Part shown: in pieces, positions 1 through 64,000 of the stretch | How the letters are laid out: the number at the start of each line of letters is the position of its first letter | Position numbering within the stretch: the first letter of the stretch is position 1 | NCBI GenBank assembly: GCA_026770705.1 | Contig: JANJGN010000009.1 | Span: 32,736,001 to 32,800,000 of the forward strand | Direction: 5' to 3' | Length of the DNA: 64,000 bases | Source of the DNA: Isurus oxyrinchus | Lineage: Eukaryota | Notes under the pieces: model-generated | The model's database searches: none | What the model was told of the DNA's origin: nothing | The model's input: only the letters and a program-made list of their open reading frames with translations | Position numbers and translations under genes: made by a program

Positions 1-1234
1 AAGGCTAATTATTTAAAATGGAAAATTGGGGGTTCGCTAGGGCTTGAGGTCCTTGTGCAATTTAGCTATATTCAGATGATTTCAAGATCACAGCTAAATA
101 AATACTTACCACCATCTGAATCAACATAACATGGTGTACCCTTGTGCTATGAGGCCAGTAAACACTGGCTACAAAGAGCCCTTGACAAAGCTCTCAGTGT
201 ACATAAAAATAAATAGATAATGCCTCAACTAAAATAATGGGCTGAGTATGCTAAGAATGAGTAAGATTTGTAATATCCCAAATCATAACCTCAGAGCAAC
301 ATCTTACCAGTGTTCATGCTGTCATTCTGGCTGGACATCTAAAGCCATGGAAGATTTTTTTTTCAGAATGCATCTATCATGTACGAAATCTAAACTGTCA
401 GAGAACTAGTGTCTGCAATCAGCAAGTGAGGGTAAAAGTCACTGACACCCTTTTCCCCAGGAGAGTACATTTTCTGGGACAGCATTTCTCTATGGGTTTG
501 ATCCATACAAGCAACATGCATAGGATTATTGATTCATTATTCCTATCTTCTATATTGCTATTTTATGATCTTAATGGGCTATAATAACCCAGTCATTTCA
601 ATGATCTCCAGGGCAAATGTTTTTTGATGGGCTGACAAAAGTGACCTCTAAGTGAACTTATCTGCAGTCACCCTTTCTGCACTTATCCCAGAGCAACAAT
701 AGCCATGTCCAGTTATGAAGGTCGATTGCTGTAGTTCTGGCTGTTAGGGTGATGATTTTGAACAAATGTACTTGAGTACGTGGTTAGTCAAAAATTATTT
801 ATTTTTAGTTGACAGTAACTAAGGAACTTTTGTGCCAGATTAAGTTACTGTGAAATTGTCTGCATTGCCAAACCACCTCAGCATCTAATAAACTGAAATC
901 TGAGTGATTTTCAAAAAAAATATATTTTGCATACGCTTCTTCAGGGAAGTAAAGCTGCAAGAAGATTTTTATTTCCATACAGCAAATTACAACATTTAAC
1001 TAACTCAATTTGGAAAGGACAGCTATCTTAGAGAGATGTATTTCCACACAGTTTGCTGGAAGTGTGATAATATTATTGTAATTTGTCTGAATGTATCAGA
1101 TAGAGGAAGGAGGAACTATTTCCAGTCAAAATAAGGGTGGAAATTCAATTTTGTTTTGTCCTGTCTTTTAGATATAAAATTGATGTTAGGGCAATAAATT
1201 TTGAGGCCCAGGCTCCCACTTGCAACTTCCCTCA

Positions 1235-1655
1235 GGGTTATATCCACTGGAATTTGGAAGAGTAAGAGACAACTTGATTGAAACATATAAGATCCTGAGG
1301 GGACTTGACAGGGTGGATGTGAAAATGATGTTGCCTCTTGTGGGAGAATCTAGAACTCAGGGTCACTGTTTCAAAATAAGTTATTGCCCAGTTAGGACAG
1401 AAAAAGCATTTCTCTCGGAGGGTTGTGAGACTTTGGAATTCTCTTCCTCGAAAGGTGGTTGAGGAAGAGTCCTTGAATATCTTCAAGGCAGAGATAGATA
1501 GGTTCTTGAAAAGCAAGAGGGAGAAACGTTATGAGGGGTAAGCAGGGGTGTGAAGTTGAGATTAAAACCAGATCAGCCATGATGTTACTGAATGGCGGAG
1601 CAGGCTCAAGGTGTCAAGTGGTCTATTCCTGCTCCTAATTTGTATGTTCATATAT
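1235..1655 (+). mobile_element. CR1 LINE 3' fragment (ORF2 C-terminus and 3' UTR)
   Basis: ORF GLYPLEFGRVRDNLIETYKILRGLDRVD...GESRTQGH is typical of the CR1 ORF2 end; followed by ...cctgctcctaat-tgtatgttc tail like the other CR1 copies here. Confidence 0.85.
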
Positions 1656-1856
1656 TAGTGTAGTGACCGCCATGTTGGATCTGGTGGTTTTTATTGAGTT
1701 CAGTTGGCTGTCTGACAACAGTGAGGGATCATTAAAATAAGAGTCTTGAACATGTCAAAGCATCCTTTTCCGAAATTGAACTAATTCTTAAGCCTGCCCT
1801 GTAAAACTTGGTGCTACTGTTGGAAAGCAAGTGGCAGCAGTGCCATTTATAGGACA

Positions 1857-2770
1857 TTAAAACAGAAAATGTTGGTAATGCTCAGTATCTATGGAGGAAG
1901 AAACAAAGTTAACAAGCTGGATTTTCTAGGGGGACCTCAGAAGCCCAGCATCGGGTCCATATAGGGGCACTGGCCCAATCCATTTTAATTTTCTGCCCCT
2001 GCACTCGCCATCCTATTGAGGATGGCAGGTGGGCTCCCAATAAGGATGGTGGGTGGGCTTCCAAGGCTGCAGGCCCAATCAGCAGCCACGTCAGGCCGGC
2101 AGCCCTGCCAGGAGATATGGGCTCTACTAAGGTAGGTGAGGACACTTCAACATGGAGGTGTCCTTGGACACCTGCAATAAATTATTCAAACAAAAGAGAC
2201 CTGAAGTTGGTAGTGCCATCAAGATGAGGGGAAACTCTTCCGAGGCCTGTTCATTAACGGAACTGTGGCCTTCATCGGACAGGCCTGTCAGCAGGCCATG
2301 AGTCATCCAGCTCTGATGGCACCTGGCCTGCTCCTGGGAGGCTGCCTCAATTGAGATGGTGGGGCCTCTCCAATGGTAGAAAAATACTGCCACCATTGTC
2401 AAATGGACGTAGGTGGGGCCTTAATTTCACTAATTGACTGCCTGCCTCTATGGACCAGCAGCCTACCTAATTCCCAGTCTATTCTGGGAAAATCCACAGA
2501 CGTGAGATATGCTGGGGAGCTGTCCTGATGCAGCTTCCCTCATTCTGTTCCCAGCCCCAACTGCCTCCAACCCTGTCTCCAGGTGGCCAGCAAAATCCAG
2601 CCAACATTTCAGATTGAAGACCTTTCATCAGTTCTGATGGAAGGTCGTTGAATGAAATGTGAACTTTGTTTTTTTTTCTCCGCAGATGCTGCCAGACCTG
2701 ATAAACATTTCCAGCATTTTCTGTTCTTGTTTTCAGCTTTGCAGCATCTGCAGGATTTTGCTTTTATTTA
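1857..2770. mobile_element. Degenerate Penelope-derived inverted (hairpin) terminal repeat, split by a MITE
   Basis: 1857-1913 (aaaacagaaaatgttgg...aaagttaac) resumes at 2603 (aacatttcagattgaagacctttcatcag), then the inverted arm ttctgatggaaggtc...gcagatgctgccagacctg...ttccagcattttctg. Same family as 4219-4353 and 8024-8239. Confidence 0.7.
1915..2602. mobile_element. Harbinger-type MITE
   Basis: TIR gctggatttt (1916-1925) / aaaatccagc (2592-2601); aac(a) repeated on both flanks; GC-rich non-coding interior. Confidence 0.7.
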
Positions 2771-3116
2771 CAATGGCCATCAGCTGCATTCAGGAAAGTC
2801 TCTGATTTGTCTTTCTGAGTTGCTGGTGGACTCCCGCTTTTGGCTTTTTGGCAGCTGTAGCTTTATGGAAAATCTTTGCAAAGGGACCGTTTAGAAGAGC
2901 AGGACTATCCTCATGCAGTGGCTTAAAGCAGGTGGATGTTCAGGAATCAAACATCCAACTCAACCTAACTGAGAATCATTGCACCGGTGGCTGTGCTTTA
3001 GAAAGGCTGCTGTAATAGAGCTAAGTCAAATGCTGCAGCACCAATTGCACCAATTTAATCAAATGCGGCATGAATGCCAATTTCACTCTTGTCGCTACAT
3101 TGGATGATCAAGTGTG

Positions 3117-3510
3117 CAACAACAACAGCTTATATTTATATCACACCTGTAATGTAATGAAATATCCCAAGGGACTTCACAGAGGCATTATAAAACAAAG
3201 CATGACTGAGCCCCATAAGGAGTTATTAGGTCAGATAACCAAAAGCTTGGTTAAAGGAGTAAGTTTTAAGGACTGCCTTAAAGGATGAAAATGAGATAGG
3301 GAGACGTTGATGTTTGCAGATGGTATTCCAGAGCTTGGAGCCTGGGGAACAGAAGGAATGACCACCAATGGTGGAGGAACTAAAATTGAGAATGCTTGAG
3401 AGGCCAGAATTTGAGTGCAGATATCTTAGAGAATTGTGGGCTGAAGGAGATTACAGAGATAGGGAGGGGTGAGGTCATGGAGGGGTTTAAAGTATAGATG
3501 TTGCTTAACT
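3117..3510 (-). mobile_element. L2 LINE 3' fragment
   Basis: Starts with (aac)n-ttatatttatat, the reverse complement of the L2 ...tataaat...(gtt)n tail; internal ttccagagcttggagcct and gtaagttttaaggactgccttaaagga are typical of antisense L2 3' ends. Confidence 0.7.
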
Positions 3511-4218
3511 GGGAGTGCAGTCTGACTTGTTACCTGCTTCACACCTGTTTCCAGTTCTACTCAAATTTCCACTGCATAGTTTCCACATAACATACAGCAA
3601 TGTGAATATATCGAATCCAAAATAAATAATCAATTGTACGAATTCTTCTATTTCACCTTGAATTCAGCATTTGTCCAGAACCGCAAAGTGGAAACTGCTC
3701 ATTGTTTTTTTTCAGCTTTTATTATAGAGGTGAATCTTACGATCATTGGTGTTATGTTACCATTGATAACTTGTTCAAATGGCATGCAAAATTAGACAGT
3801 GGAGGAAACTTTCCAAATTTTTGTTGGTGATGAAGAACTTTGACATCATTAATCTTTATCAAAAGATTCAGGCTAGTGAATATTGGCAGGCTATTTTACA
3901 ATTGTCACCACGGTGTGTTGTGTGCAATGTGGAATATTAATCATCAGTTTCATTGGCTGGTGTGATACCTTGGATTGATTTTAAAAAGGAAAGAAACAGC
4001 TAGAACTGCAAAAACACGGTTTTCAAATGGCTGCAGAAGTCACTTGACCTACAAGTTGGCCAAGTTGCTAGAAGCTTCTAAACCAGGGATATTGATAGTC
4101 AGCTCGCCTGATGGTCTTCACACTTGCCATTTTCTGAACATTTTGCAAAACATAAGAACAATAGTCACCAGATTTCCTAACTTCAGAAACTGACAGGAAC
4201 AATGAAGAGCTAACAAAA

Positions 4219-4353
4219 ATAAAAGCAAAAAAACTGCGGATGCTGGAAATCCAAAACAAAAATAAAAATACCTGGAAAAACTCAGCAGGTCTGACAGCAT
4301 CTGCGGAGAGGAACACAGTTAACGTTTCAAGTCCATATGACTCTTCAACAGAA
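4219..4353 (-). mobile_element. Short Penelope-derived element with hammerhead motif
   Basis: Homologous to the 3' end of the Penelope at 30375-30500; 9-bp direct repeat ctaacaaaa at 4210-4218 and 4354-4362 (TSD). Confidence 0.8.
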
Positions 4354-4355
4354 CT
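4317..4355 (-). ncRNA. Minimal hammerhead ribozyme-like motif
   Basis: Minus strand reads agtt CTGTTGA a gagtc atatg gactt GAAAC gtt aact. Confidence 0.6.
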
Positions 4356-4369
4356 AACAAAACCCATTA

Positions 4370-5180
4370 TGTGAGGAGGGTGCTAAGGACACTCTATCTG
4401 TTTTGATGGTATCTTGATGGACTTGAAAATGGGAGATCAAAGCTCCTTCATTAATATGGATTCCCCTCGATTGTATGCGAATAGCAGCTGTCACCAGATT
4501 AGAGCCCCACTTCTGAAAAACTATGATTTTAAACTTATCTGTTTTTTACAGCAAAAGAGGAGTCTGCAGAAGGCACCAATAATATCTAGAAGAAGACTGA
4601 AAAATGTAACATCATCTCTCTCCCTGCTCTTCTCAAGTTCAGACACTATCGGTTATATTTGGAATACATCACAGAGATAGAGAATTTCAGCTGAAAGAAT
4701 CTTCAATTATCATAGCATCCAGTTTGGAGAAGGATGGACTATAGGTTAAAATGGACTGTCTGCAGAAAAACAACCAGCCCACATCAGCTGCAACAGCCCT
4801 GGAATTTCAAGGCTCCTTTTTGTTTTTGTTTTTTTCTTAGACACTAATTAACTTATATCAATTCCATCTCCTCCACCCTGTAACTTGTTCTGTTTTGCAT
4901 GCTAGTGTGTGTGCGTGTATGTCATGAGATTCAGGGTATGTTTTGCCTTTCACATACGTCTTTTACTTTTACCTGAGTGAGTTTTTAACAATAAAACCAG
5001 CTAATTACGTATTAACTCAAGAGATCTAGCTGGCATATTTCTTCATACAGCTTTACATACGGTTAAGTACATACTGAATTGAAAAAAATCACAATGTTTT
5101 AAAAATTAATACTCTGTTATAACCAACCTCAGGAGTGGAAAAGTGAGGAATGTATTCACCTGTCTGAACTTGGTTGTAAC
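4370..5180. mobile_element. Probable decayed solo LTR
   Basis: Starts tg, ends ...ttggttgtaac; contains a (gt)n stretch and aataaa like other LTRs in the window; no TSD confirmed. Confidence 0.35.
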
Positions 5181-5244
5181 TGAATGGAGATTATCAAGGT
5201 TAAGTCCATTCTTGCAGGTTAAAACCATGTTGTATATTTTATAC

Positions 5245-5340
5245 AAAAACAAAAAGTGCTGTGGATAGATGGTGCCAGACCTGAGTTTTTCCAGCACATT
5301 CTGTTTCTATTCAGACCTCTGAATTTTGTTTTTATTTTAT
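5245..5340 (+). mobile_element. Degenerate Penelope-derived short repeat
   Basis: agatggtgccagacctgagtttttccagcacattctgttt matches the family core gcagatgctgccagacctgctgagtttttccag. Confidence 0.55.
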
Positions 5341-5644
5341 CACATTTTATATATTTGATTTCCCTCAGAGCAATGCAGAAACGATACTAGTTCTGAGATT
5401 ACAACAGATTGACAATATTTACAGTACTTTAAAATATCTCAGCAACCACAGGATTTCTATACTCATGTTCACTGCTCAGGCTTCTTAGGTCTTTCTGGAA
5501 GCTTCTGTTTACTTAAATTCTCAGAGATTCCACCCAGATTTCATCAATCAAGCACATTGAACACAGATCAATCAACTGAGTAACATAATCAAACACAGAT
5601 CAATTAAATCATTGAGCACTACAAGTACCAATAACACTTATTGT

Positions 5645-5790
5645 CTAATTTCTATTTATGGGTCTTTTCTGTGTGTAAATTGGCCACTTTTTTGCCAGCC
5701 TAACAATAGTGACTATACTTCTAATGTTGGCTGTGTAGCACCTTGGTACATGCTGAGGATGTGAAAAGTACTGTATAACTGCAATTTCAT
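5645..5790 (+). mobile_element. DeuSINE/SacSINE1-like 3' fragment
   Basis: gtgtgtaaattggc...aacaatagtgactatactt...ttggctgt...tgaggatgtgaaaag...tataactgcaa resembles the L2-derived tail of shark DeuSINEs. Confidence 0.55.
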
Positions 5791-7524
5791 TCTTTCTAAA
5801 GCAGGTCAATGTCTTAAGTGTTTTGTCAGAACAAAACATGTTTGATGTTAGGTCTATGCCCAAAACATTGAACAGACTTTCCTCATTTTGCAGATACTGT
5901 CTGGTCTATTGTATATTTTCAAAATATTTTATTTTTATTTCCTGTTTCCAGCATTTATAACTTTTCTTATTAAGGTAAATTAGCTAACCCTGAATGGGGA
6001 ATCATTTACGAAGGAAACAGCTGTCAAATAATTGACACTATAATGTTGTAGCCTCATCTCCACTCCATCATCTCTTGTATGTGTGAGATTTACCTTTTCA
6101 TCACTTGAAGCTGATTTTATTCTTTATTGACATTTACATATTTGACATTATCCAATTTGGATAATGGTCGGAAGTATGAATGGTAGCTCATTTCCCCCTT
6201 CTTCAACACATGGGAAATGGAGTCAACTGTAGCCCTCCAAATGCTTACACATCTAAGATAAACTGACCAAAAATCAAAGTTGGGAGTTTCTTGGTCTAAG
6301 TTTAGTTCCATACTAAACTCAAATTCAGGATTTGTTAAAATAAATAAAGCACATCAATTGGAACCAACAGTATTTTGTGTATGCATGATAATTTTGTTCA
6401 GGTAAAAATTATTGGATTGGATTCTAAAGACAACTTGTGTTATATATTTACTACATCTGCTCAATTTATTCTTTCCCATCCGTCAACCAAGATTAATACA
6501 TGCAACATTTACAGGAATCAATGTAGGTTATTCATGTATTAGCATTACCTGTTAGCAACCTACCCTTTAGATAATAGTACACAAATCCTAAAAGATTACA
6601 AATGCAGATCCTGAGGACTGCTTTCAGCTATATAGTAAGCTCCACAATATTTTCATAATTGCCTAGGTGACGGACCAAGGCTCTTCATGCAAGGTTACAA
6701 AGAGTAGGAAAAGAAAAGACAAGATACATCAAGTGGTTTTGGATTGTACAGTTTCATGATGTTTATTTAGTATTTCTAGGGGTGATGGGAAAAGATGCTT
6801 GGCAGCCCGTGTATTTTCTGCAAGAGATGACTCAAAGTGAATTATTAAAATTCAGCATGTTAACCTATATACAGCAGAAAATAAATATGAAATTTTGGTT
6901 TATGGGGGTCTCATATTGCTTGGGGAAACTGCTATCGAACTAAGAACATGAGAAGCTTGGAAGAAGCAAAGGTTGTAATATGTGAGTCACTGTCTGCCAA
7001 ACCAGTGATGTTGCCCACATTGTATCTGTCTTAGTTTGTTTTAAATGAAAGTTTCATTAAAATGACTTGTTTACTTAGGACAGAAGCACTGATATAAATA
7101 CAATTTTAAAAATATCTTTAACCTTGCATAGTGGTAACACACTTGAATGATCACCAAGAGCAGAATTTGTAATTCGGCAGGCGGGTGCAGTCGGCAGGCC
7201 TGGGAGCGACCGGAAAGTGGGATGCCACCCACAATCGGCCCCCATCAGTGATTTCACGCTGACAGGCCAATTAATGCCCGCCCAATGTTCCTGACCGGGC
7301 AGGGCCAAGCGGGGGCCTGTTGGCCACTGGGTCCAATGACGACCTAGGAGCCAGTTTAAAAATGGTCCAGGCAAACCCTGGAAGGCTGCCGGCGAAGAAG
7401 ACATCTTTGGTGTTGTCAAGAGGAAATTATGGCTTCCAGTGCATCTGCAGACGCCAGGCAGGAGGGCAGGTTGGGTGGGCACTCCACCCCCCCCCCAACC
7501 CCGGTTTTCTGATGAGTGCCTCAC

Positions 7525-7707
7525 GGTCTTCCTGGAGGAGGTGGCTGCCAGGAGGGTCACCCTTGTCACCAGGGATGGAAGAAGGAGGCCACTGTGCCTT
7601 ACAAAAAGAACTTGGGGTCTTCCTGGAGGAGGTGGCTGCCAGGAGGGTCACCCTTGTCACCAGGGATGGAAGAAGGAGGCCACTGTGCCTTACAAAAAGA
7701 ACTTGGG
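7525..7707 (+). repeat. Perfect 91-bp tandem duplication
   Basis: ggtcttcctggaggaggtggc...aaagaacttgg starts at 7525 and again at 7616. Confidence 0.95.
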
Positions 7708-8023
7708 AACAGGTGGTAGCGCTGGTCAGCCGCCATGATGTGTGGAGCACTTGGTCCAGTGCCGCAAGAGGTTTAATGAACTGCTGCACTCAGGAAGGAT
7801 GAATAGCGCATTGGCATGGATAAGTGTATTGAAGTGTCAAGGTCTGGCCCTTTCTCCACCCCACCCCCCCCACACCGGGAGCTCAGGTGTGTTAGAGTCT
7901 GAATGCCAAACGGCAATTACGCCAGAGCTGGCCAAGGTGTTGAGACCTGGCTACTTGGACTGAGTGCATGGCGGCTCGAGGGCCATGACTCGAATGTGGC
8001 CTGCAAGGTGTACCTCAGATGGG

Positions 8024-8239
8024 TAAAAGCAAAAAAACTGCGGATGCTGGAAATCCAAAGCAAAAATAAAAATACCTGGAAAAACTAAGCAGGCCTGGCA
8101 GCAGCTGCAGAGAGGAACACAGTTAACGTTTCGAGTCCGTACCACTCTTAACATTTTTACTTAGTTCTGTTGAAGAGTCATACGGACTCGAAACGTTAAC
8201 TGTGTTCCTCTCTGCAGATGCTGCCAGACCTGCTGAGTT
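8024..8239. mobile_element. Penelope-derived inverted-repeat insertion
   Basis: 11-bp TSD cctcagatggg (8013-8023, 8240-8250); arms ~8080-8153 and 8168-8239 are reverse complements. Confidence 0.9.
8163..8201 (+). ncRNA. Minimal hammerhead ribozyme-like motif
   Basis: agtt CTGTTGA a GAGTC atacg GACTC GAAAC gtt aact: stem I agtt/aact, perfect 5-bp stem II. Confidence 0.65.
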
Positions 8240-10185
8240 CCTCAGATGGGGTTGGCCAGGCTGCCATGGCGCTGCAGTTAGCGAGTGGATTAATCTATGC
8301 TCCTCTGACCTTTCAGGAGAAGACGGCTCATAATAACATTGAAAGATTGCGGACCAGTTGAGGCCCCCAAAACCTCCTAATCCTGATGAGGTACGAACAG
8401 ATGCCTTGGAGATAGAGAGCCGGCTCGCACCTCGGCCAACCAGCCCTGGAGAGGCTGGGATGTCAGGTGAAGGGAAGAGTGCAGTGCACAGAGGTGAGAG
8501 CTTCGGATGGTGCAAACAATCATGTGCAGTCTCATCATTGAGGGGAGCCTCAAAACTGGATACCCCATGGATCATTGAAAGACAATGGCACCATGATGCG
8601 GATCTCCATGGTCTCACCAGGGTGTCAGGCATGCACAATGACAGTGTGAGGGCTTAAATTAATGACATGTTATTGTTCTCTCTTAGATTTGCCACCATGC
8701 ACCCAATCGCAGGACCCCAAAGAGCCATCCCTGATGCCAGAGGAACACCAGGCTCCAGATGCATCTGCATCACATCCACTTTCTGAACCAGACACCAGCA
8801 CAGATACGAGCGTCACAGTAGGCATTAGATCAGCGACTAGAATGTCGGTGCACAACGGTGAGGTCACTTCATACTCGCTTGAGGTGCAAGAGGAAGCAGA
8901 GAGTGCCCAGGGCACCGGCAGTCGAAGGGTTGCTGGAGACCAGGACAATGCTGAGTCGAAGGCAGATGATGAGCCTTTGGAGTCCTCCATTAGGAACAGG
9001 TGCTGGATGTCCAGCGGGATATGCAGGAGAATCTGGTGGAGATCCATGAGGGTATGTGTGCCTTGGTCTCCATTATGGAGGACTCCATGTGGAGCATCAG
9101 CACTGTGTTGACCCTCATGGTCAAGCGCAATGCCTCCTCCATTCTGAGAGTGGCGACTCTCATGGAGCTCCAGGAACAGAATCAGGGGTTCATGGGGTTG
9201 TGTTCAGACCTGCAAGCCCTCACACAGGCACTGACCTCAGCTGGTCAGTGTCAGTGTGGGACATGGATGAGGCACTCTGTATCCCAGCTAGATGCCCGTC
9301 CATTCAATGGCGAGTAGCGAAGTCCAGAGCAATCATAAGTTGGCTTACGAGCTTCTTACCGTATCTGTGGGCTCGTCTCAGGGTGCCCTGGATGATGGCA
9401 GTGGCTCCTCCACCCCTCTGCCAGTGACTGTGGCATCTGATGAGGCTGCGGATGCTGGGGACACAAACGTGGCACTGGCTGCTCCCTCCCAGGCTGGGCC
9501 AGCACAGGCTCCACTGGCCAGAGGACAACTGCCATGGTCATCAAGGCCAAAAGGACAGAAGAGTCAGCAGCCTGTCTCAAACGCCATTGCCAGCAAGGGG
9601 GGAGCACCTAGACGTAACACTCGCAAAAGTAAGTTTAAGGCATCATGAGCATAAGAGGGACTGGCTATGGGTGATCTTCTGTTGTGCAATGTTTTGCTTA
9701 TGTTTACTGGTCTGGGGTTGAAGACCAAAGGAGGTTCTGTTAACTTGTTTGGACTATCAAAATGAGATAAATTTTCTTTTGTTGTGATGGCCTGAGTATG
9801 CGTCACCTTTTTTATCTAATGTGGTGCAGGGTACGCCAGTATGTAATGCTAGACATGGGTGGATCTAACTTCATTGCACAGGCACTGCGTGGACATTGGG
9901 GTCAAAGAAAAGGGCCATTTCAGACATCCAGGATGGAGGCAGCAGCCCTGGCATGAGGTGGTAGCACTTATTTGGCAGCCTGACTGAAAGACCATTGGAT
10001 CAAAGTGTCCCTGGTGTCTCTGCCTCACTGGAGGTTACAGAGGTCTGCCTCCATGGCCTCAGTGTTCTCCTCACCATGCTCCTCTTCAGACCCACCATGG
10101 GATTCATCATCTGTGGCCTGTGGTGCTATGTCAACATCCTCTTCCTCCAATGAGTCCACCCTTGCCCATGCCAGATTGTGGAAAG

Positions 10186-11800
10186 CATCATGAAGAGATT
10201 AATAGCTATAGTGCTATTGGAATTTTTTTTTAAAATAGAGTTTAGTGGTATCTGTGTCAATGTGTCTGTATGTTTGTGTGTCTTAATTGGATTAAAGCCA
10301 GCTGGTCTAGAGGCTTTCATGTTTATAAAGAAGTAGGTGTGAAATGGTAATTAGATAAACATGAGGAAGTTTAGAAACATAGGTGTCAAGGGGGTACATT
10401 TACATTTGTTGAATAAACCATTCAAGGCTGTGGGTGAAATCTTGCACCTAGCTAGAAGATGCGAAGCAATGTGTTTTTTTTTCAGCTTACTAATAAAATA
10501 GGTGGAATGATAGATATTATTGTTAGAAGGTGTAACATTAAAAGCCTAGTGATACAATGGAAAATTTATATTCAAAGGAAAAGCTAGGTATAAACAGAAA
10601 GGAGTTTGTGTGTGTAAAACAGAGGCATTTAAGATCTAACCAGCCTGTACACATCCAACTGTGTCTGTGTCATGAAGCTAATAATGTACATAATATTATT
10701 GAAAAATATTTTTCTTATAAAATAGAGGTTTAGTCTGTAGGTGTGTCTTAATTTGATTAAAGCCAGCTAGTCTCTGTGCTTTGATATGTAAGAGAGATAG
10801 TGTGCATTTGCATTTTTTGAATAGAGCATTCAAGAAGTGGGGTGAAAACGGACACCAATCTAGCAGATACCAAGCAACATGTTTATATTACTGATAAAAT
10901 TGGTACTATGAAAAGGGCTTTATTGTTAGAGAGGGTTAGTTCAGAAGTTGGTGATACAATGAGAATTTACATTCAATGGGTGTGCTAGGTTTAACTTCAG
11001 CAGTGTGGTGTGTGTAGAGCAGAATCAATACGAGATCGAAGACACCTGTAAGCCTCCAACTGTCTCCACAGGAACCAAAGTGAAAAGAATCTCATTTTGA
11101 ATTTGTAAGGTGAAAATGCTTTGCCTGGTGTTTGGTTAAATCTATAGGTTGCTGTTGCCTTAATGGAGATTAGTTTGGGAATTTGTTAAAAGTTATGATG
11201 GTAGCACTTTGTAGCCATATATCTGTGTTTAATGTGTTGTAACTTAATAAAATGTTTCATCTAGTTTAATATATAACCTCTCAAGAACTGGTGGTCTGAT
11301 TCCTGAATTTAGAGTTGCATCTCAAAAACAACACTTAAAATTACAGTTTATGATAGTTGTTTAAAGTTTCCCTCTGGGATTTTTAAATAACTCAGCTTTA
11401 CCAACTGTTCGGTTATAACAGTCTGCAAGGAACCAACTTGCAAGGAACCTCATTTTAAATTCATAAGGTCAAATGTGCTTTGTCTGGGGTCTTTTAAGAT
11501 CTATGGGTTACTGTTACCTTGGCAGAGATTTAACTGGGAGTGGTTACTTCAGGGATTTGTTTAAAAGTTATTATAGTAGGAATTTATAGCCATGTGTATG
11601 TGTTTAATTTATGGTTAAATTCATAAATGCTTAATTTAGTTTTATATTAAAATCCTCTTGAGACTCAGTGGTCTTATTACAACTGAATTCAAAGCCTGCA
11701 TCTCAAAACATACAAATTGCAAAAATGGATTATGACAGCTGTTTCAAGTTTCCCTCTGGGATTTGAACAACTCAGCTTTTATCATTGGCTGTGTAATAAT
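10186..11800 (+). mobile_element. Solo LTR (outer), interrupted by a related solo LTR
   Basis: AT-rich insert in the transposase; starts (ca)tcatgaag, ends ...gtgtaata; its two halves are collinear with the inner LTR (e.g. gtttccctctgggattt...aactcagcttt in both). Confidence 0.75.
10668..11420 (+). mobile_element. Solo LTR (inner)
   Basis: TGTcatg...ttataACA termini; 5-bp TSD gtctg (10663-10667, 11421-11425); aataaa near 11246. Confidence 0.85.
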
Positions 11801-13370
11801 AAGAGCCCCACATGCAACCACGATCAGTGACATCCGCTTTCGGGGGTATTTTAGTGCTCTGCCTGAACGGTCCAGGCATTGGAAGCAAATCTTCAGAAAA
11901 CCTATGGTTCTCTCTATCACCACCCTTGTGGAGGCATGGCTCCTGTTATACTGCTGCTCTGCCTCTGTCCTTGGGTGATGGAGAGGTGTCATAAGCCAAC
12001 TTTTCAAGGGATAGTGATTGTCACCCAGCAGCCATTCATCCAGTCAGGCTGGAGCACTGAAGAGAATTGATACCTGGGAGTGTCTCAGGATGTACACGTC
12101 ATGGGTGTTTGCACAGACTTGCAGAATATGCATCTTATTGTCACACACTATCTGCACATTCATGGAGTGGAGTTACCCAGCTGACCCGCTGGCGCCTAGA
12201 TGGCCACATGTATGCAGTCGATTGCACCCTGGATGTGAGGGAACCAGCAATCGCTGCAAAGCCTCTGGCTCGCTCAGCCTGGCTGTCCTTCTCCATACGG
12301 AAATGAATGAAAGTCAATACTCACCTGAACAGAGCTTCTGTCACCAGCTTGATCCAACAATGGACAGCTGATTGGGAGACTCCACAAAGATCACCCACTG
12401 ACCCATGGAAAGAGCCAGAGGCATACAAGTTGAGGGCAACCGTGACCTTCAGAGCCACTGGCATGGGGTGAGCACCCACACAGTTGGAGCTGATCTCAGG
12501 TCCAATCATCTGGCAAATGGAGGTCACCATCTCCCTGGAGAGGTGGAGCCTCCTTCAGCACTGCACCTCTGAAATATTGCTGCATCGCTGCCTGTAAACC
12601 CTGGCAGCAGGTTAGTGGCATCTTCTGCAACACCAAACGCCTTGGACTACCTGCTGGCCCTGCAGACCCTATGTCTGCACCTCTCCTCCCACAGGTCACT
12701 CCCCTACAAGCCGCATTGGGACATGTCACTTCATTTTCCTTCTGCCCCTCTCTTCTTCCTCAGAGGAGGTGCCTCCAGCAGAGACTACAATCCCCATTAC
12801 CAGGGTAACGAGAGGTTGTCTGATACCTGGAAGGGTCCACATGGTCTGAGTCCTCCGGGGAACTTGAAGACACCAAGGAGACCTAAAATGAAGCCTGGGA
12901 ATGCTAAGAATGAAGCCCCCAGCAGAGATGAAGCTGCCAAGTACCAATAATTAACCATCAGCAAACTACCTACCAAACTCCTTTCTTCTCACACTGGCAA
13001 TGCTGCTGACCCATTTTATCCTGCCTGTGGATGAGATTTTGTAAATTGTCGGCTGGCCACTTGCCCGTTTTGCCCATGTGACGAGCATGAAATCGCATGG
13101 GCAATGAAAGTCAGTGTCAATTGCCTTTTTAATGGCCTTAGCTGGCCTCTTAATTAAATAGCGGGCACAACTCTGACTCCTGCTCACGCCCAACGACTGA
13201 AATGTCGCACAATTGCACGATGACATCGGGACTCTCATGCAATGCCATCACACGTTATTTTATTCTCATTCAGGGTTGGGCATGCACTCGCCCACTCAGT
13301 GAAAAATTCTGTCCCAAATATTTCACATTTGACTGGAGAGCCATTTAGTATCAGAGCATGACGGCTCTAT

Positions 13371-13487
13371 GGGCAGAAATTTACAGCCCTATTTCAGCGG
13401 GAACGGGGCGGTAAAATGCGGCGAGACATTCTAAACCTCATTGACTTCGGCGGGAATATAAAATCCCGCTACCGTAAAATTTCAGCC
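13371..13487. mobile_element. Small Harbinger-type MITE
   Basis: Ends gggcagaaatt / aatttcagcc; internal inverted repeat agcggga / tcccgct. Confidence 0.55.
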
Positions 13488-15744
13488 GATGTTTTAGCTG
13501 CCATATAAAATTGCTTTGGTCATGAGAAAATATGAATCACGGTTTAATAGCAAACCACTATCAATTATATTTTGTTAACAGAAATAGGAAAAAAAAAATC
13601 AGAAATGTAAAAAAGCCATGCAGTTTCTGAAAATTCATCCCTTGTAACCTTACTTTCGTTTCAGCTACACTTTGAATATCCCAATAATTTTTCCTCTACT
13701 ACCTGTCAACGGACAATTCTAATCATTTATCGCTCACTTAAATTTATGCCCTCTGATTCAACTTGCCTGTCTTAGTTTGAAATACTACTGAGTTTACCTG
13801 ATCTTTGCCAATTAATCTTGTATTTCCTTTGATGAGGTCTCTCTTAACTCCCTTCTTCCTAGAACAGAGTGAAGCTTTAGCTTTAATTTTTCTTCATAAT
13901 CCCAAATATTTGGAGGCTTTCCAAAATCAAATCAACCATAATGTACAATTATTATTTTAGTTCTTGGCTCATATACAGGTTTCATGTGTTTTTTTTTAAT
14001 TTTGGAGATTGCTTCATTCTGAAGAAAAAATGAAGAAGATATTTGTTGAATCAGTAACATGCTTACTATCATTTGTCAAAAAGTTATTCAAAATTAATCT
14101 TTCTTTATCCCGCAAATATATTCCTTCAGAACAAATACAATACGTATGCATTTGGCAATGAAAGCAGTTATGAAGCTGAATGAAAACATGATGAATAAGC
14201 TGTGATGCCATAATTTCCGTTCATACTCGTGCAAGATAGCAAGTAACCAATATTGAACGTGCAGTTAAGACAATTATGGAGACTGTATTTATTAAAATGA
14301 TTATGCCTAAACTACTGCCGGCTTCATTGTTTCACTTGAACAGTTTCTTCTATCATGGCACTCTGTATCTTAATTGAACAGTGCTGGATAGTGCTATTTA
14401 AAATCCAGGTTTGAAAATGAAACCTGCTATTTAAATAGGATTTGGAAAGGTTTTGCATCACTGATTATATATTATTGACAAATTCTATGTTTGAATAATT
14501 CATCTCATTGAGCACATAAATGATTGAAATTTAAAAACTATACCCACCAATATTTTTTCATCAGTTGAAATGTGCCATTATAGCCTGGTGATTTATCCAG
14601 TTATATTTAAAACATATTCTAGTTGTGTGTAAAAATAAGAACATTTCAGAAATGCATTTTAATATTATTTTCCCACTTTTATTTAAGCTTCCAAGAATGT
14701 TCCCCCATGTTAAATCTCTGTGCACATAATAACATTGCATTGATTATGACTACTGGCATTTAAAAAGTATTATTTTCCATTATTCCTTACCTCACATTTC
14801 ACACATTTTGTGCAGCTTGAAGGTTAAAGCTGGCTCTGCACTGATGACTGCAGTTAACTGATGGGCAGCAGAGTGGTGGCTGAACTTCTGTAGAGGCTGC
14901 ATTTGTTGACAGAAATAGATGTATACGTTTGCTTTGTTGAACCAGACCTCTGTGGCCTTAGTGATGCTCAGGAAACAGGGTTGTTGACTGAGTGACCCTG
15001 TTGCATAGAAGTTCAGTGTGCAGCTCTATGCTGCCGGCAGCAGGAAGATACTGCGGTAGCCAAAGGACACCAGTGACAGAGAAAATCAGTGTGCACTGTG
15101 CACAGAACTGCTAGGCAATAGGTCATTTCAGACAAGTGCCAGGTACACATGTCATGTCACTAAGGTCACAGGTACCTTATACCATCATGCAGCCACATAC
15201 TACCAGTTCAGTATGGACACAAAGCATCGGGTAAAAATGATCATACTGCTACCTTTCCAACATGGCAGCAATTACTGGTTGCACCAATATTGTCATTCAC
15301 ACCTCTGTGTTCAATGTCATGTCATACATAACAGAATAGGATTTTAGGAAACAGAAAAGGATTTTACTTCATTAAGGCCCATCTGACAGGTGATCACTGG
15401 CACAGAACAGCCGTGTTTGCTACAGTAATGCTATGAACTACAGCAATACGGCTGTTCATAATCTCATTGCCGCAATACGGTAAGGTGAGGCAATTTTGAT
15501 CTCTTATATTTCTCACAGCCAGGATTAGCTGAAAACAGGACTTGTGAAAGTATGGCAAGAACTGTACACGTGCCTTGAAATCTGATGGGGAATTTTGATG
15601 GGCCCCAGCTGGCGTCTTAACAGGCAGGGGTAAAATAGGATGGGTGGCTAGCCCACCACCTTCCCACCCACCCGGTGGGCTGGTAAGGCATCAGCCAGCC
15701 CGCCCACCCTTGGGCCTAATGAGGCCCTTAACTGGCCAATTAAT

Positions 15745-16003
15745 TGTTCTGAGATTGGGTCCTCCTGCCTTGGACTCTAGGGATGGGAATTAGTTCCTAG
15801 ACAGACTTTAGATATACTCTGGTATGTGCTTAATACTTATTTATTAGTACTACATCTAAACATGTTACAGAGTAAGCGCAAAGCTCTTAGGCATGACTCC
15901 AGCCTCTCTCTTGAGAGTCTAACACATGACTCACTGATGTCAGCAGTGCATCATCATTTACGTCATACAAAGCATATGCCACCTGTTAACCCTTTATACT
16001 ACA
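15745..16003. mobile_element. Short solo LTR (259 bp)
   Basis: TGttct...tactaCA termini; 5-bp TSD ttaat (15740-15744, 16004-16008). Confidence 0.75.
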
Positions 16004-16231
16004 TTAATGGCCAATTATGGTGGACAGGGAAAGACGGAATGAAGGAGGTGAGCCTGCTCTTTCAGCATCTCAAGTGAAAAAATGAGAAGAAGGGGGTGGT
16101 ACCTCCTTTGGGAAGTGCCCTGTATCCATCAGGGACACCCCCCACGCCCCCACCAAGATGTTATCCCCCCCTTTGTGATTTCCCCTTCCTGGCCTCCAAA
16201 ATCCAATTCCCCACATCCCTCCGACAACAGA

Positions 16232-16284
16232 CCCCCACCACCTCCCCCCCCCCCCCCCCCCCCCCCACCCCCCCCCCCACCCCA
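16232..16284. repeat. Poly-C tract
   Basis: Nearly pure C run. Confidence 0.9.
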
Positions 16285-16319
16285 GGGACCCTCCCTGACC
16301 AAAAAATCATGGCTTGCCT

Positions 16320-16700
16320 AAGATCCTGAACAATATTGACAAGGTGGACATGGAAAGGGTGTTTTCTTGGGTGGGTGAGTCCAGAACTAGGAAGCACTGT
16401 TTTAAAATTAGGGGTTGCCCTTATAGAACAGAGAAGAGGAGATTTTTTTTCTCTCTCAGAGGCTTCTGCGACTGGAATTCTCTGCCTCCAAAGGTGGTGG
16501 AGGCGGGGTCATTGAATATTTTTAAGATGGAGGTAGATTCTTATTAAGCAAGGGAATCAAAAGTTATCGGGGGTAGATGGGAATGTGGAAGTCAAAACAC
16601 AGTCAGATCAGCCATGATCCTATTGAATGGCAGAGCCGGCTTGAGGGGCTGAAGGACCTACCTCTGCTCCGATTTCATTTGTTCGTATGTTTGTATGTTT
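16320..16700 (+). mobile_element. CR1 LINE 3' fragment
   Basis: KILNNIDKVDMERVFSWVGESRTRKH...WNSLP; tail ttgttcgtatgtttgtatgttt. Confidence 0.85.
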
Positions 16701-16757
16701 GGCATCCATGGACCTTCTCCTCAGGACTCCCTTCTATTCCCAGCAACACTTACAACT

Positions 16758-16996
16758 TGTTGGTACCTTAGTCAGAGTAGATCAGCAGATGGTTCTTAGG
16801 TAGAACATGTTCCATTTATTTATAAAGGAACTCAGCAGCTACACTTGTGTGCATTCAACTCAAGCCCTGTCTCTCCATAACAGACTCTAACTATAGACTA
16901 CTGACTACTGAGGTAGCCCACGCTTCTCTGCTATTGGATACTAAGACCATGTGATCTTCCATTATAACATTTCTCTTAAAAAAATATTACACATCA
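16758..16996. mobile_element. Probable short solo LTR
   Basis: Starts TGTtggta, ends ...ttacacatCA; contains tttatt; no clear TSD. Confidence 0.45.
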
Positions 16997-17337
16997 GATT
17001 ACCACAGCTTGTGACCAACCTTTCCACTGGAGGAGTGAGCAATCCACACCCCGACCCCACCCACCCTGGTAAAATTCAGTCCCTGCTATTTTTTTTCTCC
17101 ACACCCGAAATTATGATTCATTTTATCAATCTCAGAAGGATCAAAGGCCAGGATTCTAACCCTGAGAACTCTGACCGCCACACCCCCTACCACCCCCCAC
17201 CCCCCGACTCCTCAAACACCCCACCAACCTAGTCTCTTGTTCTAACAGCTGTATAATTATCCTCTCATAACACTTTTTTTTCCAAAGGAACTGGATTTTA
17301 TTATATGCCAAATAAGTAAACAGAATTAGATGGATGA

Positions 17338-17590
17338 AACAACTCACATTTATGAAATGCCTTTCACATCCTCAGAATGTTACAAAGTGCCCCATGACCA
17401 ATGAAGTAATTTTGAAACATAGTCATTATTGTAATTTAGAGATGCAAATGCTCAAATTCGCACACAAACAACAATCTTCTTTGGTTTAGTGCTGGTGGTC
17501 AAGGAGAAAATGTTGGCCACGACACCGAGAGAATTTCCCTGTTGGGGTCACAGGGATATCTACATCCACTTGAAAGGGCAGACAAGGGCA
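17338..17590 (-). mobile_element. DeuSINE/SacSINE1-like fragment
   Basis: Antisense tail aactcacatttatg...; antisense Deu-like core gggatatctacatccacttgaaagggcagac. Confidence 0.6.
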
Positions 17591-17607
17591 AAGAATGGTA
17601 GATTTAT

Positions 17608-17864
17608 AAAACAAAAATAGAATTACCTGGAAAAACTCAGCAGGTCTGGCAGCATCGGCAGAGAAGAAAAGAGTTGACGTTTCGAGTCCTCATGACCCTT
17701 TGACAGAACTTGAGTTCGAGTCCAAGAAAGAGTTGAAATATAAGCTGGTTTAAGGTGTGTGGGGTGGGGGGAGAGAGAGAGAGAAGTGGAGGGGGTTGGT
17801 GTAGTTGTAGGGACAAACAAGCAGTGATAGAAGCAGATCATCAAAAGATGTCACAAACATTTAT
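17608..17864 (-). mobile_element. 5'-truncated Penelope copy (3' UTR/pLTR only)
   Basis: Nearly identical to 30380-30625; 10-bp TSD gtagatttat (17598-17607, 17865-17874). Confidence 0.9.
17672..17710 (-). ncRNA. Minimal hammerhead ribozyme-like motif with GUC triplet
   Basis: Minus strand: agtt CTGTCAA a gggtc atgag gactc GAAAC GTC aact. Confidence 0.6.
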
Positions 17865-17876
17865 GTAGATTTATGT

Positions 17877-18212
17877 TTATATCGAGCTGTCCATGAGTTA
17901 AAGAGGTCCCAAAGTGCTCTAGAGAAAATTTACAGCAAGCTCCCACAAACAGCGTTGAGGTAATAAACTATTTTAGGTGTAGGTTGAAAAATAGTTGTTG
18001 GCCATCACAACATGAGAACTGCCCAGTACCTATTTAAAATAGTGCCATTGGATCTTTATGTCCAACTGAGATGTCTCATCCAAAATGTAGCACCTCTGAC
18101 AGTGCAGCTCTCCCCTCAGTACTGCAATGAAGTGTCAGTCTGTGTTTATATATCTGGAGTGCGGCTTCAACACATAACCATTTTCTCCAAAGTGAGAGTG
18201 CTACATTAAGGC
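17877..18212 (-). mobile_element. tRNA-derived DeuSINE (SacSINE1-like)
   Basis: Minus strand: gtagcactctc tRNA-like head, then gactgacacttcattgcagtactgagggga...ctgcactgtcagaggtgc...ggatgagac...aaagatccaatggcactattt, matching the Deu-domain consensus as recalled. Confidence 0.75.
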
Positions 18213-18703
18213 AGGTCTAACACCTGTTATGTTGGAATTCAAATAAGAAAGATAGCGCAGAATAAGAAAGAAAACCGAGGGAAATGAATAAAGGGTAAGA
18301 AGTATTTAATATTTTATTTTCATTTTAAAAAGTTGCATTAATGTTTCCTGCCATTTGAAAAAAAATTCTGTGATATTAATATTTGTTGTAGCATTATGAA
18401 TGAGTCATAAACTTAAAACAACAGCAGTCCATGAACGAAAACACCCAATTTACCAAAAAATGATATACAATAGTACATGAAATAAAGCATTCTTATTTGC
18501 TCAGTCATTATAATTATTTCTGTTGAATAGTAGAAAATGTTGGTAAGTATATGTTAAGGTTAATTTTGCACTTCCACACCGTAAGCAGTGAATTGTACGT
18601 GCAGTGAGCACAGGCCAGGGAACTAGGGCTACAATGTTGTTTCTGTAGCTCTGACCAAATTCCCTTTGAGCACAGCTTCCCCACCAAAACAATGGAAGCC
18701 CAA

Positions 18704-18805
18704 CAGTTCTGATAGAAGGTCACAGAACTGAATTGTTAACTCTTTTTTCTCTCTTCACAGTTGCTGCCAGACCTACTGAGTATTTCCAGCATTTTTTGGT
18801 TTTAT
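18704..18805 (+). mobile_element. Older Penelope-derived short repeat with decayed hammerhead
   Basis: cagttctgatagaaggtc...gttaactct...gctgccagacctactgagtatttccagcattt. Confidence 0.65.
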
Positions 18806-18922
18806 ACTTGAGTTATTATAATGACAGATAAGTCAGGCTATGCATAGTTCATATCTTTAATTGTGATAAAGAGATTATTTGAAGTTTCAATCATTTATGC
18901 ATAAAGCAGAACATTCTGCAAG

Positions 18923-19841
18923 CGTTATGGCCAGGTGAGAAGGGGTGAACTGGCTCCCCTCTATTCAACTTCCCCAGATAGTCACAACAAAAGTTTAACT
19001 TTCTTTTTCACGAGGATATGCTTTTTCCAAATCAGAATGTATTTAACTATTTAAGCTGTGAGCAATAAGGAGCCAATCAAACAAGGTTTTCTTAAGTCAA
19101 AGAAAGAGCGAATTTATTAACAGCTAAACTCAAGAAAAATAATAAAAATGCGATATCAAGCATTCGGTCCTTATGCAATCATTCGGGCCCACACACATGC
19201 ACAGGAATCAGAAAAAGGGGGGTTAGGATCCAATAAAAACGGTAAAAGAATATACAGTTAAGTGTCCTTTGATTGTCCTTGAGGTGTGGTTTTTAGATGC
19301 TGCAGCTGATTTAGGTTAGCTGGTTTCTTGGATGCGGTCAAATGTAGAAGATGCTTCAATTCTTGCGAGATCTCGGTTCATTGGTAGGTTTCTGTTAGAG
19401 TTGGCTTCCCAAATTGGGTGACACACTTGTTCTAAAAGAGAGACAGAAAGAGAGAGGGAGCGAGAGCAGCCTTCAGCCTGTTTCCTTGAAGTCTTTCTTG
19501 ACACTGCCTGTGTCACTTGCCATCTCTTTCTAGTGGCTGGACAGACTTGCCTTAAAGTATTTCATCCATTGTGTATTTCCAAGAGGTTTGACGTGTCTGT
19601 CTGCAGCAGCCATTGCTTCAATACCCAATACATTGCATTTTTAATGTTTCTTCCTGATGAGTTTCAATGGCTGTCTGGATTATTGGAGATGTCTCACTCT
19701 TCACACTCCTTTGAGGGTGATTTGTTTGTTTCTCACCTTCATCTTGTATGTTTAAGCAGTTTGCTCTGTCTCAGTTCAGATTGCAAAACTGAAAGCTGAA
19801 AAATCATATTTTCAAAAATAAAGGAACATAGCCTTGTGACA
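18923..19841 (-). mobile_element. Solo LTR related to the Gmr1-type LTRs
   Basis: (c/t)gttatgg...gtgaCA termini; 4-bp TSD caag (18919-18922, 19842-19845); gtgagaaggggt motif resembles 27337 and 38195. Confidence 0.8.
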
Positions 19842-20037
19842 CAAGTTAATAATAGGAAATAAAACAAGTTACTGATGTAAATTTATTTGTGCTCAACCAT
19901 TAAACCTATACAGTGGACTGTTAGTTGACTCAAAGTCTGTTTGTGCATAAATTATGTCATCTCAGTCTCCAAATGCGTTATTATGAACAGCAAAATATTT
20001 ATTTATAACAATCATATGACGAGAGAATGGAAGGATG

Positions 20038-20775
20038 TGAAGTTGTTCTAATGTCCTTGTTGATGTTTGGTTCATTAATGGAAGAATCAGATTAAGTTTG
20101 TTTATACCATTGCTGGCAATAGATTTTGGCTAGCTTTCAAACAAAAATATTCAACTGGTTGTGCTATCTGCTGTCATTCTTAAAATCATAATTGTTTTTC
20201 AATTCTTTTTTCTTATCAGTTTTTTTCCTACAAATTCTCCCCTCCTTTCCTGTGGCATTGACTTCTTACTCAGATACAGTTCTGCAGGTGTCAGTGGTCC
20301 TTTGTTATTTATCCTAGGTGGTCATTACTTACTTGTGAGGCTGAGAAAGTGTAGATTGCTGGGTTATTTTAACATATGTTTTATGCTTTCACTTATGGTC
20401 GAGTCCGACCCTGTTCTGATCCACGCACAAGCAATTGAAATTGATAAATAATTGTTGTTGTTTTCATATCTCCTCATCTTTTCCTTTGGAGTAGAGTATG
20501 AAATAGTGGAAGGAGCCCAAGAGGGCTCCGCTTCTAACAGTCCAACAGGGCATGACATGAGTATTCCATCCATGGCCATAAACACCTTTATACCAGTAGA
20601 TAAACTGGCTAGTCCAATATAGTGGGAGGGTTTTAAAGGCTTCCCCCCCTTCATGCAATGAAGATGTTCTAAAGCCCTTGTTGATGTTTAGTTCACAATG
20701 GAAGAGTCAGACATAGCTTGGGTATACCATTGCTGGCATTGGATTCTTGCTAGCTTTCAAACAAAAGTATTCAAC
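20038..20775 (+). repeat. Diverged ~117-bp direct repeat (20038-20155 and 20659-20775)
   Basis: Shared blocks ccttgttgatgttt, aatggaaga, tataccattgctggca, gctagctttcaaacaaaa, tattcaac. Confidence 0.85.
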
Positions 20776-21037
20776 AATTGCTCTCTTTTCGTCTGGTGAA
20801 TCATTATTTCTGCTGGCTTTAAACTGACTTGCTGGACCCGGCTAAAGCTCCTGCCAGAGACTTCTAGCAACAGAGCTGTCTATCAAAACACTATAGCCTA
20901 GCATGAACCTTGCCCCTTTTCATCCTATGAAGGCAAGTCTGAACAAAAGACATCAATAAATGAACTTTTTAAATTAAATAGACAGGCTGCCACTTTGTAA
21001 TATTCAGAGACAATTGAGGACCGAGACTTAAGCCTTA

Positions 21038-22272
21038 GGGTGGAATCGTCCCAGATTTGCACAAAGTGCAGTAGCAGGCAGGCAGAAAGTTGTTTGAGCA
21101 ACTGGCCGCAATGGTGGGTTTTTGCGCCATACCATCTCATTCCCTCTCATTAATTATGCAACGACAGGAAACACAGCATCTCAGTGGTGGGTGGCCTCCA
21201 ATTTGCCCGCCATGCCATTACCTCGCCTCTTCATCATGCAGGGCACCATATCTAAACTGCCGTTGCACACGCACTTCTCAATGCTTGCCGCCCAGAGTTG
21301 CTTTGGTGAAGGCATGGCCCTAAAGGCCAAGAAGAGTGCAGCCTTCCACTTCAGTGACGCATCCCTGTGACGCCTTCTGGAAGCTGTGGAGGCCCGCTGC
21401 GATGCCCTCTACCCTCAGGAGGCCCATCAGTCTCACAGCTCCTGCTTGAGAGGTGGTGGCAGAGGTGGTCATTGTCAATGCTGCACACAAGAGGTTGGTC
21501 ATCCAGTGCAGAAAGCAGATTAATGATCTTATCCGTGCTGCCAGATTAAGGCAACCATTTCATCACTCTAAACTCACACACTCACAAGGCCATCAGACAT
21601 TCACTGGCATCTCATTCACTGCCAGCTCAAGGGACATCACCACTCAGTCTCTCACACATGGCCTCATATCCCCGTCTGGCCTCATCTTCTCTGGAGACTG
21701 CCTCCTCAGCCCTTACCTCTTGAGGCCATGCCACAGATCAACATGTGTTCCCCCCCCTCCCCCACACACACATACACACACACCCCCTGGGATATCCCAC
21801 TTCTCCTGTACAGCCCGTGCCCTGCAGCCTCTTCCCCTGCTTGAGGCCACTTCTCCTCCTTCCCCAAACAAGCCCTAGCCCTGAAGCTGTTGCCTGCTAA
21901 GCCTGGCACTGATGACCGCGAGTGCTGCCCGAAGCAAGGTAGGCAAACAAACCTCGAAGTCCTGAGCGAAGAGCAGCTCGCCAGGTGCAGGTTGCTTATG
22001 TACAGTTGTGAAACATGTCAGCATTATCCCGGATGATCCAGCGTGGGAGGATGATTCCAGCGAGCAGGGCTTATAATGAGATGCTAAAGTATTGAAATAA
22101 GGTTTCCAACATGCAGTGACAGGAAAGGTGGACCGCCATTGACGGGTGGAGCAGGTGATCACAAACTGGTTTTTCAATGGCATGAAACCAATTTTGGCCT
22201 TCTCGGCATATTGTCCCCCCCACCCCCCAGCATCATGACACTCAATGCCAACAGGGCCGAATAATCCTGGCC
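21038..22272 (+). mobile_element. Non-autonomous Harbinger retaining a Myb/SANT exon
   Basis: TSD tta (21035-21037, 22273-22275); ends gggtggaatc / aatcctggcc; MALKAKKSAAFHFSDASL...VIQCRKQINDLIRAAR. Confidence 0.8.
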
Positions 22273-22828
22273 TTAGTGTTTCAGCAGCTTCACATTTAAA
22301 AGCTTGGCCATTTAAACAATTAGTATTTTAGCCCTATTACCTGAGAGGAATCAGAGCTCAAGATGCATATTAACTGGCATTTGGACTGCCTGAAAGACGT
22401 AGATATTCCTGTACCTTGCAGACCCATTAACAGAAACCACTTGTGCCTACTGCGACCAACATTGAAGAAACCAATCAATAAACTAACAGAGGCAAAGATA
22501 TTTCATTTTTGTCACATTTAGTGTTGCCCAAGGACAGGGCATTCTTTTGAAAAAAATCAGTCTTTCATGTACTATTACAATTTATGGATTAGAGTCAAAG
22601 TGAAGAAATTTTACCTGGTGTGAAAAGCAGCTTTTTAACTTTGTGAGAAATCTGTAAGATGAATCAGAACAATAAATAATGACAGTTCATCAACACTAGT
22701 AATTTCTGCAAAATTGCTCTGAAAATATGGTGAAATGCAAAACCTCAATGCTATATCTAAAAACTAGCTCTATTCAAATTTAGTGGTGAAGTGACATAGT
22801 ATGAGCATTTTTCTAAGTATACCCTCAC

Positions 22829-24735
22829 TGTGGTGATCATTACTTTAAGGCCACCCTTACTGAGTAAGGGTCATGTGGTCAGAACAGCCAATCAATATCG
22901 AGCGTGTGGAATCTCATAATGGGATGGAGTTCTCCTAGCCTGGGAAGTGTGTTGTATAGCCTTGCTTGAAGCAGGCAGCTAATCCAAGAGCTCTGTAAAT
23001 AAAGTTTGTTGTTTGACTAAAGAAGCCTCTTGGTAGTACATCTCTACATCTGGCAATGACTATGGGATAATCCTGGTGCTCCCTCTCACCATATAACTGT
23101 GAGTATCTCATTTTAAAAAAGCAAAGAAATAAAAAATATATACTCATCAGGATGCCTCTCTTCATGAAGATGGACCCATTTGACTTCCCCACAGCGGACT
23201 GGAGTCAATATATTGAGTTCCTTGGGTTTTATTTCCAGGCCAACAAAATAGGTGAGGAGGCAAAGCACAAAGCAATTCTCTTGAGCGTCTGTGGGAGTCA
23301 AATCTACTTCCTTATTCGCAGTCTCACAGCCCCAAGTGCCCCCAACTCCAAATCGTTCAGTGAGCTTGTGGATTTGGTGAAGGGCCGTTTTCAGCCCAAA
23401 CCATCAGTCATTATGCAAAGATTCAAATTTAATATGAGGATGAGTGCCCCAGGTGAATAGATTGTGATTTATATTGCTAAGTTGAAACAATTGTCAAAGA
23501 ATTGTGATTTGAAGGTGACCTTGAACGACATGCTATGCGATCGGTTAGTTTGTGGCGTGTGCAATGACGCCATTCAGCTTTGATTGTTTGCAGGAGTCAG
23601 TGTAACTTTTAAACAAGCAATGGAGATAGTGCAGGCCATAGCCTTAGCAAGAATACAACCATGGGCGTTGATCCTGACAGCATACAAGCATACTTTTATC
23701 GATAGACCTGGAAATCAAATTGCAAATGCTGATGCACTTAGTTGTTTGCACTTACAAGAAAACGATGAGGATGTCCCATTTCCACAAGAACTAGTATTAT
23801 TGTTAAATTTCTTAGATTCATAACCGGTATGTGCTAGACAGATCAGAGACTGGGCAAGTCGAGACCCAGTCTTATCCAAAGTAAGAGAGCAAGTGTAACT
23901 GATGAAACAAAACCATACTTTAACAGAGGACATGAAATAACCAGCCCGGATGGTATCTTATTGTGGGGAGCATGAGTGATTGTTCCTCCAAAAGAAAGAA
24001 AGCCATTGTTGATTGCACTACATAGTGCACATCCAAGAATTTCCCGAATGGAGACCATAGCACGCAGCTATCTATGGTGGCTTGGGATGGATGGTGAAAT
24101 AGAGAGCTTAGTGAAGAATTGTGTGCAGTGTCAGCAATTGCAAAAATTACCTTCAACAGCTCTGTTACACCCTTGGGAGTGGCCAGGAAGGCCATGGGTA
24201 TGATTACACATTAACTATGTGGGACCTTTCATGGGAACAATATTTCTGTTCATTGTTGATGCCCAATCAAAATGGATGGACACATATGAGGTGAAGTCAC
24301 CAACATCTTCTGCTACAATTAAGAAGCTACATCAAAGTTTTGCCATTAATGGATTACCAGAAATAGTCGTATCTGATAACAGCATGGTATTTATGAGTGC
24401 TGAGTTTCAACAGTTTATCAGTCTCAATGGTATCATTCATGTAAAGATTTCACCATACCACCCTTCCTCAAATCGACTGGCCAAAAGAGCGGTTCAAACA
24501 TTCAAGTCAGGAATATAAAAGTTAACTGGAGATTCCATAGCAACCAACTTAGCACACTTTCTTTTCCATTATAGGACCACCCCTCACACAACAACAAGGA
24601 CATCCACCCCAGTCCTGTAGAGGTGCAACCTGACCCCTTTGAATTGATGCCTTCTGCCCCAGGACTGGTACCAATGTTCCAAGAATCTGAAGGCCTCCTT
24701 CATGCGCCATGCCTCAAGCTACACATAGAGTGGAT
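22829..24735 (+). mobile_element. Gypsy LTR retrotransposon (K02A2.6-like), internally deleted, no 3' LTR
   Basis: 5' LTR TG...CA 22829-23048; decayed tRNA-Ser-type PBS tggcaatgactatgggat (23051-23068); gag MPLF..DPFD...WSQY; integrase LHSAHPRISRM...WWLGMD...CVQCQ, SDN, PYHPSSN. Confidence 0.9.
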
Positions 24736-24809
24736 CAATCTTCCTATTTCTATTTTTGCTAGTGCGTGACAATTGGTCATATAGTTAGAGGGACACTTTT
24801 CTATAAACA

Positions 24810-24920
24810 TGGGGCAAGGCGAGGAGGCAGGCCTCCATGAACTGCCATAAGTGGTACGTGGGTTAAACCCATGCTGTTGGCATAATTCCGTATTACACTC
24901 TAGCCATCCAAGCTAACTTA
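24810..24920 (-). mobile_element. Ancient tRNA-derived SINE head
   Basis: Minus strand agttagcttggatggctagagtg...gccaacagcatgggtttaacccacgtacc resembles degenerate A/B boxes. Confidence 0.4.
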
Positions 24921-27354
24921 CGCCCCAGAAGCAATTCAATTATTAAAGAAAATTTTTGTGTAGTTCACTGGAATAGTACAGATTAAATTACTTTACACTT
25001 CAACTTCAGCATTAAAAGCAATTTCCAAGTGAAATATTGTCAGCAGACAAGGCACCCTTGAATGTAAGCATTTTGTGTGTGCCGAACAAAGGAAAGTTGC
25101 TTATTCTTATACATTATTTTGCTTATCCAACTAAGGCTGGCATTGTCTTACATGGTAGTCTCTGGTCTATTGCAGAATTCCTCAGTGCATGCTATCCATA
25201 CACATTCAAGCCTATGTTTTTCTGCAACCCATGAACATCTTTACACATTGTCAGCAGGTCAGGTAAGTTGCAGTGACCTTGTTATTCTTTGGAATATTTC
25301 ATTGGCAGGAGTTCAAGTTCGAAAGCCTTGCTTGAATTTTGAACTACAACTTGAACGACTGATTGTTGCTAGGCTAGGGTAGCTTTCTCTTTCTCTCTCT
25401 GACTGACTGTTGCTAAGATAGGGTCATCCTCTCTCATGAATCAAGTAGATCTCTGACAGATTGGGTTTGAACACTTCAAGATTTGTCATTGTTCCCTTTC
25501 CCTAGCTACATCTTCCAACTATTTTAAAATTAGGAAATAAGATTCAATTTTAAACTCCTCCATTGTCCCCACTCTACTCCCTACACCTTAAACTCACATT
25601 TAATTTTAATGACTCCTAAAGTAATGTTAAAGTATAAAGAGCTAAAAATTCAATATAGCCCATTTGGGGGCACAAGGAGCATGATGCATGATCATCCCAC
25701 ACACAATTGACCTAATGCAAGCCGCAAAAATAAATTTCCTGCTGTCTGCTCATCTCCATGAATGAGGCATGCAGCCTGGTGTTAAACACTCTGCTGAGTG
25801 GTTGCACACTCAGTAGTATCCGAGGTTCATGTGAAGCTCACAAGAGTTAACACTAACCTGCACCCCTTAAAGCGGAGGTACATTCTGGTTGCAGCAAGTG
25901 TTGGAATCATCTCTGTGTTTCTCACAAAGAAGAAAGAGGGCCAATGGATCACTAGGCCAAAGAGAGTCCTTAGGAAGGAAGAGAAACGCCATTTTTCCGC
26001 AGGGGGCAGGGGGGGCCCTTCACACATACACTGTGAAGGGAATGGGAGGAGGTGACCATGGAGGTCAAAGCATCAGGATCTAGCTGGACTACATTTCAAT
26101 GACCTCAACTACATGTGAATGCATCTTCAAATGGCATGTCCTGCCCAGCACACCAGCAATCTCACACACCACTCAAAGCACCTACACTGCTATCACTCAC
26201 CCATTAACAATCTCATGCAATCAGGATTCATGCCTAACATATATAAGCTTTCCTTCACCAACACCCACTTAGCATGGGTGCAAGCCTTATACTCACCTCT
26301 CATTGCTTCCACCAACTATCAACTATTCAAGTGTGACAGGCACATCACCCAAACATACTGCAACACACTCATTGAAAGCTTTACCCTTATGGGACAAGAT
26401 GGCCCACACTGGGAGGAACAGCAGAGAATGGGCAGGGTGAATGTTGAGGGTTTTTTAAAAATGAATTATTAGAAATGCTGTTGAATAATGGTTGTTATGG
26501 AATGGTTTGCTTGTAGTGTTGCTTAATTCAGGATATTAGCCAAGGAAGCTGTGATAATTCATAGCACAGCAGGGGAATGGAAGGGTGGGAAATTGTGGAT
26601 CAGTGGTGCTGTGGGGATATTTACATGGGGACCAAAGATTAACAAGCTGATCACTGACAGCTTATCCAGAGCAATCATGCCCCGGGTGCCTCCTCCATCC
26701 CTCCTCCTTCACTTTCTCCCCTTCCTCATACTCCTCATCCTCTTTGCCTACCTCCTTCCCTTCCTCCTGTGTTTCCTCTTCTGTTTCCTCCTCTTTTTCC
26801 TCTTCCTTTCAAGGTGCTCACTGGAGACCTGGTGGCAAGGGCTGCACCCTCGTGATTTCCAGGCTGTGTTTAACACAACAGATCACCATACATTTAGACA
26901 CATTCTCCTGTGAGTACTAGAGGACTCCTCCTGAGCGGTCTAGGCAGCAGAACCATTGTTTTAGATGCCAATGGTTTGCTGCATGATACTCGTGGTGGCA
27001 ACATAGTTCATTGTATGAGTGCAGTCTACATGTGAATAGGCATGGAGGGGAGCAACATATCAGCAGGTAGCCCTTGTCATTAAGCAGCCACCAACTTGAT
27101 CAACATGCACTGCAAAAATGGTAGGAAGAGCAGACTGGTTCTAATAGAAAGCATTCTGATTGCTACCATGGTAGCAGGCAGTCACCAACACCATGCCGCA
27201 TGCATAGTCTCACACATTCTGAGCACGTTCAGGAAGCAAAATCTTTTGTGGTTCTGGTACATCTCCTGGTTGAGATGTGGCAACCAAGTTGCTGTGTGCA
27301 TTTAGTCGATGGCTTCTTGCACCATTTGTTACCACATGAGGAGGGGTAAAAATG

Positions 27355-27684
27355 TTCCCGATGGTGAGGGAGTCCAGAACCAGGGGGTCACAGTCTGAGG
27401 ATGAGGCGTAGACCATTTAGGACTGAGATGAGGAGAAATTTCTTCACCCAGAGAGAGGTGAGCCAGTGGAATTTGCTACCACAGAAAGTAGTTGAGGAGA
27501 AAACATTGTATGTTTTGAAGAAGGAGTTAGATATAGTTCTTGGGGTGAAAGGGATCAAAGGATATGGGGAGAAAGTGGGAGCAGGCTATTGATCATGGCT
27601 GATTGTCCAACTCATGATGAATGGTGGAGCAGGCTCTAAGGGCCGAATGGCCTACTCCTGCTCCTATTTTGTATGTTTCTATAT
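27355..27684 (+). mobile_element. CR1 3' fragment
   Basis: RPFRTEMRRNFFTQREVSQWNLLP; 8-bp TSD taaaaatg (27347-27354, 27685-27692). Confidence 0.88.
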
Positions 27685-27885
27685 TAAAAATGACCCTCTC
27701 ATTTTACTACTCCAGGTCTGACTCTAACAGGGTCTTCTTCTGAAGTTAGAGAGGATATGTTTTGCAAATACTGCAGGAGTCCCACTGTTTACACTTTTAG
27801 ATTATGAGAATTAGACTGGCTTTCTGAGTTTAAACAAAGAGCAACATAAGTTTATTAAAACTATTTCCAGAATTTAAAAACACTA

Positions 27886-28561
27886 GATCCCTGAAGGTAG
27901 TAGTGTAGATAAGGTGGTTAAGAGGGCATATAGGATACTTGCCTGTATTAGTCAAGGCATAGTATACATGAGCAGGGAGGTTATGCTGGAACTGTATAAA
28001 ACACTGGTTAGGTTACAACTGGAGCACTGCATGCAGTTCTGGTCACCACATTATAGGAAGGATGTGATTGCACTGGAGAGAGTGCAGAGGAGATTTACCA
28101 GGATGCTGCCTGGGCTGAAGGTTCTGAGCTAAGAGGAAAGATTGAATAGGCTGGGTTTGTTTTCCTTGGAGCAGCGAAGGTTGAGCAGGAACCTGATAGA
28201 GGCATATAAAAGTATGAAGGAAATAGATAGGGTGGATAGGAAGGCACTTTTTCCATTAGTAGGGGGTCAATAACCAGGGAACATAGATTTAAGGTAAGAG
28301 GTAGAAGGCTAAGAGGGGAGTTGAAGAGAATTTTTTTCACCCAGAGGGTGATGGGAGTCTGGAATTCACTACCTGAACAGGTGGCTGAGTCAGAAACTCT
28401 TGTAAGATTTAAGAAGTATTTAGATATTTACTTGCATTGCCATAGCCTCCAGGGCTATGGGCCAAGCGCTGGAAAATGGAATTAGTGTAGTCAGATCTTT
28501 GTTGACCGGCACAGACACGATGGGCTGAATGGCCTTCTTCTATGCTGTAGACATCTATGAG
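27886..28561 (+). mobile_element. CR1 3' fragment
   Basis: LYKTLVRLQLEHCMQFWSPHYRKDVIALERVQRRFTRM; segment is absent from the sister LTR at ~39010. Confidence 0.88.
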
Positions 28562-28610
28562 TAGACAAATCGCAACCACCATTCATACTTTACACGCATT
28601 CCCTGGCCCA

Positions 28611-28657
28611 CAGACAGACACACACGCACACGCACACACACACAAACACACACACAT
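28611..28657. repeat. (CA)n microsatellite
   Basis: Imperfect CA repeat inside the LTR. Confidence 0.85.
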
Positions 28658-30443
28658 ATTAGTGCAGATGGTAGAATAAGAGGATATACATAAAGATTTT
28701 TTATAGTTCACGAAGAAGATAAAACAAAGGAGTGTACAGTTAGCTGTTCACTGGCTGGTCTTGATGCAGTGATTCCATGCTGTGGCCGTTTTGTTCAGTT
28801 GCTTTTCTGGGTGTAGTTATATGGAACAGATCTTCATGTTTTATTCCCAAAGGATCTTGGTTTGCGGTAGATTTCTCTGCTCAAGATGGTTACATTGTAA
28901 ATCCAGGCACAATACTTTCAAGAGAGAGAGGGGGCAAGAGAGACAGAGAAGGCAAACATCTTCAGCCTGATTTCAGTACAGCATTCTGATCTCTGGTCTC
29001 TCTGGCTTAGTGAACAGTTCTTAAAGTGTCCTGCTGGCTGTATATTCCACAGGAATTTGATTAACCTATGTCTGCTGCCATCATTGATTTTAGAACAGGT
29101 AATTGCATTTTGATGTTTCATCTCAGAAACTTTTGAAAAGTTTTAAGATACTGTAAAGCCACAGGAGATAGGTTTTTCATGCTCTCCAAGGGGTTTGAGT
29201 GTCTGTTCTTTATCATCCCAGTTGAAGGAATGCAAGATTGTGTATTGTAGCTGGCTGGCAATCTTCCATTGTCTTAATAAGATTTCAGTTTATTTAAAAA
29301 AAAATATCCAGCCAGAAAAAGAACTAGAAATTGTATCTTTTTTTTAAAAAAAAAGCATGCTTATAATACTTACGCACCATGCGGAATGAAATGAGATTCA
29401 CTCTCACATCTTCCTTTTTACTCTGTTGGGTCTGTCCTGTTGAGGTTTGACTTGTTCCAATGTGGGTTTAAAACCCTACACAGAGCATCCGCAGTCACAT
29501 TAATTTTAACTGTAATGTAGCTAATTCTTAAGTGACATGGTAGGAAGAACAAACTCTAACAAAATAGTCTCGCATTTTTGGTTTTGAGTTTTTCCACAAA
29601 GGTTAAGGGATTGTGGTCTATACAGACTATGGTCTCTGTACAACCATTTTGAACATATATTTCAATGCATTTGAGAGCTAGTAATGGTCCTGAGGTTCCT
29701 TTCTCCACAAAGGAATAGCATTTCTGGTGTTTGTTCAATTTATTGGAGAAATACCTGATCGGTCTCCCTTTGCCTGATTCATCCCCCTGGAGTAAGACAG
29801 CCCCTACCCTGAGGTCACTAGCATTGAGAGCTACTTTAAATGTTTTGTTAAGTGTGGAGCTACAGGCACCAGGTTCATTTGCTAGAACTACTTTCAGCTT
29901 CTCAAAGGTTGTTTGCCATCTCTCTGTCCAAATTACTTTTGCTTTTTTCTGAAATAGGTCTGTTAGTGGGGCAGCAATAATACTGAAGTTAGGGACAAGC
30001 TTGCGGTAGACACCAGACATCCTTAACAATCTCATTATTTACCATTTTGTTGTGAGGATGGGAAATTCATTACTGCCTGTACCTTCACAGCTCTGGGCAG
30101 TGCTTGTCCTCAAACCACATGTCCTAGGTAGATCACCTGAGCCTTAGCACATTCACTATTTGTGAGGTTGACCACTAGGTCAGCTGACTGTAACCTTTTG
30201 ACAAGGGCATCCAGTTGTTCTAGGTGGCTTTCCCAGGTATCATGGTACATTAGTAGGTCATCCTGCTATGCTATACAGTTAGGCAGGCCTGTCACTACCT
30301 GGTTCATCAGCCTTTGGAAGGTGGCTGGGCCATTTCTGAGCTCAAACGGCATGACTCAACACTGGGATAATCCAAAACAAAAACAAAAACAGAATTACCT
30401 GGAAAAACTCAGCAGGTCTGGCAGCATCGCCGGAGAAGAAAAG

Positions 30444-30482
30444 AGTTGACATTTCGAGTCCTCATGACCCTTCGACAGAACT
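30444..30482 (-). ncRNA. Minimal hammerhead ribozyme-like motif in the Penelope 3' end
   Basis: Minus strand: agtt CTGTCGA a gggtc atgag gactc GAAAT GTC aact. Confidence 0.65.
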
Positions 30483-30857
30483 TGAGTTCGAGTCCAAGAA
30501 AGAGTTGAAATATAAGCTGGTTTAAGGTGTGTGTGTGGGGGGTGGAGATAGAGAGAGAGGTGGAGTGGGGGTGTGGTTGTAGGGACAAACAAGCAGTGAT
30601 AGAAGCAGATCATCAAAAGATGTCAACAACAATAATACAAAAGAACACATAGGTGTTAAAGTTAAAGTTGGTGATATTATCTAAACGAATGTGCTAATTA
30701 AGAATGGATGGTAGGGCATTCAAGGTATAGCTCTAGTGGGGGTGTTTTTTTTTTATTAAAAAATAATGGAAATAGGTGGGAAAAGGAAAATCTTTATAAT
30801 TTATTGGAAAAAAAAAGGAAGGGGGAAACAGAAAGGGGGTGGGATGGGGGAGGGAGC

Positions 30858-32088
30858 TCACGACCTAAAGTTGTTGAATTCAATATTCAGTCCGGAAGGC
30901 TGTAAAGTGCCTAGTCGGAAGATGAGGTGTTGTTCCTCCAGTTTGCGTTGGGCTTCACTGGAACAATGCAGCAAGCCAAGGACAGACATGTGGGCAAGAG
31001 AGCAGGGTGGAGTGTTAAAATGGCAAGCGACAGGGAGGTTTGGGTCATTCTTGCGGACAGACCGCAGGTGTTCTGCAAAGCGGTCGCCCAGTTTACGTTT
31101 GGTCTCTCCAATGTAGAGGAGACCACATTGGGAGCAACGAATGCAGTAGACTAAGTTGGGGGAAATGCAAGTGAAATGCTGCTTCACTTGAAAGGAGTGT
31201 TTGGGTCCTTGGACGGTGAGGAGAGAGGAAGTGAAGGGGCAGGTGTTGCATCTTTTGCGTGGGCATGGGGTGGTGCCATAGGAGGGGGTTGAGGAGTAGG
31301 GGGTGATGGAGGAGTGGACCAGGGTGTCCTGGAGGGAGCGATCCCTACGGAATGCCGACAGGGGGTGTGAAGGGAAGATGTGTTTGGTGGTGGCATCATG
31401 CTGGAGTTGGCGGAAATGGCGGAGGATGATCCTTTGAATGCGGAGGCTGGTGGGGTGATAAGTGAGGACAAGGGGGACCCTATCATGTTTCTGGGAGGGA
31501 GGAGAAAGCGTGAGGGCGGATGCGCGGGAGATGGGCTGGACACGGTTGAGGGCCCTGTCAACGACCGTGGGTGGAAAACCTCGGTTAAGGAAGAAGGAGG
31601 ACATGTCAGAGGAACTGTTTTTGAAGGTAGCATCATCGGAACAGATGCGACGGAGGTGAAGGAACTGAGAGAATGGGACGGAGTCCTTACAGGAAGCCGG
31701 GTGTGAGGAGCTGTAGTCGAGATAGCTGTGGGAGTCGGTGGGTTTGTAATGGATATTGGTGGACAGTCTATCACCAGAGATTGAGACAGAGAGTTCAAGG
31801 AAGGGAAGGGAAGTGTCAGAGATGGTCCACGTGAAAATGATGGAGGGGTGGAGATTGGAAGCAAAATTAATAAATTTTTCCAAGTCCCAACGAGAGCATG
31901 AAGCGGCACCAAAGTAATCATCGATGTACCGGAGAAAGAGTTGTGGAAGGGGCCGGAGTAGGACTGGAACAAGGAACGTTCCACATACCCCATAAAGAGA
32001 CAGGCATAGCTGGGGCCCATGCGGGTACCCATAGCCACACCTTTTATTTGGAGGAAGTGAGAGGAGTTGAAGGAGAAATTGTTCAGAT
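30858..32088 (-). pseudogene. Penelope RT and GIY-YIG endonuclease (one frameshift near 31950)
   Basis: KGVAMGTRMGPSYACLFM, FLRYIDD, SLPFLEL, NLVYCIRCSQCGLLYIGETKRKLGDRFAEH, GLN at the C-terminus. Confidence 0.92.
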
Positions 32089-32699
32089 GGATAATCCATC
32101 TGGAGTTATGAAGGCAGAGATCTCCTTTGTTCAAGAGGTATCGGGTGATACTCGCCAGTATCTCTTCAATAAATCTATCTTAGTGATGTATGCTACCTTA
32201 CCTACTCTGTCTATGCAATCTTTCAGGCGGGGGATCAGGTAGGGGTTGGCTTTGGTTACTGCACTAATCTTTCGGTAATCAATGCAGAGCCTTGTGGAGC
32301 CACCCGGCTTAGACAGAAGCACAACCGGGGAACTCCAGCTGCTGTTACTGGGCTTGATTAGTTCATGTTCCACCACATATTTGATCTCTTCCTGGATCTG
32401 TGTCAGCTTTTCTGGACCTAAAGAGTAGGAATTCTGTTTAATAGGAGGTGTCTCTCCTACATCCACGTCATGTAGCAATAAAGTGGTGCAGCCTGGCTCT
32501 TCGCTACAGATGCTGATAAATGTGGTCACTTCTTTGTTCTGCATTTAAGTGGGTGAGTATGGTATCTAATTTCTCTAAAATGTCTTTGTTTGCTAACCAG
32601 ACGGATGGTAGGGGGTTCAATTTGGGCTTCACCCAGGCCTCCCTGTAATTCATCCTCACTGTCCCTTTCACCCTCCTGCTCTTCTGCTACCTGACAGAC

Positions 32700-33070
32700 C
32701 GTTAACTGCCTGCCCCCTTCTCAGGCACGGGTCCCACACATTCCACTAGCAGTTTGCTGAAGGGTTCCCCAAAGGCAGGAATGGGAATCAGAGGTGCAGG
32801 CTTAATTGCACCCTGTGGTTTCCCCACTCCCTGACACGTGTGGTAGGTTTTGCAGAACATCGCCACATCTTTGTGGAGGTGAGGCCAGTTAAAATACTGA
32901 CTTATGCAGGCTTGAGTCTTTTGTACACTGACATCCCCAGCCATCAGGGGTTCGTGGGCTAGCTTCAGTATTCTTCCTCGGCGGCGCCACCACCTGGCGG
33001 CTCACTGCCCACTCCTCATCTGCAAGTCTATGAGGAGGTCTCCACTTTCTCATCAGTACCACATTTTAAA
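32700..33070 (-). pseudogene. Gypsy integrase N-terminal part (zinc-binding region and start of core)
   Basis: YFNWPHLHKDVAMFCKTYHTCQGVGKP...PLIPIPAFGEPFSKLLVECVGP; most of the core is deleted. Confidence 0.85.
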
Positions 33071-33179
33071 AATAATAGCACTCCATGACTACCTCCACTC
33101 CAGCTTTGGTTTGGGCAGTCTGTGCTATCTATTTTTAGCATCAGGTTGGCTTACTGAGCCGCAATCAAGGAAGACCTAT

Positions 33180-34690
33180 TTATTACATCCTCGGGTCTTC
33201 TAAACTTCTGATAAAGGTTTCAGATAACCAGATGGCAGGGTCATCCGCCTGGAGTGCCAGTTTAGCCTCCTCTGACTGGGTTTGTTTGGCCATAGACCGG
33301 ATTACTACACAGTCAGGAAAAATGCTCGGGACTTTCTCCTGAGGCTGCTCTATCTCTCTGACATCTGAAGCCATGGGGAGTGCTACTACCTTTGATCCCA
33401 CCAGGTCATTGCCCAGGAGTAGGTCGGTCCCCTCCACAGGTGAACCGGGGGCATAGTATTAGTCCTGTAATAAGGTCGCTGTCCAGGTTCACCAAGATAT
33501 GGGGATGTACTCTCCCTTGATACCCTTTACCAGCACATTTGTCTGCACTTAACTATCTGTGGGAAAGGTAATGTATTTTCCCCAATAAATCCTACAGGCT
33601 TTCCCTGTAACCTTCAATAATCAACATGCAAGTATCTGGCCTTAGGGAAATTGAAACACACAGGCTTCAGAGCCCCTCGCTCCTTTTCTCCATACCATCC
33701 TTTCTGGCCTGAGGAGAGGTCCCTGTGTTCCCAGTGGTCCCTTCCCTCCCATCGGTGCTCGGCTCCCTATCACCCTCCCACCTCCTATTCTCGTCAGGTT
33801 GTTAGGGGTAGGGATACCTTTGGGATGAGGGCTTGTGGACAAACTCATAATCGTCAGCCAGAGCAGCTACCTGCCTGGCCCTTGCCACTTTCTGTTCCTC
33901 TATGTGCACTTTTATAGGGAGGGGAAGTGAATTTTCAACTCTTTCTCGAAAGTTTTCATACATGGCTTTGACCATAAGCTCTTGCATCTACCAATCAAGT
34001 GCAACCTGCTCAAGCCATTCAAGTGCGATGTTTGTCTGGTCCTGCCATTTTTGGAGGGTATGGAATTTCTGACAGTACACCTCTGGCACCAGATCGTACA
34101 CATTTAAAATAGCCTTTTTTGCCACCTCATAGCTTGCCAAATCTCTTCAGGCAACAGGGACTAAACTTCATGAGTCTTGCCTGTGAGCTTACTTTGTAAC
34201 AGCAGGATCTAGCTTTCTACTACCACTGTACTTGCTGAGCTATTCTCTCAAAAGAGATGAAGAAGGTGTTCACTTCTTCCTCATTAAAGTTAGGGACTAA
34301 ATGGGCAAACTTGAATAACTTGGTACTCAGACCTGAGCTAGGGGTGCCTTCTATAAATACAGGGGATCTGTCCCTGTGCAGTTCGAGCATTCTCATCTCC
34401 CCATGGAAAGCTTGTTCTTTTTCCCTTTCCCCTCTCTCTTTTTCCGCTTTTATTTCTTTTCTCTCCCTTGCCGCTTTACTTTCTTCCTCTCTCTTTCTCT
34501 CTCTCTCCTTTTCTCTTTCTCTCTCTTTTTTGTCTGGCTTGGAATTCTAGCTCTATCCATTTCTGTTCTAGCTATGATTTTGTTAACACTAGGCTGTCAG
34601 TTTCTCCTGTTGCACAATCCAATTGGAACAGAAGGGATCTGTACCGTTGGGACGGTCTCTGCCTGAACTGATCTGGGAATAATGTTCTAG
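33180..34690 (-). pseudogene. Gypsy gag (SCAN-like) and protease remnants
   Basis: FNEEEVNTFFISFERIA near 34250-34290; NSLPLPIKVHIEEQKVARARQVAALADDY; GTDLLLGNDL protease C-terminal motif. Confidence 0.75.
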
Positions 34691-34691
34691 C

Positions 34692-37600
34692 AAAAAGGCA
34701 AATAGGGTGGTCAATAGGACTTTAAATTAGAAAGTGGCGGGGGGGCGGGGGGAAGGGTAAAACTCCAAGACGTATGACTAATGGGAAACAAAGCAGCAGG
34801 TTAGCATGTGGGGGGGGTGGATTCAACTTCATGGAAAATTATGAAAAATCGGAAAAGAAAGGAGAGCCCAGGAGAGGTTATCAAAGTCCCCAGAACACAA
34901 AATAGGACAGAGCGTTTGGAAAGAGCTGGGAATCTAACTTCAAGCACATCAGATAAAGGGACGACAATGAGAAAGGGGACGGGAAATACAGAACTGAAGG
35001 TGTTGTCTCTGAATGCACGCAGTATACGAAATAAGGTAAATGAGCTTGTGGCGCAGATTGAAATTGGCAGGTATGATGTGGTGGGCATCACGGAGACATG
35101 GCTGCAAGGGGATCAGGACTAAATATCCAAGGATACACATTCTATCGAAAAAATAGGCAAGTTGGCAGAGGGGGTGGGGTTGCTTTGTCAGTAAGAAATT
35201 AAATTAAATCGATAGCAAGAAATGACGTAGGGTCAGATGATATAGAATCTGTGTGGGTAGAGTTGAGGAACCGCAAAGGTTAAAAAACAATAATGGGAGT
35301 TATGTACAGGCCTCCAAACAGTACTCAGGATGTGGGGCACAAGATACAGCAGGACATGGAAAAGGCATGTCAGAAAGGCAAGGTTACAGTGATCATGGGG
35401 GGTTTCAATATGCAGGTAGACTGGAAAAATCAGGTTGGTAGTGGATCCCAAGAAAAGGAATTTATGGAATGTCTACGAGATGGCTTTTTGGAGCAGCTTG
35501 TGGTGGAGCCCAATAGAGAAAGGCAATTCTAGATTTAGTGATGCGTAATGAGGCAGATTTGATAAGGGAGCTTAAGATGAAGGAACCCTTAGGAGGAAGT
35601 GACCATAATTTGATAAAATTCACCCTGCAATTTGAGAGGAAAAAGCTGGAATCAGATGTAACGGCATTACAGCTGAATAAAGGCAACTACAGAGGCATGA
35701 TGGAGGAGCTGGCCAGAATTGACTGGGAGATGAGCCTAGCAGGAAAGACAGTGGAACAGCAATGGCAGGACTTTCTGGGAGTAATTTGGGAGACACAGCA
35801 AAAATTCATCCCTAGGAAGAAGAAGCATACTAAAGGGAGGACGAGGCAACCATGGCTGACAAGGGAAGTCAGGAACAGCATAAAAGTTAAAGAGAAAGCA
35901 TACAATGCGGCGAACAGCAGTGGGAAACCAGGGGATTGGGAAGCCTACAAAGACCAACAGAGGACAACTAAAAAAGAAATAAGGAGGGAGAAGATTAAAT
36001 ATGAGGGTAAACTAGCCAGTAATATAAAAGAAGATTGCAAGAGTTTTTTCAGATATATAAAGGGTAAGAGAGAGGCAAAAGTGGACATTGGGCCTCTGGA
36101 AAATGACGCTGGAGAAGTAGTAGTGGGGAACAAAGAAATGGCAAAGGAACTGAATAGGTACTTTGCGTCAGTCTTCACGGTGGAAGACACGAGTAACATC
36201 CCCAAAGTTCAAGAGAGTCGGGGGCCAGAGGTGAGTATGGTGGCCATTACCAAGGAGAAGGTGCTAGGAAAACTGAAAGCTCTGAAGGTGGATAAATCAC
36301 CCGGACCAGATGGATTACACCCCAGAGTTCTGAAGTAGATAACTGAAGTGATAGTGGAGGCGTTAGTGGTGATCTTTTAGGAATCACTGGAGTCAGGGAG
36401 GATCCCAAAGGACTGGAAAATCGCTAATGTAATCCCCCTGTTTAAGAAAGGAGTGAGGCAAAAGAAGGGCAATTACAGGCCAATTAGCCTGACCTCAGTA
36501 ATTGGTAAGATTTTAGAGTCCATTATTAAGGATGAGATTTCAGAATACTTGGAAGTGCATGGTAAAATAGGGCAAAGTCAGCATGGTTTCATCAAGGGGA
36601 GGTCATGCCTGACAAATCTGTTAGAATTCTTTGAGGAGGTAATGAGTAGTTTAGACAAAGGAGAGCCAATGGATGTTATCTACCTGGACTTCCAGAAGGC
36701 CTTTGACAAGGTGCCACACAGGAGGTTGCTCAGTAAGATAAGAGCCCATGGTGTTAGAGGCAAGGTATTAGCATGGATAGAAGATTGGCTGTCTGGCAGG
36801 AGGCAGAGAGTGGGGATAAGGGGGTCCTTCTCAGGATGGTGGCCGGTGACTAGTGGAGTTCTGCAGGGGTCAGTGTTGGGACCACAACTTTTCACTTTAT
36901 ACATTAATGATCTAGGTGAAGGAACTGAGGGCATCCTGGCTAAGTTTGCAGATGATACAAAGATAGGTGGAGGGACAAGTAGTATTGAGGAAGTGGGGAG
37001 GCTGCAGAAGGATTTGGACAGGTTAGGAGAATGGGCAAAGAAGTGGCAGATGGAATACAATGTGGGGAATGTGAGGTCATGAACTTTGGTAGGAAGAATA
37101 GAGGCATAGACTATTTTCTAAATGGGGAGAGAATTCAGAAATCTGGAGTACAAAGGGACTTGGGAGTCCTAGTCCAGGATTCTCTTAAGGTTAACTTGCA
37201 GGTTGAGTCGGTGGTTAGGAAGGCAAATGCAATGTTGGCATTTATTTCAAGAGGACTAGAATATAAATTCAGGGATGTGCTGCTGAGGCTTTATAAGGCT
37301 CTGGTCAGACCACATTTAGAATATTGTGAGCAATTTTGGGCCCCATACCTCAGGAAGGATGTTCTGGTCCTGGGGAGGGTCCAAAGGAGGTTCACGAGAA
37401 CGATCCCAGGAATGGAAGGCTTAACATATGAGGAAAGTTTGAGGACTCTGGGTCTATACTCGAAGGAGTTTAGAAGGATGAGGGGGGATTTGATTGAAAC
37501 TTACAGAATACTGAAAGGCCAGGATAGAGTGGACGTGGGGAAGTTGTTTCCATTAGTAGGAGAGACTAGGACCCAAGGGCACAGCCTCAGAGTAAAGGGA

Positions 37601-37867
37601 AGACCTTTTAGAACAGCGATGAGGAGAAACTTCTTTAGCCAGAGAGTGGTGAATCTATGGAATTCATTGCCACAGAAGGCTGTGGAGGCCAGGTCATTGA
37701 GTGTATTTAAGACCGAGATAGATAGTTTCTTGATTGGTAAGAGGATCAAAGGTTACGGGCGAAGGAGGGAGAATGGGGTTGAGAATCTTATCAGCCATGA
37801 TTGAATGGCGGAAGAGACTCGATGGGCCGAATGGCCTAATTTCTGCCCCTATGTCTTATGGTCTTAT
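34692..37867 (+). mobile_element. CR1 LINE with nearly complete ORF2 (APE endonuclease and RT), young
   Basis: LNARSIRNK...VGITETWL, YRPP, SDHN, KSPGPDG, NYRPISLTS, YLDFQKAFDKV, QGSVLGP, FADD, WNSLP; few stops or frameshifts; tail tatgtcttatggtcttat. Confidence 0.95.
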
Positions 37868-38156
37868 TGTCTGGCCACGTGTTTAATAGTTCAGGTTTCC
37901 TGGCTTTCGGCCACAACTCTAATTCCAACTCCTTAATAGGTAAAGTTTTTAACTCCTCAAGAAACAGAACCTTTAAATTATCAAAAGTAATTTTCATCTG
38001 TTCGAGAAAGACACTGGCTTCAAACGCAAACATTTTTGCACTCCAATATCGTGAACGCAAGAAAACCTGTTGCAGTGTGTTTCTTTTAAAAACAAATTGC
38101 TTCCAGGGAACAATTTACTTTCCCCGCTCTAATTCTCTCATTTGTCCGTGGGATCA

Positions 38157-38176
38157 AATACAGACGCAAGCCCCCA
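38157..38176 (-). promoter_or_regulatory. Primer-binding site, tRNA-Pro-like (degenerate)
   Basis: Minus strand tgggggcttgcgtctgtat versus the Pro PBS TGGGGGCTCGTCCGGGAT, directly next to the 5' LTR. Confidence 0.55.
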
Positions 38177-38179
38177 AAT

Positions 38180-39784
38180 ATCTTTTACGCCCGAGTGAGG
38201 AGGGGTGAAAATAACTCCCACATTCCACCACTCAAGGTCTGACCGTAACAGGGGGAAGGATTTTTACCTTGTCGAGCGGGCCCAGCAGTGGTTGCCAAGT
38301 TGACTGCCGCCCTTGATCAGGCCCCCTCGTTGATTTCACGTTGGTTGGCCAATTAACAGCCAGCCAATGTGAAACGCGTGCTGCAACACTGAGCATTGCC
38401 AGGGTGGGGGGGCGGGAGGAAGGTGAGCGTAGAAATTTGCGCATGCGCGCGCACTGGAAGCTCCATGAGGTGCAGAGCTGCCTCGGAGCTGGAGATTTTT
38501 AAAATCAACAATAAAGAATTTGCAAATGCTAACAACATGTCCCCTCATGTGACTCTATCACATGAACAGGGGCATGTCATAAATGACACTTCAAAATGTC
38601 TATTTTATTCTTAAGTCCTTTTGGAACCATAAGGCAGCAAAAAATTGCATTCAATGAATATTCTAATGGCGTTAATAGGCCTGTTAATTGTGGGCGGGTG
38701 CCTTGCCGAACTCGCGTGCGCCCACCGACCGAAATATCACGCGAGTGCGCAAAGATGTCGTGTCCCTCGCCCAACGTCATTGTGCCTCATTTTGGGCTCC
38801 AGCAGGTCAGGCAGGTGCCTTTCCGCTCCGTGAAAGATTCAACCCAGGGTTTTTTTTGTGAATTTAAAGAGGATGTGCTTTGCCAATACTGCAGGAGGCC
38901 CACTATGTACGCTTCCAGGTAATAAAGAATTAGTCAGGCAGGTTTTCTGGGTTTAAACAATAACAAGATAAGTTTATTGAAACTACTTCCAAAATTGAAA
39001 AAAAAAACTAGGCAAATCGCAACAACCATTCGTGTGTCACAAATATTCCTTGGGTCCACATACAAACTAGTACAGATGCTGAATAAGAGGATTTTTCATA
39101 GTTCATGAAGAAGTTAAAACAAAGGAGTATACGATTGGCTGGTCTCGATGCGGTGATTCCACGTTGTAGCCATTCTGTTCAGTTGTCTTTGTGGGTGTAG
39201 CTGTATGGAGCAGATTTCCATCTTTTATTCTTAAAGGATTTTGGTTTGGTAGATTTCTCTCCTCAGGATTGTTACTTTGCAAATCTAGGCACAATAGTTT
39301 CGAGAGAGAGAAAGAGCAAGAGAGACAGCGAGGGAAAACATCTTCAGCCTGCTTTCAGAACAACATTCTGATCTCTGATTTCTCTAGCTTGGTAAACAAT
39401 CCTCAAAGTATCCTGCCAATCATATACTCGATCAATCTGCTTTCATTGTTTTTAGAACAGATAATTGCATTTTGATGCCCTATCTCAAAAACTTTTGAAA
39501 AGTCTCCTGATCATGCTGCCGTCCAAAATGTTCTGGGCGTATAACCCCATTGAAAGGTTTCAGAATTATGTAAAGTCACAGGAAATGGGATCTTTCATGC
39601 TCCCCAGGAGTTTGATTGTCAGTTCCTTTTCATCCCACTTGGTGGAATGCGAGCTTGTATATGTTAGATGGCTGGCAGTCCTCCATTGTCTTAATAGGAT
39701 TTCAAATTTTAAAAAATCCAGCCAGAAAAAGAGGAATTAGAAATTGTATCATTTTTTTTTGGAAAAAAGCATATCTCCATAACA
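38180..39784 (-). repeat. 5' LTR of the Gmr1-type element (holds a MITE)
   Basis: Homologous to 27327-29368; ends ...ccataACA followed by TSD catt. Confidence 0.85.
38252..38844. mobile_element. Harbinger MITE
   Basis: 3-bp TSD cag (38249-38251, 38845-38847); absent from the sister LTR; same family as 61405-61985 (cagagctgcctc, cccctcatgtgactct). Confidence 0.8.
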
Positions 39785-40879
39785 CATTGAAAATCCTGCT
39801 ATCCTGACAAAAATATGTGGCCTCTCTTCCTCCTTCTCAATACTTAGAAGACAATAAGGCTCTGCCTACACATATAGAGGGCCAGGTCAGCGCCCTGATG
39901 CAGCAAGGCATTGCGAACTGAGAGATGTTCGTACTTTTGCTGGCTCTAGCCTGGAATGATTCTGAGGCATAAAAGTTGAGGGCAATGGTGACCTTAATGG
40001 CTACCAGCAGTGCTCTCCGCACTCAGCTCTGTGGCTGCAGATCTGGTTGAAAGAGATGGCATAGTTCAGTGACCACCTCCTTGGTGAACCGTAGCCAACA
40101 CAGACTCTGCTCCTGGCTGAAGTGCTCTCTGAAGTGGGTACAGCATTCTGTTGAAAGCCCTCCTCCTCCTCTTTTCTCAACACTCATCTCCTTTCTGTTG
40201 CCTCTGTTCCATCTCCAGCTCATGCTGCAGCCCAATATGCTCTGGACGTACAACCCCAATGAGTGGAAGCAAACTTTCTGCTTAGGGGCCATCAAAAACC
40301 TTTCAACTCCTTGCAATGATCCAGCACCACTACTTTCTGCCTCAAAGAACTTGTGTGGGTTCATCCAACAACATAGTGCACAGCACTACCATTAACTCTG
40401 CACAAATAAAAGAAAGTCAAAAGTTTCTCACCTGAAAGTTGAATAGTCATGCCTTTAAATAGTGGTACAGGGTGGCGGGGCCACTTGTACAGCTGAATGT
40501 ATGTTCAAGAGAGGGTAAATAGGGCCTGTGAGGTCCAAAATGGTAATTCAGTTTCCAAGTCAGCGTTAGAACTGAGTGATGTCCAAATCTGTAGTTCTTG
40601 ATAGCGCCCATCCAAACATAGCGATTGACCCAGGACATGTCAAAAGTTGCTGGGTGCAGACCACTGCCATTTTTAGCCCATCCAGGCTCCTGTAACTTCA
40701 AAATCAGTGGCACCCAATCTTGCCATCGAGTTCTCTCCACTTGCTATTAGTGGTCGGGTGTTAAAGAAAGTGCAAATTGGGAGCCATATTTGCTCCTCTT
40801 GAAGTATTAACATTTCTTTTTGTGGGTTCTTCCTGATGCCAGCTCTAATTACCCTGAATTAAATTTTGACATCTTGACA

Positions 40880-43800
40880 TCTCTGCTACATAACAAATGT
40901 TTTCACTTTTGCTTCTGACTAGTAATCAGTATGATATTGAAACCTTGATTCAGTCAGGTTTCTGCTCTTGCCAAAATACCAAACAGCTCTTATCAAAATC
41001 AGAAGTGGCACCCTATGTGAATGTGACAGAGATAAATTGTTCTTCATCTTGCCTCCTGTCCTGCCTGCAGCTTTTCACACTGTCCTCCACCAATGCCTAG
41101 CCACTTTCATCCAACTGGTGACACTGTACTCACCTGGTTTCATTCTTTTATACTTGGTCATAGCCAGAGCATCACCTGCAGTGGCTTCGCTTTCTGCTCC
41201 CTCACCATTAACTCTGGTGACCCCAAGGATCTATCCTTGACATCCTCCTATTTGCCATCTACATGCTGCCTGTCCCACAATGACTTCTACTGAAAACACA
41301 GACTGGAATTATGCCGTCCTATTGGCACTGGGCGTAATGGCGGGTGGGGAGGGAACAATATGGCGAGAAGACCAAAATTGGTTTCAAGCGAGTGTGAAAG
41401 CACAGCGGGATCGTTTGATGGTGTCCACCAAGCAGAAGGCCGATCCTTCTGGAGGCCGGAGTGAACCTGCTCTGCTAATAGGTTGCAATGGTCCGACCGG
41501 AATCATCCTCCCACATCAGATTTTCCGTTACGTCGGTGGGAAGGCACGCTGGCCCAGGACACCCTCCGGGTAAGTGTGACGTGCCAAAGTCAGAGCCTAC
41601 CATTTGGGCCTAGCTCAGATTGCGGACAACCGTGGAGCAGAAGTGCTGGAACCCTACAGCTACCAGACCCTGGACATGGCTCAGCCACAAAGCAATTCAC
41701 GGAAGCTGGGAGGTCTCCGTTGATACCTCGGGTCTGCTTTGGAACATCACAGTCTCAGCCAAGGGCTGCTACAGATTATCAGCGGGGCGCGGGAGTTGGT
41801 GGAGAGGAAAGTCCAGCTGTGAGTGGGAGAGGAAGGTGTACTGCGAATGGGAGCGTGGAGGGTGGGGTGAGGTTGGGAGGGGGAAGATGAATGTGTTGGG
41901 GGGAATGAGGTTGAGAGGGGGAGGAGGGATAATGGCAGAGAATGCAGCAAGTGGGTAGGTAGGTGTAAGGAGGGAGGAAGGTTGAAAGGAAGGAGTCCTG
42001 GAGGGGGGAAGGAGTCCCTGAGTCCAGAGGGAGGAGGGAGCAGGGATGAGGAGGGAGCAAGGGTGGAGAAGGGAGTAAGGGGGGGTAGGATGTCCATCTG
42101 AACGTGCAAGGGAGGGGTCAATGGAGTCAATGACTGCCACCTGGGGAGTGAATTGAGGTTGGACGTTGTAGGAAGGAACGGTGAGTATGAGAAGGGGCAA
42201 AGTGAGCTGGAAGGGTGGGAGGGTGAGCGTACGGTGGTAGTGGTAGAAGAGATGGTGAGGGTGGTTGGTGGGGACTCGGACTCCAGACATGGACCCTGAG
42301 GGTGGGAAGGTGGAGGTCGGGGAGGTCAATGTGGATGGGGGTGGGATTCTCAGGAAGGTAGAGAACGTGAACATTGACCTAGAAATCTTGGAAAGAACAG
42401 GGTTCAGGTCACTAGGTGGTGCTGGGGAGGTGGAAGGTGATGCCAGGGGAGTTGTCAGTGATGGGGGAAAGGCCATGAATGACTTGGGGAAGGGAAGGGA
42501 CCAGAGGAACTGAGCAGAAACCTGACTATGACCATGTTTTTCAAATCAAAAGCGAGCGGAGCCTCATGTTAGATGGGCACCGGTGCTGCATGGGACTGCT
42601 ATCAGTGAGTGGGTGGAGATGCAGGTCAGCTCAGATGGACAACTGAAAGGTAACCTCAGCAGGGAGCATTGAAAATGCTCAGGATATTGAGATGATTGTG
42701 ATAGCGGAATGGTCCACATGCACGGTGGAGCTTTCTTGGCTGTCCTCCTGTGGGCCAGCTGCTCCCTCTGAGGTGACAGACTACAAGGTTGAGAGGGTTC
42801 ACAGGCAAAGGGGACTCACAGAGAGAGAGAGGACAGCTTCTGACATTCCTGAGTGGATGACCCTGAGGTATCCAGCTGCTGCTCCTCCTCCCTTCAGGTG
42901 ATGGAGGGCTCTGGCCTGACTCCTTGAGGGCAAGGAGCACCTGGGAGGATGTTGAGGTGCCCCATTTCCCTCTCGCATTGCCACTGTAGGAACTGACCCA
43001 TGGCTATAGCGATGCAGTGCAGCTCTGTGTGCATCTCCGCATTTTGCTGGACCAGGGTCTCCATAGCGAACTGCCATCCTTCCCACAGAGACCTCCATAT
43101 ATCCACTTCATCAGAGAGCAGGCAGGTGCACTCCTGTGACTCACATGCCACTCTGTTGAGAGCTTCCAACAGCTCTGCATGATTTCCCCCCACCGTGTCC
43201 ATACACTGACCTCCAGATTGTGAACTCTAGAGCCTGCTCTGGATCTGGGTCCCATCGAGCTGTGTTTCTGTGCTGGTGGAGAGTGTGGGTAAGTGCTGCG
43301 ATGGGTCTATCGGGCTGTTTATTTCCAGATCTTCAATGGAGGAGGAACCTTTTGGCTGGAGGTGAGGACGTGGATGGAGCTGAGGGACTGGCTGCCTGAG
43401 GGTGTCAGTTGCTTGGCAGAGCTCCCTGTGAATGAAAGTAGAGATAATTAGTGCATGCATGGTAGCAGAGTCAAAAGCAGGAGACAGAGCACTCACAGTT
43501 ATATTGAGAGAGGATGGTGGGGTGCAGGATCATCATGTTGATGTCTATTGTCGACCTCACATCATCGCAGGCACAGTCCATGTCCCACCAGTCAGTGCAA
43601 TGATACACTCCTCAAAGTGAGTGAGGAGCCTAATGTGTACCACTCCACCCCCTGGTCTGGGATCATCCCCTGTTGTTGTGAGCCAGCTTCCCCCTGCATG
43701 AAAACAGATGGAGGAAGAATGAGCAAGATGCATGGCGCTGTGTGGAATGTGTGGTGAGTGGAGACATGAGGACGTGAGGATATGAGCCTGATGGAGATGT

Positions 43801-45032
43801 GAGGGTGTGTGTGAGAGTTACTGGTGTTGTCCCTTGAGGTGTGAGTTGCCTGTGAATGTGTGATGGGTTTGTGAGTGTGTGAGTTCAGAGTGATGAGATG
43901 GCTGACTTACCCTGGCAGAACAGTTGCGAGCACTCATCCTCTTTCTGCACAGGCTGGCTAATGTCCTTTGTGCTCTGGTGGCGCTAACCGTCACTGCCAC
44001 CACCTCCCAGGCCAGATTGATAACTCTGGTGGACCTCCTGCAGCCAGAGTGGGGCTAGAGGACCTCATGATTGCATGCAGCAGTCGCTCCAGGGAGGCAT
44101 CACTAAATTTGATGGCTGCCATCTTCTTTGCTTTTGGGGCCACCAGTCGCCTGGAGTAGTCCTGGTCTGAAGACATGAAGTAGACATGTGCTCTGGTGCA
44201 CTTTTAATAAGGTGTTCAGAGAGAGAAAGCGCTGAGCTCATGGCGGGCACATCTGAACCCACCCACCAGCGGTGCATCATGTTTCCTATAAATGCATTAG
44301 TAATGAGGCGGGACATGCTGGGAATGGGACGATATGGTGCTAAAAGTTGCCATTGCAGCCGGTGGGTAAAATGTCTGTTTTCCTGCCCACTACCGCACTT
44401 TGTGCAAATCTGGGATAATCCTGCCCACAGTGTCAATTTCCACATTTAGGCTGAGGATTCCCGGCTCAATCTCACCACCACCTCTCTCAATACCTCTGGC
44501 ATCATGTTCTCAATGAGCAAAGGTTCTGTCCTACTAAATAATGGGGAGTTCCAAACTATTGTGCAAAACTCTGTTACCTTTGGCCTATTTCACACCAAGT
44601 CCCTCTCAGCCATTACCCCATTGTCCTTTCTGACCAACATTGGTCCCTGGTTAAGCAGCTCCTCAATTTTAAAATTCTTATTTTTGTCTTCAGATCCCTC
44701 CATGCTTCCAATCGCACCCTTCCCCATCTTTGTAATCTTCTCCAACACCACCCCCACTCCCCCAACCTTCCGAGATATCTGCACTTCTCCAATTCTGACC
44801 TCTTGATGATCTCTGAATTTAGTCATTTCACTACTGGCAGCCATGCCTTCACCTGCCAAAGCCCTGCGTGCTGGAATTCCTGCCTGAAAACTATTTAAGG
44901 CACACCTCAAAACGTTCCTCTTTGATGAAGCTCCTGGTCATTGTCAAATTTTGTTTGACAAACCATCCTGTGATGGGCCCTGGCTATTTTGTGCTATTTT
45001 AAAGGTGTTATATAAATACAAGTGTTGTTGTG
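40880..45032 (+). mobile_element. L2 LINE 3' half, split by a Harbinger
   Basis: Decayed RT (LFAIYMLP...KH|SVNFHI*AED joins across the insertion); 3' end ...tatataaatacaagtgttgttg. Confidence 0.8.
41301..44426 (-). mobile_element. Non-autonomous Harbinger with Myb/SANT gene remnant
   Basis: TSD aca (41298-41300, 44427-44429); ends gactggaatt / aatcctgccc; APKAKKMAAIKFSDASLERLLHA; right end is the reverse complement of the left end of 21038-22272. Confidence 0.82.
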
Positions 45033-45564
45033 TTAGTGGTATTAGGTCAGTTCTGCTAAATAAGATAATTGTTCTGCTTGGCAGGAACATGAAGAATATG
45101 CTGTTCAGGTTGGCAAAGCAATTTTAATATCCGCTCCCATTAAACTGTCTTCAAGCAGTGGCACCATAAAAACAGCTTCCAATGAATCACTGGTCAAGAG
45201 AAGGTAGTCTCCGAACCATATTTATATAAAAACCAAATGTCTAAGCACATGGCTTAAAACCAGGACTGATTCTCAGCTCAGTTCAATCAGCTGTTTTATG
45301 CTCACAACAAGTTATGCTTGAGACATATACAAATTTTATTTGAGAATTAATGTAACACCTGCAACACCGTCATGATGTACAATTGTGATGTAGTGATGGT
45401 GTTATTATTTTTGAGGCATCAAAATGAAAGGCGAGGATCCCTTCACCTCAAACGAGGGAGCAAAGATAATGTTGCAAGATTATCAAATAGCAGCCTTCGA
45501 GTGACATAATAGTAATGTCAAAGCAATAAAATCCACTTTCTGCTCCTCCCTTTCATTTTCCTCA

Positions 45565-46610
45565 ATCCATGCTCATATATTACTCCCAATCTCATGAGCC
45601 CTAATCTTGTGTAACAACCTCTTGTGTGGCACCTTATTGTATGCTTCTGAAAATGCAAATATGCTACATCCACTGGGGTCCCCTTATCTACCTTTTTAGT
45701 TATACCCTCAAAAGAACTAATTGACATATTGAACAAAATTTCCCTTTCTTAAAACCGTACTGACTCTGCCTAATCATATTATGATTTTCCCAGTATATCC
45801 ATATCCATATCCCTAATAAATACCAGCATTTTTCCTACTACAAATGCGAGGCTAACTTTCCCATAATTCCCTTTTCTCTCTTCCTTCTTTCTTGAACAAT
45901 GTAGTTACATTTGCTGCCTGCCAGTCAACTGGGACTGCTTCAGAATCTGGAGGATTTTGGAAGATTTAAAACAATGCATCCACTATCTTTACAGCCACCT
46001 CTTTTAGAATTCTAGCATGTAGGGGTTGGGTTGCCAACTCGGCTGGACATATTCAAGAGGATGTCAGAGGAAGTGCCATCACAGAGCTGGTGGTGTGGTG
46101 TGAGCGGATTCTAGGTTTATGAGTTGGCTGCACAAACAGGGAAAATGCCTCATCTCCTCTTACTGCTGTCGATGCGCAATATTTAGGAGAAATGCTGGAA
46201 ATGTCAGGGACAATAACACTTCAACCCCAACTGAGCTGCTACTTCCCCTCTGTCACAGTCCTATCTAACTGCTACTCTCACCCTTTAGCTCAATTTCTGG
46301 CGTTTCACTTGACAAGTCATGTCGCCGCAGTGCCCACCCTGGCCACGGTGTAGCCTGCTTTCAACTCGGTTCTCCATTCTCCGCCAAGAGGCTACATTTC
46401 CCAGCCAGCACCACAGGGCCCTCCTTCCTGATTTGCGGGGAAGATGATGCTTATAGACCAAACGGGCCCAACTCACTCAATGATGTCAATGGAATATAGT
46501 TTTAAAATCTCCCAGAATGCTCTTGTCATGCCAATTCCAGCCATTCCCAGAGGGTTGGCAACCCTTGATGTAGATCATCAGGTCCAAGAGATTTGTCAGC
46601 TTTTAGTCCA
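45565..46610 (-). mobile_element. Decayed CR1 RT fragment
   Basis: SFEGITKKVDKGTPVDVAYLHFQK; antisense CR1 sequence continues after the MITE (catcaggtccaagagatttgtc). Confidence 0.75.
46023..46565. mobile_element. hAT-type MITE
   Basis: TIR gggttgccaac (46028-46038) / gttggcaaccc (46554-46564); imperfect 8-bp TSD gcatgtag / tgatgtag. Confidence 0.7.
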
Positions 46611-47097
46611 GATAAATATCTGGAGATATTTACACAGATCCTGTTTCTCAGGAAACTAAGTAGGTTAAGGTAGGGCTATGATCAGGTGCAAGGAGCAAGC
46701 TTGATGGAACAACTGGTCTTTTTTTTGTTTTATTATGTTTGTTTTTTGTGGAGATGTGTCTTGAAAACATGGGTTAAGGATTGTTGAGAACTTCTTGAGG
46801 AAATGGCTACATATAAGAATCTGACCCTGAATTTTAAAATGGGAAAGTGATTGTGCAAGCTGCTGAAGTGCTTGGGGAAATACACACATGAACTAAATGT
46901 CAACTCTGCCTCTTAAGTCAAGTGAGTTCTGGTTATAAATTCCATTCATGGACTGAAGTATATTACACAAAAGCAACTCACCAGGGGACAAACTTTTTTC
47001 TCTGCAACTGCAAAAACTTACCAGGGATATATTTTGGACCATGTGTAAAGAAAAATTCCTTCAACAAATCATTATAAATCTCTGCTCTGTTTACTTA

Positions 47098-47202
47098 CTG
47101 TTGTGATGAAAGGTCATCGACCTGATACAGTAAATCTGTTTCTCTCTCCACAAGTGCTGCCAGACCTGCCGAGAATTCCCAGCAATTTCCGTTCTTATTT
47201 CA
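47098..47202 (+). mobile_element. Older Penelope-derived short repeat with hammerhead remnant
   Basis: gtt gTGATGA a AGGTC atc GACCT gatac...gtgctgccagacctgccgag. Confidence 0.7.
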
Positions 47203-47374
47203 TTATAATCGTTCCCATTTGATCAGTTTTTTAACATTACACAGAACAAACTAGACACCCAAGTTGGTAGTTGTTGCAGTGAAGATCATTGATGGGTAAT
47301 CCACCATCCAAGCACTGGTCATCCAAGGACCTTAGAACAGGGGTTCTGTTCCTCCATTAAATATCATACAATAG

Positions 47375-50300
47375 CGTAGTGATACATTTGTAAAAAATGG
47401 GCTGAGTGATAATTATGGTTTTATTTAGTGTGTAATTTAAGAAAAATACTTGTTAGGAAAGATCACATAACCTGAAGTAACCAATAGGAGAGTAGCATGG
47501 GCTACCTCAGAATCAGTGTATAGATAAAGTAGAAGTGAAAAGCACATGTGTAGTTGCTTCTGAGTATATTGTAAATAAACTTAATATTTCCACTTCAGAA
47601 ATGTTTGCCATTCAACTCTATTGCTAGTAGTACAACTCGGCCACCCTACAACAAACTGGTGAAGAGGATAAAACAGCATTGAACAGAAGAAATCAAGTTA
47701 GAAAGAAATCAGCACTGTACCTCACCCAGTGATTGTAAGTAACAAGCTCGTTTAGAATTGAAATAGTTACTCTCTCTCAACATGCCACATTTTGGGAGAA
47801 TTGATCCTTTTGAACCAGCCACACATGATTGGTCTCACTAAATAGAACACCTCATTTTTTTTTCAAGCGAACAAGATTAAAGGGGAAGAGAAGAGGCGAG
47901 TACTTGTGGGAGCTAAACCTATGGTTTGATTCAAAATTTGATGGCACCCAGTGCCCCAGATTCAAAGAATTTTGATGAATTGGTAGACCTCATGAAGGTC
48001 ACTTTCAACCCATGCCCTCAGTCATAATGCAGAGGCTCAGGTTTAATTTGTGAAATAGACCTCCAGGTGAGATAATTGCATGCTATGTGATAAATTTGAA
48101 GCAGCTAATGGAACATTGAGAGTTTAGTATGACTCTGAAAAATATGCTGAGATATAATTTAGTGTGTGGTGTGAAAGAGGACACTGTTCAGAAAAAAATA
48201 TTGTCCAAAGTGAATCTGGATTTCAAGAAGGCGCTAGAGATAGCGCTGACCATGGAAAGCATTATAAAAGATGCATTAGCAATACACGGTGCCCAAAATT
48301 GCGTCTCCCTCCACATCGGGCAGGAATCCTCAAGCGAAAGTGGTGCGAGAAAGCGAGACTCTGTCAAAAAGTGAGAAACAGTCCCCACTAGCTGAAGAAT
48401 AAAGAAAAATAATTGAGCAGTGAGGTTGAAGAATAATTTTAATAGAGGTGGAAACGATCAGTCTTTTAGGGATTGGCAGTTTAAAAAAATCAAGTGCTAC
48501 CATTGTCACAGAAATGGACATATAATGAAGCAGTGCAAGGAGAGAATCAAGCAGGCTTGTAAATAAAAGAAGAAGCCCAATGACCCAATGAAATCTACAA
48601 TGTTGAAGAGCCTGAAACAAAACATTATGACATTACTCATTGTTTTATCTGAAAGTTGGAAAGACAGAACAAATACTTGTCACAGTGAAAGTGAATGACA
48701 AACCTGTTAAAATGAAAATAGACACAGGAGCTTCCACTACAGTAATTGGGGAACATACCTTCAGATATCCGAATAATGGTGAACATCAATTAAGTTTAGA
48801 ACAAACAGCTGACAAGCTAAAATCATATGTGGGTAAAGATATTCAAGTAAGAGGCATAAGCAAGGTAATTGTCCATTATAGAAGCCGATCGGCACAGCTA
48901 CCCATGATGGTGGTAGCAGGTGAAGGGCCAAGCCTCCTGAGGAAAAATTGGTTAAAAGACATTAGTTCTGTTGAAGAGTCATATGGACTCGAAACGTTAA
49001 CTGTGTACCTCTCCGCAGATGCTGTCAGACATGCTGAGTTTTTCCAGGTATTTTTGTTTTTGTTAAAAGAATTTAAGTTAGAATGGCCTGAAATTTTCCA
49101 GTTGAGAGCAAGTCAGCTACCAGAGCTATTTAGAAAGCACACCACCGTCTTTAGGGACAAAGTGGAGAAAGTCCAGGACCTGCAGGCCAAGATTTATTTC
49201 GATCCGGAAGCAACCCCTCACTTCATGAATGTTAGACTGGTGCCATACGCCCTGCAATAAAAAGTTGACACTGAGCTGAACAGACTAGAGAAACTGGGCA
49301 TTATACAAGCTGTTCAGTTCTCAGAATGGGCAGCACCCAAAATCCCCAGTTTTTGGGGACTACAAACTGGCAGTTAACAAAGTAGCTAAGCTGGACAGGC
49401 ACCCCATTCCAAAAATCGAAGACCTGTACGCCAAGCTGGCAGGAGGGACAATGTACACAAAGCTTGACATGAATCATAATTATCAACAACTAGAATTTGA
49501 TAATGCCTCCAGGGGATTTGCCACAATTAATACACACCAAGGGTTGTACCAATATACATGATTGCCTTTTGGTGTCTCCTCAGCCTGTGCCATCTTTCAG
49601 AAATCAATGGAAGGCTTACTGCAAGGACTGCCCCAGATTGTAGCCTCTTTAGAGGATGTATTGGTGACAGGATTCACTGAAAAAGAGCATTTGGCAAACT
49701 TAGAAGAAGTCTTAAAACATTTCTTGTAAGCTGGGGTGCATCTAAAAAAAGAAAAGTGCACATTCTGAGCGAGGGAGGTAATCTATTTGGGTCACCGGGT
49801 AGATTCACAGAGCCTCCACCTGGTTGAGGAGAAAGTGAGAGCCATAAGAGAGGCACCTGTGTCAAAGAACGCCTCAGAGCTCAAATCATTCCTAGGAATG
49901 AGGAGCTAATATGGGCGGTTCTTACCCAATTTGTCTACATTGCTGGCCCCCCCTGCATACTCTACTCAAAAAGAACCAACGTTGGTCTTGGGAGGCACCC
50001 CAGAAAGAAGCTTTCATAAAGGTGAAACAATTGTTGCACTCATCCAATCTATTAATGCATTATGACCAGACAAAATCAATGATGCTGACATGTGACACAG
50101 CTCCCTGCGGAGTGGGAGCAGCGCTCTCTCATGGGATGGACGACGGCACAGAAGGCCAATAGGTTTGGTATCAAGGACGTTTACCGCAGCGGAAAAAGGA
50201 TATTCACAGATCAATAAAGAAAGACTGTCATCATCCTTGGTGTCAAGAAGTTTCACCAGTACATACATGGCTGCCATTTTACAATCGATTCAGACCACAA

Positions 50301-51240
50301 ACCACTGCTAGGATTTTTTAGCGAGGAAATGGCTATACCGCTCATAGCCTCAGCAAGAATACAACAATAGGCCTTAATTCTGGCAGCGTACGAATACACT
50401 TTCGTACATCGGCCTGACAATCAAATCGCAAACGTCAATGCCCTTAGTCGTTTTCCTTTACAAGAAAATGATGAGCATGTTCCAGTTCCATAGGAACTTG
50501 TTTTACTGTTAAATTTCTTAGACTCCTCACCGGTATGTGCTCGACAGATCAGAAACTGGACAAGCCGGGACCCAGTCCTATCTCAAGTACGAGAACAAGT
50601 GCTCCATGGTTGGTCACAGGAGCCTATAGCTGATTAATTGAAACCATACTTCAACAGAAGACATGAGAAAACCTGTCAGGATGGCATCTTATTGTGGGGA
50701 GTACAAGTGATAGTCCCTCCAGAGAGAAGGGAGCCACTTTTAATTGAACTACACAAAGCCCATCCAGGAATTTCCTGAATGAAGACCATAGCACACAGCT
50801 ATCTATGGTGGCCAGGTATGGTTAGTGAAATAGAGAGTTTAGTAAAGCACTGTGTGCAATGTCAGCAACTCAGCAAGTTGTCAGTGACAGCTTCATTACA
50901 GCCATGGGAGTGGCTAGGTAGACCCTGGGTGCGGTTGCACATTGACTATTTTGGACCTTTCCTGGGAACAATGTTTCTGCTCGTTCTTGATACCCATTCA
51001 AAATGGTTGGACATATATGAGGTGAAGTCACCAACGTCGGGCCCTACAATTGAGAAACTACGTCAGAGTTTTGCCATTCACAGACTGCCAAAAGTAGTAA
51101 TTTCCGATAATGGCACGGCATTTACAGGTGCTGAGTTTCAACGGTTTATCAGCCTCAATGGTATCACTCATGTGAAAACTGCACCGTACCACCCTTCCTC
51201 AAATGGACTGGCCAAAAGGGTGGTTCAAACGTTGCAGTCA
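47375..51240 (+). mobile_element. Gypsy LTR retrotransposon (K02A2.6-like), 3'-truncated
   Basis: 5' LTR ~47375-47653; PBS remnant tggtgaagaggat; gag, protease IDTGAS, RT (LPFGVSSACAIFQ), RNase H (TCDTAPCGVGAAL, DHKPL), integrase (SDNGTAF, PYHPSSNGLAKR); many stops. Confidence 0.92.
48962..49061 (+). mobile_element. Short Penelope-derived hammerhead element inserted in Gypsy pol
   Basis: agtt CTGTTGA a gagtc atatg gactc GAAAC gtt aact...; TSD gttaaaaga (48951-48959, 49062-49070). Confidence 0.88.
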
Positions 51241-52454
51241 TGTCATTTCATTTTTCCTCTTGTAGGCAAGGTGTCTTATGTTGTTTTAATTTTGCTCATT
51301 CAGTTCTTTAACAAATGAAATTTATGCTTTCAGTTGGCTCTATTATTCTTGTGTTCCCAATGATTCTGAAATTATTGTACAAATCTATTCATAATTAACT
51401 TACCACTCCCACTCACCTGCCCTGAGATCATTCACCACTTTATTGAAATATTTAAACAATACCTTGGTGTTAAGATGGTCCATACCTCATGCTGAGCTCT
51501 GTGTGGGTTTCCCTCATGCCCACCGTCATTGAAATGTATCACCACCTCGTTTGCATAATGACTTCATCAGCTCTCCTGATCCTTTTCCTCCTCCTCCCCA
51601 CCAAGAAAAAGTTTGTCAAAGAGGAAGACTTCCATTTTAATGTACTGCTCACATGATGACGGAAATACTTAAAGGCTTTCTCATGATATTCTTTCAGTTT
51701 TAACACAAATTCCTTTAACCCTTACATTGCAATGTCCCAGGGAATATGCAGTGGTGTAATTAAGTGCCATTCTATAATTTTCTCCTTCCTTTGGTGCAAT
51801 TACTACTAAGTCACTACTCCACAGCATTTAGAAAATTAACATTAAGAAAATTTGCAGTCAAGGGTATAATACCACCCTGAAAGCTAACTCTCCTAAATTC
51901 ATTATTAACTTTCCTTAGTCCTTGCTTCTTATCTAGATTTCTAATTGTATGGAGGAGGGCAGTGATGACATGAATTGTGTACCTGATTCATAGGAAATGA
52001 TAATTGTTCCCTGCCTCCTCAGGGAACTTCTCAGAATGGCTAAACAGATCATCATGTGGTCTCATGCTTTCCTAGTATTAGCTACACTTTTGTGCAGGTA
52101 TTTCTTTTATCTACTCTTCATTGTCCTGGTTCATGAATAGATTTGTTTTAGGTGCCCAAAGCCCAACTGGTTACTATATTAGATTGTGAAATGATCCCAG
52201 TTCACTGCTCAAAATGAGGCTGTTAGACACATCAGCAAAAAAAATCTGCATTGACATTGCATATTGCTCCTATCAGTCTCCAAATCAATATTTCAGATAT
52301 TCCAATTTATAATAGGACCTGAATACTAGTTGGCTAGGTATTACATTTGTTAGTTGTTGACCATAAACAAAACTGCAGAGGTTTTTCCAGTGAATAAAAA
52401 TCTGCTGCGTATGGACAAATGGTATGACTGATAAAAATGGTGCTTCTACAAACT

Positions 52455-53588
52455 TGTGAGAAAAGTTATTGCTCATGGAATAAAAGGGATAGTAGCAACA
52501 TGGATACAACATTGGCTGAAAAATAGGAAGCAGGGAGTAATGATCAATGGATGTTTATCGGGCTGGAGGAAGGTTTGTAGTGGAGTTCTCCATGGGTCGG
52601 CATTGGGACCCTTGCTTTTCCTGATATGTATTAATAATCTAGATCTTGGTGTGCAGGGGACAATTTCAAAATTTACGGATGATACGAAGCTTGGGAGTGA
52701 TGTGAACTGTGAGGAGGACAGTGTGGATTTTCAAGAGAACATAGACAAGTTGGAGGAGTGGGCAGACAGGTGGCAGATAAAGTTCAATGCGGAGACATTT
52801 GAGATGATGCATTTTGGTAGGAAGAACATGGACAGACAGTATAAGGGGTGAAATTTTGAAGGGGGTGCAGAAGCAGAAGGACCTGGGTGTCTATGTGCAT
52901 AGATCATTGAAGGTGGCAGAACAGGTGGAGAGAGCAGTTAGTAAAGCATATAGCATCCTAGGCTTTATTAATAGGGGTATAATATAAGAGCAGGGAGGCT
53001 ATGCTGAATTTATATAAGACACTCGTTAGACCTCAGCTTGAGCATTGTGTACAGTTCTGGGTGCCACACTGTAGGAAGGATGTGAACACATTGGAGAGAG
53101 TGCAGAAGAGGTTTCCAAGAATGGTTTCAGGGATGAGAATCTTCAACTATGAGGATAGATTGGAGAGGTTGGGACTGTTTTCCCGGGAGAGAAGAAAGCT
53201 GAGAGGAGATTTGATAGAGATGTTCAAAATCATGAGGGGTCTGGACAGAATAGATAGGGAAAAGCTGTTCCTGCTCATAAAAGGGTCAAGAACGAGAGGG
53301 CACAGATTTAAAGTGATTTGCAAAAGAAGCAAATGTGACGTGAGTAAAATCTTTTTCACATGAGTGGTTTGGGTCTGAAATGCACTTCCTGGAAGTGTGG
53401 TGGCGGCAGGTTCAATTGAGGCATTCAAGAGGGCATTAGATGATTACTTGAACAGAAACAATATGCAGGAGTGCGGGGAAAAGACAGGGCAATGGCACTA
53501 GGTCATAATGCTCATTTGGAGAACCGGTGCAGGCACAATGGGCCGAATAGCCTCCTTCTGTGCCATTAAAATTCTGTGATCCTGTGAA
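52455..53588 (+). mobile_element. CR1 3' ~1.1 kb
   Basis: GSALGPLLF...FTDDTK, LYKTLVRPQLEHCVQFW; tail ttctgtgatcctgtga. Confidence 0.9.
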
Positions 53589-55074
53589 AATATTTGAACA
53601 TTCAAAACTGGAAATTCTAGTGCTGCTGTAGCCTTCAGAGCAAATCTTATCCAGGTAAGGGAGGCAAGTTTTCACCTGCACTAATAGCGACAGAGCCCTC
53701 TATCACAACACACAAAGTAAATTCTGGCATTAATATGGAGACTCAGTAATTCATCTCCAGCCGTTTCCTTGACTTTGGCTTATAGAAACAATAATAGATT
53801 ATAGCACCCACCACTAACTGTTGGGTCATCAGCTGACATCACATTATGAAGTTTATGATACTCTCACTATTTCCTTGCTACACAGAATTACATGAAAGAG
53901 CTGCTTTTTCCTGAAAATACACAGACCGGAATTTTGGGTTATAATTTTTGAAAAGCTAATTAAGTTTTTAAAAGCTCTAACTGGACAAAATACCTATATC
54001 TGATGTTATTTACATTTTCTTCTAAAACATGTCCCGAGTTACAATTATTATACATACATGATTACTAGTTAATTCCCTTGATAAATGGAGAACTGCGGCC
54101 TTTCCGCTCATACACAAAAATATTATGATATGCCTCCTAAAGACAAATCTTATTTTTTTAACTGATACTACAACCTGTCAGCTAAATTCTGGTACATAGG
54201 CTTGAAGGCATACTATCAGAACTGCTGCAATACATTAAACGGATTTCTTTTAATACTATGGTAACATTCACTACTGGAATCATGTGTCCCAAATGTGATT
54301 TGGACAATTTCAAAACAGCCATGAATATTATTTATTTCCACAAGTGAGCTGCAAGAATCTGTTATAGGAAACTGAGATATTTAAGAAATAAAACGAACAG
54401 AGCTGAAGAACAAAATGCCACTTCATGAAAGTGTTTTGGTCTTACTTGTTTCAAATCATTTCAGATTATTTTCCAAAACATTTGCGATTCAGATCAGGCT
54501 TGATATTAGGGTTGGAAATCAATTATATTCCAAAAATAGAAACATTCATGAAGAATTTCATTCCTAATAGTCACTTAAGATGATTTAAATGCCTGGGAAT
54601 GTGCACAATAGTTGTTATCTACAGTTTATATGAAGCAAAAAGAACTTTTAAAATTCCATTTGTTGATCTAATCTTCTTCCTACCTTGCTTGTGAGATTTG
54701 GTGCCCTAAAGGTAAAGATTTAGTCATGCTTCATCAACTACTTACTGATAATGCTGATACAAGTTTCTAATTTGGGCTTGGAGAATATGGAACTGTGCTA
54801 TCGAAGCAGTCCACTCATCTTTCCTTAACTCCACAAGTAGCAAACCGGTTGCCACATAACATCTCTCCAATTGATCCCTTTTCTTGATGTTCAGCTCTTT
54901 ATCTTAAGCACCATTGAAACTATTGAGGTGGTGAAAGAGCAGAGTGGGGTCAGCACTGTGCACGAGAGAAGAAAATGGTCCCGATCAGCACAGAGCCAAG
55001 AATGTAGCATCACAAGGAGTATCATGTTGCCTAGACAACAAGACCAGATAGAAATGTTAAAGGGTCAAAAATGA

Positions 55075-55880
55075 AAATTAGATGTATATGCATGAATGCC
55101 AGAAGCATTAAAAATTAAACAGCTGAAACAGACACATGATGGCAAGCAGTAATTATGATGTCATGCAAATCTAATCAGGATGATGGAATGATTATAGTTT
55201 ACAACGGTACAGGATATCCAAGAAGGACATAGGGAATAGGAAAAGTGGAGGTACTGCTGTTATAGCTCAGGAACATCTGAGAGCTTTAAGTTGTGGAGGC
55301 ATATTGACAAAAAACACTATTGGTTGAATACCCTGACAACATCTGGAGTTTACAGAGACTACCATTCAAATCTATGACAAGTTGAGTAATACTGATGGAG
55401 ATATGATGGATGAACTTAGTAAGAAAAATTACTCAAGGGTAAATCTGTTGAGGATAAATGGATAACCTTCAAAGCTTATCTAAATGCAACAAAGACAAAG
55501 TAAATAAAACTGCATTGTAATGGGATGAAGATGGAAATTGAAAAAGGAAATAAAAAATGGTTTACCAAGCTTTTAGGGAGAAATCAACAACTGAATGCAA
55601 ATCTGCAAAGAAGCAGGTTAAAAAGAATTTGGTGTCATTACGAGAGGGAAAGAAAAGCTTTTGAGAACTATATCACAAAAAATGCAGTCAAGAGAGAGGA
55701 CAAATGTCTAGAGGAGCCAGAAGCATTTGAAAATGAGGATGAAGAGGAGACAGTTACCATGCTTAATAATTCCTTTTTAGAGCTCTTCACCAAGGGAGAC
55801 ACTAATAATAGAATATGTAAAATCAAACCCAAGTATGATTGTTTACATAATTTGGCAGCACAAAGAGATAGAAATCAATA
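55075..55880 (+). mobile_element. Old CR1-like ORF2 5' remnant (endonuclease region)
   Basis: atgaatgccagaagcattaaaaat (MNARSIKN) and ggaaaagtggaggtactgctgt (GG-motif); heavily decayed. Confidence 0.55.
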
Positions 55881-58800
55881 AGACTTATAGAACGTATATA
55901 CGTATGAACAAACAAATAGGAGCAGGAGTAAGCCATTTGTCCCTCAAGCCTGCTCCTCCATTCAACAAGATCATGGCTGATCTGATTATAGCCTCAACTC
56001 CACATTCCTGTCTATGCTCAGTTACCTTTCACCCCCTTATTTATCTAAAATCTATCTAGCTCTGCCTTAAAAATATTCAAAGACTCTGCTTCCATTGCCT
56101 TTTGAGGAAGAAAGTTTCAAAGACTCACAACCCTCTGAAAAAAATTCTCCTCATCTCTGTCTTAACTGGTTGACCCCTTATTTTTAAACAGTGACCCCTA
56201 GTGCTAGATTCTCCCACAAGAGGCAACATCCTTTCCACATCCACTCTGTCAAGACCCCTTGAGGTGTTATATGTTTCCATCAAGCCACCTCTTACTCTTC
56301 TAAACTCCAGCGGATACAAGCCTAGCCTGTCCAACCCTTCCTCATAAGACAGCCTGCCTATTCCCAGTATTAGCCCAGTAAACCTTTTCTGAACTGCTTC
56401 CAATGCATTTACATTCTTAAATAAGTAGACCAATACTGTACATTACACTCCAAATGTAGTCTCACCAGTGCCCTATATAGCTGAAGCATAACCTCCTTAC
56501 TTTTGTAATAAATTCCCCTCACAATGAATGATAACATTCTATTAGTTTTCCTAGTGACTTGCTGTACCTGCAAGTTAACTTTTTAAGACTCATGCACTAG
56601 GACACTCAGAATCCCCTGCATCTCAGAGCTCTGCAATCTCTCACTATTGAGATAGTATGCTTCTTTTTTATTCTTCCTGCCAAAATGAACAATTTCTCAT
56701 TTTCCCACATTAAACTCCATTTGCCAGATCTTTGCCCACTCACTTAACCTATCTATAACCACTTGTAGCCTCCTTATGCCCTCTTCACAACTTACTTTCC
56801 CACTTATCTTTGTGTCATCACCAAATTTAGCAACTATACCTTCCGTCCCTTCATCCAAGTCATTTATATACATTGTAAAAAGTTGAGGCCCCAGCACTGA
56901 TCACTGTGGCATGCCACTTGTTACAACTTGTCAACCAGAAAATGACCCATTTATGCCTATTCTCTGTTTCCTGTTAGCTATCCAATCTTCTATCCATGCT
57001 AATATGTTGCCCCCTACACCATGAACTTTTATTTTCTGCAATAACCTTTGATATGGCACCTTATCAAATGCTTTCTGGAGATCAAAGTACATTAGTCCAC
57101 TAGTTCCCCTTTATCCACAGCACATTACTTCTTCAAAGAACTCCAATAAGTTGTTTAAACTTGATTTCCCTTGTACAAAACCACGTTCACTGCCTGATTA
57201 CCTTGAATTTTTCTAAGTGTCCTGCGATAATATCTTTAATAATAACTTCTAACGTTTTCCCTATGACAGATGTTAAGCTAACTGGCCTATAGTTTCCTGA
57301 TTTCTGTCTCCCTCCCTTTTTGAATAAAGGAGTTACATTCATTATTTTCTATTCTAATGAAGCCTTTCCAGAATCTAGGGAATCTTGGGAAATTAAAACT
57401 AATGCATTAACTATCTCACTAGCCACTTCTTTTAAGACCTTAGGACAAAGTCCCTCTGGACTCAGGGACTTGTCAGCCTATAGTTCCAACAATTTGCTCA
57501 GTGCCACTGGCTTGTTAAATTTAATTTTCTTGAGTTCCTCCCTCCCTTCCATTTCCTGATTTAAAGTTATTTCTGAGATGTTACTTGTATCTACTATAGT
57601 GATGGCCGATGTAAAATATCTGTTCATCTGCCATCTCCTTATTTTCCATTATTAATTCCCTAGACTCACTTTCTATAGGACCAACACTTGCTTTGTTAAC
57701 TCTTTTCTTTTTTAATTATCTGTAGAAACTCTTACTACCTGTCTTTATATTTCTAGCTTTCCTATTCTAATTTTTCCCTCCTTATTAATCTTTCAATTAT
57801 TCTTTGCTGTTTTTTATATTCTGTCTGACCTTTCACCTGTTACCCATCTTTGCACAACTATATGCTTTTTCTTTAAGTCTGATGCTATTTTTAACTTTTT
57901 TAGTTAACCACGGGTTCTCCCCTTGGAGTTTTTCTTTCTGATTGGAATGTATGTATTCTGTATATTCTGAAATATCCCCATAAATGAATGCCACTGCAAG
58001 TTTATTAACCTACCCCTTAACCTAATTTGCTAGTTCACTTTAGCGAGGTCTGCTTTCAAGCCCTCACAGTCACCCGTATTTCAGTTTAAAATACTAGCCT
58101 TAGACCCACTCTTCTCTCCCTCAAACTGAAAGTAATGTTCAATCATATTATGATTGCTGCTGCCTAGGGGCAACTTCACTATGAGGTAATTAATAAATCA
58201 TATGTCATTGCACAATAGCAGGTCTAGTATTGCCTGCTTTCTAGTTGGCTCCACAACATGCTGTTCTAAGCAACTATCCCGAAAACATTCTATGACGGCC
58301 TCACCTAGGCTACCTTTGCTCAGCTGATTTTTTTTCAGTCCATGTATAGATTAAAATCCCCCATGATTATTGCCACACCTTTCTGACAAGCCCCCATTAT
58401 TTCTTCCTTTATATCCTGTCGTATCGTGTGGTTACCATTAGAGGGCCTGTACACCATTCCCACAAGTGACTTGTCTTTATCATTTCTTACCTCTAGCCAA
58501 TCTGCTTCTACACCCTGATTTCCTTCTCTATTGTGCCAAGGCCATCATTAATTGACAAAGCCATCCCTCCACATCCTTCTAGCTTCCTATCCTTCCTAAA
58601 TGTTATTTACTCTTCAACATTCAGGCCCTGATCCGTGTCATCCTGCAGCCATGTCTCTGTAATGGCTATCAGATCACACTTACTTATTTCTATTTGAGCT
58701 ATCAGTTCGTGTGTTTTGTTTCGAATGCCACGTGCATTCAGATGCAGAGTGTTTAGGTTTGTCCTTTTATTATTTTTGTAACCATAGCCTTATATGCTCA

Positions 58801-59157
58801 TTTACTCTTAGGTTTGTACTTTGTCCCTTCCTGTCAGGATCAGTTTATCATTTTCCATTTAATACCTTTCTTTCTTGCCTTGTCTGTGCTCTTTCACTTA
58901 CCACATCTTCCCAAATTTTATCCATTGTTTCCACTATTTAGTTTAAAGACCCTCTCCACTTCTCTAGTTACATAGCTTGCTAGAACACTGAGCCCAGTAT
59001 GGTTCAGGTGTAGACCTTCCCAACGGTTCAAACCCACTTTCTCGAATGTTGGTGCCACTGCCCCACGAACCAGAACCCACTTCTCCCACCCAAGTCACAC
59101 ATCCATTTCTATAATTGTATTTGTCCAGTGCCAATTTAGACGTGGCTCAGGTAATAA

Positions 59158-60025
59158 CTATGTTCAGCACCATTCGCGACTCCTCCAATACTGAAACAGT
59201 CCATGTCCATATGCAGCAAGATCTGGACAATACCCAGGCTTGGGCTGACAAGTGGCAAGTAATATTCCAGCCACACAAGTGCCAGGCAATGACCATCTCC
59301 AGCAAGAGAGAATCTAACCATTGCCCCTTGACATGCAATGGCATTATCAGCCCTGAATCCCCCACTCTCAACATCCTGGGGTTACCATTGACCATAAACT
59401 GAACTGGTCATATAAATACTGTGGCTACAAGAGCAGGTCAGAGGCTGGGAATCCTGCGATGAGTAACTCACCTCCTGATGCCCCAAAGCCTGTCCACAAT
59501 CTACAAGGCATAAGTCAGGAGTGTGATGGAATACACCCCACTTGCCTGGATAAGTGCAGCTCCCACAACATTCAAGAAGCTTGACACCGTGTAGGGCAAA
59601 GCAGCCCGCTTGATTGGCACTACATCCACAAACATTCACTCCCTCCACCATCAACGCACAGTAGCAGCAGTGTGTACCATCTACAAGACGCACTGCAGGA
59701 ATTCACCAAGACTCCTTAAACTCCCAAACCCACGACTACTACCACTACTATCTGGAAGGACAAGGGCAGCAGATAGATGGGAACACCACTACCTAGAGAA
59801 GGTCCCCTCCAAATCACTCACCACCCTGTCTTAGAAATATATTGCCATTCCTTCACTGTCGCTGATCATGGAACTCCCTCCCTAACAGCACTATGGGTGT
59901 ACCTACATCACATGGTCTGCAGCAGTTCAAGAAGGCAACTCACCATCACCTTCTCAAGGGCAACTAGAAATGGGTAATAAATGCTGGCCTAGCCAACGAA
60001 GCCCACATCCCATAAATGACCAATA
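59158..60025 (+). mobile_element. 3' fragment of a different CR1-clade LINE nested in the CR1
   Basis: QQDLDNTQAWADKWQVIFQPHKCQAM; 3' UTR aataaatgctggcctagcca...cccacatcccataaatga. Confidence 0.85.
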
Positions 60026-60029
60026 AAAA

Positions 60030-60738
60030 CCTCTGAGGTGCTGCTTCTTAATTTGGTGCTTAACTCCTCATACTGACTATGCAGATCATCTTTCTTTGTC
60101 CTGTCTATATTGTTGGTACCTACATAGACCACAACGACTGGATCCTCCCCCTCCCACTGTAAGTTCCTTTCCAGCCCTGAGCAGATGGCCTGAACCCTGG
60201 CACTGGGCAGGCAGCACAGCCTTCTGGACTCTTGCTCTTTGCTGCAGAGAACAGTGTCAATCTCCCTCATTATACTGTCCTTGACCAGCTTTCCTTTTTG
60301 CTGCCCCCCCCCCTCTTGAATGGCTTCCTGTACCATTGTGCCATGGCCAATCTGCTCATCCACCCTGAAGACCTCACATTCATCCAGCCAGGTCGCAAGC
60401 TCCTCATACTCATTTGACAATTGCAAAGGCTTATTCTCCTCCACTACTGCCTGCCCGGTCCCTTTGCCTGCTTCATTCACGGTCACATCCTCCTGTCCCA
60501 CATTGCTGATCAAAGCAGATGACCCTATTCTAAGAGGTGTGACCATGTTTTGGCAAAAGTCCAGGTATCTGTCCCCCTTCTGGATGTTGCGCAGTGTATG
60601 TAGTTCAGCTTCCAGATCAAGAATCCTGATCCGAATTCCTCTAACTGCTTACACTTTTTGTAGACATGTTTGCCTTGGATTATGTTAGTGACCAGGAGCC
60701 CACATTCCACAGCTGCAACACAAGACCTGCCCAGCCAT
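60030..60738 (-). pseudogene. CR1 ORF1 (Cys-rich N-terminus and SGNH esterase-like domain)
   Basis: MAGQVLCCSC start; LSNEYEEL; DSIMR...CCLPSARV...VVVYVGTNNI. Confidence 0.8.
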
Positions 60739-61404
60739 GGTTACTAATGTTATTTAGTTAATTTAATTTAATTACTTCCTTATTTAACTTAGAATAATTC
60801 CTATGTATAATAAAGTTTACTGTGCTATTAAATGCGAGTGCCACCTGCAACTAAAAGTTATACATTTCTTAATTATCAATTGGCTTACCAGTTACTCACC
60901 AGCCAGGTCCTGCCACTGTCCCTAAGTAATAAAAAAGTGAAAAAGGAGCAACTCCTCCCCCTCACTGTACATCCCCCTCACCAAACTCATCAGCTCACTG
61001 TGCTCGTAATCAGCACACCGTTTACAAATCTGCACCCAAACCTCTATATTTTAGCCTTTCGAGTTGAGACTACAACAACTTGATTGGACTAGTTAACTAA
61101 TTAACTAATCAGCTGCTCTCTGGTAGACCTTGTTTAACTCTGCCAAAGGCTGGAAGAAACTTATTTTAGTTTATTAATTTACTCTCATTTGTTCACTTAC
61201 TTTAAGTAAATACCAGTTAAATGCTAACTGCAGATCAGATTTTTGGAAAGATATTGATGCTTAAACCTTCCACTCACCAAACTCATATCAGCTCACTCGC
61301 GTGTAATCAGCACTCCGTAAAAGATATAAACTATGCCACAGGTTACCAAGGGATAGGTTTTGTGAAGCAATAGGGGTCATGTTGAAGATCTGGGTAATTT
61401 CTTA

Positions 61405-61985
61405 GGGCAGAATTTTGTCCTTATCGGGTGGGCGCAGTGGGCAGACCCAGGAGTGGTTGGGAAGCCTCCCGCTGCCCATGATTGGGTCCCGACCACTATT
61501 TCAAACTGGCTGGCTGGAAATGTGCGCTGCTGCGCTCAGCGCTGCCAGGGTGGGGGCAGGAGGAACGCGAGCACTAAAGTTAGCGCATGCACATGGGTGC
61601 GCGCAGTAAAAGCTCCCTGAGACACAGAGCTGCCTCAGGGAACTGAAGATTTTCAGCACTCAAAATAAGGAAATGAAAAATAATGAAAACATGCCCCCTC
61701 ATGTGACTCTGTCATATGAGCAGGGACATGTTAAATAGGAGTGCAAAAAGTTTTTGTTTTTAATCAATGGTCGAAACCTCATCCCCTCCATGGATAAGGC
61801 TTCGCCAAAAATGCAAAGGCCACTTGGTCTTTTCGCCCAAAAAATTGTCAGCGAAAAATTGTACTCAATTAAATGATTAAGAGCCTCAATATGCCGCTTA
61901 ATCGTTGGCGGGTGTGCGCAGGAGGTGACAGCGCGCCCGCCCACCGAAATATCATGCCTCATTTTACATTCGAGCATGTCGGGCG
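61405..61985. mobile_element. Harbinger MITE
   Basis: Starts (tta)gggcagaatttt, the TIR of the 7158 element; collinear with 38252-38844. Confidence 0.75.
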
Positions 61986-62169
61986 AATGATCCTGGACTT
62001 AAATGCTGAAAACAAGCAAATTGTAGTCTCCATTTTTATGGACCATAATTAACAATGACTCATCAATTTGACTTTAGTAATTGGAATAGAAACTAAATCA
62101 ATAATCAGAGTAGAATTAAAGTGTAGCTGTATGAAAATAACCCAACAATTGATGGCCAAGATGTCTTTG

Positions 62170-62830
62170 GAACAAAATTATTTGCCTAACAAGCTTATAG
62201 ATTTCTTTGAGGAAGTGGTTTCCCAAATTTATAAGGGAAAATCATAGAACATGAGAGATTACTTCATAAGACAATCCCTTTCAAACTTAGATAGTATAAA
62301 TTAAAGTAAGACTTTTTTTTTAATTTGCAGTTGGCTAAAGGAAAAGGAAGCATACTGTAGTCATAAATAGAGTTAAGTTATCATGAGAGGAGATACTCAG
62401 ACTTTCCCATTCCATATGAGATATATAATGAGCTGTATTCACAGTTTCATTACAAGGTAGCTAAATTCTCAGTTGTCAATCAGCCAATGGGGGTGTGGAC
62501 AAATGATTTGCATTTTAGCAAATCAGGAGCACGTGGAACTAAATATGGACAAATGTAAATTATTGGATATTTAAAAAGAGGCCTATGTACACCATAGATG
62601 TGACTAAATTACAGAGGAAAAAGATCAGAGACCAAGAGATGTTGGTTGACAAGTTGTTCACATGTCCAAATAGTGTGCAGGAAAAATAAACAAAGTCAGC
62701 AGAATAAGCTGGCCTATCTAGTTCAGAAATCATGCTTAATCAATGGAGGGCACAAGTCAGAAACTAATTTCTAGTTACTGAAACATAAAGCAAATATCCA
62801 GGCCTGAAAATATGCCAGAGGAGGGCAATT
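62170..62830 (+). mobile_element. Old CR1-like RT remnant, probable continuation of 55075-55880
   Basis: tgcctaacaagcttatagatttctttgaggaagtg (CLTSL*.FFEEV-like), gacaaatgtaaa, ccagaggagggcaa. Confidence 0.55.
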
Positions 62831-63312
62831 ATACTGAAAAGTTTACATCTGTTCCCATGGATCCCGGCAACCTCTTCAGTGCACCTTCTGCTCATCTGAT
62901 TCTGGTCAGCTACGTTTAACTCCTTCTGGCCACCGTCAGAGCTGAAAGCTATCTTACTTCCACATGATTGAATTCCCTTCCCAAACTCTCATACTCTTTC
63001 CCAACTCCAATTTCCTCTATGAAGCAACTTAAGGTTGCATTCAGAAATTTGGGTGGGAATTTGCCTGAGCCCATTTTCAGAGTTGTGGGGAAAGACAACC
63101 TATGGAACTTTAGCAATGGTGAAGTACTCCTATTCTTCTTGGTTACACAGGAATGTTCCTTAAAAACATTTATTTTAACATATATACCTTTAGTTGATGG
63201 CTGATGCTTAGGACACAGCAGAAGAATCTGGAGTGGGATAGATTTGGCCCCTGCCCTGTTTATCAATTTCAGTAAGGGGACCAAAAACAGGTTTTAACCC
63301 CCTAACCTACAT

Positions 63313-64000
63313 GGACTAAATTTTACTTGCCGAAAGCAGGACTGCCATTGTTCCATAGAATATCGGGTATGATGATGTTAGGACACAGACCTGACATCAT
63401 TAGGCCATTCTGTAATAAGACGATTGATGGGTGGACACTGAAATTGGCAGCCTGCCCAGCATTTAGAAATTAATATTTATAGGCCATTTAAGCATACAAC
63501 AGTCCAAATGACTGCTATAAAACATTCCCTATGCTATAATATTGGCTGAATGTGAAACACACCTTGTGGGGAGCCCATTTTCTTTAAGGTCCCAAAAAAG
63601 GGCGAATGTAAAGGCTGGACGTTGGTCTATGCCAGATCTTAGCAGGAGAGGCTGCTGAGAGTTATTTGTTTTGGAAAATTTTGCTGTTCATAAACTTCTG
63701 ATCATATACAGGGCTATTCCTCAGAAGATGATCCAAAAAGTTGTTGCTCCAGTCATCTTTGAGCACTGCACCATTTGTGGTGAAAACAGTGTTCCCTATG
63801 GGAGATAAATCCTCCAGTGAGGAGGGGAAGGAAGAGGCCAGCTGTCCAGGGCAGGAGTGGCACGAACTGTAGGAAGATGGGCAAGCTGCTGAGGAGCAAC
63901 GGGCTACGGAGGAGAGAAAGCAGCAGACACAGGTGAAGGCCATACCCTCCCAGTCATGTTTACAGAGTGCGAATGTCATATCCTCAGATGAAAGAGAGAC
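63313..64000 (+). mobile_element. Left end of another Harbinger with transposase N-terminus (runs off the window)
   Basis: TIR-like ggactaaatttt; RPYPPSHVYRVRMSYPQMKER resembles the transposase start at ~12600 (minus) and ~40150 (minus). Confidence 0.65.

What the first reader, a model, noticed from the sequence alone, without database searches (positions are those of the whole stretch)
30375..32088. Penelope element with a minimal hammerhead ribozyme at its 3' end; the motif recurs in at least eight insertions
Seen: downstream of the RT/GIY-YIG ORF the sense strand reads agtt-CTGTCGA-a-gggtc-atgag-gactc-GAAAT-GTC-aact, i.e. stem I, core, stem II, GAAA, NUH, stem I. Homologous motifs occur at 2603-2664 (both strands), 4317-4355, 8121-8201 (both strands), 17672-17710, 18705-18738, 47100-47128 and 48964-49002. 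Known: Penelope-like elements carry minimal type I hammerheads with a vestigial palindromic stem III, thought to cleave as dimers. Inference: this genome hosts a very abundant ribozyme-bearing retroelement system that ORF-based annotation would miss.
Basis: partly seen in the sequence, partly recalled or inferred. Interest (0 to 1): 0.7.

Follow-up and report, generated by a model that had tools for sequence, protein, structure and literature searches.

The report
Shark Penelope hammerhead with altered core
A broken copy of a very abundant jumping gene in a shark-like genome ends in a small hammerhead RNA motif of a known kind, but its whole recent lineage carries a change in a normally fixed core letter, so it likely cuts slowly or only with help, and cutting is untested.

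Summary
The element (30374-32086, minus strand) is a 5'-truncated Neptune-type Penelope-like retrotransposon inserted into a decayed Gypsy element, with a minimal type I hammerhead motif near its 3' end: a known feature of this class. This is lineage-fixed, not decay: 87,879 U6 against 3,196 A6 matches genome-wide, including tandem units with intact 865-926 aa frames. After A6U arose, paired and core positions stayed conserved (1 change in 31, against 62 in 304 in the 3' UTR). No insertion ends at the predicted cut (0 of 151 3' ends); short copies begin at the motif's 5' edge. An upstream near-copy of the motif's 3' half was built up stepwise. Of the eight window sites, all are family members, but most are decayed and none has an intact canonical hammerhead. 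Best reading: a weak, probably protein-assisted ribozyme whose RNA is copied uncut or re-joined. Cleavage is untested. The scan already noted this core variant and the fixed start on other DNA of this genome.

The parts
30374..32086 (-). 5'-truncated Penelope-like (Neptune-type) retrotransposon copy, 1.71 kb of a 3.34 kb unit
   Evidence: 93.5% identical to a unit of the tandem array L001
30858..32086 (-). ORF remnant: C-terminal part of RT (YIDD at 31928-31917), CX4CX2C linker (31265-31239), GIY-YIG endonuclease (about 31154-31050); one frameshift near the 5' end
   Evidence: full-length relative has RVT_1 and GIY-YIG
30483..30857 (-). 3' UTR, upstream part of the pseudo-LTR
30486..30495 (-). 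Upstream near-copy (9 of 10) of the motif's stem II 3' strand plus GAAA; predicted competing helix
30444..30482 (-). Minimal type I hammerhead motif: stem I 30482-30479/30447-30444, core 30478-30472 with U6 at 30475, extra A, stem II 30470-30466/30460-30456, GAAA 30455-30452, C15.2U at 30451, predicted cut after 30448
30374..30443 (-). Segment downstream of the predicted cut; this copy ends in the first of two end clusters (+50..+80)
30365..30374 (.). Target-site duplication, 10 bp, 3' side; its first six letters also match the element's own continuation (microhomology)
32089..32098 (.). Target-site duplication, 10 bp, 5' side
17609..17864 (-). Short copy of the same subfamily; motif 17672-17710 with U6 and G8A
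4255..4357 (-). Short copy, older U6 subfamily; motif 4317-4355; begins at the motif's 5' edge
8061..8239 (.). Head-to-head insertion, older U6 subfamily: intact motif 8163-8201 (+), truncated inverted arm 8149-8061 (-)
48962..49064 (+). Short copy, older U6 subfamily; motif 48964-49002; begins at the motif's 5' edge
2603..2732 (.). Old A6 family, decayed: motif 2630-2665 (+) and a short inverted arm 2631-2603 (-)
18705..18807 (+). Old A6 family, decayed motif 18705-18741
47099..47200 (+). Old A6 family, decayed motif 47099-47135

Best explanation
This is a dead, 5'-truncated copy of a Neptune-type Penelope-like retrotransposon whose pseudo-LTR carries the class's minimal hammerhead motif with a lineage-fixed A6U core change, which likely makes it a slow ribozyme that would cut only as a dimer or with the element's protein. 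Shown: element anatomy, tandem units with intact frames, U6 fixed along the lineage, conservation of paired and core positions after A6U, insertions that end 50-115 nt beyond the predicted cut in two clusters, and read-through of the upstream motif. Inferred: transcription starts at the motif's 5' edge; reverse transcription starts internally at two sites downstream of the motif; the copied RNA therefore holds the motif uncut or cut and re-joined; rare cleavage plus ligation (or a strand jump between the two pLTRs) gives more-than-unit arrays; weak cutting is tolerated or favoured because a cut at the 3' motif would separate the priming sites from the body of the element.
For: Intact 918 aa RT + GIY-YIG frame in 3.34 kb tandem units that carry U6. 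U6 87,879, A6 3,196, C6/G6 2,192 under one descriptor. Tree on ORF end plus UTR without the motif: A6 families basal, U6 needs 2 changes against 15.5 in shuffles. Old-U6 versus youngest: 1 of 31 constrained motif positions differ (a wobble-keeping change), 3 of 6 free positions, 62 of 304 UTR sites, 5 of 24 four-fold sites; Fisher p 0.015 against UTR, 0.0096 against free positions. Stem II compensation between families, 89.5% cells paired. 3' ends: 74 at +50..80 and 66 at +81..115 of 151, none at or before +4, like the two internal start sites of the anole element. 58 of 72 long arms read through the upstream cut site. Adjacent array units differ at 0-3 of 1,381 sites, and 4 of 14 pairs share variants seen at most once elsewhere. 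In the anole element the hammerhead is protein-assisted and not needed for insertion in vitro; natural A6C hammerheads keep low activity.
Against: No cleavage was or could be tested. Single changes in the CUGA turn gave low activity in a deep scan, and A6C cut the rate by several orders in Mg2+; A6U on an already weak minimal form may be fully dead. Constrained positions are not significantly better kept than the downstream tail (1 of 31 against 9 of 69, p 0.17). No pile-up of 5' ends at the cut. In context, stem II of the youngest families is predicted to form with probability under 0.2, and the hammerhead dimer is less stable than the cofold minimum (-10.1 against -18.2 kcal/mol). Stem I shows almost no covariation. 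Identical array units can also come from homogeneous source arrays, gene conversion or assembly polishing.
Confidence: 0.55

Rival explanations
1. The U6 motif is catalytically dead and is kept as a folded handle for the element's protein and as part of an internal promoter; arrays arise by strand jumps between pLTRs or from multimeric transcripts.
For: No end at the cut. 5' ends of short copies pile up at the motif's 5' edge (29 of 82 at risk within 15 nt), as for a start site; Drosophila Penelope has an internal promoter in its pLTR. Ribozyme mutants insert normally in vitro; Naiad elements multiply without canonical hammerheads. A C6 side branch also amplified.
Against: The changes that did occur after A6U follow hammerhead rules (N7, loop II, H17 U to C, a wobble in stem II), while G8, G12, C3 and the palindrome were kept, two of them in mutable CpG.
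Confidence: 0.27
2. The motif is an ordinary working dimer hammerhead: it cuts multimeric transcripts efficiently into monomers that circularise and are copied by rolling circle, A6U being compensated.
For: Head-to-tail arrays with near-identical units and shared private variants fit one circular template; read-through of the junction fits re-ligation; model proposed in print.
Against: No compensating change is visible; published position-6 changes lower activity; canonical minimal hammerheads are already slow; poor predicted folding in context.
Confidence: 0.13
3. The motif lost all function with A6U and simply rides along in a successful lineage.
For: Overall motif divergence after A6U is similar to the tail's (4 of 38 against 9 of 69); numbers are small.
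Against: Changes are confined to free positions (p 0.0096) and rarer than in the UTR (p 0.015).
Confidence: 0.05

Closest known systems
Minimal type I hammerheads (min-HHR) in pLTRs of metazoan Penelope-like elements (Cervera and De la Pena 2014, PMC4209133; parts 1-2 of 4 read, 2 of 3 supplement files searched)
   Same: Place in the pLTR, short stem I, extra nucleotide after A9, G10.1-C11.1, palindromic 15.2-16.2 with no loop III, many dispersed truncated copies, opposite-strand pairs, about 3 kb tandem spacing.
   Different: U at core position 6 across the dominant lineage (the text read names only a U3-A8 variant); 5 bp stem II; at least 88,000 copies against 2,000-9,000 reported; no cartilaginous fish in the text read.
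Neptune clade of endonuclease-bearing Penelope-like elements (Craig et al. 2021, PMC8557442; passages)
   Same: Single RT + C-terminal GIY-YIG frame, CX2-5CXXC linker, partial tandems, inverted 5'-truncated arm, 30-40 bp optional tail.
   Different: Clade placement rests on the linker motif, not on a tree with named references; the linker is shared with Nematis.
Poseidon element of Anolis (PAc; Frangieh et al. 2024, PMC11167929; parts 1-2 of 4 read)
   Same: Two internal end sites downstream of the hammerhead; no ends at the cut; ATT at the target.
   Different: In PAc the frame starts inside the hammerhead; here the start codon lies about 140 nt after the cut. PAc is Poseidon clade; its core variant status at position 6 was not checked.
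Natural A6C hammerhead of phage Bcep176 (PMC3088659 passages; PMC7151607 parts 1-2 of 4)
   Same: Natural substitution at core position 6.
   Different: C rather than U, single bacterial-virus example, tested and active at low rate with a preference for Mn2+; here untested and fixed in tens of thousands of copies.
Type-GCS non-circularly permuted hammerhead (Eckert et al. 2023, PMC10085705; passages)
   Same: The upstream near-copy puts a G block before the C and S blocks in the youngest subfamily.
   Different: Only a 2 bp stem III and a 2 nt link would be available, and the native G block is still present; weak resemblance.

Membership tests
Endonuclease-bearing Penelope-like element | One ORF with RT and C-terminal GIY-YIG | tested here: met
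   918 aa frame with RVT_1 (E 7e-8) and GIY-YIG (E 9e-4, below the curated cut-off), DKG and YIDD motifs; window copy is a remnant
Endonuclease-bearing Penelope-like element | Tandem or partial-tandem units forming pLTRs, inverted truncated arms, optional 30-40 bp tail | tested here: met
Endonuclease-bearing Penelope-like element | RT groups with PLE/telomerase RTs in a tree | not tested
   no named reference set was on hand; 840 relatives found are mostly unnamed
Neptune clade | CX2-5CXXC linker between RT and endonuclease | tested here: met
   residues 784-792; shared with Nematis
PLE minimal hammerhead | Located in the pLTR | tested here: met
   one motif per 3.34 kb unit, between stop and next start
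PLE minimal hammerhead | Stems I and II with compensation | tested here: met
   stem II 92.8% paired, two pairs change type between families; stem I 85.5% paired with almost no covariation; few independent events
PLE minimal hammerhead | Extra nucleotide after A9, G10.1-C11.1, palindromic 15.2-16.2 | tested here: met
   met for the family; the finding's own copy has C15.2U
Hammerhead ribozyme (canonical core) | Core C3 U4 G5 A6 N7 G8 A9 | tested here: not met
   U6 in this copy and in 87,879 of 93,267 descriptor matches; older families have A6
Hammerhead ribozyme (canonical core) | G12 A13 A14 A15.1, U16.1 H17 | tested here: met
Hammerhead ribozyme (canonical core) | Site-specific self-cleavage after H17 | not testable with these tools
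   needs a bench assay; genomic ends show no trace of the cut; only contigs, no raw reads, were served
Rfam hammerhead families | Match to a curated model | tested here: not met
   no hammerhead family at E<=1 in the window
Non-LTR retrozyme | Short non-coding tandem units with one hammerhead each | tested here: not met
   the tandem unit is 3.34 kb and coding
Type-GCS permuted hammerhead | G block upstream pairing with C and S blocks through stems II and III | tested here: inconclusive
   upstream stem II predicted at -4.7 against native -5.3 kcal/mol; stem III only 2 bp; pseudoknots not modelled

The most novel reading that the evidence does not exclude
The lineage evolved a position-dependent ribozyme switch: after A6U slowed the core, the 3' UTR was rebuilt step by step into a copy of the motif's own stem II strand and GAAA, which masks the hammerhead whenever upstream RNA is present (the 3' pLTR, where a cut would remove the priming sites) and leaves it free in RNAs that start at the motif's 5' edge; in the youngest subfamily the same strand could even complete a type-GCS core in cis.
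Probability: 0.12. Interest if true: 0.72.

Novelty: new variant of a known kind. Interest (0 to 1): 0.42.

Why it matters
Why Penelope-like elements keep hammerheads is an open question. This genome holds a dated series of subfamilies in which one core letter changes (A6 to U6, with a C6 side branch) and the element afterwards reaches about 10^5 copies while the rest of the fold is kept. That gives matched natural A6/U6/C6 forms for one assay that asks whether cleavage matters for mobility. CUGANGA-based searches would miss nearly all of these copies. The element and its hammerhead as such are ordinary.

Tried and rejected
Rfam scan: no hammerhead hit; the mir-3158 hit at 8092-8230 is the fold-back insertion. 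A6U as decay of this copy: rejected by genome counts. Pile-up of 5' ends at the cut as a trace of cleavage: not found; 3 of 72 long arms end at +10..+13, and 3 of 104 tail-anchored copies at +1..+23. Specific masking by the upstream near-copy: shuffled upstream sequence lowers stem II probability just as much (38-92 of 100 shuffles as low in family A), so the low value is mainly due to the G-U in stem II and pyrimidine-rich flanks. Upstream GAAAUC as a second cut site or a type III hammerhead: pairing too poor by inspection, and the 5' pile-up also occurs in families without it. Spliceosomal intron between motif and start codon: donor- and acceptor-like sites exist, but no such joint is listed in three RNA-guessed runs; contigs only, so no verdict. 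RNA ends and expression: no raw reads served. Print searches for the variant: hammerhead + A6U, + CUGUUGA, + CUGUCGA, and shark + Penelope + hammerhead listed no paper on it by title or abstract. Lunse et al. 2017, about 150,000 PLE-linked variants by my recall, is not held and may contain U6 forms; one supplement file of PMC4209133 and the supplements of the 2026 preprint were not seen. PMC11014351 gave nothing on position 6.

Full report
What is at the site. The stretch 32086-30374 on the minus strand is one insertion. It interrupts a decayed Ty3/Gypsy pol region (RVT_1 at 32131-32544, RT_RNaseH at 29556-30038) and is flanked by a 10 bp duplication at 32098-32089 and 30374-30365. It encodes the C-terminal part of an RT, a CX4CX2C linker and a GIY-YIG domain, with one frameshift. 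Full units in the genome are 3.34 kb, lie head to tail and have open frames of 865-926 codons; one 918 aa frame matches RVT_1 and GIY-YIG. The nearest named relative is a bamboo shark protein at 69% identity, so the host is probably a cartilaginous fish. The linker points to the Neptune clade as described in PMC8557442 (passages); I built no tree with named references.

The motif. At 30482-30444 the sense strand has a 4 bp stem I, the core, an extra A, a 5 bp stem II, GAAA, a two-letter vestige of stem III and a GUC triplet. This is the minimal hammerhead of PMC4209133 (parts 1-2 of 4 read). They fall into three subfamilies, and most are decayed; the 'both strands' cases are inverted truncated arms. 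In an alignment of 48 copies from evenly spaced genome stretches (15 of 63 left out as truncated, duplicated or unparsed) plus 8 window copies, 89.5% of cells pair against 87.0% in shuffles and at most 47% when partners are slid; two stem II pairs change type between families, and stem I hardly covaries. These are few independent events. Rfam finds no hammerhead.

Abundance. One 39-mer occurs 52,044 times exactly, reversed control 0. A 36-mer of the downstream segment occurs 106,809 times. A 35-mer at the frame's start occurs 327 times, so nearly all copies are short ends. 81 profile hits in 800 kb (three of the 80 stretches flank the window) extrapolate to roughly half a million arms of all ages.

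The core is not canonical. Position 6 is U. One descriptor gives 87,879 matches with U6, 3,196 with A6 and 2,192 with C or G; most of the listed C6 matches share one sequence, which suggests a side branch that amplified. Older families have A6. A tree of 63 copies built on the frame's end and the 3' UTR without the motif (172 copies qualified; all but 12 of the copies from targeted young loci were dropped) gives a ladder from A6 families to old U6 copies to the youngest; the label needs 2 changes against 15.5 in shuffles, and one origin is not ruled out. Arrays with intact frames carry U6. Among 56 parsed copies of the even sample, 21 of 35 U6 copies but 1 of 19 A6 copies pass a strict structure test. 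In print, changes in the CUGA turn give low activity (PMC9901934, passages), and natural A6C forms cut slowly in Mg2+ and better in Mn2+ (PMC3088659 passages, PMC7151607 parts 1-2). I found no paper on a U6 form, but could not read Lunse et al. 2017.

The fold stayed under constraint after A6U. Between 19 old U6 copies and a youngest unit, 1 of 31 paired or core positions differs, and that change keeps a wobble pair; 3 of 6 resolved free positions, 62 of 304 UTR sites, 5 of 24 four-fold sites and 9 of 69 tail sites differ. Fisher p is 0.0096 against free positions, 0.015 against the UTR and 0.17 against the tail. So constraint is likely, but whether it is for catalysis or for binding is not settled. 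Against catalysis: with flanks, stem II of the young families is predicted at probability under 0.2, against over 0.9 in the older A6 and U6 subfamily, and the double hammerhead is 8 kcal/mol above the cofold minimum in a model that ignores tertiary contacts.

Where insertions end. Of 151 terminal 3' ends, 74 lie at +50..+80 and 66 at +81..+115 from the predicted cut, none at or before +4 (57 further motifs run on into the next unit, 2 were not placed). This matches the two internal start sites and tail of the anole element, in which ribozyme mutants insert normally and cleavage needs the protein (PMC11167929, parts 1-2). Of 72 long arms that span a unit junction, 58 read through the upstream cut site and 14 end at +10..+119, without a peak (three insertions contribute two arms). 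Among 104 tail-anchored copies, 29 of 82 at risk end within -45..-31, the 5' edge of stem I, against 5 in the next 25 nt (p 1e-8), while 0 of 56 long arms stop there (p 4e-8). A start site at the motif's edge is the simplest reading; Drosophila Penelope has an internal promoter (PMC2377424, passages), and the letters there resemble an initiator (consensus recalled, not tested). Stalling of RT at the helix base is an alternative.

Arrays. In 14 adjacent unit pairs the 3' 1,381 nt differ at 0-3 sites, against a median of 3 between loci (44% of between-locus pairs also differ at 2 or fewer). All 9 differences are rare elsewhere and 7 are at CpG; 4 pairs share variants seen at most once elsewhere. 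This fits one unit read twice, on a re-joined circle or by a jump between pLTRs, but homogeneous source arrays, conversion or assembly polishing could give the same.

An upstream near-copy. The 30 nt before the motif diverged faster than the rest of the UTR (10 of 27). On a tree that leaves this stretch out, the best match to the motif's stem II 3' strand plus GAAA rises from 3 of 10 through 4-5, 6 and 9 to 10 of 10; the helix it could form with the 5' strand of stem II goes from none to -1.7, -4.0 and -4.7 kcal/mol, against -5.3 for the native hairpin. An exact 10-letter match is unlikely by chance, so selection or repeated local template switching is implied. However, shuffled upstream sequence masks stem II equally well in the model, so a specific switch is not shown. 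A type-GCS arrangement (PMC10085705, passages) is formally possible in the youngest subfamily but would rest on 2 bp.

Expression. RNA-guessed runs from two organisms hold the stretch, with no change listed at position 6, but only as contigs; ends, strand and splicing cannot be read.

Verdict. The element and its minimal hammerhead are a known kind; hammerhead-bearing repeats and Penelope elements are also reported across vertebrates including one cartilaginous fish (bioRxiv 10.64898/2026.07.22.740005, abstract and first part of Results). The lineage-wide U6 core with continued constraint is a variant I did not find in print, and fails the canonical core test, so I do not file it as a working hammerhead. 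It most likely works as a slow, assisted one (0.55) or as a non-cutting scaffold (0.27). Earlier notes of this scan reached the U6 core and the fixed start on other DNA of this genome; they are not independent support. Interest 0.42.

Noticed in passing
window 29556-30364 and 32089-32544 (-): Decayed Ty3/Gypsy pol region (RT and RNase H pieces) that the Penelope copy interrupts; further Gypsy-like pieces at 23071-24195 and 48631-51318.
   Followed up: partly
L001:5642-5731; window 30399 region (-): Splice-donor-like site 49 nt after the cut and acceptor-like site just before the start codon, about 87 nt apart; Drosophila Penelope has a 75 nt intron near its start. The donor is absent from the oldest families. 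No joint seen in contigs.
   Followed up: partly
listing; L281:1217: A side branch with C at core position 6 (about two thirds of the first 100 of 2,192 C/G matches share one sequence), so position 6 changed more than once in amplifying lineages.
   Followed up: partly
L251-L280: Older A6 family (3,746 matches) has a fixed C-A mismatch in stem I and A at position 7.
   Followed up: partly
L004-L020, window 8061-8239: Many insertions are head-to-head pairs whose two arms end at different 3' clusters.
   Followed up: partly
L037, L044, L049, L086: Short multi-part insertions that run 45-130 nt past the start-codon anchor and are repeated 2-3 times, suggesting a rarer downstream priming site and template jumps.
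   Followed up: no
window 35517-37804 (+), 52435-53363 (+), 1234-1657, 16319-16692, 27386-27686, 55941-57092: CR1/L2-like LINE pieces (labels from recall of the translations, not tested).
   Followed up: no
window 7525-7706: Two identical 91 bp tandem copies inside a GC-rich stretch with overlapping open frames (7075-9427), possibly another transposon.
   Followed up: no
window 41747-44049 (-) and 21038-21614 (+): Another diverged repeat pair with Penelope- or LINE-like strand composition.
   Followed up: no
window 5267-5311 (+): Tail-only fragment of the Penelope family, without the motif.
   Followed up: no
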